64,000 bases of DNA from an uncultured delta proteobacterium. GTDB lineage: Bacteria; Myxococcota; Myxococcia; SLRQ01. Made by a program: the position numbers and the translations under genes. Positions 1 to 64,000 of this stretch are shown in pieces. Position 1 is the first letter of the stretch; every line of letters starts with the position of its first letter. Location: positions 64,001-128,000 of the forward strand of contig CAVSGM010000003.1 in the NCBI GenBank assembly GCA_963727485.1, written 5' to 3'. The notes beneath the pieces are model-generated. The model was given only the letters and a program-made list of their open reading frames with translations, was not told where the DNA came from and made no database searches.

Positions 1-24
1 CGGGAGTTCGGCGTCGAGGCCTAG
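1..24 (+). CDS. 3' end of a gene truncated by the window start (…REFGVEA*)
   Basis: Frame 1 has GC3-biased codons ending in TAG at 22-24, convergent with the next gene. Confidence 0.4.
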   Translation, partial: REFGVEA

Positions 25-63
25 GCGGCGGCGCCGGGGTCCGATCGCGGGCGCGCGCGGGCC

Positions 64-540
64 TCACTCGAGGTAGCGGTGCGCACCGGCGACGTCCCGG
101 CCGGTGACGGTCAGCCGGCCGAGGACGATGGGCAGGGAGAAGCGCCTCGGCCCGCAGCTGCCGGGGTTGAAGTAGAGCACCCCGTCCTCGGTCTCCATCC
201 GCGGCTGGTGCGAGTGGCCGCAGACCACCACGTCGACGCCCTCGGCCGCCGGGTCGATCTCCAGGGCCTTCACGTCGTGGATGAGGTAGAGGCGCACCTC
301 GCCGACCTCCACCACCCGGGTGTCCGGGAGGCCTTCGGCCCAGGGCGATCCCACGTCGACGTTGCCCCGGATGGCGTGCACCGGGGCGATGGCGCCCAGG
401 GCCTCGAGGACCTCGGGCCCGCCGACGTCACCGGCGTGGACGATGAGGTCGACGCCGGCCAGCGCCTCGAGGGCCTGGGGGCGGACCAGGCCGTGGGTGT
501 CGGAGACCACGCCGACGGTGACGGTGGGGGGCTTCGTCAT
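64..540 (-). CDS. Metallophosphoesterase, YfcE/MJ0936 family
   Basis: Motifs SDTH, HAGD, RGNVD, GHSH and NPGS; start ATG at 540 (MTKPPTVTVGVVSDTH). Confidence 0.9.
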   Translation of the reverse strand: MTKPPTVTVGVVSDTHGLVRPQALEALAGVDLIVHAGDVGGPEVLEALGAIAPVHAIRGNVDVGSPWAEGLPDTRVVEVGEVRLYLIHDVKALEIDPAAEGVDVVVCGHSHQPRMETEDGVLYFNPGSCGPRRFSLPIVLGRLTVTGRDVAGAHRYLE

Positions 541-705
541 GGGGCGTGCCGATGATGCCAGGGTGGTGCACCCGATGCACGATCCCCGAGGCCCGGTCGC
601 GATCCTTGGCGCGGCGAGGGAGGGGCTTCCCGGCGGCGGCCGGGGTGCGAGGTGGCCCCGGGCGAGGCACGCGTCTTGCGTTCTACCGGTGCCGGGAGGT
701 GCGTC

Positions 706-1525
706 ATGCGCCGGTATCTCGTCCCCGCCCTCGTGCTCGCCGCCGTCCTCATGGGGTGTGGCCCGGTGGTGGTCGCCACCGAGACCCGCACCCGCACCGT
801 GGCCCCGGTCTGGAACTCGGCCCTGGTGGTGCGCACCGACAACGGCGCCATCGACCTCACCGCCAACCCCGGCGAGACCTCGGTGCGCATCCAGGCGACC
901 CTGGCCTGCGGCGGCCGCAGCACCGCCGAGGCCCAGGACCGCCTCGCCCGCGCCACCCTCACCGCCGTCCGTGACGCGGTGAACACCCTCACCGTCGCCG
1001 CCCGCTGCCCCGACCCGCCCCGGGCCGGGGACGGCGCCGACGTGAGCGTGCGCCTCCCCATCGTCTTCGGCGCCGATTCTTGCGACCTCCAACGGGCCGG
1101 TGGACGTCACCGGCACCGGCGGCCTGCTCACCGTGCGCACCTCCAACGGCGCGGTGTCGGTGGCCGGTCACGACGGCCCCGGGGACCTCGACACCTCGAA
1201 CGGCGCCATCACCGTGCAGCAGCAGCGCGGGCGCCTCCTGGCCCACACCAGCAACGGGCCCATCGACGTGGCGCTCACCGACGACGCCAGCGGGGCCCTC
1301 ACCCTCGACACCAGCAACGGGCGCATCGACGCCAGCGTGGGCCCGGCGTTCGCCGGGCGGGTGACCTTCGACACCTCCAACGGGTCGATCGTGGTGAGCG
1401 ATCCCTTCGGTCGGGTCACCGAGTCGAGCCTGGGATCGACCGCCGGCTACGTGATCGTCGACACCGGGGGCACCACCAGCCGGCTGACCACCAGCAACGG
1501 CAGCATCCGGCTCTCGATCCGCTAG
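706..1525 (+). CDS. Lipoprotein with DUF4097/adhesin-like beta-strand repeats; one apparent frameshift at 1075-1079
   Basis: Lipobox LMGC and repeated (L/D)xTSNGxI motifs. Removing one T from GATTC joins the two frames (ADLATSNGPVDV). Confidence 0.8.
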
Positions 1526-1558
1526 CCCCGGCGGCGTAGACTGTCCCGAGGAGGTGGG

Positions 1559-1969
1559 ATGGTCGACGAGGCGAAGAGACAGGCACTGATCCAGGCGCTG
1601 GCCCACGCGCCCGAGCCCCAGATGGTCCCCGTCGGGACCTTCTTCGACGGCAACGACGATCAGGGCTCCATCGGCTGCAACCTGAATCCGCACCCGGGCA
1701 TCGACACCTTCCGGCGGATCCTCACCGAGCTCACCGCCCGGGACGACGTGACCGCGGTCTACGCCTCCATCTCCGAGCTCGACCCGGGCTTCGGGTCCTG
1801 GCCCTTCACCGACGTGGTGGTGGTCGTGGGCAGTATCGCCCCGTCGGTCCTGGCGGGCCTGCTGGCGCCCCTTCAGCCCGATGAGGTCCTCGCCGGCGAG
1901 GAGCTCCACCTGCCCGGGGCGTTCCTCGCCGCCCAGACGGAGCCCGTCCTCGGCGCCTGGTGGGACTGA
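1559..1969 (+). CDS. Hypothetical protein
   Basis: RBS GAGGAGG upstream, good codon bias, and a conserved-looking FFDGNDDxGSIGCNLxxHPG segment. Confidence 0.75.
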   Translation: MVDEAKRQALIQALAHAPEPQMVPVGTFFDGNDDQGSIGCNLNPHPGIDTFRRILTELTARDDVTAVYASISELDPGFGSWPFTDVVVVVGSIAPSVLAGLLAPLQPDEVLAGEELHLPGAFLAAQTEPVLGAWWD

Positions 1970-1981
1970 CGGCGCCGGCCG

Positions 1982-3382
1982 CTACTTCGTGAGCCCGGCG
2001 AGCTCGTCGTAGAGCCACACCGCGCTGCGGGTGCCCTTCTTCCAGTCGTCGAGGTTGAGGGACTCGTTCTCCCCGTGGGCGTTGCACGGGGGATCCTCGA
2101 CGCCCATCAAGAGCGCCGGCACCCCGCCCAGCACCCGGGCGAAGGGATCGACGAAGGGGATGGAGCCCCCGCAGCCGATGTAGACCGCCTCGGTGTCGAA
2201 GCCCCGGGCCAGCGCCCGGCGGGCGGCGGCGAAGGCGGGGTGCGTGGTGTCGGTGATCCACCAGGTGGCCGTCGAGCCCCGGTCGATGTCGACCTTCAGG
2301 CCCCAGGGCACGTGGGTCTCGAAGTGCCTGGCCACCGCGTCCTGGACCTTCACCGGGTCCTGGTCGGGGACGAGCCGCAGGGAGATCCGCGCCCGGGCGC
2401 TCTCGATGATCTGGTTCGAGGAGCCCTCGAAGGGCCGCGCCTCCAGGGCGATGACCGCCACCGCCGGCTGGCGGAAGATCCGGCCCCACACCGGCATCTT
2501 TGGGTCGCCGGTGAGGGTCGCGCCCTCGACCAGCTGCACGTCCTTGCGGAACTGCGCCTCGTCGAAGGGCAGGGCGTCGAGCTCGGTGCGCTCGTCGGCG
2601 GTGAGCGCCCGCACGTCGTCGAAGACCCCGTCGATGGCGAGCTTGCCGTCGGCGTCGACCATCTCCCCGATGGCGCGGCACAGGGCGATGACCGGGTCGG
2701 GGACCGGGCCGCCGAACATCCCGCTGTGGATGGGGTGGTCGAGGCTGGTGACGGTGACGTCGAGGGCGGCGAGCCCCCGGAGGCTGGTGGTCAAAGACGG
2801 CAGCCCCGCCTCGAGGTTGGCGGTGTCGGTGAGGACGATGACGTCGGCGGCGAGCTTGTCCTGGTAGGTCTCCAGGAAGGCCTCGAGGCTCTGGGAGCCG
2901 GCCTCCTCCTCGCCCTCGACGATGAACTTCACGTTCACCGGGAGGGTGCCCGCGGCCTTCAGCCAGGCGTCGATGGCGGCCAGGTGCATCATCACCCCGG
3001 CCTTGTCGTCGACGGCGCCGCGGCCGTAGAGGCGGCCGTCGGCGCGCAGGGTGGGCTCGAAGGCCGGGGTCTTCCACTTCTCCGGGCGCCCCGGGGGCTG
3101 GACGTCGTGGTGGCCGTAGAGGAGCACCGTGGGCGCGCCGTCTGCGTGGAGCCACTCGCCGTAGGCGTAGGGGTGGCCGCCGGGGAAGGCGATGACCTCG
3201 CAGCGCTCGAGGCCCACCTGCTCCATCACCTGCTTCACCGCCACCGCGCTCCGGGCGACCTCGGCGTCCGGGGGCGGATTGGCGGAGACCCCGGGGATGC
3301 GCACCAGGGTCTCGAGGTCGCGCTGGTAGTCGTCGAAGTGGGCGTCGAGGTGGGCGAGGGCGGCATGGATGGCGTCGGACAT
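1982..3382 (-). CDS. M20/M25/M40 family metallo-dipeptidase
   Basis: YGHHDVQP, GRGAVDDK, EGEEEAGS, HSG and C-terminal NAHGENE motifs. Confidence 0.92.
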   Translation of the reverse strand: MSDAIHAALAHLDAHFDDYQRDLETLVRIPGVSANPPPDAEVARSAVAVKQVMEQVGLERCEVIAFPGGHPYAYGEWLHADGAPTVLLYGHHDVQPPGRPEKWKTPAFEPTLRADGRLYGRGAVDDKAGVMMHLAAIDAWLKAAGTLPVNVKFIVEGEEEAGSQSLEAFLETYQDKLAADVIVLTDTANLEAGLPSLTTSLRGLAALDVTVTSLDHPIHSGMFGGPVPDPVIALCRAIGEMVDADGKLAIDGVFDDVRALTADERTELDALPFDEAQFRKDVQLVEGATLTGDPKMPVWGRIFRQPAVAVIALEARPFEGSSNQIIESARARISLRLVPDQDPVKVQDAVARHFETHVPWGLKVDIDRGSTATWWITDTTHPAFAAARRALARGFDTEAVYIGCGGSIPFVDPFARVLGGVPALLMGVEDPPCNAHGENESLNLDDWKKGTRSAVWLYDELAGLTK

Positions 3383-3458
3383 GGCCCCGATCTGCCACGA
3401 ATCGGAACAGAGTGCACGGGTCGCGGCGCCGCCGCCGGCGTGCTATCGGATCGGCCCC

Positions 3459-4520
3459 ATGGAGCTCACCGACCGCCTCGCCGATCTCACCCTCGACCTG
3501 TGCCGCATCGACAGCGTCTACGGCCACGAGGGGCCGCTCGCCGACCACATGACCGACCTGGGCCAGGGCCCACTTCCCCGAGGGCCAGGTGCGCCGGGTG
3601 GGCAACGCCCTGGTGGCCGGGGACCTCTCGGCCACCGGCAAGCCGGTGGTGGCCCTGGTGGGCCACCTGGACACGGTGCCCGGCCACGAGGACGACGCGC
3701 CGGCGCGCCGGGAGGGCGACCTCGTCTACGGCCTCGGGGCCAGCGACATGAAGGGCGGGGTGGCGGTGGCCATGGCGCTCGCCGAGGACCTCGATCTCGC
3801 GGCGCTCCCGGTGACCGTGTGGCTCATCTTCTACGACAAGGAGGAGGGCCCCCACGAGGACAGCGGGCTGGGGCCCCTGATGGCCCAGGTCCCCGAGCTC
3901 TCCCGCATCGACCTCGCCATCGTCATGGAGCCCACCGACGACGTGGTGCAGGTGGGGTGCGTGGGCTCGGTCCACGCGACGATCACCTTCCAGGGCCGGC
4001 GGGCCCACGCGGCGCGGCCCTGGCACGGGGAGAACGCCATCACCAAGGCCGGCAGGCTCCTCGCCGAGCTCCACACCCGGGCGCCCAAGGAGGTCGAGGT
4101 CGGCGGCCACGTGTTCCGGGAGGTGATGACGGTGACCACCTGCGAGGGTGGCCGCTACCGCAACGTGGTCCCCGACCGGATGGCCCTCAATCTCAACTAC
4201 CGCTTCGCCCCCGGGCGCACGGTGGACGAGGCGCGCGCCGACGTGGAGGCGCTGGTCGGAGGCGAGGCCACCATCGCGTACGTGGACCTGGCGCCCGAGC
4301 GGCACGGTCCCCGCCGGGAGCCCCCTCTACGAGAAGCTCCTCGCCGTCACCGGTCTTTCCGTCGAGCCCAAGCAGGCGTGGACCGACGTGGCGCGGCTGG
4401 CCGAGGCGGGGATCGACGCGGTGAACCTGGGGCCGGGGCTCACCGCCCAGGCGCACCAGCAAGGCGAGCACTGCGAGGCCCCGCGGCTCACCGAGTGCTA
4501 CCAGGCCCTGGCGCGCTTCC

Positions 4521-4534
<14 letters not shown>
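3459..4534 (+). CDS. dapE: Succinyl-diaminopimelate desuccinylase (DapE-like, M20A); two apparent +1 frameshifts at about 3557 and 4295
   Basis: [41 protein letters not shown] and GPG..AQAH motifs spread over three frames. Confidence 0.8.
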
Positions 4535-5410
<876 letters not shown>

Positions 5411-5414
<4 letters not shown>

Positions 5415-5734
5415 GCCGTCAGCCCCGCGACCAGCTGCTGGAGCTGGCGCACCGCCGCGGGCTCCACGCAGTAGCACACCCGGGGGCCGGCGATCTCCCC
5501 GCGGACGAGGCCCGCCTCCTTGAGCTTCTTGAGGTGCTGGGAGACGGTGGACTGGGCCAGCGGCAGCGCGTCGACGATCTCCCCGCAGACGCAGGCGTCC
5601 CGGCCCAGGAGCAGCCGGAGGATGGCGACCCGGGCGGGGTGGCCCAGGGCCTTGGCGAGGCTCGCCAGGGTGTCGTTGGCCGCGGCCTCGTCGGCGGGGG
5701 GAGGCGTGGGGGCGGTGGCGTCGCAGCAGCTCAT
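5411..5734 (-). CDS. arsR: ArsR/SmtB transcriptional repressor
   Basis: [22 protein letters not shown] and N-terminal CC; overlaps the arsC start (ATGA). Confidence 0.9.
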
Positions 5735-5761
5735 GGGGTGGGCTCCCGGGGGTTCATCGGT

Positions 5762-5779
5762 AATCGTAGATATACGATT
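5762..5779. promoter_or_regulatory. Probable ArsR operator (AT-rich palindrome)
   Basis: AATCGTA-GATA-TACGATT inverted repeat about 28 bp upstream of the arsR start. Confidence 0.7.
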
Positions 5780-5824
5780 TGACGGGCCCCGCCACAACTG
5801 GGGAGATGCCACCGCGCCGCGCGC

Positions 5825-6120
5825 CTAGTGCTTGAAGCCCACCGGCGGCGGGGCCACGCCCATGTCCACCACCCCGTGCTGGGCCTCGTACTTGGCGAGG
5901 TTCTCCTGCATCGCCGCCACCAGGCGCTTCATGTGCCTGGGCGAGGTGATGACCCGGCTGCGCACCGAGGCCTGGGGGGCCTGGGGCTGGACCCAGATGA
6001 AGTCGAGGATGAACTCGGCGTCGGTGTGGTCGACCATGGCCATGTTGGCGTAGACGCCCTGGGCCATCTCCTCGTCGAGCTTGATCTGGATCTGGACCTG
6101 GCCCTGCTGCTTGTCGTCGC

Positions 6121-6124
<4 letters not shown>
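5825..6124 (-). CDS. DUF3467 family protein
   Basis: AQGVYAN...HTDAEFILDF...VRSRVITSPRHMKRL; start overlaps the glpK stop. Confidence 0.85.
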
Positions 6125-7602
<1,478 letters not shown>

Positions 7603-7700
7603 GAACGCCCTCCTCAAGCGGGCTCGCGGCGAGGGGCCGCGCGCCTTCGTGGGGCGAACCTAGCGCAGATCCCGGCGGGCGTCAGGGGCCGCGCCGTCCG

Positions 7701-8093
7701 TCAGGCCGCGCCGCCGCCCTCGGCCAGCCGGCTGGCGACGAGCTCCTCGATGAACTTGCGGCTCTCGTCGTCGAAGCTCTCGAACTCGATGCCCATCCCC
7801 GCCTCGCCCGCGCCCCCGGCCTCGTTCACGTGGACCACGCGCCCGAGCCCCTCGATGAGGCTGCTGCCATCCTTGAGGGCGAACTGCAGGTAGATTCGCG
7901 AGCCCACCGGCCGGGGGTCCTTGGTCCGGATGAACATCCCCCCGAGGCTGATGTCGGCGCTGTACTCCGACATGAAGTCCTCGAAGGTGTCGAGGCGGTA
8001 CTGCACCAGAAGCGAGAGCCGGGCCCGGGGGTGCCGGCGCTGGTCGGATCCGCCAGCCTCGCTCGCGGGGGGGTCGGTCTCGGTGTGGCCCAT
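7701..8093 (-). CDS. PilZ-domain protein (myxobacterial TIGR02266-like)
   Basis: RRHPR and DISLGGMFI c-di-GMP motifs, plus GMGIEF. Confidence 0.85.
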   Translation of the reverse strand: MGHTETDPPASEAGGSDQRRHPRARLSLLVQYRLDTFEDFMSEYSADISLGGMFIRTKDPRPVGSRIYLQFALKDGSSLIEGLGRVVHVNEAGGAGEAGMGIEFESFDDESRKFIEELVASRLAEGGGAA

Positions 8094-8148
8094 GGGAACC
8101 AAGAGCCTAGGCCTCCCACGGCCATGGGATCAATCCCCGAGCGGCGGA

Positions 8149-9525
8149 TCACGCGTCCGCGAGCGTCGCCTCCAGGGCCTCCTCCAGGGTCTTCACCCCG
8201 CGGACCAGGATTGGCGCCTCGCCCACCAGCCGCGCCCGGTTGCCCTCGGGGACCACCGCCACGGTGAAGCCCATCTTGGCGGCCTCGGCGAGGCGCGCCT
8301 CGACCTGGCTCACCGCCCGCACCTCCCCGGCGAGGCCCACCTCGCCGAGCACCACGATGCCGGGGTCCACCGGGCGGTTCCGCAGGCTGGAGAGCACCGC
8401 CACCGCCACCGGGAGATCCGCCGCCGGCTCCTCGAGGGCGAGGCCCCCGGCGACGTTCACGAAGATGTCCTGGTCGAACAACGTCAGCCCCAGGCGCTTC
8501 TCGAGCACCGCCGCCAGCAGCGACAGGCGCGTCCCCTCGACGCCGATGGCCGTCCGCCTGGCCGAGCCGCCGCTGACCCCCTGGGTCACCAGCGCCTGGA
8601 TCTCCACCAGCACCGGCCGCGACCCGCTCACCGACGCCGCCACCACCGACCCCGAGGCCTTCTCCGGCCGCTCGGCGAGGAAGATCGCCGAGGGGTCCGG
8701 GACCTCGACCAGGCCCGCCTTCTGCATCTCGAACACGCCGATCTCGGCCACCGACCCGAAGCGGTTCTTGTGGGCCCGGAGCACCCGGTAGGCGTGGGAC
8801 CGGTCGCCCTCGAAGTAGAGGACCGTGTCGACCATGTGCTCGAGCACCCGGGGCCCGGCGATGGACCCCTCCTTGGTGACGTGGCCCACCAGGAAGGTGG
8901 GCGTCCCGGTGCGCTTGGCGAAGCCGAGGAGCAGGCCGGTGAGCTCGCGGACCTGCACCACCGAGCCCGGCGCCGAGCCCACCTCGGGGACGTGGAGGGT
9001 CTGGATGGAGTCGATGACGAGCGCCGCGGGCTTCATCTTGCCGGCCTCGGCCAGCACCCGGTCGCCGTCGGTCTCGGCGAGCAGATGCAGGGCCTCGGCG
9101 TCGATGCCGAGCCGCCCGGCGCGCAGGCGGATCTGCGCCAGGCTCTCCTCACCGCTCACGTAGAGCACCGGCCCCAGGCCGCAGAGGCGCGCGGCGGCCA
9201 TGAGCATCAGGGTGGACTTGCCGATCCCCGGATCGCCGCCGATGAGCACCAGGGACCCGGGCACCACCCCGCCCCCCAGCACCCGGTCGAGCTCGGCGAT
9301 GCCCGTGGGCCGCCTCGGCGCGTCGTCGGTGCCCACCTCGCGCAGCGGCACCGGCCGGCCGCCCACCCCCGGGGTCCGCCGGGCCCGGGCCGCCGACGCC
9401 GGGGGCGCCACCGTCTCCTCGACCAGCGTGCTCCAGCCCCCGCACCCCGGGCACTTGCCCAGCCACTTCGCCTCGCTGTGCCCGCACTCGGTGCAGGTGA
9501 ATACCTGCCGCGCCTTCTTCGTCAT
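8149..9525 (-). CDS. radA: DNA repair protein RadA/Sms
   Basis: C4 zinc finger, GDPGIGKST, KNRFG and a Lon-like C-terminus. Confidence 0.97.
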   Translation of the reverse strand: MTKKARQVFTCTECGHSEAKWLGKCPGCGGWSTLVEETVAPPASAARARRTPGVGGRPVPLREVGTDDAPRRPTGIAELDRVLGGGVVPGSLVLIGGDPGIGKSTLMLMAAARLCGLGPVLYVSGEESLAQIRLRAGRLGIDAEALHLLAETDGDRVLAEAGKMKPAALVIDSIQTLHVPEVGSAPGSVVQVRELTGLLLGFAKRTGTPTFLVGHVTKEGSIAGPRVLEHMVDTVLYFEGDRSHAYRVLRAHKNRFGSVAEIGVFEMQKAGLVEVPDPSAIFLAERPEKASGSVVAASVSGSRPVLVEIQALVTQGVSGGSARRTAIGVEGTRLSLLAAVLEKRLGLTLFDQDIFVNVAGGLALEEPAADLPVAVAVLSSLRNRPVDPGIVVLGEVGLAGEVRAVSQVEARLAEAAKMGFTVAVVPEGNRARLVGEAPILVRGVKTLEEALEATLADA

Positions 9526-9598
9526 GGTCCGGCAACCTAACACCGGGGGGCGACAGGCGGGGCGCCTCCGATATGATGTCCCCAACCTGGGAGGACCC

Positions 9599-10285
9599 AT
9601 GCGTGCCCGCCTCGTCGTCGCCCTCGCCGTCATCGCCACCGCCGCCGGCTGCTACCACAACCCGCTCCCCGACTACGCCCCGCGCATCCGCTCCATGACC
9701 GTGCGCATCGCCGTCCCCCAGCGGCCCTACGTGCAGGTGGACGCCGGGGTCCACCACGGGGGCCTCCTCGGCGCCGCGGAGATGGTGGCCACCGGGGTCT
9801 CGGTGGGGGTCACCGCCGGGGTGCGCACCAAGCTCCTCGCCGCCGTCCCCGCCAAGCGGGTCCAGGGCGCGGTGGAGCAGGCCTTCCACGGGCCGATGGC
9901 CGGGAGCCTGCCGTTCCCCATCGCCAAGGGGCCCGGCGACCAGCCCACCGCCCGCCTCGAGGTCACCGTCACCGGCTACGGCATCTACGCCGGCGACAAC
10001 GGGGCCGACGCGGTCTACACCTTCTACACCCACGCAAGGCTCATCTACCTCCCCGAGGCCAAGATCCTCTGGGAGGACGGCACCCGCGCCCAGGTGCCGG
10101 TGACCTGGGATCCCGGGACCGACACCACCATCCCCACCACGAGCCGCACCGGCGCCCAGGTGGCGAACCTCGCCGTCCTCGGGAGCGTGGACCAGAAGCG
10201 CCTGCAGAAGGTCTTCGACGTCCTCGCCCACGACGCCGCCCAGGTCCTCGTCCGGGACCTCGGCGGCGCCTCGGCTCGCCATTGA
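9599..10285 (+). CDS. Hypothetical lipoprotein
   Basis: RBS GGAGG and signal peptide with lipobox AAGC. Confidence 0.75.
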   Translation: MRARLVVALAVIATAAGCYHNPLPDYAPRIRSMTVRIAVPQRPYVQVDAGVHHGGLLGAAEMVATGVSVGVTAGVRTKLLAAVPAKRVQGAVEQAFHGPMAGSLPFPIAKGPGDQPTARLEVTVTGYGIYAGDNGADAVYTFYTHARLIYLPEAKILWEDGTRAQVPVTWDPGTDTTIPTTSRTGAQVANLAVLGSVDQKRLQKVFDVLAHDAAQVLVRDLGGASARH

Positions 10286-11205
10286 GCCGGCGCACCGGCG
10301 AGCGCCCCGTCCCCCACCCGGCCCAGCGACCCGGCGGGAGCCCCAGCGGCGTCCTGCCCATCGTCCGGGTGGGGAGCCTCGGGTGGACCACCCGCGACGT
10401 CTACGCCCGGCTCCTCCGGGCGAGGTGGCGGGTGCTCCTCGGCGTCCTCGCCGCCGGCTACCTCGCGGTCAACGCCGCCTTCGCCGGCCTCTACCTCCTC
10501 GCCGGTCACCTGGCCCACGGGAGCGTCATCGGCGGCGCCCGCCCCGGGAGCTTCGCCGACGCCTTCGCCTTCAGCGTCCAGACCGTGAGCACCATCGGCT
10601 ACGGGGCGCTGACCCCGAGGGGCCACCTGGGCAACGGCCTCGCCGCCACCGAGGCCTTCGTGGGCCTGCTCTCCTTCGCCCTCATCGCCGGGGTGGTCTT
10701 CGCCAAGTTCGCCCGGCCCTCGGCCGGTCTCCTCTTCAGCGACAAGGCGGTCGTCGCCCCCCGGGACGGCGTCCCCTGCCTGATGCTCCGCATCGCCAAC
10801 GCCCGGGGGAGCGAGGTGGTCGAGGCCCGGGTGCGCGTCACCGTCCTCGTCCGGGAGCAGACCGCCGAGGGCCACCGCCTCACCCGCCTCCACGACCTCA
10901 AGCTGGTCCGGGACACCACCCCGCTGCTGATCATGAGCTGGCTGGTCATCCACCCCATCGACGCCGACAGCCCCCTCCACGGCCTCACCGAGGCGCAGGC
11001 GCGCCAGGAGGGGCTGCGCCTGGTGGTCAGCCTCACCGGCCTCGACGGCCTCTTCCACCAGACCACCTACGCCTACGCCCAGTACGGCGCCGACCACATC
11101 CACTTCGACCACGACTTCGAGGACATGATGAGCCTCCTCGACGACGGCCGGATGCAGCTCGACCTCTCGCGCTTCCACGAGATCAAGCCGGTCTCCCCGG
11201 CCTGA
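10282..11205 (+). CDS. Inward-rectifier K+ channel (KirBac family)
   Basis: FSVQTVSTIGYG filter, FAKFARP and MLRIANAR cytoplasmic domain; TTG start overlaps the upstream stop. Confidence 0.9.
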   Translation: MSRRTGERPVPHPAQRPGGSPSGVLPIVRVGSLGWTTRDVYARLLRARWRVLLGVLAAGYLAVNAAFAGLYLLAGHLAHGSVIGGARPGSFADAFAFSVQTVSTIGYGALTPRGHLGNGLAATEAFVGLLSFALIAGVVFAKFARPSAGLLFSDKAVVAPRDGVPCLMLRIANARGSEVVEARVRVTVLVREQTAEGHRLTRLHDLKLVRDTTPLLIMSWLVIHPIDADSPLHGLTEAQARQEGLRLVVSLTGLDGLFHQTTYAYAQYGADHIHFDHDFEDMMSLLDDGRMQLDLSRFHEIKPVSPA

Positions 11206-14200
11206 TCAGTGGCAGACGGTGTCGTAGTCGACGGTGATGGTCGCGCCCTTGGGCGGCACCGAGCTGGCGTCGAAGAGGATCGAGTTCGACGGGGCGTCGT
11301 AGCTCCAGGCCGGCTGGCTCACCTGCGACGCCGTTCACCTTCACCGCGATGCTCGAGACCACCGGGTCCCGGGTGAGGAAGAACTGGGAGCGCTGCCCGA
11401 AGGTGTTGAGCCCCAGGTCGCCCGCGATCTTGCCCCAGTCGCTGTCGCAGATGGAGCGGTTGATGCCGTTGGTGCGGTTGGCCACGTCGACCAGCCTCGG
11501 GGCCTTCACCGCGGTGGCGCCGGTGGGGGTGGTGCAGTCCGCGGGCTTCTTGGTGGCCTCGTCGTAGCCGACCACCGACGAGAAGCTCATCAGGTCGGCG
11601 TTGTGGAAGCCCTTGATGTTCTTGAGGAAGTCCACGTAGTAGTCCACCGTGCCCTTGGACTGGTCGTCCTCGTCCATCACCGCCACCACCACCAGCTTGG
11701 CGTCGTCCCGGAGGAAGCCGCCGTTCTTGGCCGGGTCGTTGATCAAGGGTGGGGTCAGCGCCGCGTGGACCGCCTCGAGCGCCTGCTCGCCGTCGCCCTG
11801 GGCGCCGAGCTGCACGTTGTCGGAGAAGGCCTGCGCCGGGTTGGGGGTCTGGGGGGTGATGATTCTTGGGCGCGCCGTTGCGGGCCTGGAAGTTCCCCGA
11901 CTGGCTGGCGTCGGCCATGTCGTTGCTCACCACCGCCACGTGGTAGTCGGTGTTGAGGGTGGTGGCGGTCTGGAAGAACGACGCCGAGTTGTCCGCGAGG
12001 CTCTTCTGCTTGTCACTCATGGAGCAGCTGTTGTCGATCATGAAGAGCACGTCGACGGTGGGCTGCGAGAGCTGGGTGAAGGTGTCGGTCTGGTGGCTGT
12101 CGGTGGTGCCCTGGCCCTTGAGCGGCACGGTCATGATGCTGGCGTTGGCGGCGTCGGACTCGATGGCCAGCACCGCGTTGTCGGCGTTGGTGCTCGCCGG
12201 CCGGTACTTCACCTTGATCGCGAGCGTCCCGCCGGCGGGGATGGTGGTCGGCATCGGCGGCAGGCTGGCGATGGTGAAGGGCCCGCTCTGCGGCTGCCCC
12301 TTGCCCGGCGGGTCGATGTAGATCGAGGTGACCTTCATCGAGGCGCCGCCGTTGTTGTAGATGGTCACCGTGCGCTCCAGGGAGGCGCAGCCCACGGTGA
12401 TCACCCCGAAGTCCACCGAGGTGGGGATGACCTCGATGTCCGACTGCACCCCCTGGCCCTGGAGGAAGACCTGGTAGCAGCCGGTGCTGCCGCCGTTCAT
12501 CGAGGTGCACTCGCTGCCGTCGGCGTGGGGATCGTCGGTCTGGATCTGGAGCCCGCCGCAGTCGGTGGCCTCCTTGGGGGGCGCGTAGAGGACCGAGACC
12601 AGGCCCACCTGCCCGGGCTTGATGGTGCTGGTGGCGGTGCCGCCCACGGTCACCTGCTGGCCGTTGACCAGGGTGTAGTTGGGGTCGGGCTGGAAGAAGT
12701 TGGTGATGTCGACCCCGACCATCTTGATCGAGCTGACGTGGCAGTCGATGGAGCCGGTGTTCTCCAGGCTCGCGGTGAGGGTCTTCTTCTCCCCGACCCG
12801 CACCGTCCCGAACTCCGCCACCCTGGGGGTGATGCTGAGGGTGATGCACCCGGAGAAGTTGAAGTTGCCCGTGTGCGGCGTCACCGAGAGCTGGCAGGTG
12901 GGGTTGGCCACCGGGGTGCCCTGGAGGGTCACGTCGATGGGGCCCGCGGCGTCCGGGGAGGCGACCTCGAAGGTCCCGGTGTCGGGGCCCGTGGCGTCGG
13001 CGGGGGCGTACTCGAGCTTGAAGGTGACGATGTCGCCTGGCTGGAGGGTGTAGGGCGAGGTGCCCGGCGGGACCCCGACCACCGAGAACTGCACCGCGGC
13101 GCCGGCGGTGACCGTCCCGGTGACCCCGGTGCAGGGGAGCTTGCCGGCGTTGGAGATGGCGAGGACCTTGTCCACCGGGTAGCCGGTGGCCGCCTGACCG
13201 AAGTCGAGGGTGGTGGTGGCCACCTGGAGCTGGCAGCTCGGGGGCACCTCACCCTGGCCGGTGAGGTTGATCCAGCCCTGGGGGACGGTGGGGTCGGTGG
13301 ACTCGAGGTAGAGCCGGCCGTTGAAGGTCGTCGCCGAGTCGGGCTTGAAGTCCACCGGGACCTGCACGGTCTGGCCGGCGGTGAGGCTCACCGGCGCCGA
13401 CGGGGCCCCGGCGCCCAGCTGGTACTGGGTGCTGGGACCGGCGCCGGTCGCGTCCTGGACCGCGAGGGTGGTGATGCTGAGGGGCTGGGTGCCGCAGTCG
13501 GAGAGCTTGATGCTCTTCGTCGCGGTCTGGCCCACGGTGACCGCGCCGAAGTCCTCGGTGGGCACCGGGTCGGGGCAGAGCTTGGGGCCGTCGCCCTTGC
13601 CGGTGAGGTAGATGTCGACCACCGACTGCACCGGGTCGCTCGAGGCCAGCTCCACGATCGCCTGGTGGGCGCCCCCGGCCTTGGGGGCGAAGTGGATCTT
13701 CGCCTGGATCCCCTGTCCCGGCGGGAGGTCGCCGGGGGCGCCGATATCCGCGGGATCGAGGCTGTAGTCCTGGTAGCGGTTGCCGCTCTTGAAGCTCCAC
13801 TGGAGGTTCTTGAGGGGCAGCTGGCCCACGTTGGAGATGGACACCGGGCAGGTGGTGCTGCCGTTCAGGGTCGTGAGGGGGAACGGGAGGTCGAGGTGGC
13901 CGCCGACCTGGTTGCACACCTTCTTGGACACGCAGTCCCCGGCCAGCAGGCACACCTGGATCTTGGGGGCGGCGCCGGAGGCGTCGATGGGGACGTCGAC
14001 CTCGGGGGTCTTGGGGTCGTTGCTCTCGAGCACCAGCTTCCCGGTGTCGGTGCCGATGTTCTGGGGCCGGTAGACCACGGTGACGGTGTCGCAGTCGCCC
14101 GGGAGCAGGATCTTCGGGTCCTTTGCGGTCCGGGCGGCGCCGGTGGCGCAGTCCACCGGGGTGAGCGCCGCGCGGAGGGCGAGCTCGGTCTTGGTGTCCT

Positions 14201-14468
14201 CGGTCCCCTCGACGACCGTGGGATCGGCGGTGATCTTCAGGTTGTCGTTGCCGGCGTTGCGGAGGGTGACGACCTGGTCGGCCTCGGCGTCCACCGCCGT
14301 GGGCGGGAAGGTGATCGACGTCGGGGTGACCTCGATCTTCGGGGCCACCTGGCTGACCCCGCCGCCCTGGCAGTCACAGCCGCCGGCGGCCGAGGCCACG
14401 GCGAAGCCGGCGGCCGCGAGGGTGAGGACGAGCCGGCCGGGACGACGCCTTGCAGGATTTGCGACCAT
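11206..14468 (-). CDS. Ig-like (choice-of-anchor D/ASH-type) repeat + vWA lipoprotein, copy A; apparent frameshifts at 11861-11865 and about 11328
   Basis: AGGCDC lipobox, six Ig-like repeats, IDNSCSM MIDAS motif and DYDTVCH* end shared with copies B-D. Confidence 0.85.
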
Positions 14469-14588
14469 TCGATCACCTCCGTGAGCCGTGCGCACGAATT
14501 GCACGGCCCACCCGTTCCTACCACGCCGGTCTGGCGCGGCGGCCGCGATCCCGGGCCGGGGGCACGGAGGTAAGGCGATCGCCTGGGG

Positions 14589-17500
14589 TCAGTGGCAGAC
14601 CGTGTCGTAGTCCACGTCGATGGTGGCGCCCTGGGGCGGCACGTCGGCGGCGTCGAAGATGACGGAGTTCGACGGGGCGTCGTAGCTCCACGCCGGCTGG
14701 TTCACCTGCTGGCCGCCCACATGGACCACGATGCTCGAGGCCACCGCCTCCCGGCTGAGGAAGAACTGGGCCTGGGCCCCGAAGGCGTTGAGCCCCAGGT
14801 CGTCGGCGATCTTGCCCCAGTCGGTGGAGCAGATGGACTTCTTCACCCCGTTGGTCCGGGTGGCCACGTCCACGTAGCGCGGCCCGGGGTTCCCCACCCC
14901 GCCCTTGCCGGTGGCGCAGCTCGCGGGCTTCTTGGTGGTCTCGTCATAGCCCACCACGGCCGAGAAGCTCATCATGTCGGCGTTGTGGAAGCCCTTGATG
15001 TTCTTGAGCCAGTCCACGTAGAAGTCCACCGTGCCGCTGGACTGGTCGTCCTCGTCGCTCACGGCGATGACCACCAGCTTCGCCTGGTCCCGGAGGAAGC
15101 CGGCGTTGGCGGTGGGATCGTGGAGCAGGGGGTCGGTGAGGGCGGCGTGCACCGCGGCCAGCCCCTGCTCGATGCCCGAGCCCATGGTCCCGAGCTGCAC
15201 GTCGTCGGAGAACGCCTGCACCGGGTCGGCCAGGGCGGCGGTGATGAGCTTGGGCGCCCCGTTCCGTGACTGGAACCGCCCCGACTCCTTGGCGTTGTCC
15301 ATGTCGGTGGTGACGATGGCCATGTGGTAGTCGGTGTTCAGCTGGATCGCCCGCTGGAAGAAGTACTGCGCGTTGCTGGCGAGGTTCTTCTGCTTGTCGG
15401 TCATCGAGCAGGAGTCGTCGACCATCCACAAGACGTCGACCTCGGGCTGGGTGAGCTGGGTGAAGTGGTCGGTCTGGTGGCTGTCGGTGGTGCCCTGGCC
15501 CTGGAGGGGCACGGTCATGAGGTTCGAGTTCTGGGCGTCCGACTCGATGGCCAACACCGCGTTGTGGGGGTTGGCGTCGGGCGGCCGGTACTTCACCCGG
15601 ATCTGGACGGTGCCGCCCCCGGGGACGGTCACCGGCAAGGGCGGCATGCTGGTGATGGTGAAGGGCCCGGACGGCGGCTGCCCCTTGCCCGGAGGCGAGA
15701 GGTAGATGCTGGTGAGGTTCAGGGCCGCCTGCCCGGTGTTGTAGATGGTCACCGTGCGCTCCAGGGAGGCGCAGCCCACGGTGATGGTCCCGAAGTCCAC
15801 GCTGTCGGGGACAATCTCGATGTCCGACTCCACCCCGGCGCCCTGGAGGAAGACCTGGAAGCACCCGGGGTCCGGGGCGGTGTTGTTCATCCCCCCGCAC
15901 TCGCTGCCGTCGGAGCTGGTGTCGGTGGTCTGGACCATCACCAGGCCGCAGTCGATCTGCTGCTTGGTGGGCTGGAAGGCGACCTGCACCTGGCCCACCT
16001 CGCCGGGGTTGATGGTGCTGGTGAGCTTGCCGTTCACCAGAACCTGGGTCCCGTTGGTCGCCAGGGTGTAGGCGGGGTCGGGCAAGGAGAGGGGGAAGGG
16101 CGAGTAGAGCTTCACCCACTTCACGTCGCAGGGGACGCCGCTGGTGTTCTCCAGGCTCACCGGGAGGACCTTCTTCTGGTTCACCCGCACCGAGCCGTAG
16201 GCCGAGAACCTCGGATTGCTGCCGAGGGTGATGCACCCGGTGATGTTGAAGTTCCCCGCCGCCGGGGTGACCTGGAGGGTGCACTGGGGGGTGGCGGTGG
16301 GCGTGCCCTGGAGGGTGACGTCGAGGGGCGAGGCGAGCTCGTTGGCGCCGAGCTGAAGGGTCCCGGTGTCGGGCCCGGTGCCGTCGGCGGGGTCGTAGGT
16401 GAGCTCCACGGTGACGATGTCGCCAGGGTGGAGGGTCCAGGGCGTGGGCCCGGGGGTACCGGTGATGGAGAACTTCACCGCGCTCCCGGTGGTGATGGCG
16501 GCGGTGACCCCGGTGCAGTCGAGCTGCCCGGGGTTGGAGATCGCCAGGGTCTTCTTCACCGGGTAGCCCGGGGCGGTGGTGCCGAAGTCGAGGGTGGTGG
16601 TGGCCACCTGGAGCTGGCAGCTCGGCGGCACCTGGCCCGCGCCCGTGAGGTTCACCCACCCGGACGGGACCACCGGGTCGGTGGACTCGAGGTAGAGCCG
16701 CCCGTTGAAGGTGGTCGCCGAGTCGGGGGTGAAGGTCACCGGCACCTGCACGCTCCCCCCGGCGGTGAGGGCGACGGGCACCGAAGGCGCGCCGCTCCCC
16801 AGGGCGAACTGGGTGCTGGCCCCCTGGCCGCTGCCGTCCTGGACCTGGAGCCTGGTGACCGAGAGGTCCTTCGTCCCGCAGTCGCTGAGGGTGACCTGCT
16901 TGGTCTTGGAGGTCCCCACGTCCACCGTCCCGAAGTCCACGGTGGGCATGGGATCGGGGCAGAGCTTGGGGCCGTCGCCCTGCCCGTCGAGGTTCACCAC
17001 CACCACCCCCTGGTCGGGGTCGCTGGAGGTCACCTCGACGATGGCGGTGTGGTCCCCGCCGGCCTTGGGGGCGAAGTGGATCTTCGCCTGGATCCCCTGG
17101 CCCGGGGCGAGGTCGCCGGTGGCCCCGAGGTCCTTGGGGTCGAGGCTGTAGTCCTGGTAGCGGTTGCCGCTCTTGACGCCCCACTGGAGCTGCTTGAGCG
17201 GCAGCTGGCCCACGTTGGAGATGGAGACCGGGCAGGTGGTGGTGGCGCTCAGGGGGTGAGGGGGAAGGGCAGGTTCATCTGCTGCCCTGGCTGGTTGCAG
17301 GTCTTCTGGGCGACGCAGTCCCCGGGCAGCAGGCAGACCTGGATCTTGGGGGCGGCGCCGGTGGCGTCGATGGGGACGTCGACCTCGGCGTGCTTGGGAT
17401 CGTTGCTCTGGATGACGAGCTTGCCGGTGTCCTGGCCGATGTTCAGGGGCACGTAGACCACGGTGATGGTGGCGCAGGCGCCGGGGACCAGCTGCGTCGG

Positions 17501-17839
17501 GTCGCCGGTGGTCTTGGCGGCGCCGGTGGCGCAGTCCACCGCGTCGAGGACCTGGCGCAGGGCCAGCTCGGTCTTCTGGTCCTCGGTCCCCTCGACGACC
17601 TTGGGGGTCGCCGTGATCTTCAGGGTGTCGTTCCCCGCGTTCCGGAGGGTCACCACCTGGTCCGCCTCGGCGTTCACCGCGGTGGGGGCGAAGGTGATCT
17701 TCGCCGGGGTGACCACGAGCGAAGGGGCCACGGTGCCCACCGAGCTCCCCTGGCAGTCGCAGCCGCCCGCCGAGGCGGCGAGGCCGAAGCCGAGGAGGAG
17801 CGCGAAGAGGGCGAAGCGACGGGGACGAAGATTTGCCAT
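14589..17839 (-). CDS. Ig-like repeat + vWA lipoprotein, copy B; apparent -1 homopolymer frameshift at 17252-17256
   Basis: ORF 17249-17839 and the C-terminal part of 14589-20657 together align collinearly with copy D; VDDSCSM MIDAS. Confidence 0.88.
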
Positions 17840-17944
17840 TCCCCTGCGCTACCATCCTCACTGACCAGGGCAACCGAAACCGGTCCCTGGCGGGGGGAGG
17901 TAAGGGAATGCCCGCAAAAGCTGCATTCTCCGGCCCCCGCCGGG

Positions 17945-20900
17945 CTAGTGGCACACGGTGTCGTAGTCCACGTCGACGGTCGCCCCCGGCGCCGGCACCG
18001 AGCCGCTGGCGAAGACCACCGCGTTGGACACCGGGTCGTAGGCCCACGCCGGCCGGGCCACCGCCTGCCCGTCCACCCGCACCCCGATGGTCGAGGCCAC
18101 CGCCGCCCGGGTGAGGTAGAACGCCGACCGGGCCCCGAAGGCGTTGAGGCCCAGGTCGTCGACGATGGCACCCCAGTCGCTGGCGCAGATGGACCGGGCG
18201 ATGCCCCCGGTCTGCCGGGTGACCGAGACGTAGCGGTCCCCGGCGAGGGCCTCGCCGCCCGCCGCCGTGTCGCAGGTCGCCGCCTGGTGGGTGGCGTCGT
18301 CGTAGCCGACCACCGAGGAGAAGCTGGTGAGGTCCGCGTTGTGGAACCCCTTCAGGGTCCGCAGGAAGTCCACGTAGTAGGGCAGGACCTCCGGGGACTG
18401 GTCGTCCTCGTCGCTGACCGCGATGATCACCAGCCTGGCCTCCCGCCGGAGGAAGCCGGCGTTGGCCGCCGGGTCGTCGACCAGCGGCGGGGTGAGGGCC
18501 GCTTCCACCGCCGCCAGGCCCTGCTCGATCCCCGAGCCCGAGGTCCCCAGCTTCGCGTCGTCGGCGAAGGCCTGCACCGGGTCGGGGATCGAGGGGGTGA
18601 TGATCCTCGGCGCCCCGTTGCGGGACTGGAAGCGCCCCGAGGCCTTGGGGTCGTACATGTCGGTGGTCACCACCGCCATCTGGTAGTTGGCGCTGAGCTG
18701 CACCGCCCGGCGGAAGAAGGCCTGGGCGTTGTCCGAAAGGTTCTGCTGCTTGTCGGCCATCGAGCAGGAGTCGTCGATCATCCACAGCACGTCCACCTCG
18801 GGGGCGCCCAGCTGCTGGAAGTGATCGGTCTGGTGGGCGTCGGCGCTCCCCTGCCCGGAGAGGGGCACGGTCAGAAGGCTCGTCCCGGTGGCGGTGCGGG
18901 TCTCGAGGGCCAGGAGCGCGGTGTGGGGCGTCGGGTCCGGGGGCCGGTAGCGGATCCGGAGCTTCACCTGGCCCCCGGCCGGGATCATCACCGGCAGCGG
19001 CGGGAGGCTCACGAGGGTGAAGGGCCCGCTCGCCGGCCGGCCCTTCCCCGGCGGGGCGAGGTAGGCGCTGGTGAGGGTGACCGCGGCGTCGCCGGTGTCG
19101 TAGAGGGTCACCGTCCGCTCCTGGGAGGCGCAGCCCACGGTGATCCGCCCGAAGTCCAGGCTCCCGGGGATCTCCTGGAGGTCCGGGGCGGCGCCCCGGC
19201 CCTGGAGGTAGACCGGGTCCTCGCCGCCGGGGACGGTGGGGTCGGTGGTGCGGATGCGCACCAGGCCGCAGTCGAGCTGGGGGTGGCCCGGGCGGTAGGT
19301 GACCCGGACCTCGCCCACCTTCCCCGGCTCGATGGTCCGGGCCAGCTGGCCGTCGACCAGCACCTGGTCGGCGCCGGTGGCCAGGGTGAAGCTCGGGTCC
19401 AGGGGGAAGCCCGGTGAGACCCCATCGAGGCGCACCGACGCGACGGTGCAGGGGAGGGCCCCGACGTTCTCCAGGCGCACCGGCAGGGTCTTGGGCGTCC
19501 CCAGCTCCACCACGCCGTAGGCGGCGATCCGGGGCTGGGTGGCCACCGGCACGCACCCCTGGAGGTCGAAGCTCCCGGGCCGGGGGGTCACCGAGAGCTG
19601 GCACCCGGCCTCGCCGGTGGGATTGCCGGTGAGGGCCACCTCCCGCGGGTGGCGCAGGGCGTCCCCGTCGAGGGTGAGGGTGCCTGCGTCGGGCCCGGTG
19701 GCGTCGGTGGGGTCGTAGGTGATCCCGAGGAACGCGATCTGCCCCGGGTCCAGGGTGTAGGGCGCAGGCCCGGGGGTCGCCGTCACCGTGAAGCGCACCG
19801 CGGCCCCGGCGGTGAGGGTGGCGGTGACCCCGGTGCAGGGGCGCCGTCCCGCGTTGGCCAGGGCCAGGGTCCGGGTCACGGGAAAGCCCGGGGCGGTCCG
19901 ACCGAAGTCCAGGACGGTGGCGGCGACCTGGAGGAGGCACGCGGGGGGCGCGTCCCCCTCGCCGAGGAGCGACACCGCGGCGCTGGGGACCACGGTGTCG
20001 GAGGTGTCGACGCGGAGGCGCCCGTGCAGCGGCCCGCCGGCGTCCGGGGTGAAGGTGATCGGCACCCGGGTGGTGGCCCCGGCGGCCAGGGGGATCGGGG
20101 TGGTGGGGGCGCCCGGTCCCAGGGCGAACTCGGGGCTTGGGCCCTGGCCGGCCCCGTCGAGGACCGAGAGGGCGGTGACCGTGAGGGGCTCGGTGCCGCA
20201 GTCGGTGAGGGTCACCGTCCGGGTGGCGCTCTGGCTCACGGCCACGGTGCCGAAGTCCTCGGTGGGCAGGGGGTCGGCGCAGAGCTTGGGGCCGTCCCCG
20301 TCCCCGGTCAGGGCCAGTGCCACCCGGCCCTGGGCCGGGTCGGAGGTGGCCACCTCCACGGTCTCCTGGTGGTGCCCGGCGGCCCCGGGGGTGAATTGGA
20401 CGGTCGCCTGGATCCCCTGGCCCGGGGCCAGGGCCCCGGTGGCGCCGAGGCTCGCCGGGTCGAGGGCGAAGGCCGGGTCCCCCGGGCTCGGGTCGGCGCC
20501 CCACTGGAGGCCGTCGAGGGCCGTGGCGCCCAGGTTCGCCACCGAGACCGGGCAGCTCCTGGACGCGTCCAGGGTCGTGGTGGGGAAGGGCACGGCGAGG
20601 GGCTGGCCGGGCTGGCTGCAGGTCTTCACGGCGGCGCAGTCCCCGGGGAGGAGGCACACCTGGAGCCGGGGCGCGTCGCCGGTGGCGGCGAGGGGGACGT
20701 CGACCTCGGGCCGGTGGCCGTCGTCGCTGTGGAGGACGAGGGTGCCCGTGTCGGTGCCCAGGTTCCCGGGCTGGTAGGTCACGGTGACCGTGGCGCAGCC
20801 CCCAGGGAGCAGGCGGGTCAGAGGGCCCCCGGCCCGGGGATCCCCGGTGCCGCAGTCCACCGGCTGGAGGACGTCCCGGAGGCCGAGCTCGGCGAGGGCG

Positions 20901-21163
20901 TCCTCGGCCCCCTCGACCACCTTCGGGGCCGCGGGGAAGGTCAGGGGCGCGTTCCCGGTGTTGCGCAGGGTCACCACCCGGTCGCCCTCGCCGCCCACCG
21001 CCGTGGGCGCGAAGGTCACCGCCGCCGGGGTCACCTCGAGGGTCGGCCCCACGGCGTCGAGGCCCCCGCCCTGGCAGTCACAGCCCCCGGCGGTCGACGC
21101 GGCGAGGCCGACGGCGAGGACGGCGACGAGGCGCCGCCGGGGGCGGTGGGAGCCCGGGCCCAT
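17945..21163 (-). CDS. Ig-like repeat + vWA lipoprotein, copy C (most divergent)
   Basis: Intact 1072-aa ORF with AGGCDC, IDDSCSM, SDEDDQS and DYDTVCH. Confidence 0.9.
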   Translation of the reverse strand: MGPGSHRPRRRLVAVLAVGLAASTAGGCDCQGGGLDAVGPTLEVTPAAVTFAPTAVGGEGDRVVTLRNTGNAPLTFPAAPKVVEGAEDALAELGLRDVLQPVDCGTGDPRAGGPLTRLLPGGCATVTVTYQPGNLGTDTGTLVLHSDDGHRPEVDVPLAATGDAPRLQVCLLPGDCAAVKTCSQPGQPLAVPFPTTTLDASRSCPVSVANLGATALDGLQWGADPSPGDPAFALDPASLGATGALAPGQGIQATVQFTPGAAGHHQETVEVATSDPAQGRVALALTGDGDGPKLCADPLPTEDFGTVAVSQSATRTVTLTDCGTEPLTVTALSVLDGAGQGPSPEFALGPGAPTTPIPLAAGATTRVPITFTPDAGGPLHGRLRVDTSDTVVPSAAVSLLGEGDAPPACLLQVAATVLDFGRTAPGFPVTRTLALANAGRRPCTGVTATLTAGAAVRFTVTATPGPAPYTLDPGQIAFLGITYDPTDATGPDAGTLTLDGDALRHPREVALTGNPTGEAGCQLSVTPRPGSFDLQGCVPVATQPRIAAYGVVELGTPKTLPVRLENVGALPCTVASVRLDGVSPGFPLDPSFTLATGADQVLVDGQLARTIEPGKVGEVRVTYRPGHPQLDCGLVRIRTTDPTVPGGEDPVYLQGRGAAPDLQEIPGSLDFGRITVGCASQERTVTLYDTGDAAVTLTSAYLAPPGKGRPASGPFTLVSLPPLPVMIPAGGQVKLRIRYRPPDPTPHTALLALETRTATGTSLLTVPLSGQGSADAHQTDHFQQLGAPEVDVLWMIDDSCSMADKQQNLSDNAQAFFRRAVQLSANYQMAVVTTDMYDPKASGRFQSRNGAPRIITPSIPDPVQAFADDAKLGTSGSGIEQGLAAVEAALTPPLVDDPAANAGFLRREARLVIIAVSDEDDQSPEVLPYYVDFLRTLKGFHNADLTSFSSVVGYDDATHQAATCDTAAGGEALAGDRYVSVTRQTGGIARSICASDWGAIVDDLGLNAFGARSAFYLTRAAVASTIGVRVDGQAVARPAWAYDPVSNAVVFASGSVPAPGATVDVDYDTVCH

Positions 21164-21189
21164 CCCAAAGGGCTACCACTCCTTGGGGA

Positions 21190-24100
21190 TCAGTGGCAGA
21201 CCGTGTCGTAGTCCACGTCGATGGTGGCGCCCTGGGGCGGCACCGAGCTGGCGTCGAAGATGATGGAGTTCGACGGGGCGTCGTAGCTCCAGGCCGGCTG
21301 GCTGACCTGCTGGCCGTTGACGTGGACCACGATGCTCGAGGGCACCGCCTCCCGGGTGAGGAAGAACTGGCTCTTGGCCCCGAAGGCGTTGAGGCCCAGG
21401 TCGTCGGCGATCTTGCCCCAGTCGGTGGAGCAGATGGACCGGGCGATGCCGTTGGTCCGGTTGGTCACCTCGACGTAGCGGGGGCCGGGGACCGCCTGGC
21501 CGCCGGTGGAGGTCGAGGTGCAGCTCGCCGCCTTCTTGGTGGACTCGTCGTAGCCGACGATCGACGAGAAGCTCATCAGGTCGGCGTTGTGGAAGCCCTT
21601 GATGTTCTTGAGGAAGTCCACGTAGAAGTCCACGGTGGCGCTGGACTGGTCGTCCTCGTCGCTCACGGCGATGACCACCAGCTTGGCGTCCTGGCGCAGG
21701 AAGCCGGCGTTGGCGGCGGGGTCGCTCAAGAGCGGGTCGGTGAGGGCGGCGTGGACCGCGGCGAGGCCCTTCTCGGTGCCCAATCCGTTGGTCCCCAGCA
21801 GCGCGTCGTCGGAGAACGCCTGCACCGGGTTGGGGGTGGAGGGGGTGATGATCTTCGGCGCCCCGTTCCGCGACTGGAACCGCCCCGACTCGTTGGGGTT
21901 GTCCATGTCGGTGGTGACCACCGCCAGGTGGAAGTCGGTGTTCAGCTGGGTGGCGCGCTGGAAGAAGGTCTGCGACTGGTCGGAGACGTTCTGCTGCTTG
22001 TCGCCCATGGAGCAGGAGTCGTCGATCATCCACAGCACGTCGACCATCGGCTGCGAGAGCTGGGTGAAGTGGTCGGTCTGGTGGCTGTCGGTGGTGCCCT
22101 GCCCGGAGAGGGGCACGGTCATGATCGCCGCGTTCTGGGCGTCGGACTCGATGACCAGCAGGGCGTTGTGGGTCTTGGCGTCGGGGGGCCGGTACTTCAC
22201 CTTCATCTGCACCGAGCCGCCGCCGGGCAGCGCCGCCGGCAGGGGGGGCATGCTGGTGATGGTGAACGGCCCGCTCGCCGGCTGACCGGCGCCCGGGGGG
22301 TCGGTGTAGATCTTGGTGATGTTCAGGGAGGCGCCGCCGGTGTTGTAGATGGTCACCGTGCGCTCCAGGGAGGCGCAGCCCACGGTGATCACCCCGAACT
22401 TCACCTCGGAGGGGATGACCTCGATGGCCGAGCGGACGCCCTGGCCCTGGAGGAAGACCTGGTAGCAGCCGGGCTGGGGGTTGGTGTTGGAGAACCCGCC
22501 GCACTCCGAGCCGTCGGAGTTGGTGTCGTTGGTCTGGATCATCAGGCTGCCGCAGTCCTGGGCCTCGGACGCGGGCTGGTACTGGACGTTGATCTGACCG
22601 ACCTGCCCGGGGTTGATGGTGTTGGTCTTGGTGCCGTTGACCACCACGGTGTTGGCCCCGTCGGGGAGGGTGTAGTTGGGGTCCGGCGGCGACAGGGGGA
22701 TCGCCGCGACCAGCTTCGCCGAGCTCACGGTGCAGGGGATGGAGCCGGTGTTCTCCAGGGAGGCGGTGATGACCTTGGTCTTGCTCACCCGCACGGTGCC
22801 GAACTCGGCGACCCGGGGGGTGAAGCTGGTGATGAAGCAGTTCCCGAAGCTGAAGTTGCCCGTGCGCGGGGTGACGTTGAGGGTGCACGAGGGCGCCGAG
22901 GCGGGCGTGCCCTGGAGGGTCACGTCCAGGGGCCCGGCCGCGTCGGGGGAGGCGAGCTCCAGGGTGCCGGTGTCCGGCGGGGTGGTGTCCTGGGGGTCGT
23001 ACTTCAGCTGGAGGGTGATGATGTCACCGGGGTGGAGGACGAAGGGCGAGGGGTTGCCGAGGATGGAGAAGGTCACCCCGGTGCCGGCGGTGACGGTGGC
23101 GGTGACCCCGGTGCAGTCGAGCTTGCCGGGGTTGGAGACCGCCAGGGTCTTGGTGACCGGGTAGCCCGGGGCGCCGGTGCCGAAGTCGAGGGTCTGGGTG
23201 GCGACCTGGAGCTGGCAGCTCGGGGGCACCACGCCCTGACCGGTGAGGTTCACCCAGCCAGAGGGGACCACCGGGTCGGTGGACTCGAGGTAGAGCCGCC
23301 CGTTGAAGGTGGTCGCCGAGTCGGGCTTGAAGTCGACGGGGACCTGGGTGCTCTGGCCGGCGGCGAGCTGGATGGGCGCCGCGGGGGCGCTCGAGCCCAT
23401 GGTGTACTGGGTGCTGGCGCCCTGGCCGGTGGCGTCCTGGACCTGGAGCTTGGTGACCGAGAGGGCCATGGTCCCGCAGTTGGTGAGCTTGATGTTCTTG
23501 GTCGAGGTCTGGCCCACGGTGACCTGGCCGTAGTCCTCGGTGGGCACCGGGTCGGGGCAGAGCTTGGGGCCGTCGCCCTTGCCGTCGAGGTCGATGTCGA
23601 GGACCGGCTGGTCCGGGTCGCTGGAGGTCATCTCCACCAGGGCCTGGTGGTCGCCGCCGGCCTTGGGCGAGAAGTGGATCTTGGTCTGTATCCCCTGGCC
23701 CGGGGCGAGGTCGCCGGTGGCCTTGAGGTCCGCCGGATCCAGCACGTAGTCCTTGTAGCGGTTGCCGCTCTTGAAGCTCCAGGTGAGGTTCTTGAGGGGG
23801 AGCTGGCCCACGTTGTCGATGGACACCGCGCAGGTGGTGGTGGCGCCGATCCCGGTGAGGGGGAAGGGCAGGGTCAGGTGCTGGCCGGTCTGGTTGCAGG
23901 TCTTCTGCGAGACGCAGTCCCCGGCGAGGAGGCAGACCTTGATCTTGGGGGCGGCCCCGCTGGCGGTGATGGGGACGTCGACCTCGGCGTGCTGCTTGTC
24001 GTTGCTCTTGATGACCAGCTTGCCGGTGTCGTTGCCGATGTTCAGGGGCCGGTAGACCACCATCACCGTGGCGCACTGGCCCGGGAGGAGGTTCGAGGGG

Positions 24101-24450
24101 TCCTTGACGGTGCGGGCGGCGCCGGTGGCGCAGTCCACCGGGCTCAACACCTGGCGCAGGGCCAGCTCGGTCTTCTGGTCCTCGGTGCCCTCGACAATCT
24201 TGGGGTCGGGGCTGACGGTGAGGGTGTCGTTCCCGGTGTTCTTGATGGTCACCAGCTGGGTCGCCTCGGCCTTGACCGCCGTGGGATCGAAGGCGATCGC
24301 CTTGGGGGTGACCTCGATGACCGGAGCCACCTGGTTGATGCCCCCGCCCTGGCAGTCGCAGCCCCCCGCCGCCGAGGCGACGAAGAGTCCGGTGAGGACG
24401 ACCACGAGTAGGGCGTTGGTGTGCCGGCGCTGGGCCGTGTTTGCCGTCAT
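21190..24450 (-). CDS. Ig-like repeat + vWA lipoprotein, copy D
   Basis: Intact ORF with probable start ATG at 24450 (MTANTAQRRH), AGGCDC and IDDSCSM. Confidence 0.9.
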   Translation of the reverse strand: MTANTAQRRHTNALLVVVLTGLFVASAAGGCDCQGGGINQVAPVIEVTPKAIAFDPTAVKAEATQLVTIKNTGNDTLTVSPDPKIVEGTEDQKTELALRQVLSPVDCATGAARTVKDPSNLLPGQCATVMVVYRPLNIGNDTGKLVIKSNDKQHAEVDVPITASGAAPKIKVCLLAGDCVSQKTCNQTGQHLTLPFPLTGIGATTTCAVSIDNVGQLPLKNLTWSFKSGNRYKDYVLDPADLKATGDLAPGQGIQTKIHFSPKAGGDHQALVEMTSSDPDQPVLDIDLDGKGDGPKLCPDPVPTEDYGQVTVGQTSTKNIKLTNCGTMALSVTKLQVQDATGQGASTQYTMGSSAPAAPIQLAAGQSTQVPVDFKPDSATTFNGRLYLESTDPVVPSGWVNLTGQGVVPPSCQLQVATQTLDFGTGAPGYPVTKTLAVSNPGKLDCTGVTATVTAGTGVTFSILGNPSPFVLHPGDIITLQLKYDPQDTTPPDTGTLELASPDAAGPLDVTLQGTPASAPSCTLNVTPRTGNFSFGNCFITSFTPRVAEFGTVRVSKTKVITASLENTGSIPCTVSSAKLVAAIPLSPPDPNYTLPDGANTVVVNGTKTNTINPGQVGQINVQYQPASEAQDCGSLMIQTNDTNSDGSECGGFSNTNPQPGCYQVFLQGQGVRSAIEVIPSEVKFGVITVGCASLERTVTIYNTGGASLNITKIYTDPPGAGQPASGPFTITSMPPLPAALPGGGSVQMKVKYRPPDAKTHNALLVIESDAQNAAIMTVPLSGQGTTDSHQTDHFTQLSQPMVDVLWMIDDSCSMGDKQQNVSDQSQTFFQRATQLNTDFHLAVVTTDMDNPNESGRFQSRNGAPKIITPSTPNPVQAFSDDALLGTNGLGTEKGLAAVHAALTDPLLSDPAANAGFLRQDAKLVVIAVSDEDDQSSATVDFYVDFLKNIKGFHNADLMSFSSIVGYDESTKKAASCTSTSTGGQAVPGPRYVEVTNRTNGIARSICSTDWGKIADDLGLNAFGAKSQFFLTREAVPSSIVVHVNGQQVSQPAWSYDAPSNSIIFDASSVPPQGATIDVDYDTVCH

Positions 24451-24694
24451 GGGCCTGCTTCTCCCGCTGGGATGGAACTGTTGGGAATCGTTGCGGTCCC
24501 ACCCCGGACCCCGGACGCCGGTGGGGGGACGGGCCGTCGCGAAGGCACGCAACGACCGGAGTTTGACCGTCTAGCATGGCGAATCGGAAAGCGAAACCGC
24601 GCCGCCCTCCCCCGACCATGGGGTAAGGGGGGGTGACGTGGATCACGACAGCCGGGCCTCGGGGGCCGCAGAGGCCTGATTCTCCAACGGTTTC

Positions 24695-25897
24695 TTGATC
24701 GATCCCCGCGCGCGCTGGTACCTTCGACCCGACGGGCGCCCGGAGGTCTCCACCGGGGGCCCGGCGCCCGGAGGCGGCGTGCGTCGAGCATTTCCAGCGT
24801 GGTGGCCGTACCTGTCCGTCCTGATCCTCGGGGTCGGCGCCTGCGCCCATGCCCCGGCGGCGGTCGGCGCCGCCGGCCGGCCGGGCGCCCCCCGCGTCGC
24901 GTCCCGGGCCTCCGGGGGCCCCGCTGCCGGCGTCGCGCTCGCCGCGGCCGGCCCCGCCGCGTCGGGCCCGCTGCCGCGCCGTGGCTCGGGTGGGGCCGCC
25001 GCGTCCCTCCCGGCGCCGCCGGTGCGGGTCACGCCCCTGTCCGCCGACGAGGTCAGCGCCCTGCTCCGCCGCGCCCACGCGCCCCCGCCCCGCGCGGGCC
25101 ACGGCGACGAGGGCGAGCGCCCGGCGCGGCTCACCGTCGACGCCGACCTCGCCCGCCTCACCCGGGTCCTCGGCTCCCTCAGGGCGGCGCGGGGCCGGGG
25201 CCGCCACCGGGCGCCCCAGGTGGTGGTCTCCGAGTGGTCCCGGATGCTGGGCCAGCTCGACGCCTACCTCGACCAGCCCCCCTCCGAGACCCCTTCGCCG
25301 GAGCTGGTGCGCACCCGGATCGTGGTCGAGACCGAGCTCGGCCACGACGCCCGGGCCTGGCGCCTCCCCTCGGCCCTGGTGGCGCGGATCCGCTCCCGCC
25401 TCGCCTACCTCGACCACCGCCTGCGCGTGGGCTACGGCCCGGCGATCCCGGCGGTGGCCCCGAGGCACATCGAGTGGCCCATCGACCCGGTGGTGGTCAA
25501 CAGCCCCTTCGGGCTGCGGACGGACCCCATCGACGGCAAGATCCGCTTCCACGACGGCCTCGATCTCGACGGGCGCCTGGGCCAGGCGGTCACCGCCGCC
25601 GCCGACGGGGTGGTGGTCTGGGCCGGGTGGCGCGGGGGCTACGGCCGCCACATCGAGCTCGCCCACGGCGGCGGCTGGGTGACCACCTACAGCCACCTCT
25701 CGCGGATCCTGGTCCACCGGGGAGACCGGGTGCAGCTCGGCGACCTCATCGGCCTGGTGGGCTCCACCGGGCGCTCCACCGGGCCGCACCTCCACTTCGA
25801 GGTGCTCCACCACGGCCACGTCCTCGATCCCACCTCGGTCCTCGGGGATCCGATCTACGCCGACCAGAACCCGGGCACCGGCCTCGGCGGCGAGTAG
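24695..25897 (+). CDS. M23 family metallopeptidase, probable lipoprotein (start uncertain)
   Basis: HDGLDL, TTYSHL and GRSTGPHLHFEV; lipobox-like VGAC. Confidence 0.85.
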   Translation: MIDPRARWYLRPDGRPEVSTGGPAPGGGVRRAFPAWWPYLSVLILGVGACAHAPAAVGAAGRPGAPRVASRASGGPAAGVALAAAGPAASGPLPRRGSGGAAASLPAPPVRVTPLSADEVSALLRRAHAPPPRAGHGDEGERPARLTVDADLARLTRVLGSLRAARGRGRHRAPQVVVSEWSRMLGQLDAYLDQPPSETPSPELVRTRIVVETELGHDARAWRLPSALVARIRSRLAYLDHRLRVGYGPAIPAVAPRHIEWPIDPVVVNSPFGLRTDPIDGKIRFHDGLDLDGRLGQAVTAAADGVVVWAGWRGGYGRHIELAHGGGWVTTYSHLSRILVHRGDRVQLGDLIGLVGSTGRSTGPHLHFEVLHHGHVLDPTSVLGDPIYADQNPGTGLGGE

Positions 25898-25963
25898 GGC
25901 CGCCGGCGAGCAGGACCGCCGGCGCCCTTCCCCTCGGCGCGACCCGATCTACACTGGAGCCCC

Positions 25964-26383
25964 GTGCCCCTCGATCTCGCAGCGCTCCTCGACGAGGCGT
26001 TCCTGGTCGCCGACGCCACCCGGGCCAACAGCGCCCTGGCCGAGGCCCGGGCCCAGTTCGCCACCGATCCCTCGGCGAAGTCCTTCAGCTACGAGGTGAT
26101 GGTCCCCGAGGACGCGGACCAGGCCTGGTTCGAGGGCCGGCTCCTCGCCCGCCTCGTCTACCACTGCGAGTCCACCCGCTCGCCCCTGCCGGCGTGCCAG
26201 GGGGTCTTCGTCTCCCTCTTCATCGGCGACCGGCTCCACTGCGTCGCCGCCGACAAGCTGGTGGCGTTCGCCTGCGAGCGGATGGGCACCACCCCCGAGG
26301 GCCTGGTCGAGCGCTTCGGCACCGGCGAGGTCCGCCACCCCCTCCGCGAGCCCCACGGCCTCCTGCCCCCCGGGCGCGAGTGA
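25964..26383 (+). CDS. STAUR_1299-like myxobacterial protein
   Basis: SYEV.VP...W...RL..RLVY.......P..CQGVFVSLF pattern recalled from that family; good codon bias. Confidence 0.6.
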   Translation: MPLDLAALLDEAFLVADATRANSALAEARAQFATDPSAKSFSYEVMVPEDADQAWFEGRLLARLVYHCESTRSPLPACQGVFVSLFIGDRLHCVAADKLVAFACERMGTTPEGLVERFGTGEVRHPLREPHGLLPPGRE

Positions 26384-27621
26384 GGGACCGGACGCCGGCA
26401 AGCGCCGCCGGCGTCGCCGTCCTCGCCCGCGCCGTCCTCGCCCGCGCGGCGCTCGCCCTCGCCGCCGCCCTCGCCGCCGGGTGCACCACACCCCGGGCCC
26501 GGGCGCGCCTCGCCGACCGGGCGCTCCCCGCCGGGCGGTCCGCCGGGCCCGTCGCCGTCGACCGGGACCTGCATCTCCACGGCGCCGGGATCGGCCGCAC
26601 CACGCTGGGCGCCGCCCCCGGCGCCGGGCCGGTGCTGGTGGTGCCCCCGGGCCGCCGGGTGGTCCTCGAGGACCTCTCGCTCGCCGGCCGGGGCCACGGC
26701 CCCACCGTGCTGGTCCGGGGCCGCCTCACGGTGCGCCGGGTGGCGGTGTCCGGGGGCGGGGCGGCCATCCGCGTCGACGGCGGCACCCTCGACGCCGACC
26801 ACCTCGAGGTGGGCCAGGCCCGAAGCGCGGTGGAGGTGGTCCGCCGGGGTCGCGCCCGCCTCGCCCACCTCACCGCCACCGGCCTCGCCGAGGCGGCCCT
26901 CCTCGCCGGCGAGGGCACCCACCTCACCCTGCGCCAGGGGGCGGTCACCGTCGCCGACTACGGCCTCCTGGTCCGCCCCGGGGCCACCGTCGACGTCCGG
27001 GGCCTCGAAGTGACCCGCCCCCGCTTCGCCGGCGTCGGGATCACCGGCGGCAGCGGCCGCCTCGCCGGCGTCACCGTGGTGGGCCCCTGCCGCTACGGGG
27101 GCGTCCTCGCCAGCGACCTCCACCGGCCCCTGGCCCTCGCCGGGATCACCGTCCGGGGGGTGACCGGCGTGGGCGTGCAGGTGGTGCGCGGGACGGTCAC
27201 CCTCGAGGGCCTCCACGTCGACGGCGTGGGCGCCGACGCCCACGGAGGCCTCGGCGATGGCCTCCTCCTCGAGGCCACCGACGCCCGGGTCCGGGCCTTC
27301 GACCTCCGGCACACCGCCGGCCCGGGGGTCGCGGTCCTCGGGGGCCGGGTGCACCTCGCGGGCGGGCAGGTCGCCGCCGGGGGCGGCCCCGGGATCGTCG
27401 CCTGGCGCCGCTCGCAGGTCACCGTGAAGGGCGTGACGGTCGGGGCCGAACGCGGCCCGGCGGTGCGCGCCGCCGAGGGGAGCCGGGTGACGGTCGAGGG
27501 CGGCCGCCTCCACGGGGGCACCGGCGCCAAGGCGACCACCTGCGCCGGCGGCGGCCAGGTCCGCCTCGGCCCCGGGGTCACGGGATCCGGCGCCGGCGGC
27601 GCCCCGGCCCCCTGCGGCTGA
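26380..27621 (+). CDS. Right-handed beta-helix repeat lipoprotein
   Basis: GTG start overlaps the upstream stop; lipobox AAGC; Gly/Val-rich beta-helix-type repeats. Confidence 0.7.
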   Translation: MRDRTPASAAGVAVLARAVLARAALALAAALAAGCTTPRARARLADRALPAGRSAGPVAVDRDLHLHGAGIGRTTLGAAPGAGPVLVVPPGRRVVLEDLSLAGRGHGPTVLVRGRLTVRRVAVSGGGAAIRVDGGTLDADHLEVGQARSAVEVVRRGRARLAHLTATGLAEAALLAGEGTHLTLRQGAVTVADYGLLVRPGATVDVRGLEVTRPRFAGVGITGGSGRLAGVTVVGPCRYGGVLASDLHRPLALAGITVRGVTGVGVQVVRGTVTLEGLHVDGVGADAHGGLGDGLLLEATDARVRAFDLRHTAGPGVAVLGGRVHLAGGQVAAGGGPGIVAWRRSQVTVKGVTVGAERGPAVRAAEGSRVTVEGGRLHGGTGAKATTCAGGGQVRLGPGVTGSGAGGAPAPCG

Positions 27622-27680
27622 TCCCGGCGCCTGGATCCCCTCCGCGCCGAGGGCACCCTCGGCACCCCTCGGAACGCGTC

Positions 27681-27734
27681 ACGTTGGGATACGTTGGGAG
27701 ACGTTGGGGCGGATTGCCCCAATGGGATACGTTG
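27681..27734. repeat. Intergenic 10-bp tandem repeat with embedded hairpin
   Basis: ACGTTGGGAT-ACGTTGGGAG-ACGTTGGGGC, then TTGGGGC-GGATT-GCCCCAA inverted repeat, then TGGGATACGTTG. Confidence 0.8.
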
Positions 27735-27787
27735 TGATGCGCTCGACGGGTCGCCCCCCCCCCCGGCCGCCCGGGCCCGCCCGGCGG

Positions 27788-29741
27788 CTAGAGGTCGATT
27801 CTGGGTGCCGACCTCGACCACGCGGTTCGGGGGGATGTTGAAGAACCGGGTGGCGCTCTGGGCGTTGCGGGACATGAACACGAAGAGGCGCTCCCGCCAG
27901 ATGGCCATCCCCGGGCGCTTGGTGGCGATGAGGGTCTCGCGGGAGAGGAAGAACGTGGTGTTCTGCAGGGTGGCCTTGAAGTCGTGGGTCTTCGCCAGGT
28001 TCTCGAGGACCTCGGGGATCGAGGGCTCGTCCATGAAGCCGTTGTGGACCACCACCCGGTACATCTCGGCGCCGAGGGTCTCGAACTGCACCCGGCGCTT
28101 CGAGGGCACGTGGGGGATCTCCTCGGTGACCACGGTGAGGAGGATCACCTGCTCGTGCATGACCTTGTTGTGCTTGAGGTTGTGGAGGAGCGCGCCGGGG
28201 ACGCCCTGGGGGTTGCCGGTCATGAACACGGCGACGCCGGAGACGCGCTGGGGCGGGTTCTCGACGATGCCCTGGAGGAAGCCGTCCACCGAGGCGGTGG
28301 TGGCCCGGAGGCGGTTGGAGAGGATCTCCCGGCCGCGCTTCCAGGTGGCCATGACCGTGTAGACCATCGCCGCCACCAGGAGGGGGAACCAGCCACCGGC
28401 GGGGATCTTGATGATGTTCGCCCCGAAGAAGGCCAGGTCGAAGATGAGGAAGAAGAGGCAGAGGCTCCCCGAGAGCCACCGGCTCCAGCCCCAGATCCGC
28501 CGGCTCACCACGTAGAAGAGCACGGTGGTGATGACCATGGTCGTGGTCACCGCCACCCCGTAGGCCGCGGCGAGGTTCGTCGACCGCTTGAACCCGAGCA
28601 CCAGGGCGATGGTGGTGAGCATCAGGGTCCAGTTGATCAGCGGGATGTAGATCTGGCCCCGCTCCTTGGCCGAGGTGTGGTCGATCTGCACGCGGGGGAA
28701 GTAGCCGAGCTGCACCCCCTGCATGGTCAGGGAGAAGGCGCCGGTGATCACCGCCTGGCTGGCGATGACCGTGGCCATGGTCGCCAGCGCCACCAGCGGG
28801 TAGAGCGACCAGTGGGGGGCGAGGCGGAAGAAGGGGTTGTGGGCCGCCTCGGGGTTGTGCAGCAGCAGCGCCCCCTGGCCCAGGTAGTTGAGCAGCAGGG
28901 ACGGGAGCACCACCGCGAACCAGGCCAGCCGGATGGGCTTGGCGCCGAAGTGGCCCATGTCGGCGTAGAGGGCCTCGCCGCCGGTGACCACCAGGAACAC
29001 CGCCCCGAGGACGAGGATCCCGCCGATGCCGTGGGCCATGAAGTACTCGACGGCGTAGTGGGGGCTCAGGGCGAAGAGGACGTGGGGCTCGCGGACGATG
29101 CCGCCGACCCCGAGGACCGCCAGGGTGAGGAACCAGACGGCGGTGATGGGCCCGAAGATGGCCCCGACCCGGGCGGTGCCGTGGCGCTGCACCAGGAAGA
29201 GGCCGACGAGGATCCCGATGGTGATGGGGATGACCCAGGTCACCAGGGCCGGGGTGGCGACCTCGAGGCCCTCCACCGCCGAGAGCACCGAGATGGCCGG
29301 GGTGATGACCCCGTCGCCGTAGAGGAGGGCGGCGCCGAAGAGGCCGAGGGCCACGATGGTCCAGGTGGCCTTCCCGGCGCCCTCGGGCCTCGCGAGGGCC
29401 ATGAGGGCGAGGATGCCGCCCTCGCCCTCGTTGTCCGCCCGCATGATGAACACCAGGTACTTGAAGGAGATCACCAGCACCAGCGACCAGAAGATGAGCG
29501 AGAGCACCCCCATGATGTTGGCCGGGGTGACCGCCATGGCGTAGTCCCCGAAGAAGCACTCGCGCAGCGCGTAGAGGGGGCTGGTGCCGATGTCGCCGTA
29601 GACCACCCCCAGGGCGGTCAGCGCCATCAGGTAGAGGTACTTGCCGTGGACGTCGTGCTTGTGATCGGCGGCGGCCCCGGGTTTCGGGGGCGGGGGCTGC
29701 GCCTCGTCCTTGCCGGACGGGGCCTCGGGGGTGTCTGCCAC
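27788..29741 (-). CDS. kup: Potassium transporter Kup; apparent frameshift at 27797-27801 just before the stop
   Basis: GVVYGDIGTSPLYA, DNEGEGG, EALYADMGHFG and NRVVEVG; correcting GATTC to GATC gives TQIDL*. Confidence 0.95.
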
Positions 29742-29869
29742 GCCGTCTCCTTGGGCTGGGTCGTGGGAAGCGCGCCTCTATAGCGCACCTGCCGCAAAGC
29801 AGGCCACGATCTCGCGATCGTGTCCACCCGCCCTGGCGCGATCGTCCGGTGCGGATCGCGCCGGCGCGC

Positions 29870-30823
29870 TCAGCCGCCGGCGAGGGCGTCGTCGATGTGG
29901 CGCATCACCTCGGGGGTGAGCTGGTCCACGAGCGCCGCGGCGGCGAGGTTCTCCTTGACCTGCTCGGGGCGGCTGGCGCCGGTGATCACCGTGCTCACGT
30001 GGGGATTGGCCGCGCACCAGGCCAGGGCCAGCTGGGCCAGGGTGCCCCCGAGCTCGCTGGCGATGGGCGCCAGGCGCCGCACCTTCCCCAGGTTCTCCTC
30101 GGTGAGCAGGGCGTCCCGGAGCCACCCGAGGTTGTCGAGGCCCAGGCGGCTGCCCTTGGGGACGCCGTCGTTGTACTTGCCGGTGAGCACCCCGCTGGCC
30201 AGCGGGCTCCAGATGGTGGTCCCCAGGCCCCGCTTCTCGAAGAGCGGCACCAGCTCCTCCTCCACCCGCTCGCGCACCAGCATGCTGTACTGGGGCTGCT
30301 CCATGGTCGGGGGCGTGAGGCCCAGGCCCTCGCAGACCGCGTAGGCCTCCTCGAGCTGCTCGGCGCTCCACTCGCTGGTGCCCCAGTAGAGGACCTTGCC
30401 CTGGCGGATCAGGGTGTCCATGGCCCGCGCCGTCTCCTCCACCGGGGTCTCGGGATCGGGCCGGTGGCAGAAGTAGAGGTCGAGGTAGTCGGTGCGCAGG
30501 CGCTTCAGGGCCGCGTGGCAGGCCTCGGTGACGTGCTTGCGCGAGAGCCCGGTCTGGTTGGGCCCGTCGCCGCCCCAGAACACCTTGGAGCTGATGACCA
30601 GCTCGTCCCGGGGGAGCTCGGCGAGGATGCGCCCCACCACCTCCTCGGCCTTGCCGCCGCCGTAGGCCTCGGCGTTGTCGAAGTAGTTCACCCCCAGGTC
30701 GTAGGCGGTGAGCAGGCACTTGCGGGCGGGCGTGTCGTCGACCTGGGAGCCGTAGGTCACCCAGGAGCCGATGGAGAACTGCGAGAGCTTCAGGCCACTG
30801 TGGCCGAGGCGGTTGTACTTCAT
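29870..30823 (-). CDS. Aldo/keto reductase (Kv-beta-like subfamily)
   Basis: [38 protein letters not shown] and [13 protein letters not shown]. Confidence 0.9.
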
Positions 30824-31302
30824 GGGAGCTTCCCTTCTTTCCGGGTCCAGGTGCCGCTTCGGCCCCCGGACTTGGCGAGGAGGCGGACCGAGAAGGCCAT
30901 CCCCCGGTCCACCGCCTTGAGCATGTCGTAGACGGTCAGCGCCGCGACGCTGGCGGCGGTCAGCGCCTCCATCTCCACCCCCGTGGGCCCGGTGCACCGG
31001 CAGGTGGCCGTGATCCGCACCCCCTCGGGCACCGGCTCCAGGTCCACCTGGGCGTGGGTCAGCGGCAGGGGGTGGCACAGGGGGATGAGGGCGCTGGTCT
31101 GCTTGGCGGCCTGGATCCCGGCGATCCGGGCGGTGGCGAGGACGTCCCCCTTGGGGGCCCCCTCGGCCAGAAGCGCCCGGGTCGCCGCGGCCATCTGCAC
31201 CAGGGACTCGGCCACCGCCTCCCGGGCGGTGGCCGGCTTGTCCGAGACGTCGACCATGTGCGCCTGGCCCCGCTCGTCGAGGTGGGTCAGGCGCCCGGCC
31301 AT
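30820..31302 (-). CDS. moaC: Cyclic pyranopterin monophosphate synthase MoaC
   Basis: [35 protein letters not shown] and KSGGRSG. Confidence 0.95.
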
Positions 31303-32264
31303 CAGATGACACCCTCGTGGGCGAGGTAGCGCTCGGCGTCGAGGGCGGCCATGCACCCGGTGCCCGCGGCGGTCACCGCCTGGCGGTAGACGAAGTCCGC
31401 GGCGTCGCCGGCGACGAAGACCCCGGGGACGCTGGTCTTGGTGGTCCCCGGCTCCACCAGGCGGATGTAGCCGTTCTCGTGGAGGTCCACCTGGCCCTTG
31501 AACACGTCGGTGTTGGGCTTGTGGCCGATGGCGATGAACAGGCCCTTGACCTCGAGGTCCTGGTGGTCGCCGGTGACCGTGTCCTGGAGGGTCAGCTTGG
31601 TGACGCCCTCCTCCTTGGTGCCGTGGACCTCGCTGACGACCGAGTTCCACACGAACTCGATCTTGGGGTCCTTCTGGGCCCGCTGCTGCATGAACTTGGA
31701 GGCCCGCAGCTCGTCGCGGCGGTGGAGCACGTAGACCTTGCTGGCGAACTTGGTGAGGAAGGTGGCCTCCTCCATGGCGGTGTCGCCGCCGCCGACCACG
31801 GCGATGGGCACGTCGCGGAAGAAGAAGCCGTCGCAGGTGGCGCAGGCGCTCACCCCGTAGCCCCGCAGGGCCTGCTCGCTCTCGAGGTTCAGCCACCTCG
31901 CAGAGGCGCCGGTGGCGAGGATCACCGACTGGGCCTGGATCTCCTGGCCGTCGTCGACCACCAGGGTGAACGGCGGGCCCTGGGAGAGGTCGACCCGGGT
32001 GACGGTGCCGTTGACCATCTCGGTGCCGAAGCGCTCGGCCTGCTTGCGGAAGAGCTCCATGAGGTCCGGGCCCATCACCCCCTCGGGGAACCCGGGGTAG
32101 TTCTCCACGTCGGTGGTGATGGTGAGCTGGCCGCCGGGCTGGATGCCGTCGACCAGGATGGGCTCGAGGTTGGCGCGGGCGGCATAGACCGCGGCGGTGT
32201 AGCCGGCGGGACCGGAGCCGATGATGGCGACCTTCCGGACGCCGTCCTTCGGAGTGCTGGACAT
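31302..32264 (-). CDS. trxB: Thioredoxin-disulfide reductase
   Basis: [28 protein letters not shown] and [10 protein letters not shown]. Confidence 0.97.
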
Positions 32265-32360
32265 GAGGATCTGCTCCCAGAATGCGGGGGGTTGTCGGTT
32301 TGGCCCCCTGGGATATCACACCGGAGGCCGTGTTATAGTCCGGTATAAGCCCCCGAACGG

Positions 32361-32823
32361 ATGGACGCCTCCGCCCTCAAGCAGATCGAGCTCTTCAACG
32401 GGCTCACCCACCGCCACCTCGAGGCGTTGGCGTCGATCACCGAAGATCGCACCCACGACGCCGGCACCCGGCTCTTCGCCGAGGGGGACGCCGGAGACGA
32501 GCTGTTCATGGTCCTCAAGGGCAAGGTCCGGATCTCCAAGATTGTCGAGGGGGTGGGCGAGGAGGCCCTGGCCATCCTCGAGCCCGGCGCCTACTTCGGC
32601 GAGATGGCCCTGGTCAGTGATCTCCCCCGGTCCGCCCACGCCACCTGCAACACCCCGGTGGAGGTGGGCGTCATCCGCCGGGAGGCCTTCGAGCAGCTCC
32701 TCTTCCTCGACAAGGATTCTCGCCTACGAGCTGCTCTGGACCTTCGTGCGCACGCTGTCCCGGCGGCTGGCCGAGACCAACGACAAGATCAAGGCGTTCT
32801 TCGCCATGTCGAGCCGCTTCTAA
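32361..32823 (+). CDS. Stand-alone cyclic nucleotide-binding domain protein; apparent frameshift at 32715-32719
   Basis: FAEGDAGD and [13 protein letters not shown]; the corrected C-terminus reads [24 protein letters not shown]. Confidence 0.85.
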
Positions 32824-32917
32824 GGAGGGGCCCCCGGGCCCCCCACAGGTAAGGTCGGACCACGGGAGCCCAAACGGGCCTTCCAGGTAGACTCCGCCAC
32901 CCCGCAAGGCCTGCATC

Positions 32918-35122
32918 ATGACGTTCCAGCTCGTCCTCGCCGTGGTCCTCCTGCTCGTCGTCGCCGGTGCCGGCGTCGCCGTGATGGCCTCACTGCGCAA
33001 GAAGCGCGAGGCCAAGGATACCGCTGCCTTCCACGCCTCCCGGGAGCGTGAGCTCCACATCCCGGTGTCGCTCCACCCGGTCATCGACCCGGACATCTGC
33101 ATCGGGAGTCTCGCCTGCATCCGGGCCTGCCCCGAGGGTGACATCCTGGGCATCGTGGAGGGGACGGCGCGGCTCATCGAGGGAGCCAAGTGCATCGGCC
33201 ACGGGCGCTGCGCCGAGGAGTGCCCGGTGGACGCCATCAAGCTGGTCTTCGGCTCCGGCGAGCGCGGGGTCGACCTCCCCAGCCTCGCCGCCGGCTTCGA
33301 GACCAGCCGCCCCGGGGTCCACATCGTGGGCGAGCTCGGGGGCATGGGGCTCATCAAGAACGCCATCGCCCAGGGGGTGCAGGTCGTCGACCACCTGGCC
33401 AAGACCGTCGCCAACCCCGGCAACGGGGCCACCGACGTGGCCATCGTCGGCGCCGGGCCCGCCGGGCTCGCCGCCGCCGCCGCCTGCCGCACCCACGGCC
33501 TCTCCTTCCGCCTCCTGGAGCAGCACACCCTCGGCGGCGCCGTGGCCCACTACCCGCGCCAGAAGCTGGTGATGACCGAGTCGGTGGAGGTCCCCGGCTA
33601 CGGGCGCATCGGCAAGAAGACCCTCCGCAAGGAGGAGATCCTCGAGACCTTCCAGGACCTGGCCACCACCACCGGGGTGACGGTCGAGGAGGGGGTGAAG
33701 GTCGAGTCCCTCGAGGGCGACCTCGACCGCTTCGTCCTCCACACCACCCAGGGCACCGTGCAGGCCCGGCGGGTGGTGCTGGCGGTGGGCCGCCGGGGCA
33801 CCCCGCGCAAGCTGGGCGTCCCCGGCGAGGAGCTCGACAAGGTCACCTACGGCCTCATCGACCCCGACCAGTACGAAGGCAAGCGGGTGATGGTCATCGG
33901 CGGTGGCGACAGCGCCATCGAGGCGGCGGTGATGCTCGCCGAGGACACCGGGGCCGAGGTCTCAATCTCCTACCGCGGCCCCGCCTTCGCCCGCTGCCGC
34001 CCCGCCAACCGGGAGGCCATCGAGCGGATGGTGGACGCGGGGCGGATCCACGCCTTCATGAGCTCCAACGTGCGGGCCATCGAGGACGACGCCGTCCTCA
34101 TCGACGTCGGCGGGCGCCAGGCCTGGCTCGCCAACGAGTACGTCATCGTCAACATCGGGGGCGAGCTCCCCTTCGCGTTCCTGGAGAACGTGGGCGTCGA
34201 GGTCAAGCGCCACCACGGCGAGGACCGGGGCTTCAAGCCCGGGGTCGACTTCGACCAGGAGGAGAAGGCCAGCCGCCGGCTCAACCTCAGCCTCTTCGGC
34301 GTCGGCGCGGCGATCATCGCCTTCCTCGCCATCGTCGGCTGGAGCTACTACCTCATCCCCGTCGACCTGCGGCCCAACTCGCCCCTGGACGCGGCCCTCA
34401 AGCCGTCGGGGTGGTGGGGGCACGGCGTGGGCATCGTGGCCACCGGGTTCATGATGCTCAACTTCCTCTACGCGGGCCGCAAGCGCCTCAAGTTCCTGAA
34501 CCGGGGGAAGCTGCGCAACTGGCTCTCCTTCCACATGTTCGTGGGGTTCATGGCGCCCCTGGTCATCGTGTTCCACGCCGCCTTCCAGTCCCGGAACCTG
34601 CTGGCGACGGTGACCGCGGTGTCGCTGGGGATCGTGGTCGCCACCGGCATCATCGGCCGCTTCCTCTTCGGCCTGGTGCCCACCAGCAAGGGCAAGGCGG
34701 TGGAGCTCGCCACCCTGCGCAGCCGCTGGGAGCGCCACCGCTCGCGGATCACCAACCTGATGGCGGCCTCGGCCTCGCGCCTCGAGGCGCGCAAGCTTCT
34801 GGCCTGGGCCACCACCGAGCTCCCCGACGACGTCACCCTCACCCGCCACCTGCTGGAGATGCCCGGGGAGCTGACCCGGGCCTGGAAGGGCCTGAACGCC
34901 GCGAGGCCGCTGTTCGGCGAGGCCGAGCACTTCAAGGACTTCCGCAACGGCTACCTGCGCCTCCTGCTGATGCGGACCCAGGTGGGCTTCTACAAGAGCC
35001 TCAAGCGCCTGATGGGGGTGTGGCGGATTCTCCACGTGGCCCTGGCCGTCCTCATGGTATTCGTCATCGCCGCCCACATCGGCGTGTCCCTCTACATCGG
35101 CTACACGTGGATCTTCCACTGA
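32918..35122 (+). CDS. Membrane-anchored ferredoxin + FAD/NAD(P)H oxidoreductase fused to a ferric-reductase-like bis-heme-b membrane domain
   Basis: N-terminal TM helix; CIGSLACIRACP and CIGHGRCAEECP; GAGPAG; GGGDSA..ISYR; C-terminal TMs with two H-x13-H pairs. Confidence 0.85.
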   Translation: MTFQLVLAVVLLLVVAGAGVAVMASLRKKREAKDTAAFHASRERELHIPVSLHPVIDPDICIGSLACIRACPEGDILGIVEGTARLIEGAKCIGHGRCAEECPVDAIKLVFGSGERGVDLPSLAAGFETSRPGVHIVGELGGMGLIKNAIAQGVQVVDHLAKTVANPGNGATDVAIVGAGPAGLAAAAACRTHGLSFRLLEQHTLGGAVAHYPRQKLVMTESVEVPGYGRIGKKTLRKEEILETFQDLATTTGVTVEEGVKVESLEGDLDRFVLHTTQGTVQARRVVLAVGRRGTPRKLGVPGEELDKVTYGLIDPDQYEGKRVMVIGGGDSAIEAAVMLAEDTGAEVSISYRGPAFARCRPANREAIERMVDAGRIHAFMSSNVRAIEDDAVLIDVGGRQAWLANEYVIVNIGGELPFAFLENVGVEVKRHHGEDRGFKPGVDFDQEEKASRRLNLSLFGVGAAIIAFLAIVGWSYYLIPVDLRPNSPLDAALKPSGWWGHGVGIVATGFMMLNFLYAGRKRLKFLNRGKLRNWLSFHMFVGFMAPLVIVFHAAFQSRNLLATVTAVSLGIVVATGIIGRFLFGLVPTSKGKAVELATLRSRWERHRSRITNLMAASASRLEARKLLAWATTELPDDVTLTRHLLEMPGELTRAWKGLNAARPLFGEAEHFKDFRNGYLRLLLMRTQVGFYKSLKRLMGVWRILHVALAVLMVFVIAAHIGVSLYIGYTWIFH

Positions 35123-37662
35123 CCCCAAGGGCCACCCGCCTGCTGGCGGGCGCGGCGGCGGTCCTCTGCCTCTGGGCGACGCCCGGCGTGGCGCGGGCGC
35201 AGATCCTCTCCCCGGGGAAGCTGGCCGAGGTCCACAAGCACCTCGAGGGGCTCACCAACTGCACCAAGTGCCACGGCGGCGGGTCGGCGGTCTCCGAGCC
35301 CCGGTGCCTCGCCTGCCACACCCTGGTGCGCAGCCGGGTGAAGGCCGGCAAGGGCCTCCACGGGCGGCTCTCCACCAAGCAGCTCGCCTGCGAGAAGTGC
35401 CACACCGACCACCGGGGCCGGGACGCCAACATCATCAAGTGGGGCGCCGGGGGCGAGAACGGCTTCGACCACGCGCGCGCCGGGTGGCCGCTCACCGGGG
35501 GCCACAAGAAGGTCGACTGCAAGCAGTGCCACACCCGAAGGCTCATCGTGCAGCTCGACGTGAAGCAGTACCTGGCCAAGCACCCCAGGATGCACACCTG
35601 GCTGGGGCTCTCCCAGCGCTGCGCCAGCTGCCACTTCGACGAGCACCGGGGCCAGGAGTCCACCAACTGCGCGCTGTGCCACGACACCAAGAAGTGGATC
35701 CCGGCGCCGCTGTTCAACCATGACAAGACCGCCTACAAGCTCCGGGGCAAGCACCGCCGCGTGGCCTGCGTGAAGTGCCACGCCCGGAAGGCCGACACCA
35801 CCACCCCCGCCGACGCCTTCCCCAAGCCGGTGAAGCAGGACTACGAGGTCTTCAAGCCCGTCAAGCACGCCCGGTGCCTCGACTGCCACGCCGACCCCCA
35901 CAAGGGGAAGTTCGGGCTGAACTGCGAGGGCTGCCACACGGTCAACGGGTGGAAGATCATGAAGGCGAGCGTCAACAAGATCGCCTTCCACCAGAAGACC
36001 CGGTTCCCCCTCGTCGGCGCCCACCTCACCGTGAGCTGCCGCGCCTGCCACGGGCCCTTCCCCGGGCAGAAGGCCGTCTTCCGGGGGCTGCCGTTCAAGC
36101 GCTGCACCGACTGCCACGCCGACGCCCACCAGGGGCAGACCGGCAAGCTCGACTGCGACGCCTGCCACACCCTCTCCAGCTTCTCCCCGGCGAAGTTCAG
36201 CATCGCCGACCACGCCAAGAAGACCGACTACCCGCTGGAGGGCGCCCACGCGGCGGTGGCCTGCAACCTCTGCCACACCCCGAACCGGCGCCTGCTGCGC
36301 CAGGTGAGCTGGCGGGTCAAGCGCAAGCTCAAGCGGGAGCGGCGGCCGCTCCTGGTCAGCGACATGCGCCTCTCGATCCCCAAGCGGGATCGCAAGTGCC
36401 TCTCGTGCCACCTCAACCCCCACGGCCACCAGCTCGACGACGCCATCCGCAAGCACGGGTGCATCGAGTGCCACGTGGTCAAGGACTGGCACGACGTCAG
36501 CCGCTTCGACCACGACACCGAGAGCCGCTTCCCCTTGAACGGCGGCCACGCCAAGGTGGCCTGCGGCAAGTGCCACTTCCAGAAGGTGAAGATCGCCGGC
36601 AAGCTTCAGATCCTCTACCGGCCCCTGTCGATGGAGTGCGAGAGCTGCCACACCGACGTCCACCTGGGGCAGTTCCAGGGCACCGCCAAGAGCCGCTGCG
36701 TCGACTGCCACACGGTGAAGACCTGGAAGGTGACCAGGTTCGTCCACCGGCCGCCGTTCACCCGGTACACCCTCACGGGAGCCCACGCGAAGCTCAAGTG
36801 CGCCGCCTGCCACGTGCCCATCCGGGTCGACGGCCACCAGGCGGTGCGCTACCGCCCCCTGCCCTCGAAGTGCGAGGGGTGCCACGCCGACTTCCACCAC
36901 GGGGCCTTCGCGAGCCTGAAGATGAAGGGCGTGAAGCAGGGCGCCGGCTGCGCCGCCTGCCACACGGTCAAGAGCTGGTCCGACGCCACCTTCGACCACG
37001 ACCCCACCGGCTTCCCCCTCGAGGGCGCGCACCGGACGGCGAGCTGCTGGGGCTGCCACATGAAGGACCTCTCGGCGCCGATCCCCAAGACCTGCAGCGG
37101 CTGCCACAAGGATCCCCACGCCGGCCAGCTCGGCACCCAGTGCGACACCTGCCACGACGAGTCCACCTGGAAGTCGAGCTTCGGGCCGGTGCAGCACGCG
37201 CGCACCGGCTTCCCCCTCACCGGGCGCCACGCGACCATCCCCTGCCAGGAGTGCCACTTCGAGGCGCGCAACCAGACCTTCAGCCGGGTCAGCCCCAGCT
37301 GCTACGGCTGCCACCGCGCCGACTTCAACCGGGCCGCCACCGTCTCCATCGACCACGTGAAGGCGGGCTTCTCCCACGACTGCGCCCAGTGCCACTCCAC
37401 CTGGGCCTGGACCCCGGCGGCGTTCCCCGGCCACGACACCTGCTTCCTCATCAGCGGCGGGCCCCACGACCGGATCACCTGCCGGGGCTGCCACACCTCC
37501 CTGACCGGGGCGACCATCACCGGGGCCTGCAACTCGGGCACCTACACCTGCGTGCGCTGCCACGCCCACGACAAGACGCGGTCCGATGCGCAGCACCAGA
37601 ACGTCCCCGGCTACCAGTACAAGGACCAGAAGTGCTACGAGTGCCACAAGTTCGCGGGGTAG
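35107..37662 (+). CDS. Secreted 30-heme c-type cytochrome (ten triheme c7-like modules)
   Basis: Sec signal ending ARA/Q; 30 CxxCH motifs counted; repeated FxH..FPL.G.H distal-His motifs; probable GTG start overlapping the upstream gene. Confidence 0.92.
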   Translation: MDLPLTPRATRLLAGAAAVLCLWATPGVARAQILSPGKLAEVHKHLEGLTNCTKCHGGGSAVSEPRCLACHTLVRSRVKAGKGLHGRLSTKQLACEKCHTDHRGRDANIIKWGAGGENGFDHARAGWPLTGGHKKVDCKQCHTRRLIVQLDVKQYLAKHPRMHTWLGLSQRCASCHFDEHRGQESTNCALCHDTKKWIPAPLFNHDKTAYKLRGKHRRVACVKCHARKADTTTPADAFPKPVKQDYEVFKPVKHARCLDCHADPHKGKFGLNCEGCHTVNGWKIMKASVNKIAFHQKTRFPLVGAHLTVSCRACHGPFPGQKAVFRGLPFKRCTDCHADAHQGQTGKLDCDACHTLSSFSPAKFSIADHAKKTDYPLEGAHAAVACNLCHTPNRRLLRQVSWRVKRKLKRERRPLLVSDMRLSIPKRDRKCLSCHLNPHGHQLDDAIRKHGCIECHVVKDWHDVSRFDHDTESRFPLNGGHAKVACGKCHFQKVKIAGKLQILYRPLSMECESCHTDVHLGQFQGTAKSRCVDCHTVKTWKVTRFVHRPPFTRYTLTGAHAKLKCAACHVPIRVDGHQAVRYRPLPSKCEGCHADFHHGAFASLKMKGVKQGAGCAACHTVKSWSDATFDHDPTGFPLEGAHRTASCWGCHMKDLSAPIPKTCSGCHKDPHAGQLGTQCDTCHDESTWKSSFGPVQHARTGFPLTGRHATIPCQECHFEARNQTFSRVSPSCYGCHRADFNRAATVSIDHVKAGFSHDCAQCHSTWAWTPAAFPGHDTCFLISGGPHDRITCRGCHTSLTGATITGACNSGTYTCVRCHAHDKTRSDAQHQNVPGYQYKDQKCYECHKFAG

Positions 37663-37741
37663 GCGTCTTGACCACACGCGTCCTTACAACGGCGCCGGAT
37701 CGGCTGACGGACGGCGGCGCAACCAGGGATAATCACGCCTG

Positions 37742-38575
37742 ATGCGTCGCCTCGCCCCACGCGTCCTGGTGCTCGCCTGCGCCGGGGTCCTCCTCGCCGC
37801 CGCCGCCTGCGGTGACGCCGGGGACAACCGCCACACCAACCACTGGCTCACGGCCCTGACGCCGTCGGACCACGCGACCTGGTTCCCCATCGACTCCGGT
37901 GCCCACAAGGGGATGGACTGCAACCTCTGCCACGGCAGCTTCGACAGCTTCAAGGGCTTCAGCTGCACCGGGTGCCACGCCCACGACCAGTCGGTCACCG
38001 ACCCCCTCCACAGCGGGGTCCCCGGCTACAGCTACGGGCCCACCACCTGCTACATGTGCCACAAGAACGGCACGGTGCGCTTCGACCTCGCCCAGCACCA
38101 GAAGGCCTTCCCCATCGGGGACGGCACGCCCCATGCCACCGAGGCCTGCAGCGACTGCCACAGCGACTCCAGCCGCCTCGGCGAGGTGGCCTTCGTCACC
38201 TGCGGCAGCTGCCACGCCCACAGCCAGGCCAAAACCGATCCCTTCCACAACCAGCCCAAGGACGGGGGCGCCCCGGTGGGCCAGATCTACGCCTGGGGCG
38301 TGAACACCTGCATCCAGTGCCACCTCGACGGGCGCATGCTCCTGCGCGCCGACCACACCCCGCAGGCGACCTACAACGGCAACAACGTCGCCATGGGACC
38401 GCACCTCCAGGGCGCCATGTGCGCCGACTGCCACCTCACGCGAGACTTCAAGACCTTCACCTGTGGCCCCTGCCACGACCCCGGGGGCTTCGCCGCGGAG
38501 AAGACCGCGGCCTGCGACACCGCCAAGGGCTCAGCGTGCACCGATCTCGAGAAGTACAACTACTTCTACAAGTGA
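37742..38575 (+). CDS. Octaheme c-type cytochrome lipoprotein
   Basis: Lipobox AAAC and 8 CxxCH motifs counted. Confidence 0.9.
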   Translation: MRRLAPRVLVLACAGVLLAAAACGDAGDNRHTNHWLTALTPSDHATWFPIDSGAHKGMDCNLCHGSFDSFKGFSCTGCHAHDQSVTDPLHSGVPGYSYGPTTCYMCHKNGTVRFDLAQHQKAFPIGDGTPHATEACSDCHSDSSRLGEVAFVTCGSCHAHSQAKTDPFHNQPKDGGAPVGQIYAWGVNTCIQCHLDGRMLLRADHTPQATYNGNNVAMGPHLQGAMCADCHLTRDFKTFTCGPCHDPGGFAAEKTAACDTAKGSACTDLEKYNYFYK

Positions 38576-40174
38576 CACCGGTGCGGGCGCTGGGCCTCTG
38601 CGTGATCCTCGGGTTGATGGTGACGGGTCACCCGGCTCATGCCGGACGGGGCCGGGTCACCTACGCCACCGAGCACTGGGCGTTCCTCGACCAGGGGCGC
38701 GCCGACGGCCTGGTCGACGGGCGGCGGGTGGCGCTGGTCCGCCACGGCCATCGGGTGGGACGGTGCCGGGTCGAGCACGTGGCCGAGCACCACGCCGCCT
38801 GCGCCATGCGCGGGGCCCGGTCCGGAGATCTGGCGGTGTTCCGGGGGCGGGCGCCCCGGCCCCAGCGGGAGGCGCTGGGCAAGCCCCCGGCGCCGGTGTC
38901 CCGGGCGGTGGCCCGGCACTTCGCGCGGCTGCGCATCGCCCGGGTGCCCTTCCGGGGGACCTTTGGCGCCGGGAACCTCACGGGGATGGCCCTCGCCGTG
39001 GACGTCCAGCACCAGAGCTGGGTGGGGCTGGCGGCCACCGCCACCCGCTACCACCGCGAGTCGGTGGAGATCTCGCTTGCGGGGATCCCCATCTGGAACG
39101 GGTTCACCGCCTCCGCCGACGCCACGGTGGCCTGGTGGCCCGACCGCCCCAGCAACACCCGCTACCGCCCCGACACCCCGCTCCAGCTCTTCGTGTGGCA
39201 GACCGCGGTGACCCGCCGGGCCCCCGGCGGCCTGACCCTCTCCGCCGGGCGCTTCGTGCCCTGGCACACCCCGGGGCTCACGCTGCTCGACGGGGTGCAG
39301 GCCGGGTGGGCGCCCGCGTCGGGGACCGCCGAGGTGGGCCTCTACGCCGGGACGCTGCCGGACATCATGACCCTGGCTCCGTCCACCAGCCAGTGGACCA
39401 CCGGCGCCTACTTCTCCCAGCGGCTCGGGACCAACCAGGCCTTCCGCTTCAGCTACGAGGGCCGCCTCGCCTTCACCCACTACGCCAACGACCCGGCCCG
39501 GGTGGAGACCGAGGTGGTCACCTCCACGGACATCGGCTCGGCGGTCTCCGCGGACCTCGACCTGCGCCTGGCCCTGGTGGGCCAGACCCAGCCGGCGCCG
39601 GGGGTGGACGCCTTCCGGGGGTCGGTGACGGTGCGGCCGGCCGACGGGATCTCGGTGCGCGCCGGGTACCGGTACCTCTCGCCGTTTGCCGCCGACGCCG
39701 ACGCCCTCTTCGCCTGGAACGTCCCCGGGAGCCGGCACCTGTCGGCCTCGGTCTCCTGGGCCCTGTCCCCGGACCTGACCCTGGGGGTCGACGGCGACGG
39801 CGCCTGGATCCTCGACCAGGTGAGCACCACCCGCGCCGACATCGGGCCCTCCGTGGACTTCCCCCACCTCTTCGGGGAGCACGGCGGGGTCTCCCTGGGC
39901 GTGCGCGAGGGCTTCGGGTGGACCGGCGGGCCGGTGGCCTGGGCCCAGGCGATTCTGGTCGCCCCACCGGGGCTTCCACCTGATGCTCCGCGGCGACTAC
40001 ATGTCCACCACCTTCGTGGGGCGCGTGGGCGATCGGCTCCAGGAGGGCGGGCTCTACGGGAGCGTGGACTTCGACCTCACCCGGACCCTCTCGGCGCGGC
40101 TCGCCCTGGGCGGGCGCGGGGGGTTCGGGACCGGGGCGATCACCGCGAACGCCGGGATCACCGGGCGCTTCTAG
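38572..40174 (+). CDS. Putative outer-membrane beta-barrel with a small N-terminal domain; apparent frameshift at 39951-39955
   Basis: Signal peptide ending AHA, amphipathic aromatic-rich beta-strands and C-terminal ...AGITGRF*; GTG start overlaps the cytochrome stop. Confidence 0.72.
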
Positions 40175-40207
40175 GGCCGGCGGCTCGCCCTGGGCGGCGG
40201 GCGGCGC

Positions 40208-40235
40208 GGCGGTCCGGCGGTCCGGCGGTCCGGCG
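40208..40235 (+). repeat. 8-bp tandem repeat (GGCGGTCC) x3.5, intergenic
   Basis: GGCGGTCCGGCGGTCCGGCGGTCCGGCG read directly. Confidence 0.7.
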
Positions 40236-40338
40236 TTCGCACGGGTGGTCCGCGGGCCGGTCGCGTCGCCGGGGCCGGGGGCGTCGCGGCGGGCCGGGGG
40301 CGCTGGGCGGGGCCGCGGATCCCGCCGGGCGGCGGGCG

Positions 40339-40354
40339 TGGCATGGGCGCTGCA
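40339..40354 (+). promoter_or_regulatory. Candidate sigma-54 promoter for radC
   Basis: TGGCATGGGCGCTGCA has GG-N10-GC spacing and is close to TGGCAC-N5-TTGCA; it ends 16 bp before the ATG. Confidence 0.5.
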
Positions 40355-40370
40355 CTGCGCCCCGTCCGTG

Positions 40371-41054
40371 ATGAGACCCCTGCCGCTGGTCGACGACCGG
40401 CCCCGGGAGCGCCTGGCGGCGCTCGGGGCCGAAGCCCTCTCCGATCGTGAGCTCCTGGCCCTGGTGCTCGGCGCCGGCGGGGGCGCCGGAGGGCCCGCGG
40501 TGGCGGCCTCGGCGCTCCTGCGGCGCTTCGGCGACCTCCACGGGGTGGAGCGGGCCCGGCCCTCGGAGCTGATGCGGGTCCCGGGCCTCGGCGCCGCCCG
40601 CACCGCGGCGCTGCGGGCGGCCCTGGCCCTCGGCCGGCGGGTGGTCGCCGCCGAGCGGCCCCGGGGCGAGCCGGTGAAGAGCGCCGCCGACGTCCACGCC
40701 CGCCTCTCGCCGGTGCTGCGCCACCACGACCGCGAGGTCTTCGTGGTGGTCCTCCTCGACGTCCGCCACCGGCTCCTGGCCGAGGTCCGGGTCGCCGAGG
40801 GCGGACTCACCGCCTGCGCCATCCATCCGCGCGAGGTCTTCGAGCCGGCGCTCCGGGAGCGGGCGGCGGCGGTGATCTTCGTCCACAACCACCCCAGCGG
40901 CGATCCCACGCCCTCCCACGAGGACCTGGCCCTCACCGCGCGGCTGGTGATCGCCGCCGAGGCCCTCGGGGTCAGGGCCCTCGACCACGTGGTCATCGGC
41001 GACGGGCGCTTCGTCTCCATGGCCGACCGGGGGCTGATGGGGCGCCCGGCTTGA
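40371..41054 (+). CDS. radC: RadC (JAB/MPN domain) protein
   Basis: DRPRERL...LSDRELLA, HPREVF, HNHPSGDPTPS.ED and LDHVVIG. Confidence 0.93.
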   Translation: MRPLPLVDDRPRERLAALGAEALSDRELLALVLGAGGGAGGPAVAASALLRRFGDLHGVERARPSELMRVPGLGAARTAALRAALALGRRVVAAERPRGEPVKSAADVHARLSPVLRHHDREVFVVVLLDVRHRLLAEVRVAEGGLTACAIHPREVFEPALRERAAAVIFVHNHPSGDPTPSHEDLALTARLVIAAEALGVRALDHVVIGDGRFVSMADRGLMGRPA

Positions 41055-41077
41055 GGCGCCGCCGCAAAGGAGCCCGC

Positions 41078-41443
41078 ATGTCCCGACTCGCCGTCCCCCT
41101 CGCCGGCGCCGCGCTCGCCGCCTGCAGCCCGCCCGCCCCCGCGACGTCCTCGCGGCCCCCGGCCCCCTCCGCGCGCCGGGCCGGTCCCGCAGGCGCCCCC
41201 GCGCGGCCGCTGGCCAGAACCTGCCCCGCCGACGGCGAGGTCGATCGCATCGAGGGGCCGTACGCGGTGGTGGTCGAGCCCGGGGGCGACGTGGTCGACT
41301 GCCCCGCCGGCGGCCTCCACGAGGGCGACGTCCTCCGGGGCGGCCGGGTGGACCCTGGGGCCACCGCGCGCCTCGCCGCCGACGTCGCGCGCCTCCGCGC
41401 CCGCCTCGGCGCCGGCGACGACGGGGCGGACCTGAACCTGTGA
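41078..41443 (+). CDS. DUF3006-like lipoprotein
   Basis: RBS AAGGAG, lipobox LAAC and VDRIEG.YAV...EGDVL...D..AT pattern. Confidence 0.6.
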   Translation: MSRLAVPLAGAALAACSPPAPATSSRPPAPSARRAGPAGAPARPLARTCPADGEVDRIEGPYAVVVEPGGDVVDCPAGGLHEGDVLRGGRVDPGATARLAADVARLRARLGAGDDGADLNL

Positions 41444-41496
41444 TCCCGGGGGCCGCATTTCCCTCGCGCGCCATGCCGGGTACAACACCCGGGGCC

Positions 41497-43680
41497 ATGG
41501 ATCTCGACACCGAGCTCAAGCAGCACTTCGGCTTCGACGCCTTCCGCCCCGGCCAGCGGGGGATCGTCGAGGCGGTCCTCTCGGGGCGCGAGGTCCTGGC
41601 GGTGATGCCCACCGGCGCCGGCAAGAGCCTGTGCTACCAGCTCCCGGCGACGATGCTCGAGGGGGTCACGGTGGTGGTCAGCCCGCTCATCGCCCTGATG
41701 CAGGACCAGGTGCAGTCCCTGACCGAGCGGGGCATCGAGGCCTGCTTCATCAACTCCAGCCTCGGCGCCGACGCCCAGCGCCAGCGCATCGAGGACATGA
41801 TCGACGGGCGCTGGCGGCTGGTCTACGTGGCCCCCGAGCGCTTCCGCCACAAGGCCTTTGTCGAGGCGCTGGGCAAGGCCAACCTCGCCCTCTTCGCGGT
41901 GGACGAGGCCCACTGCATCAGCGAGTGGGGCCACGACTTCCGCCCGGACTACGCGCGCCTCGGCGAGGTCCGCGGCTGGCTCGATCCCCCGCGCATCGCC
42001 GCCTTCACCGCCACCGCCACCCCCGAGGTCCGAGAGGACATCCTCCGGCAGCTCGGGTTCAAAGAGCCCGATGTCGAGGTCCACGGCTTCGACCGGCCCA
42101 ACCTCTGGTTCGGCGCCGAGCACCTCCGGGGGCTCAAGGAGAAGGCGGCCCGGGTCGAGGCGCACCTCGGCGCCATGCGCGAGGCCCACGGGGACGACGC
42201 CTCGGCCATCGTCTACTGCGCCACCCGGCGCCACGTGGAGAGCGTCGCCGAGCAGCTCACCGCCTCAGGCGAGCGGTGCCTCGCCTACCACGGGGGCATG
42301 GGCGCCGAGGCCCGCCGCAAGGTCCAGGAGACCTTCATGGGCGAGGGCGGGTGGACGGTGGCCGCCACCAACGCGTTTGGCATGGGCGTGGACAAGGCCG
42401 ACATCCGCCTGGTCCTCCACCACGACCTCCCCGGGACCCCCGAGGCCTACTACCAGGAGGCCGGGCGCGCCGGGCGCGACGGCGAGCCGGCGCGGGCGGT
42501 GCTCCTGTGGAGCAGCGGGGACCTGCGGCTCCACGAGCTGCTCATCGACGGCTCCACCCCGCCGCCGGAGGCGGTGACCCGGGTGTGGGACCGGCTCCGG
42601 GGGCGGCCCGGGGCGGTGCTCGCGGGGACCCTCAAGGAGCTCGCCGGCCGGGTGGGGCTCAACCAGGTGCCGGTGGAGTCGGCGCTCCGGCTCCTCGCCC
42701 GGGCGGGGCACCTGGCCACCGAGGACCTCGACGACGGGCGCGTGCGCATCCGCATGCGCACCCCCGAGGCCACCGTCGACGACCTCGACATCGACCTCGA
42801 GGCCCTCGGGCGCCAGGGGACGCTGGCCCGGGCGCGCCTGCGCCGGGTGGCCGACTACGCGGGCCGCGAGCTGTGCCGCCGGCGCACCCTCCTCGACTAC
42901 TTCGGCGACCCCGACGCCCCCGAGGACGGGGCGCTGTGCGACGGCTGCGACGTCTGCGACCGCGCCCGCATCCGGGGCACCGACGCCGCCGCCCTCGACG
43001 ACGACCTCGCCCGCACCCGGGCGGTGGGCGCCCTGTCCCTGGTGGCCGCCTTCGACGGCCGCTTCGGCCGGAGCAAGCTCGCCCTGGCGCTGGCCGGCAG
43101 CCGGGCCCAGTCGCTCGCCCGCACCTCGCTCGACGGCCACCCGGCCTTCGCCCTCCTCCAGGAGGCCGGGCAGGACACCGCGCGGACCCTCCTCGACCGG
43201 ATGGTCGCCGGGGGCTTCCTCGAGGTCATCGGTGACGAGTACCCGGTGATCCGCCTCGGCGACCGGGGCCGTGCGGTCCTCGGGGGCCGGGAGGCGCTGC
43301 CCACCGAGGTGCTGCTGGCCGCGGCCCCGCCGCCGTCGCTGTCGGTGGGGTGGGGCGCCAGCGCGGGGCGCGGCGGCGGCGCGCGCGCCGGGTCGGGCGG
43401 CGGCGGATCGCGCAGCGCCCGGACCCGCGCCGCCGACGACCCCGACCTCGCCCCGCGCGACGCGGCCGAGGCCGAGCTCGCCGACGCCCTGCGCACCCTG
43501 CGCACCCGGCTGGCCAAGGCCGCCGGTGTCCCGCCCTACGTGGTCTTCGCGGACAAGGACCTCTTTGCCCTCGTCCGCGCCCGGCCCACCGATGAAGCGA
43601 GCTTCCTCGCGGTCAAGGGCATGGGCCCCGGGCGCTACGAGAAGTGGGGCGCCGAGATCCTCGCGGTGTTCGCGGACTGA
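41497..43680 (+). CDS. recQ: ATP-dependent DNA helicase RecQ with RQC and HRDC domains
   Basis: PTGAGKSLCYQ, DEAHCISEWGHDFRP, QEAGRAGRDG, Zn-binding Cys residues and VPPYVVF HRDC motif. Confidence 0.95.
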   Translation: MDLDTELKQHFGFDAFRPGQRGIVEAVLSGREVLAVMPTGAGKSLCYQLPATMLEGVTVVVSPLIALMQDQVQSLTERGIEACFINSSLGADAQRQRIEDMIDGRWRLVYVAPERFRHKAFVEALGKANLALFAVDEAHCISEWGHDFRPDYARLGEVRGWLDPPRIAAFTATATPEVREDILRQLGFKEPDVEVHGFDRPNLWFGAEHLRGLKEKAARVEAHLGAMREAHGDDASAIVYCATRRHVESVAEQLTASGERCLAYHGGMGAEARRKVQETFMGEGGWTVAATNAFGMGVDKADIRLVLHHDLPGTPEAYYQEAGRAGRDGEPARAVLLWSSGDLRLHELLIDGSTPPPEAVTRVWDRLRGRPGAVLAGTLKELAGRVGLNQVPVESALRLLARAGHLATEDLDDGRVRIRMRTPEATVDDLDIDLEALGRQGTLARARLRRVADYAGRELCRRRTLLDYFGDPDAPEDGALCDGCDVCDRARIRGTDAAALDDDLARTRAVGALSLVAAFDGRFGRSKLALALAGSRAQSLARTSLDGHPAFALLQEAGQDTARTLLDRMVAGGFLEVIGDEYPVIRLGDRGRAVLGGREALPTEVLLAAAPPPSLSVGWGASAGRGGGARAGSGGGGSRSARTRAADDPDLAPRDAAEAELADALRTLRTRLAKAAGVPPYVVFADKDLFALVRARPTDEASFLAVKGMGPGRYEKWGAEILAVFAD

Positions 43681-43712
43681 GCACGTCGCCAGACCGCGAT
43701 GCGCGCCGGCGG

Positions 43713-44102
43713 CTACAGCGCCTTCACCCGCTCCCGCATGTGGGCGATCACCTCCGAGTGCTCACGCTGCGGGCTGAACATGATGAGCTCGGCGTCCGAG
43801 GTCACCTTCACGTTGTGCCCGGGGGGCCAGTAGAACAGGTCGTTCCCCCTGACCGTCTCCGTCTTCCCCCCCGCGTCCGTGGCGACCAGCTCCCTCCGGA
43901 CGACGAAGCCCCAGTGCGGACACTGGCAGAGGTCGCCCTCGAGCCCCTCGAACAGGGGCGTGGTGTCGACGCCGGCGGCGAGCGAGAAGTACTCGCCGCC
44001 GATCCGGCCCAGTCCGGTCGCGTCGCCGAAGTCCGTGTGCTGCCGGATCACGGCGCCCGGAATCTCCATCTGCACCTCGACGTCGCTTTTGGCTACGTGC
44101 AT
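43713..44102 (-). CDS. Cupin-domain protein
   Basis: CQCPHWGFV and FYWPPGH motifs. Confidence 0.8.
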   Translation of the reverse strand: MHVAKSDVEVQMEIPGAVIRQHTDFGDATGLGRIGGEYFSLAAGVDTTPLFEGLEGDLCQCPHWGFVVRRELVATDAGGKTETVRGNDLFYWPPGHNVKVTSDAELIMFSPQREHSEVIAHMRERVKAL

Positions 44103-44279
44103 CGGACTACATCCCCCGTGGAGGGGCGGGAGTTCACCCCGCCCGTTGCGAAGGCCGAAGGATTCGGCCGGTCCCGACGTGGGCAGGTGCGCTCGAGGGG
44201 CAACGGACGGTTGACCCCCCACAGCCAGCGGCTTAGCCCAGGTAGACGGGCGGGGACCGGTGGATGCGCACCGCCTCGC

Positions 44280-45143
44280 TCACGGGGTGAACTGCACGCC
44301 GCTGTAGAGCGACTCCTGGTACGGCATCGCCGAGATGGCAAAGGGTGCCTGGGGGTCCTGGCCCGGCGACTGCATCGCGATGACGGTGGCGTAGCAGGTC
44401 TTCCCTGCGTGGAGGATCCCTGGCGGCACCGGGAAGGTGGTGGAGGGCGTGTACGCCTCGAGCACCATGCCGGTGCTCGACTCGTAGAGGGAGACCAGGT
44501 ACTCGTCCGGCGTACCGAGGGCCGGCGCCGTCCAGGAGAGCTCGGGGGTGGTGGTCGCGCCGCTGACCGCGTTCAAGGCGTCGACGCCGTTGACCTGCAG
44601 GTCGCGGATGGGCCCGAGGCCGGGGGTGACGGGGGCGCTGAAGAGGTCGGCTTGCGACCCGCTGCGGGTGACCCCGAGGATGAGATTGCCACCCTGACCA
44701 TTGCTGCCGGTCACCTGGAGGTTGGTGCCGGCCTCGACATACCCCAGCAGGTCGTAGGCGCCCCCGAAGGCATCCTCGTAGGCGAGCGCGTCGAGGGAGA
44801 TGGAACCGGTGCCGTCCGGAGCCTTCGCCTGGAGGACGGCGCCACCGAGTGCAGCGAAGCCGAAGGGTGGCGGCGCCAGGACCGGGGCGAGAATCGCCGA
44901 GGGGCTGGTGGACGTCAGCGGCGTCGCGCCCGCCGGGGCGCCGTCGAGCAGCGCGCTGGCGAAGGCATCGCGATCGACGGTCACCGACAGGGTCCCGGCG
45001 GCGCTGGCGCCCAGCGGGGACAGGGCCACCTGGAGCTGGTCGGCCTGCCCGTCGACCATGGTGAGGTTGGGAACCGGAGCGGCGGCCACGGGGCTGGTGA
45101 CCTTGGCGCCGTCGCTCCGGGCGACGGTCCGGACCTGCACCAC
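44280..45143 (-). pseudogene. N-terminally truncated paralog of the C-terminal half of the adjacent lipoprotein
   Basis: Aligns by eye to 45232-47160 (LAYEDAF vs LSYEDPY, VNG..TP.L/I.WT.P, PPGIL vs PQGIL, SGV.F.P); no signal peptide. Confidence 0.5.
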
Positions 45144-45231
45144 TTCGCCGCCGGCGAATGAGGGGCCGGCCGGGACCCGTGCCTCCTTGCCTGACGTCGC
45201 ACCGTCTACCGGCCCCGTCGTCGCCCCAGCC

Positions 45232-47160
45232 CTACGGCTGGATCGGCGGGAAGTTCACCCCGCTGCGGTAGAGCTCGAGGCCCACCGGCGAGCGCAGGTG
45301 GCTGGGGTCCGCACCGGCGCCCCCGTAGGCATCGACGGTCACGCTGTAGTAGGTCCCCGGCGCCAGGATCCCCTGGGGGATCCGCATCTCCGGATCCTGG
45401 GTGTAGAGCCAGGCGAGGATGTTGAGGGGGGCGTCCTTCGTGGCGATCGACACCGCGTAGTAGGCAGGGGTGGCGCCGGTGGTGGGCGGCGTCCAGGTGA
45501 TCTGCGGGGTCACGCCCACGGAGGTGAGGACCGCGCCGGTCTGCTGTCCGTTGACCCGGATGTTCGCGACCGCGCCGATCTTGGGGATGATGGCGGCGGT
45601 GCCGGCCTCGGCCAGCGACAGGGTCCCCTGGTAGGACACGTGGGTGTAGTAGTTGAACAACGGCGTGGTGCCGGGCTGGTAGTTCGCCCGGGTGTAGGTG
45701 AAGCTGCACCAGAAGCGCCGGTGCCAGCCGGCCGGGTAGGGGTCCTCGTAGCTCAGGTTCCCGAAGTCCAGGTTGGGGGTGGTGTCGCCGATGGAGGCGG
45801 ACCACACCATCGCCGGGTGGGCCACGAAGGGCGAGGCCATCGGGTCGGCCTGGATGGTCACCGAGCCCTGCCACTCGTGGAGGCTGTCGGGGTCGGAGGG
45901 CGCCGGGACCGTGTCGAACCAGGCCTGGAGCCCGGTGCCATCGATGGACAGGGGCAGGGAGTGGGCGTGGGGCGCGCCCAGGGCCGACATGGCCACCGAG
46001 GTGGTGGTGCTGCTGCCGCTGGCCAGGGCGACCGAGCTCACCGTCCCGGTGCTGGCCATCTGGTAGTCGTAGCGGTTCGTCCCGCGAACCCCGTGGACCT
46101 GGACCAGCCTTGCGGTGTCCGAGCTGGTGAGCAGCGGCTGGTTCTTGAAGTTGAAGGTGGCGTCGCAGCTGGTGGCACCAGAGGTGCTGGGGCCGGTGCC
46201 ACTGTAGAGCTTGGTGATCCCCAGGGTGGGCGCCATGAGGCCGATCCCATCCAGGTTCTGGGTCCACGCCGCCAGCCCGGTGACGTGGGCCACCAGCTGG
46301 GTGTTGTTGGCGCCGGTGGCCAACCCGGGCCGCACCTCGGTGAAGGTGGTGAGGTCCAGGGTGGCGTCGTGGCTGGAGAAGGTGAGGTTGTCGGGGGGCA
46401 GGGTGTAGCGGAGGGTGTAGCTCGGCGACGGCGGCACCCCGGTGGCCCGGATCACGCCCTGGAGGTCCCCGGTGGCGGGGTAGAGGTCGAGGCCGTGGGT
46501 GGCGTTGGGGACGTAGGCGGCCACCATCGCCGAACGGAGGTCGGTGGCCACCGGCGTCCCGCCGCTGGGCGTGTCGTGGATCGTCGCCACCAGCCCGTAG
46601 ACGGTGACGGTGTCGTGGCCGTCGGTGGTCGCGACGAAGCCCGAGCCCAGGCGCACCACCCCGAAGCGCACCTGGCCGCCGGCGACGGTGGCGCCGAGGC
46701 GCTCGAAGCCGGTGCCGGCCGGGTCGGACCAGTAGGCGGCGGCGGTGCCGGCGTCGCCGACCAGGGGCAGGGAGACGGTCACCGGCCGGGTGATCGCCGT
46801 GGCCGCCGGGCCCAGCTGCCAGGTGCGCGCCGTCGAGGTGAACCCGCTCGGCGGCGCGTCCAGGGTGTGGGTCAGGGTGATCTGGGTGTCGGCGGCGAGC
46901 GCCCCCACCGGGAAGGTCACCGTGGCGCCGTCGAGGGTGATCGTGCCCCCGTCGAAGCCGATGGTCTGGGTGGCCTGGGTCTGGGTGGGCCCGGTGCCCC
47001 CGTCGCCCGCGCCGCCGTCGGTGCCGCCGGTGCTCCCGCCATCGGTGCTCCCGCCATCGGTGGTGCCACCGCCATCCGGGTGCCCGCCGGCGGGGCTGGA
47101 GCCGCACGCGGCGGCGAAAAGGGCGATACCGAGGATCACGAGCCAGGGCTTCAGGCGCAT
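45232..47160 (-). CDS. Secreted lipoprotein with a ZU5-like N-terminal domain and an FN3-like C-terminus
   Basis: Lipobox AAAC, DGGST linker repeats and IGFDGGTITLDGATVTFPVGAL. Confidence 0.75.
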   Translation of the reverse strand: MRLKPWLVILGIALFAAACGSSPAGGHPDGGGTTDGGSTDGGSTGGTDGGAGDGGTGPTQTQATQTIGFDGGTITLDGATVTFPVGALAADTQITLTHTLDAPPSGFTSTARTWQLGPAATAITRPVTVSLPLVGDAGTAAAYWSDPAGTGFERLGATVAGGQVRFGVVRLGSGFVATTDGHDTVTVYGLVATIHDTPSGGTPVATDLRSAMVAAYVPNATHGLDLYPATGDLQGVIRATGVPPSPSYTLRYTLPPDNLTFSSHDATLDLTTFTEVRPGLATGANNTQLVAHVTGLAAWTQNLDGIGLMAPTLGITKLYSGTGPSTSGATSCDATFNFKNQPLLTSSDTARLVQVHGVRGTNRYDYQMASTGTVSSVALASGSSTTTSVAMSALGAPHAHSLPLSIDGTGLQAWFDTVPAPSDPDSLHEWQGSVTIQADPMASPFVAHPAMVWSASIGDTTPNLDFGNLSYEDPYPAGWHRRFWCSFTYTRANYQPGTTPLFNYYTHVSYQGTLSLAEAGTAAIIPKIGAVANIRVNGQQTGAVLTSVGVTPQITWTPPTTGATPAYYAVSIATKDAPLNILAWLYTQDPEMRIPQGILAPGTYYSVTVDAYGGAGADPSHLRSPVGLELYRSGVNFPPIQP

Positions 47161-47359
47161 CTTGCGTCTCCGGGGGTCGTCGGCGGGGCCAAGGGACGAC
47201 GTCGCCGGGTCCCGCCGGTGGCGCACCTCCGCCGACCGACCGTCCCCGACCTCCGCGCCTCCCGCGTGGGTGGACGCCGGCCACCTCAGCCGGCACAGAC
47301 CGAAGCGTGCCAGCCCGCGCCAACCGCGGTCAATACGACTCCCCCGGTCTGGGGAGGCG

Positions 47360-50300
47360 CTAGGAGCCCAGGCTCGCCAGCAGCTTCCTGGCCTCGCGCG
47401 CGTGGTGCCCGCGGGGCGCCAGCTTCAGGTACGCCTCCAGGGCGGCCTTGGCGTCGGCGGCGTCCTTGAGGTCCGCGAGCACCTGTCCCAGGGCGAAGCG
47501 CGCCGAGGCCCGGCCCGGGTCGAGCTGGACCGCCTTCTCGAGATGCGCCCGGGCGACGGCGGTCTTCCCCTCGGCGACGAGGATCTGGGCCACCAGCTCC
47601 CGGTTCTCGGCGGTGTCCTCGGTCTTCACCGCCCGCCAGGCGGCGGACTGGGCCTTCGCCAGCGCCGGCTTCCGGGGGACGGTCTGCCACGCCTGGGCCA
47701 CGTCGCGCCAGGCGCCGGCGGCGTCGTGGGTCCGCCCCGCGTGGGCCAGGCGGTAGGCGGCGGTCTGGAGCGTGGGCACCGCCTTGCGATCCTTGAGGAT
47801 CATCAGCGCCCGGCCGTAGGCCCACTCGCCCCGGGCGTGGCCGTGGTCCTGGTCGAGGGCCTCCTTGGCGTACTTCTCGGCGCGCTTGGCGTTCCCCCGG
47901 CTCGGCCGCCCGAGGTAGGCCATGGCGAGGTCGGCGAGGACGTCGGCGTCGTCGGGGGCCAGGCGCTGGGCCCGCAGGAGCGCCCGCACCGCGCCCCGGC
48001 TGTGGCCCAAGGCCAGGAGCACGTCCCCGAGGACCTGCTCGTTCTTGGCGTCCGAGCGGTCGAGGTGCCGGGCCTTGAGGGCGTGCTTCTCGGCGTCGTC
48101 GAGCTTCCCCTGGGCCAAAAGCGCCCGGGCGAGACCCCGGTGGGCGCTCGCGTCCCGGGGGTGGTCGGCGAGGACCTTGTGGAACGCGTCGGCGGCGGGG
48201 TCGGCCTCCGACCGGGCCAGGTGCGCCTGCCCCAGCCCCACCAGCCCCTCGGCGTAGTAGCCGTCGAGGGCCACCGCCTTCCCCAGGTCCTTGAGGGCGA
48301 GGTCCGAGCGGCCCCGGGCGAGCTCGGCGAGGCCGAGGTCGGCAAGCGCCCGGTAGTCCTTCGAGTCGTAGGAGAGCGCCCGGGCGAGGTCCCGGCGACC
48401 GTGGCGGTCATCCTTGCTCGCCAGGGCCACCCGCCCCAGCGCCCACCACACCAGGGGGTCGTGGCGGCGCACCCGGGCGGCCTTGTTGAGCACCGCCTGG
48501 GCCCGGGCGGGATCCCCGGCGCCGGCGTCGGTGAGGGCCAGGTAGATCGCCGCCTCGGCGGGCATCTTCCCGTCCTTGGTCTTGGTGGCGTCGAGGGCCC
48601 GGCGGGCGCCCCGCCAGTCCCCGGCGAAGTAGTCGGCCATGCCCCGGAGCAGCGCCGTCTGCTCGTCGGGGTGGCGCACCGCGGCCAGGCGCGTCCCCGC
48701 GTCGTGGTAGCGGCTCCAGGCGAGGAGGATGCGCCCCTCGAGCAGGTGGAGCTTCCCGTCGTGGGGGGCGCGCTCGAGCGCCGCGTCCACCGCCGTGAGG
48801 GCCCCGGGCAGCTCGAAGTGCGCGAAGTGGATCCGCGCCAGGGTCGCGGCGATCTCCGGGCGGTCGGGCTGGGCCGCCATCGCCTGCTTGAGCCGCGCCA
48901 CCGCCTGGTCGTGCTGGCCCTTCTTCTCCAGGAGCCTTCCTGCGAGGACCGCCAGCTTCGCCCGGGTGTCGGGGACCAGGTGGGCCTTCTGCTCGGTGCC
49001 CACCAGCTTGACGATCCCCAGCGCCCCGTCGAGGTCGCGGCCGAGCTCGAGCTTGGCCTCGGCGGCGGCGAGCTGGGCCCGGACGTGGTCGGGGACCATC
49101 TCCCGGACCTTGTCGAAGTACCCGGAGAGCGCCTGGTCCCACTGGCCCTGGCCGGCGAGGTAGTCGCCCACCGCCATCAGGGTGCGCACCAGCACCGTGT
49201 TGTGGTCGAGGGCCGCCTGGAAGCGCTCGGTGGCGGCCTTGGCCTTCCCCTGGTCGAGGAGGGTGAGCCCGGCGAGGTACTGGAGCAGGCCGCTGTCCTT
49301 GCGCCTGGCCACCGCCGCGAGGATGTCGGCGCCCACCTGCTTGCGGGCGTCGCCGGCGGTCAGGTGGTAGCGGGCGTCGAGGACGGCGTCGGGGTCGGCG
49401 GCGACCACCTTGGGGTCCTCGAGGAGCGCCTCGGCCTCGGCCCGGTGCTTGGGATCGTGGTCGAGGTCCGCGTAGAGCAGGGCGTCGGCCTCGGCCTCGA
49501 GGGCCTTGGCCTCGGCGTTGTTCGAGTCGAGGTCGAGGACCCGGCCCAGGGCCCCGAGGGCCGCGGTGTAGCTGGCGTCGGTGTCCCGGGCGATGCCGTT
49601 GCGCGCGGCGATGAGGCCCTGCTTCACCGCGTCCTTGCGGTTGGCCCGCCGGGCGTAGACCAGGGCCACCCCGGCGGTCCCCAGCGCCAGCACCACCGCC
49701 CCGCCGATGGCGAGGAGCTTGCCGTGGCGCTGGAGGAAGGTGCGCGGCGGCGCGCCCCCGGGCATCATCTTCTCCCGGAGCTCGCGCTCGTAGCGGGCGG
49801 CGATGACCTGGGCGGTCTCCTCGCCGGCGGGCGCCACCACCACCTTGGGCTCGGCGCGGGTGGGGGCCGCCTGGGGATCCGGGGGCAGCTCGAGGCCGAA
49901 GAGCTCGGTGGCCGGCTTCGGGGGGGCGCCCTTCCGGGGCATGGGCGGGGGCACCGGGGGCGGCCCGCTCATGATGGTGGGGTCGTTGGGGCCCGGGCCC
50001 CCGGGCTCCACCCCCCGGCGCCGGGGGGCGGACGGGGGCGGGGCCGGGACGTCGGGGATCGGCGCGTCGGGATCCCAGGGGTCGGCCCCGGGCGCCAGGG
50101 CCTCGGACTGCGCCAGGGCGGCGTGGAGGTCGGAGCCGGCGGCGCCGAGGGCGTCGAAGGTGGCGGTCATCCCCGGGAGGACCGCCTCGTCGTCGGTGCC
50201 CCCGCCGGCGGCGGCGAAGGGATCGGCGAGGGGCGCGCCCCCGGGCTCGGCGGCGGCGGCCCAGTCGGTGGCGGGGTCGGCGGCCAGCGGCGGGGCGTTG

Positions 50301-51043
50301 CCGTCGATGGGGGCGTCGTCGAGGGCCGCGGTGGGGGCGGTGTCGTCGCTCTGGGGCAGGGCGGCGATGGCGAGCTGGGTCGGGGCGTCCGGGTCCGAGG
50401 GGCCGGTGGAGGCGGCGGCGACCTGGTCGAAGGCGGCGTCGAGGGCCGACTCCACGGTGGACGCGCCGGGATCCGCAGCGGCCAGGGCGCCGTCCGGGGA
50501 CGGGCCGGCGTCCGGGGGATCGCCGAAGGCGAAGCCCGCGCCGGGGGCGGCCGGGGGCAGGGGCAGGTCGCCGCCATCGGGCTCGGCGCCGAGGGCCGGG
50601 CGGACCACGGTGGGCTCCGCCTCGTTCTCCTGGGTCTCCCCGCCGGTGGCGCGCTCTGCCTGGTCGAGCCACCCGCGGACCCGGGCGTCGCCGGGCTGGA
50701 GGCTCACCGCCCGCCGGAGGATGGGCAGGGCCGAGCGGTAGAGCTGCTGCTTGAGCAGCACCTCGCCGATGAGGTTGTAGGCGTAGGGGTTGTCCGGGTC
50801 GAGGGCGACGGCCTCGTCGAACTGGTCGAGGGCCGAGCCGGGATCGCCGAGGCCGATGAGCGCCCGTCCCCAGAGGACGTGGCCCACGATGGACTCGGGG
50901 TGGTGGTCGAGCCCCTGCCGGCAGGTCTCGATGGCCTCCTGGAAGGCGCCCTCGTCGAGCAGCGCCCGGGCGAGCTCCACGAACACCATGGAGCCCGGGT
51001 CGGCCTGGAGGATGAGACGATACTTCTCGATCTTCTTCGCCAT
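47360..51043 (-). CDS. Large tetratricopeptide-repeat membrane protein
   Basis: N-terminal TPRs, acidic Ala/Pro linker, one TM helix (LLAIGGAVVLALGTAGVALVY) and many C-terminal TPRs. Confidence 0.85.
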   Translation of the reverse strand: MAKKIEKYRLILQADPGSMVFVELARALLDEGAFQEAIETCRQGLDHHPESIVGHVLWGRALIGLGDPGSALDQFDEAVALDPDNPYAYNLIGEVLLKQQLYRSALPILRRAVSLQPGDARVRGWLDQAERATGGETQENEAEPTVVRPALGAEPDGGDLPLPPAAPGAGFAFGDPPDAGPSPDGALAAADPGASTVESALDAAFDQVAAASTGPSDPDAPTQLAIAALPQSDDTAPTAALDDAPIDGNAPPLAADPATDWAAAAEPGGAPLADPFAAAGGGTDDEAVLPGMTATFDALGAAGSDLHAALAQSEALAPGADPWDPDAPIPDVPAPPPSAPRRRGVEPGGPGPNDPTIMSGPPPVPPPMPRKGAPPKPATELFGLELPPDPQAAPTRAEPKVVVAPAGEETAQVIAARYERELREKMMPGGAPPRTFLQRHGKLLAIGGAVVLALGTAGVALVYARRANRKDAVKQGLIAARNGIARDTDASYTAALGALGRVLDLDSNNAEAKALEAEADALLYADLDHDPKHRAEAEALLEDPKVVAADPDAVLDARYHLTAGDARKQVGADILAAVARRKDSGLLQYLAGLTLLDQGKAKAATERFQAALDHNTVLVRTLMAVGDYLAGQGQWDQALSGYFDKVREMVPDHVRAQLAAAEAKLELGRDLDGALGIVKLVGTEQKAHLVPDTRAKLAVLAGRLLEKKGQHDQAVARLKQAMAAQPDRPEIAATLARIHFAHFELPGALTAVDAALERAPHDGKLHLLEGRILLAWSRYHDAGTRLAAVRHPDEQTALLRGMADYFAGDWRGARRALDATKTKDGKMPAEAAIYLALTDAGAGDPARAQAVLNKAARVRRHDPLVWWALGRVALASKDDRHGRRDLARALSYDSKDYRALADLGLAELARGRSDLALKDLGKAVALDGYYAEGLVGLGQAHLARSEADPAADAFHKVLADHPRDASAHRGLARALLAQGKLDDAEKHALKARHLDRSDAKNEQVLGDVLLALGHSRGAVRALLRAQRLAPDDADVLADLAMAYLGRPSRGNAKRAEKYAKEALDQDHGHARGEWAYGRALMILKDRKAVPTLQTAAYRLAHAGRTHDAAGAWRDVAQAWQTVPRKPALAKAQSAAWRAVKTEDTAENRELVAQILVAEGKTAVARAHLEKAVQLDPGRASARFALGQVLADLKDAADAKAALEAYLKLAPRGHHAREARKLLASLGS

Positions 51044-51276
51044 GACACCCGGGGGCTGGGCCGCTCGGTGCGGCCAGAAATCGGGATGCTAGCACGGGGT
51101 CTTGACCGGCTCCAAGGCGTGTCGGACCCTCGTGGTAGAAGGGCGGCCGAAGTGCTACCGTGCCTCTCTTCACAGGGGTGCGATCACCCCCCGCCCTTCC
51201 ACGGCCAGCGGCGGGGCGGCATCGGGACGGCCGTCACCGGGCGAGTGCCCGGCACGATACGCAAAGAGGAGCGACC

Positions 51277-51738
51277 ATGGCAGGGAGCGTGAACAAGGCC
51301 ATCGTCATCGGGAACCTCGGGCGAGACCCCGAGGTCCGCTACACCCCCGGTGGCCAGGCCGTCTGCAACTTCACCGTCGCCACCAACGAGCAGTGGAAGG
51401 ACAAGAGCGGCGAGAAGCAGGAGCGCACCGAGTGGCACCGCATCGTCGTCTGGGGACGGCAGGCGGAGCTGTGCGGCGAGTACCTCGCCAAGGGGCGCAC
51501 CGTCTACGTCGAGGGTCGGCTCCAGACCCGCGAGTGGACCAACCGTGAGGGTCAGAAGCAGTACACCACCGAGATCGTCGCCCAGGCGGTCCAGTTCCTC
51601 GACAAGGCCGGCGGTGGCGGTGGCGGCGGGAGCCGGGGCGGCGGCGGCGGCGGTGGTGGCGGCGGTGGGCGCGACGACTTCGGGCCGCCCCCTCCGGGCT
51701 TCGACGACCAGGGCGGTAACGACGACATCCCCTTCTAG
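51277..51738 (+). CDS. ssb: Single-stranded DNA-binding protein
   Basis: [28 protein letters not shown] and Gly-rich tail ending DDIPF. Confidence 0.97.
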
Positions 51739-53920
51739 GTGACCAAGGCCGTGGCCGGCGACGTGCTCCTCGAGGTCCTGCGCGCCGAGGGCGTCGCGTC
51801 CGAGGGGGACGCGCGCGCGGTCCTCGAGCGTCACGCGCGCCTCGGGGGCGCCCTGGACACCTGCGCCCTCGAGCTCTCGGTGGTCGACGAGGCGGGGCTG
51901 CTCCCCGCCCTCGGCCGGGCCACCGGGCTCCCGCCGGTGGACGTGGGGCGCCTGCTCCACGCCCGCTCCGAGGCGGTGCAGCGCCTGCCCCGGCCGGTGG
52001 CGGTGCGCTACGGGGTGATGCCCTTCGAGATCGTCGACGGCACGGTGCACCTGGCGGTGAGCCAGCCCCTCGACGACGAGGCCATGGCCGTGATCGAGAG
52101 CCGGCTCCGGGCCACCCCCCGGCTCTTCGTGGCTCCGGAGGTGCGCCTCAAGAGCGCCCTGGCCCTCCACTACCTGGTGCCCCTCTCGCCCAGGCTGGCC
52201 ACCCTGGCCTACGGCCTGGGGGTGCCCCCGGTGCCCGCCACCCGGGACGGCGACGCCGCCGACCCCGAGGCCCCCGTCCCGGCGTCCAGCCCGGCGCCCT
52301 CGCCGCTCGGCGAGGTGCTCACCGCCGCCCGGGACCGGGTCCTCGCCGCCACCGACCGCGACGAGATCGTCGATGCGGTCCTCGGCTTCGGCCGCATGCG
52401 CTTCCCCTGCGTCGCCGCCTTCGCCCTGGTGGCCGGGCGGGTCCAGGGCCACGACATCCGCGCCGACGACCCGGCCGTGGACCGGGACCGGGTCCGGCGG
52501 GTCAAGGTCTCCACCGCCTGGCGCTCGGTGTTCCGCACCGTCCTCGAGACCGGCGGCCACTACCTGGGGCCGGTGCCCCAGACCGAGCTCGACCGGCTCC
52601 TGGTCGCCGACCTCGGCCGGCCCCAGGCCCGGCGCATCCTGGTGGCGCCGGTGTCGGTGCGGGGCCGGCCGGTGCTCATGCTCTACGCCGACGGTGGCGC
52701 CGGCGGCCTCGATCCCGAGGTCGCCGCCGAGTGGCTGCTCCTGGCCTCGGCGATGCCCGCGGCCTTCGAGCGGGTGCTCCTGGCGCGCAAGCACGGGGAC
52801 GCGCCGGCGCCGGCGGTAGTCGACGCGGGAGAAGCGTCGAATCGGGCCCGAGCCGGCTTCCGCCGAGGCGCCGGCCGTCGTGGACTCGGACCTGGAGCTG
52901 GACGTGGCCGTGGAGGTGGACGCGGAGGAAGCGTCGATCGGGCCCGAGCCGGCTTCCGCCGAGGCGCCGCCCCCGCCTGCGGCTCCGCCTCCCGCCCCAT
53001 CCGCAGCTCCCGCTCCCGCCCCAACTCCCGCCCCAACTCCGCCCCCGCCTCCCGCCCCGGCTCCCCCGCCGGACGCCAGCCTCCAGTCCGACGTCGGGCG
53101 GCTGCTCGCCGGCGGGCCCGGCTCCGGCGACGCCCTCGATCGCATCGTCGCTCGCGGCGCCGGGGCCACCGAGCGCCTCGCCCGGCTCTTCCCCGGGCCG
53201 CTGAAGGTCCGGGCCCACAGCGTCGCCGAGATGCCCGACGACCCCTTCGCCCACGGGCCGGTGATCGCCGCCTTCGCCCGCCTGGGGCCGGTGGCCCGCC
53301 CGGTGCTCCTCGACCTCGCCCGGGCCGAAGGCAACCCCGCCCGGCGCCTCTACGCGGTGTGGCTCCTCGGGCGCGTCCCTGGCTCCGAGGCGCTCCCCCT
53401 GCTCACCGAGCGCCTCTTCGACGCCGACCCCATGGTCACCGTCGCCGCCCGGGACGCCCTGCGGGCCCACCAGGGCGTCCCCGGCTTCCCCGACGCGGTG
53501 GCCACCCTCCGCGGCGAGCTCGGGCAGCCGGGCCAGCCCGCCCGCCTCTGCGACGTGATCCGGGCCCTGGCCCACCTCCGGGACCGGACGTCGGTGCCCC
53601 GGCTGGTGGGGCTCCTCGGCCACGGCGACCGGGAGGTCACCCGGGCGGCGGAGCGCGCCTTGAGCGCCATCACCAAGCAGGCCTTCGGGGGCAGCGCCCG
53701 GCGCTGGGAGAAGTGGCTCGCCGCCAGCGGTGAGCGCTCGCGCTTCGAGTGGCTCATCGAGGGGCTCAAGCACAAGGATCGCGGTGTCCGCCTCTCCGCC
53801 GCCGAGGACCTCGAGCGCCTCACCGGCGAGAGCTTCGGCTACTTCTCCGACGCCCCGCCCAAGGAGCGGGCCCAGGCGGTGGAGAAGTGGGAGGCCTGGT
53901 GGCGCGCCCAGGAGGCGTGA
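51739..53920 (+). CDS. GspE/PilB N-terminal-like domain + GAF-like region + HEAT repeats (FrgA-like); apparent frameshift at 52839-52843
   Basis: RLPRPVAVRYGVMPF..LHLAVSQP and C-terminal HEAT repeats; the frames join by removing one A. Confidence 0.6.
52822..52969 (+). repeat. About 51-bp intragenic direct repeat (52822-52873 and 52919-52969)
   Basis: Both copies encode DA(G/E)EASIGPEPASAEAP; copy 1 has GAATC where copy 2 has GATC. Confidence 0.85.
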
Positions 53921-54027
53921 CCGCGGGGCGCTGACGGGCCGCCGCCGCCGGCGCCTTGCCGCCCGTCCCCCGGGTCGATAACATCCGCCGCCCCCGGGCC
54001 CATGGGGCCCTTTCCCAGGGAGCCGCG

Positions 54028-55605
<1,578 letters not shown>

Positions 55606-55639
55606 GGTCCGGGGCGTCTCCGGGTGCGAAAGGCAGGCC

Positions 55640-57172
55640 ATGGCTGACAACAGGCCCTTCAAGAAGATCCTGGTCGCCAACCGCGGCGAGATCGCGGTGC
55701 GGGTGATGCGCACCTGCCGGGAGCTCAAGATCCCCACGGTGGCGGTCTACTCCGACGCCGACCGCGCCGCCCTCCACGTGCGCTACGCCTCCGAGGCGGT
55801 GCGCCTGGGGCCGGCGCCCTCCAACGAGAGCTACCTGCTCATCGACCGGGTGATCGACGCGGCGAAGCAGACCGGCGCCGAGGCCATCCACCCGGGCTAC
55901 GGCTTCCTCTCGGAGAACCCCGCGTTCTCCGAGGCGGTCGCGGCCGCCGGGCTGACCCTCATCGGCCCCTCGGCGGCCTCGATGATCGCCATGGGCGAGA
56001 AGACCCGGGCCCGGCGGGAGATGATCGCCGCCGGGGTCCCGGTGGTCCCCGGCTCCGAGCACGCCATCGCCGACGAGAAGGAGGCCGAGGCCTTCGCCCG
56101 GAAGGTCGGCTACCCCATCATGCTCAAGGCCGCCGCCGGCGGTGGGGGCAAGGGGATGCGCAAGGTCGACGCCGAGCGTGACTTCATGAGCGCCTGGCGC
56201 GCCGCCCGGGGCGAGGCGAAGAGCTCGTTCGGCGACGACTCGGTCTACATCGAGAAGTACCTGGAGAAGCCGCGGCACGTGGAGATCCAGGTGATGGCCG
56301 ACGCCCACGGCAAGGTCGTCCACTTCGACGAGCGCGAGTGCTCGGTGCAGCGCCGGCACCAGAAGGTCATCGAGGAGACCCCGAGCCCCATCGTCGACGC
56401 CGAGATGCGCGCCAAGATGGGCGAGGTCGCCTGCAAGGCCGCCGCGGCGGTGGACTACCGGGGCGCCGGGACCGTGGAGTTCTTGGTCGACGCCCACAAG
56501 AACTTCTACTTCCTGGAGATGAACACCCGCCTCCAGGTCGAGCACCCCATCACCGAGCTCACCCACGACGACGTGGACCTGGTCCGCCACCAGATCGAGG
56601 TCGCCGCCGGCAAGCCCCTGGAGCTGGTGCAGTCGGACATCGTCAGCCGGGGCCACGCCATCGAGGCGCGGATCTACGCCGAGGATCCCGACCGGGGCTA
56701 CGTGCCCACCCCGGGGCGCATCAGCTACCTCCGGCCTCCCGGGGGGCCGGGGATCCGCATCGACGGCGGGGTCTACGGCGGGTTCACCGTGCCCATCTAC
56801 TACGACCCGATGCTCGCCAAGCTCTGCGCCCGGGGGCCCGATCGCGAGACCGCCATCGCCCGCCTCGACCGGGCGCTCTCCGAGTACGTGATCAGCGGGA
56901 TCAAGACCAACATCCCCTGGCTGCGCCGGGTGCTCGCCCACGACATCTTCCAGAGCGGCGACTACGACACCTCCTTCCTCGACAAGGCCGCAGACGACCT
57001 CAAGCCCAGGCCCTCCGCCGAGCTCGAGGAGGTCGCCGTCCTCGCCGGCGGCATCGTCACCCACGACCGCTACCAGCGCCTCGCCGCCCAGGCGGCCACC
57101 AAGGGCGAGGGCGGCAAGCAGGCCGAGAACCCCTGGAAGCTCCAGGGCCGCTTCCGGGTGCTGCGTCGCTGA
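55640..57172 (+). CDS. accC: Biotin carboxylase subunit of acyl-CoA carboxylase
   Basis: ANRGEIA, HPGYGFLSEN, GGGGKGMR and EMNTRLQVEH. Confidence 0.93.
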   Translation: MADNRPFKKILVANRGEIAVRVMRTCRELKIPTVAVYSDADRAALHVRYASEAVRLGPAPSNESYLLIDRVIDAAKQTGAEAIHPGYGFLSENPAFSEAVAAAGLTLIGPSAASMIAMGEKTRARREMIAAGVPVVPGSEHAIADEKEAEAFARKVGYPIMLKAAAGGGGKGMRKVDAERDFMSAWRAARGEAKSSFGDDSVYIEKYLEKPRHVEIQVMADAHGKVVHFDERECSVQRRHQKVIEETPSPIVDAEMRAKMGEVACKAAAAVDYRGAGTVEFLVDAHKNFYFLEMNTRLQVEHPITELTHDDVDLVRHQIEVAAGKPLELVQSDIVSRGHAIEARIYAEDPDRGYVPTPGRISYLRPPGGPGIRIDGGVYGGFTVPIYYDPMLAKLCARGPDRETAIARLDRALSEYVISGIKTNIPWLRRVLAHDIFQSGDYDTSFLDKAADDLKPRPSAELEEVAVLAGGIVTHDRYQRLAAQAATKGEGGKQAENPWKLQGRFRVLRR

Positions 57173-57189
57173 CCTGTTCGGAGCCCACC

Positions 57190-57699
57190 ATGAAGCTCAC
57201 TGCGAAGATCGACGGCGAGACCCGGGACCTGACGGTCACCGACGGCGAGGGCGTGTACACCGTCACCCTCGACGGGGTGACCCACCACGTGGACGCGCGG
57301 CCCATGGAGGGCTCGACCTGGTCGCTGCTCATCGACGGCCACAGCTACGAGGTCGACGTGGTGCCCGATGCCGACACCCCCGACGACCTCTCGGTGCGGC
57401 TGCGGGGCCAGACCTACGAGATGACCGTCCTCGACGAGCGGCGGATGCGCATGCGCGAGGCCACCGGGGCCTTCGCCGTCGAGGGCCGCGCCGTGGTCCG
57501 CTCGCCCATGCCCGGCAAGCTGGTGCGCACGCTGGTCGCCGTCGGCGACGAGGTCGAGGAGCACCAGGGCCTGGTGGTCGTCGAGGCGATGAAGATGGAG
57601 AACGAGCTGCGGGCGCCCAAGGCGGGCACCGTGGTGGAGCTGCCCGCCGAGGACGGGCAGCTCGTCGAGGGCAACGCGGTCCTCGTGGTCATCGAGTAG
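57190..57699 (+). CDS. Biotin carboxyl carrier protein
   Basis: SPMPG and EAMKMENE biotinylation motif. Confidence 0.92.
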   Translation: MKLTAKIDGETRDLTVTDGEGVYTVTLDGVTHHVDARPMEGSTWSLLIDGHSYEVDVVPDADTPDDLSVRLRGQTYEMTVLDERRMRMREATGAFAVEGRAVVRSPMPGKLVRTLVAVGDEVEEHQGLVVVEAMKMENELRAPKAGTVVELPAEDGQLVEGNAVLVVIE

Positions 57700-57756
57700 G
57701 CGGGCGGCGGCCCCCCGGGCACCGGCGCACGTCGGTCGCGCCGCCCTACGCCGGGG

Positions 57757-58101
57757 TCACTTGACCCCGGAGATGCAGCACGCGTTCTTGTTCTGGGCCG
57801 GCACCTTGTTCTTGAGCCAGCACCGGGGCGAGTCGCCCTGGAACCCGGGCTTGACGTAGACCCAGGCGACGCACTGGGCCTCCTTGGCGCAGTCCTGCTG
57901 GCAGAGGGCGGGGTTCGGGGCCGGGAGGTCGAAGTCCTTGTAGTCATCCCCGGGGCGGTCGATGCCCGTCTGCATCGCCGGCGTCGTGGTCGCGGCTGGC
58001 GAGGTGCCGGTCATGGGGCCGGCGGCGATCACGCAGCCCCCGGCGCCGAGGCCGAGGAGCAGGGCAGACGACACGAGGGTGAGCAGAGCAGCAGTGCGCA
58101 T
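57757..58101 (-). CDS. PAN/apple-domain lipoprotein
   Basis: Lipobox AGGC and DRPGDDY...CQQDC...CVAW.Y...CWLK...CCISG. Confidence 0.85.
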   Translation of the reverse strand: MRTAALLTLVSSALLLGLGAGGCVIAAGPMTGTSPAATTTPAMQTGIDRPGDDYKDFDLPAPNPALCQQDCAKEAQCVAWVYVKPGFQGDSPRCWLKNKVPAQNKNACCISGVK

Positions 58102-58231
58102 GGGTTCTCCCGTTTGGACGACGGCGCGGGGGCGCGCCGAGGCGTGCCCCCGGCCCACCCACGCGCAGTCGAGCGAGCATACCGCGACGCCCGCGCCGGC
58201 GCCCTGAAAGCGGCCCGCGCGGCGCGCCTGG

Positions 58232-59383
58232 CTAGGGGCAGTCCGAGAGGGTCGCCGCGTCGCCCTCCACGTTGCCCTGGGCGTCGTTGGTGAAGGTCAC
58301 CGTGGGGCAGCCGGTGAGGTTCGAGCCGCTGCGCAGGCTGATGGCCCAGCCGCTGCTGTCGGAGACGGTGACGTGGTCCATGGTCAGGATCGCGGCGCTC
58401 AGGAGGATCTCGGCGTGGTCGAGGTTGGGCTCGGAGCCGGCGTCGGAGATGGTGGCGTTGTGGATCTCGTTGCCCGCGGACTGCAGCGAGATGCCCTGCC
58501 AGTCGCCGGGGACCCCGTCGGCGCCGGTGATGGTGACCGGGTCGGCGGCGGTGCCGTTGACGATGAAGTGGCAGCCGGCGTCCACGGCGAGGTACTGCTG
58601 GTTGGCCATCTTCACCGTGACCCCGGCGTCGAGGGTGAACGTCGAGTTGGCCCCGACCTCGATCCATGCGGCCACCAGGTAGGGCACGTCGAGCTTGTGC
58701 CAGGTGCTGTCGAGGCCCATGGCGTTGTCGTCGTCGACGCGCAGCTCGTCGTGGGTGTTGCCGGTGAGCTGGTTCGAGGGGTCGATGTGCCCGACGTTCA
58801 CGGGCACCGCCCACCCGGGGAACTTGTTGCCGGTGACCTTCGTGTTCGTCAGGTCGAGCTCGCCGGAGGCGATGAAGCCCGCGGCGGGGCTGCCGGTGAT
58901 GGTGCCGTGGTCCATCTTCACCAGCGAGTTGCCGTAGATCGCGAGGCCGGCGGCGGAGTTCCCGGCGCCGGTCCAGCCGTCCGCCCCACCGTTCTTGATG
59001 GTGACGTACTCGAGATCGTTGTCGGTGGACTTGGAGTCGAAGAAGCCGACGCCCATCCAGTACCCCGGGGTGTTGTCCTTGCCCTGGAGCACGATGGGGT
59101 CGGCGGCGGTGCCCACCGCCTTGAGGTGGGCGTCGGAGTCGATGCGCAGCTCCTTGCCGTTGGCCACCGTGAGGGTCACCCCGGGCTTCAGGGTCAGGGT
59201 GCCGCCGGTGACCTCGAGGTTGTCGGCGGCGGTGTAGCAGCCCTTGGCGAGGGTGACGCCGCCGGAGACGTCGTTGCTGGTGAGGGCCTGGCAGCCGCCG
59301 CCGGGGCCGACGGCGATGGGCCCGCAGGCGGCGAGGGTGAGGGCGAGGAGGGCGAGGAGGGCGGGGCGGGCGTGTCGCTTCAT
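58232..59383 (-). CDS. Right-handed beta-helix repeat lipoprotein
   Basis: Lipobox LAAC and duplicated GTAADP(I/V).....PG.W.G motif. Confidence 0.82.
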
Positions 59384-59447
59384 GGCGGAGGGGACCTCGA
59401 TGGAGTGGGGGGATCGGGGCCCGAGCCGATGGACCCCTGCACCTCCG

Positions 59448-59480
59448 ACGTGTACCCGGCGCCCGTCAAGGAAGCGTCAA
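59448..59480 (-). promoter_or_regulatory. Candidate SARP-binding direct repeat and -10 element
   Basis: Minus strand reads TTGACG-CTTCC-TTGACG (11-bp period), then TACACGT after 9 bp. Confidence 0.55.
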
Positions 59481-59644
59481 TCCCCCGGAATCTATCGGCT
59501 TTTGGAGTAGGGGTGGACCCTCGTCGGCGCGCCGCGTAGAAACGGGAAGGGGAAGGACCGAGGGAAACGGGATCGCGCCACCGATCCCAGGGGGAAGCGA
59601 GTGCCGTCCGCCCCCGCTGCGAGGCCCGGGTTCCGCTGCCGCTG

Positions 59645-62600
59645 ATGCTCGAAGACACCGAAGACGCACCTCTCGACCTCCAGCTCCTCGGGCCCCCGGC
59701 CCTGTGCCGCGGTGGTCGGCCCCTGGAGCTGCCCACCCAGAAGGCCCTGGCGGTCGCCTGCGTCCTGGCGGCAAGGCGGGGGCCGGTGTCCCGGGCCGAG
59801 CTCGCCGAGCTCCTCTGGGGCCCGGGCCGCACCCGGAACGTCCGCCAGGCCCTCTACACCCTCCGGCGCCTCCCCGGGGTCGCGGGTCGCCTCGGGGACG
59901 GCGATCCGGTGACCCTCGACGCGGACAGCGACCTCGCTCGTTTCGAGGCCGCCCTCGACGCCGGGGACGCCGCCGCCGCCCTCGACGCCTGGCGCGGCAC
60001 CTTCCTCGATGCCTTCGAGGTCCGGGGGGCCCCGGCCTTTCAGGAGTGGGTCTCGGAGATGCGCACCCGCCTCGAGGGCCGTCACCACGAGGCGGTGCGG
60101 CGGCGCCTCGGCGAGCTCGAGGCCGGCGGGCGCGCCCGGGAGGCTCGACGGCTCGCGGCCGCGCTCCTCGCCGCCGACCCCCTCGACGAGGCCGCCCACC
60201 GCGCCGCCATCCGCCTCGCCTGGATCGACGGCGATCGCGAGGGGGCGCTGGCCGCCTGGGAAACCTGCCGCCACGTCCTCGCCCGGGAGCTCGGGGTGGC
60301 CCCCGACGCCGAGACCAAGGCCCTGGTCCAGGAGCTCCTCCGCACCGGCGACGGGGAGCCGGCCCCCCGTCGCATCCCCCTCGCCGTCCTCCGGCCCCCG
60401 GTCCTCGCCGGCCGCGACGCCGAGCGGGCCCGCCTCGAGGCCGCCTGGGACGCCCGCCGGCCGGTGCTCCTGGTGGGCCCGGGCGGCTCGGGGAAGAGCC
60501 GCCTCGCCGAGGAGGTCGCCCGCAGCCGGGGCACTGTGCTCCGCGCCGGCGGCCGCCCCGGCGACGCCGGCGTCTCCTACCTCGGCCTCGCGCGTCTCCT
60601 CCGCCGCCTCCTCGACCAGGTCCCCGACCTCGAGATCGACCCCTGGATGGCCCCGGAGCTCGCCCGGGTGGTCCCCGACCGTGTCGGGGTCCCCCCCGCC
60701 GAGCGCGACGACCCGGCGAGCCGCGCGCGCTTCGTCCGGGCCCACACCGAGCTCCTCACCCGGGCCGGGACCGCGGTGGACACGGTGGTGGTCGACGACC
60801 TCCACCTCCTCGACGCCCCGAGCTTCGAGCTCGCCCACCGCTTCCTCTCCCAGGGCATGGGAGAGGCCGGCCCGCGCCTGGTGGTCTGCACCCGGGACGA
60901 CGGCCTCGAGGGCGCGGCCCGGGAGGCGCTGGCGGCCCTGGTGGACGAGGGGGCGGTGGAGCGCATCGATCTGGCGCCCCTCACCCCCGCCGGGGTGGCG
61001 GCGCTGGTCGCCGGCCTGGGGATCCCCGACCTGGCGCCGCTGGCCCAAGAGCTCCACCGGCTCACCGGCGGGAGCCCCCTGGAGGTGGTCGAGACCCTCA
61101 AGGACCTCTTCGCCTCCGGCGCCCTCGACGCCCAGGGGACGGGGGACCTGGGCGCGGAGGCCCTGCGCGCCCAGGTCCCGACCGCCTCGGTGGCCCGGCG
61201 CCTGGAGGCCCTCCCGCCCCTGGCCGCCCGGGTGGCCCAGGCCCTGGCCCTGGCCGAGGATCCCCTGGGCGCCGAGGCCCTCGCCCGGGTGGTCGACGCC
61301 GATCCCTTCGAGGTCGCCGGTGCCCTGGACACCCTGGAGGCCGCGTCGGTGATCGAGGACGGAGCCTTCGTCCACGACCTGGTCCGGGAGGCGGTGGAGG
61401 CCCGGGTCGCCCCGGGTACCGCCCGCCTCCTCCACGGACGCCTCGCCGCCGCCCTCGAGGGCGTCGGCGCCAGCCCCGCCACCGTCGCCGGGCACCTCCT
61501 CGCCGCCGGCGATCCCGCCGCGGCGGCGCCCCAGCTCCTCGCCGCCGGGAAGGAGGCCGCCGCCCGCTTCGCCGACGACGAGGCCCGGCGCCTCCTCCAC
61601 CGGGCCCTCGAGGCCCACGACGATCCCCGGCTCCACCTCCAGGTCTGGCTGGCCCTGGAGGCGGTGGCGGCGCGGACCGGCGAGGGCCAGGCCGAGGCCC
61701 TGGCCGCCCTGGCGCGCCTCGCCGAGACGCTCCAGGACGACGTCGCCCTCTACGAGTCCAAGCGCCGGGAGGCCCAGCACCGGGTGGAGCGCGGGGAGCC
61801 GGCCCGGGCGGCGGGGCTCGCCGAGGCGGCCCTGGACATCGCCCGGCGCCTCTCCGACCCGGTGCGCGCCGGCCACGCCCAGGTGGTGCTGGGCCTGGCG
61901 CGGCTGCGCGCCGGCGACCTCGACGGCGCCCGGGGGGCCTTCGCAAAGGCCGCCGACGCCCCCGACGACGGCATCCGCATCCAGGGGCTCAACGGCGTCG
62001 GGGCGGTGGACGGGATCCGCGGCGACCTCGAGCCCGCCTTCGCCCTCCACCAGGAGGCCCTGACCCTCGCCCGGGCCCGGGGGGACGTCACCGCCGCCGG
62101 GCGCCTCCTCAACAGCCTCGCCGCCACCGCCGAGCGCCTCGCCTGGTACGATCGGGCCCGGGACTTCTTCGGCGAGGCCATGGCCCTGGCCCGGCGGACC
62201 CGGGACCCGCGCAGCGAGGCCATCGCCTGCCTCAACGCCGTGGAGATCGACCTGCGCCTCGGGCGTTTCGCCGACGGCCTCGCCCACCTCGACACCGGCG
62301 AGGACCTGGCCCGGGGGCTCTCGGTGCCCCGGCTGGTGGCCCTGGGGGCGGTGCGGCGGGGCACCCTGGAGCGGGCGGTGGGGCGGCCGGAGGCGGCCGT
62401 GGCCCACCTCGAGGCCGCCCGGGCCGCCTACCTCGACGCCGAGGACGCCCGGAACGCCGCGGTCCTCGCCTTCAACGTCGCCCTCGCCCGGGCCGAGGCC
62501 GGGGTGTCCGGGGCCCTCCGGTCGGCGGTGGCCGCGGTCGGGGACATCGAGGCCGCGGGGGTCCAGGACATCGCCGCCTGGGCCTGGCTGGAGCTGGCCC

Positions 62601-62980
62601 TGGTCACCGGCGATCCCGGCGAGGCCCGGGTCTTCGCCGCCCGGGGCCCGAAGGCCAAGGACAACCCCCACGTGCGCCTCCTCGCCGCCCTCGCCCGGCA
62701 GCGGGCGGCGCTCCTCGAGGGGCGGGGAACGCTGGAGCCGGACCTGGCGGGGCTCGCCACCCGGCTCCCGGTGTGGGAGGCGGCCTGGGCCGAGGCGCTC
62801 CTCGCCCGGGCGAGCACCGGGGACGCGGCGCGGCGCCACGCCCGCACGGCCCGGGACCAGGTCGCGGCCCAGGCCGAGGGGCTCCCCGAGGACCTGGCGG
62901 CGGCGCTCCAGGGGCGGCTGTCCCAGTGGCTCGCCGACGAGGCGCAGGCGGTGGATCTGGCCGCGGTTGCCGACGTTTGA
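59645..62980 (+). CDS. SARP-family regulator: wHTH/BTAD + AAA ATPase + TPR
   Basis: [59 protein letters not shown] and C-terminal TPRs. Confidence 0.9.
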
Positions 62981-63033
62981 CCATCCCGCGGGGCGACCGT
63001 AGAGTCACGGCCGCAGCAGGCGAGGAGGCGCCC

Positions 63034-64000
63034 ATGGCACGCGACGACAGCACCAAGGAGACGGGCTCCCTCGAGGCCCTGGCCGCCGAGGCCGAGCGCT
63101 GGCGGGAGGAGACCTTCGAGCCCGCCACCGGCAAGCACCCCGAGCGGCGGGCGCGCTTCGAGACCCCCTCGGGCCTGGAGCTGGAGCCCACCTACACCGC
63201 CGCCGACTGGCCGCCGTCCCAGTGGGTGGAGCGCCTGGGCTTCCCCGGCGAGTACCCCTTCACCCGGGGCGTCCAGCCCACCATGTACCGGGGCCGCCAC
63301 TGGACCATGCGCCAGTACGCCGGCTTCGGCACCGCCGAGGAGTCCAACGCCCGGTACCGCTACCTGCTCTCGCAAGGGACCACCGGCCTCTCGGTGGCCT
63401 TCGATCTGCCCACCCAGATGGGCCGCGACTCGGACCACGCGCGCGCCCAGGGCGAGGTGGGCCGGGTGGGCGTGGCCATCGACACCGCCGACGACATGGC
63501 GACCCTGATGGACGGCATCCCCCTGGGCGAGGTGTCGACGTCGATGACCATCAACGCCACCGCGGCGATCCTCCTCGCCCTCTACCAGGTGCAGGGCAGG
63601 CGCACCGGCGTGGGCCCCGACCAGCTCCGGGGCACCATCCAGAACGACGTGCTCAAGGAGTACATGGCCCGGGGCACCTACATCTACCCGCCGGCGCCGG
63701 CGCTGCGGATCATCACCGACATCTTCGCCTACGCGACCAAGACCCTGCCGAAGTTCAACACCATCTCCATCAGCGGCTACCACATCCGCGAGGCGGGCTC
63801 GACGGCGGTGCAGGAGGTGGCCTTCACCCTGGCCGACGGGATCGCCTACGTGGACGCCGCCCTGCGCGCGGGCCTCGAGGTGGACGCGTTCGCAGGAAGG
63901 CTCTCGTTCTTCTTCAACGTCCACAACCACTTCCTCGAGGAGATCGCCAAGTTCCGGGCGGCCCGGAGGCTGTGGGCGCGGATCATGAAAGACCGGTTCA
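63034..64000 (+). CDS. Methylmalonyl-CoA mutase, substrate-binding subunit (truncated by window end)
   Basis: RBS GAGGAGG; my translation gives [39 protein letters not shown] and [11 protein letters not shown]. Confidence 0.95.

Follow-up and report, generated by a model that had tools for sequence, protein, structure and literature searches.

A candidate NADPH-fed form of the porin-cytochrome cluster PCC3 in a myxococcal genome

To our knowledge, the characterized porin-cytochrome conduits of Gram-negative bacteria take electrons from the quinone pool; MtrCAB and the Geobacter conduits are fed from quinol by a separate CymA, ImcH, or CbcL. A locus in the 64,000-nucleotide stretch of myxococcal DNA analyzed here (the window) raises the question of whether a trans-envelope wire could instead be fed directly by cytoplasmic NADPH. 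Five open reading frames were read in the window sequence at 32361-40174, all on the + strand and at the positions first listed. The features of the locus are as follows.

32361..32824, + strand: stand-alone cNMP-binding protein, 153 aa; non-member, from a trxB-cNMP-radC-recQ neighborhood
32918..35122, + strand: membrane enzyme, 734 aa; anchor helix, ferredoxin, FAD-NADPH, and diheme domains
33074..33244, + strand: ferredoxin domain, residues 53-109; CxxSxxCxxxCP and CxxHxxCxxxCP
33269..33418, + strand: permuted segment GELGGMGLI, residues 118-167; profile match to unpermuted paralogues
33419..34213, + strand: FAD and NADPH Rossmann domains, residues 168-432; GAGPAG, GGGDSA, and S-Y-R motifs
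34274..35119, + strand: PCC3 inner-membrane-protein domain, residues 453-734; two W-x3-H-x13-H motifs and TGxxG
35119..37662, + strand: secreted 30-heme cytochrome c; 30 CxxCH, 20-heme and 10-heme fusion
37742..38575, + strand: 8-heme lipoprotein cytochrome; 8 CxxCH, lipobox-like LAAAC
38572..40174, + strand: predicted outer-membrane beta-barrel, 533 aa; 22-strand model of an intact homologue

The five co-oriented genes with two overlapping junctions, as described in the earlier note, were all recovered. The overlap CTGA (35119-35122) joins the end of the enzyme gene to the start of the 30-heme cytochrome gene and requires a CTG start codon; the overlap GTGA (38572-38575) joins the end of the 8-heme lipoprotein gene to the start of the barrel gene. 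A promoter scan gave one weak sigma70-like match (37704-37733), too near the start codon to weigh. Terminator-like matches in the cassette were at chance level, a search for repeats at its ends found none that were telling, and codon use did not mark the cassette as foreign. Among the public sequencing runs listed for the locus, none was of RNA, and DNA runs matching only a small share were not taken as a sign of habitat.

Repair of the barrel gene at GATTC 39951-39955, proposed in the same note, led to the anticipated Phe end: skipping one base made 38572-40174 a single 533-aa protein terminated by this residue, and an intact homologue, 50% identical to the barrel, aligned through the break. 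A second break, absent from the earlier note, was found in the cNMP gene at GATTC 32715-32719. In the genome, a +1 frame jump was detected at 218 of the 474 scorable GATTC sites, versus 1-2% at seven well-sampled control motifs. Public contigs contained one base fewer at 32717/8 in three of four runs and at 39953 in one of four, the latter being the only listed piece covering the site. Thus, both frameshifts are assembly errors involving one spurious base each, the genome-wide GATTC excess and the public contigs ruling out real lesions.

The cNMP-binding protein had been counted as a component of the conduit, an assignment that we abandoned since its gene lies between trxB and radC in relatives lacking the cluster. 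Judged by gene order, the cNMP gene lies outside the system: it belongs to the trxB-cNMP-radC-recQ neighborhood, which exists also without the cluster, and the four conduit genes are inserted between cNMP and radC. The adjacent trxB gene was also rejected as a partner, as it accompanies the cNMP gene and was located within 1.5 kb of the enzyme gene in none of nine enzyme loci of relatives.

The 734-aa enzyme begins with an N-terminal anchor helix followed by a 2[4Fe-4S]-type ferredoxin. Profiles matching 32918-35122 included a 4Fe-4S dicluster, a Pyr_redox_3/YpdA-like FAD-NAD(P)H domain, and, weakly, Ferric_reduct; together with four invariant His residues, these matches agree with the inner-membrane FeS/FAD/NAD(P)H enzyme carrying a bis-His domain that had been proposed. 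The His of the second ferredoxin cluster was present in 89 of 89 matched homologues, and the first-cluster position was occupied by Ser (53), Cys (23), Thr (12), or Ala (3) among 91 homologues. The ferredoxin part of the enzyme model is of low confidence (pLDDT <50). Matches to YpdA/FNR ended at residue ~433, and residues 118-167 matched the profile of residues 275-317 of unpermuted paralogues (E 4e-17 to 6e-15). Read in this way, the FAD domain is circularly permuted, the usual C-terminal end of the TrxR fold preceding the first Rossmann motif. Arg353 of the S-Y-R motif was invariant in the alignments, and from this motif we presume a preference for NADPH.

The closest relatives of the FAD-NADPH domain were YpdA/Bdr and the TrxR-type ferredoxin-NADP+ reductases (nearest solved structure 7a76, E 6e-25; fold search Z 16.3, rmsd 8.9, 249 aligned residues, the membrane domain being barely covered). 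These proteins also have no CxxC but are soluble, unpermuted, and devoid of ferredoxin or membrane domains. Assignment of the enzyme to YpdA/Bdr was rejected since it scored 155 bits against TIGR04018, below the curated 339.9, and is permuted and fused rather than stand-alone and soluble. It is not TrxB either: no redox-active CxxC was found in residues 168-432, and the thioredoxin reductase profile gave 72.9 bits versus a cut-off of 343. The chromate/selenite reductase FesR, which combines FAD with two 4Fe-4S clusters, was discarded, the available description placing it in another fold family with another domain order and no membrane segment (PMC8957926).

The membrane domain contains the motifs W535-x3-H539-x13-H553, T576-G-x-x-G580, and W702-x3-H706-x13-H720. 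All 70 aligned membrane domains share both H-x13-H pairs, which lie on parallel helices in a five-helix model, the topology being derived from hydropathy and charge; such an arrangement is also a mark of the ferric reductase domain superfamily (PF01794). We infer that the domain carries two b hemes. Both Gly residues of the TGxxG motif are invariant; the preceding Thr is found in the fused clade, and Ser is the consensus of the split forms. The fused-form domain matched the split forms (E 5.7e-56, with one window row common to both profiles) and was 24% identical (E 5e-12) to a protein that its source names Sideroxydans sp., the relatives reached being Gallionellaceae-named. Its Ferric_reduct score (PF01794) was 18.9 bits, under the Pfam cut-off of 28; this family was matched by 14 of the 70 members at E<=0.01, and the quinone-reactive family Ni_hydr_CYTB by six of them. 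The membrane-domain profile found no relative among PDB sequences, only coiled-coil noise.

Both heme counts made earlier, as well as the lipoprotein assignment, were confirmed. The product of 35119-37662 contains exactly 30 CxxCH motifs and 71 His (~27 residues per heme), and that of 37742-38575 contains exactly 8 CxxCH, together with a lipobox-like LAAAC whose Cys is residue 24. The 30-heme protein is an end-to-end fusion of a 20-heme part (residues 1-600) and a 10-heme part (residues 611-847), which are encoded by separate genes in most Myxococcota loci. In 12 of 13 betaproteobacterial loci, the 20-heme part matched intact 24- or 27-heme proteins (E 1e-62 to 1e-80); in the thirteenth, the matching cytochrome was split into two frames. 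A single-sequence search of the PDB with the 30-heme protein gave no match, and a profile of its N-terminal part matched best 3ov0 (E 1.5e-14), which we take to be the Geobacter dodecaheme GSU1996. The third cytochrome, here the 8-heme lipoprotein, is variable in relatives (7-29 hemes or missing) and is probably a surface module. Cytochromes in the loci were counted from all-ORF scans because the gene caller missed several of them.

Modeling of the intact homologue P0126 was in line with the earlier proposal that the last gene encodes a transmembrane barrel. The model (pLDDT 89.5) comprises 22 strands and a small N-terminal beta domain, and its best fold matches were outer-membrane barrels (Z 19.9, rmsd 4.7 over 364 residues); MtrB ranked 24th (Z 15.5), no better than unrelated barrels. 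The barrel had no match in Pfam or NCBIfam, and an ESM Atlas search with the homologue returned unnamed clusters only. In a nine-sequence test, the barrel profile matched FCB-type and betaproteobacterial cluster porins (E 1e-11 and 3e-5), and two others weakly or not. Twenty-two strands have also been predicted for the L. cholodnii PCC3 porin. All fused loci of sufficient length keep the barrel gene next to the cytochrome genes, as do 11 of the 13 betaproteobacterial loci; in the remaining two, the stretch ends before reaching it.

The earlier note did not recognize a characterized system in these genes. Four of the components nevertheless match PCC3, a porin-cytochrome cluster predicted by He et al. 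(2017; PMC5566968). In the available text of that paper, PCC3 is confined to Proteobacteria and has a proposed link to the quinone pool; its four genes encode an inner-membrane protein (~300 aa; two WX3HX13H; five helices, the fourth with SGXXG), a periplasmic cytochrome (median of 21 hemes, 22-39 residues per heme), an extracellular cytochrome (10-85 hemes), and a porin. PCC3 is common in Fe(II)-oxidizing Gallionellaceae, according to the accessible part of PMC10734462; the term 'PCC3 architecture' in PMC13013709 designates Geobacter-type conduits, a different usage. The window encodes the two-motif membrane protein, a periplasmic cytochrome of the ~21-heme type with the same heme spacing, a second multiheme cytochrome, and the barrel. 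In contrast to the published cluster, a ferredoxin/FAD-NADPH module is joined to the membrane protein in one chain, SGXXG is replaced by TGXXG, the TPR region of proteobacterial porins is missing from the barrel, the 20- and 10-heme cytochromes are fused, and an 8-heme lipoprotein is added. The candidates for the extracellular cytochrome are the fused 10-heme part and the 8-heme lipoprotein that follows. The betaproteobacterial loci that we found combine 24 or 27 hemes with 11-62 hemes, matching the PCC3 reports. By its domains and motifs, the four-gene cluster is a Myxococcota form of PCC3.

The ferredoxin and permuted YpdA/FNR-like FAD-NADPH module appears to be the overlooked electron input of PCC3. 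It is absent from the PCC3 descriptions in the available portions of PMC5566968 and PMC10734462, and our literature search for an NADPH/FAD partner of a PCC3-type cluster found none. Fusion of the module to the diheme domain, seen in the window, recurs in 18 of 80 loci, and all fused forms make up one clade in a quick tree (SH-aLRT 100). The expectation that the genes co-occur in other genomes was borne out in many phyla: 38 of the 553 sampled genomes contained both module and membrane protein, and neither was strong-scoring alone, with score thresholds chosen after the score gaps were seen, three of the 38 genomes picked via a flavoprotein match, and kin among the genomes not independent. Both split genes were present at high score in 14 of 251, 4 of 201, and 20 of 101 genomes in three groups, and no genome contained only one. 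Where at least 8 kb was available on both sides (32 loci), a cytochrome with at least 7 hemes was always present and the membrane protein was found in 31 loci. At least one locus, L065, has the flavoprotein with none of the remaining cluster genes over the 9.9 kb upstream and 4.2 kb downstream of it, and the distance between flavoprotein and membrane protein is ~19 kb in L036.

Other systems share parts of this design. NOX and ferric reductase domain proteins have six helices, NOX with a plant-type FNR dehydrogenase domain. These enzymes and MsrQ-Fre-MsrP also combine a cytosolic NAD(P)H flavoenzyme with a bis-His transmembrane heme domain and an outer-side acceptor, but this acceptor is O2, a ferric chelate, or MsrP, and there is neither a multiheme wire nor an Fe-S relay (PMC12525009, as far as its available text goes). 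The PCC4 or 'MHC + IMP + redox protein' clusters (He et al., 2017) contain a related diheme membrane protein next to a redox protein of ~800 aa, which combines Fe-S clusters with a paralogous, YpdA-like FAD domain. In contrast to the enzyme of the window, this redox protein has the order FAD-cNMP-cNMP-FeS and is unpermuted and unfused to the membrane protein, and PCC4-type cytochromes have 4, 5, 9, or 10 hemes. PCC4-type loci formed a separate, weaker-scoring class in profile searches, and membership was rejected since PCC4 has three periplasmic cytochromes (4, 5, and 10 hemes) versus the 30- and 8-heme proteins here. MtrCAB and Geobacter OmbB-OmaB-OmcB share the layout of periplasmic cytochrome, barrel, and lipoprotein cytochrome but have far fewer hemes; membership in MtrCAB was likewise discarded on the basis of the unmatched barrel and a score of 60 bits versus the 192-bit cut-off of TIGR03508 (DmsE/MtrA decaheme).

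Domains and cofactor motifs suggest that the order NAD(P)H > FAD > FeS > heme b > cytochrome, put forward in the earlier note, is the best reading. NADPH would donate a hydride to FAD, which would pass single electrons to the two Fe-S clusters, one of them His-ligated, and then to the inner and outer b hemes. The outer heme would reduce the conserved N-terminus of the 30-heme cytochrome, the 20-heme part of which would span the periplasm; the 10-heme part, the 8-heme lipoprotein, or both would pass through or cap the barrel and deliver electrons to Fe(III) or Mn minerals, humics, or a partner cell. Such a path would need no quinone, as in NOX and ferric reductases. With electrons moving outward and protons left inside, proton-motive force would be spent rather than conserved, and the likely role would therefore be to rid the cell of excess reductant or to reduce low-potential outside acceptors, not to respire.

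On balance, we consider it more likely than not that the locus encodes a four-gene PCC3-type wire of this kind, fed by NADPH and exporting electrons without quinones. This reading is favored because the module is fused to or co-inherited with the diheme domain, the His residues are invariant, and both PCC3 clusters of S. lithotrophicus ES-1 were down-regulated on Fe(II) in the available data of PMC8788666. It is also favored because the donors of characterized ferric-reductase-domain proteins are cytosolic NAD(P)H enzymes (PMC12525009, available text) and the genome has separate quinol-linked modules (NapC/NirT, NrfD), in addition to cytochrome c maturation genes. Export fed by NADPH would speak against a role of PCC3 in oxidizing Fe(II). 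Counted against NADPH feeding were the sub-threshold Ferric_reduct score, the Ni_hydr_CYTB matches, and loci L065 and L036. The matches to Ni_hydr_CYTB and the quinone link in the model of He et al. (PMC5566968, available text) would fit a three-way junction, in which a quinone site in the diheme domain lets the wire trade electrons with the quinone pool, the flavin module forming a second branch from NADPH to quinone or wire. A quinone site in the membrane domain is possible because MsrQ, a ferric-reductase-domain protein, binds ubiquinone; however, bound ubiquinone is there an acceptor and cannot be the donor (PMC12525009, same text), and strict co-inheritance and fusion with an NADPH module would be unexpected if quinol alone fed the wire. 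We regard this junction as unlikely.

TrxR-type ferredoxin-NADP+ reductases can run from ferredoxin to NADP+. The resemblance of the FAD domain to these enzymes, together with the frequency of PCC3 in Fe(II)-oxidizing Gallionellaceae, would suit an inward wire, in which a very low-potential donor (metallic iron, a cathode, reduced minerals, or a partner cell) reduces NADP+ through an FNR-like step; we find this direction rather improbable. NADPH might also feed cytochromes acting as a periplasmic store or serving a periplasmic reductase, without a surface conduit, the barrel only secreting or anchoring the lipoprotein cytochrome. The 22 strands of the model versus 26 in MtrB and the poor discrimination of MtrB from unrelated barrels fit this arrangement, as do related porin-less clusters (He et al., Table S6, PMC5566968, available part). 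Retention of the barrel gene beside the cytochrome genes and the end-to-end fusion of the 20- and 10-heme cytochromes speak against it, and we hold it to be distinctly improbable.

Since 2017, PCC3 has been a candidate iron-oxidation system whose link to quinones was assumed. A flavin/Fe-S/NADPH module fused to the membrane subunit, or always inherited alongside it, shifts both the donor and the direction that are predicted. More tentatively, and with some doubt on our part, PCC3 may be a five-component, quinone-independent NADPH-to-surface oxidoreductase in at least 10 bacterial phyla, in which a NOX-like membrane enzyme has a giant heme wire as acceptor. It would offer a new entry route to extracellular electron transfer, spending proton-motive force on low-potential outside acceptors; PCC3 would be a reductase miscounted as a candidate Fe(II) oxidase and PCC4 a cyclic-nucleotide-gated sister system. 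If so, PCC3 counts in metagenomes of iron oxidizers, FCB-group bacteria, and myxobacteria would need reinterpretation, and four genes would provide a compact path by which NADPH could feed an electrode. The single-chain enzyme of the fused clade is the simplest form of the predicted NADPH-to-heme step.

The five open reading frames assigned in the earlier note to a single electron conduit were all present when the window (G000:C3:64001-128000; G000, the source genome, is 5.55 Mb and 93% complete) was read again:

32361..32824 (+), cNMP-binding protein gene
32918..35122 (+), membrane enzyme of 734 residues
35119..37662 (+), 30-haem cytochrome
37742..38575 (+), 8-haem lipoprotein cytochrome
38572..40174 (+), barrel protein

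Membership of the cNMP gene in the conduit did not hold. Among 30 relatives, 20 contained an orthologue and 8 the fused enzyme; within about 1.5 kb of the 20 orthologues we found trxB (20), radC (13) and the enzyme in no case, and the cNMP gene and the enzyme were on separate contigs in all three genomes harboring both. Segment 32918-40174 is thus an inserted cassette of four genes, with the cNMP gene on one side and radC on the other. A contig of public run X2 runs from the cNMP gene into the beginning of the enzyme gene, and the left junction is thus not a misassembly. In a tree, the enzyme of G000 was placed inside a clade of Myxococcota sequences. One relative, G030, harbors the fused enzyme twice, each copy being full length (contigs C10 and C3). 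Elsewhere in the window, the minus strand at 11319-24450 carries approximately four tandem paralogous genes for secreted or lipoprotein products of 1000-1100 residues with ASH/HYDIN/Cep192-like Ig domains, one gene being apparently split near 17200.

The assembled barrel and cNMP genes are each broken at one GATTC word, as is the end of the gene encoding the nearby potassium transporter Kup:

27797-27801, end of the Kup gene
32715-32719, cNMP gene
39951-39955, barrel gene

Over all contigs of G000, the coding frame jumped by +1 at 218 of 474 scorable GATTC sites, versus 1-2% for the control motifs GATC, GACTC, GATCC, GATTG, GGTTC, GCTTC, and GATGC (720-2023 sites each); six sparse control motifs (6-134 sites) gave 0-33%. 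Contigs from the public runs X1, X2, and X3 contain one base fewer at 32717/8, as does the X2 contig at 39953, inside the stretch that the earlier note marked for repair. True lesions were rejected on these grounds: the assembly adds a T within GATC, and the barrel and cNMP genes are intact. A methylation-linked long-read error is our guess at the cause. Apparent pseudogenes or programmed frameshifts at GATTC or GAATC in this assembly, including the end of Kup, are suspect.

Domain searches recovered the proposed combination of FeS, FAD/NAD(P)H, and membrane domains in the enzyme:

residues 53-109, 4Fe-4S dicluster domain
residues 176-430, Pyr_redox_3 domain
residues 505-584, Ferric_reduct (sub-threshold match)

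The top NCBIfam match, YpdA, was under the cut-off. Matches to the nearest solved structures, YpdA/Bdr and TrxR-type ferredoxin-NADP+ reductases, end near residue 433, about 45 residues before a complete FAD domain. The missing piece is located ahead of the domain: a profile of residues 118-167 gave matches in three unpermuted paralogues, at their residues 275-317 (E 4e-17 to 6e-15), and a weak one to the TrxB encoded in the window, at its C-terminal FAD motif. The FAD domain is thus circularly permuted, and its flavin end adjoins the ferredoxin in sequence. No CxxC was found on reading the FAD-NADPH domain. The alignments revealed a GGGDSA motif and an invariant Arg353, and the nucleotide is presumably NADPH. 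In the atypical ferredoxin motifs, the second cluster has His in 89 of 89 homologues and the first Ser, Cys, Thr, or Ala. The structural model (pLDDT 74) contains one anchor helix and five more membrane helices, its ferredoxin part being unreliable. The charge distribution suggests that the flavin domain is cytoplasmic, the inner side of the membrane bearing H539 and H706 and the outer side H553 and H720. An E value of 1e-20 was passed by 7997 of 8000 scored candidates, the best 120 of which were 50-57% identical to the enzyme and nearly all full length. Proteins of 830-1060 residues in G486:C44, G520:C35, and G582:C10, which have a permuted FAD domain aligned to query residues 119-431 (E 1e-79 to 1e-86) and no ferredoxin match, form a third paralogue class.

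Counting CxxCH motifs gave the 30 and 8 haems expected for the two cytochromes. The larger protein has 41 additional His residues, a number sufficient for bis-His ligation. In three Myxococcota loci checked, its residues 1-600 were 45-47% identical to separate 20-haem proteins and residues 611-847 were 42-49% identical to separate 10-haem proteins. Its gene apparently starts with CTG at 35119-35122, overlapping the upstream stop by four bases; no ATG, GTG, or TTG was found ahead of the signal peptide. At a limit of E<=0.001, the barrel family comprises 598 representatives. A homologue that is intact and 50% identical was folded with 130 sequences, and the model (pLDDT 89.5, pTM 0.76) has 22 strands starting at residue 144, in agreement with the proposed transmembrane barrel. 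Its top structural matches were outer-membrane barrels (Z 19.9, rmsd 4.7, 364 aligned residues); MtrB gave a Z of 15.5. Such a barrel fold in common indicates where the protein is located and not what it does. At L010:14789-17842, a 13-haem lipoprotein cytochrome and a barrel share a single 1017-residue open frame, either a real fusion or an assembly error.

A scan of species-representative genomes returned at least 596 relatives of the enzyme. The best 80 of these came from Myxococcota, Pseudomonadota, Bacteroidota, Ignavibacteriota, and eight further labelled groups; with many contigs short, their loci contained the fused enzyme in 18 cases, the membrane protein in 69, a cytochrome of at least 7 haems in 65, and a barrel detected by the Myxococcota profile in 27. 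Among the 32 loci with at least 8 kb on each side, the cytochrome was present in 32 and the membrane protein in 31, lying 19 kb distant in the last. One exception was L065, where 9.9 kb of upstream and 4.2 kb of downstream sequence contained no partner gene. The test was then reversed on unselected samples from three groups (553 genomes), with thresholds placed at gaps visible in the scores. Strong membrane-protein and flavoprotein matches occurred in the same 14 of 251 genomes of a betaproteobacterial order (E<1e-60 and E<1e-170, respectively; 13 of the 14 pairs divergent, 238-426 bases apart), the same 4 of 201 genomes of an alphaproteobacterial family, and the same 20 of 101 genomes of the class of G004 (E<=4e-50 and E<=8e-160). 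Both were thus found in 38 of 553 genomes and one alone in none, in samples whose kin genomes are not independent and whose three centre genomes were picked via the flavoprotein match; outside the 38, weak matches were to the membrane protein only in 24 genomes and to the flavoprotein only in 17. The co-occurrence that the earlier note proposed to check was observed, and the cassette is real, intact, and conserved. The alphaproteobacterial locus L054 (5728-9966) has ccmF-ccmG-ccmH-cycH between the two genes, and five further loci have frames of similar sizes. Other accessory genes encode an ankyrin-repeat protein, which follows the flavoprotein at several loci (L031, L043, L075), and a 200-residue TPR protein in FCB-type loci (L057, L060).

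Porin-cytochrome cluster PCC3, predicted in 2017, comprises an extracellular cytochrome (median 34 haems), a periplasmic one (median 21), a porin, and a 300-residue protein that has five helices, an SGXXG motif, and a pair of WX3HX13H motifs (He et al., 2017, PMC5566968). The cassette is a Myxococcota form of this predicted, functionally uncharacterised kind. At each of 13 fetched betaproteobacterial loci, the flavoprotein adjoins a cluster arranged like PCC3, the haems numbering 24 or 27 (one of them is split); close relatives of one of the membrane proteins are named Gallionellaceae, Sideroxydans, and Sideroxyarcus. The main text of He et al. contains neither FAD nor pyridine, and the supplements compared as text contain no FAD, oxidoreductase, or cNMP (PMC5566968). 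Table S6 lists an 'other redox protein' of 796-805 residues, and supplementary Figure 4, which draws the domains of PCC4 redox genes, may depict the PCC4 flavoprotein. Text of later papers describes PCC3 as four components of uncharacterised function (PMC10734462, bioRxiv 2025.02.27.639646, PMC8788666, PMC11429942, PMC13386937). The earlier view that the system is not a characterised one therefore stands for function, the prediction itself dating from 2017. No report of an NADPH/FAD partner of a PCC3-type cluster was found in the literature searched, which covered few subscription papers, and the relevant text of PMC7399161, PMC7096707, and PMC2330069 added nothing on the module. What is new here is that PCC3 has the NADPH module among its core subunits, in G000 on a single chain with the membrane domain. 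All six fetched weak-class loci encode a protein of about 800 residues with FAD and cNMP matches, adjoining 4-, 5-, 9-, or 10-haem cytochromes; the three that were scanned had the order FAD-cNMP-cNMP-FeS. In L136-L141 (e.g. L137:8071-10434), PCC4-type and 9-haem clusters, such a protein (FAD YpdA-like) adjoins a related dihaem membrane protein, possibly a cyclic-nucleotide-regulated sister system.

From the parts, motifs, barrel fold, fusion, and co-inheritance, we infer cofactor binding, an order of transfer, contacts, and a direction for the wire. Quinone-independent export of electrons is the reading that we somewhat favor. On general grounds, flow from NADPH to the outside would be chemically downhill and assisted by the membrane potential, at the expense of proton-motive force. 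The electron donors of MsrQ and STEAP are cytosolic NAD(P)H enzymes, ubiquinone not being the donor of MsrQ (PMC12525009). A junction with the quinone pool, named by He et al. as the partner of PCC3 (PMC5566968), is rather improbable. Quinone-fed routes exist apart from the cassette since G000 also encodes NapC/NirT and NrfD modules, haem-copper oxidases, and a second cytochrome cluster that includes an MtrC-like domain; cytochrome c maturation genes are present as well.

Electron uptake, which the earlier note had kept alongside export, we judge unlikely: on the same grounds, inward flow would require a donor of much lower potential than the NADPH couple, and both PCC3 clusters of S. lithotrophicus ES-1 were down-regulated on Fe(II) relative to thiosulfate (PMC8788666). 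To a role away from the surface we give little credence.

The second cytochrome cluster of G000 (L163:4873-10494; G000:C2, about 1339800-1345500) encodes a 10-haem protein with MtrC-like domains, 11-haem and 12-13-haem proteins, and a 433-residue protein lacking a Pfam match, a possible porin; it lies near genes for NapC/NirT and a protoglobin histidine kinase.
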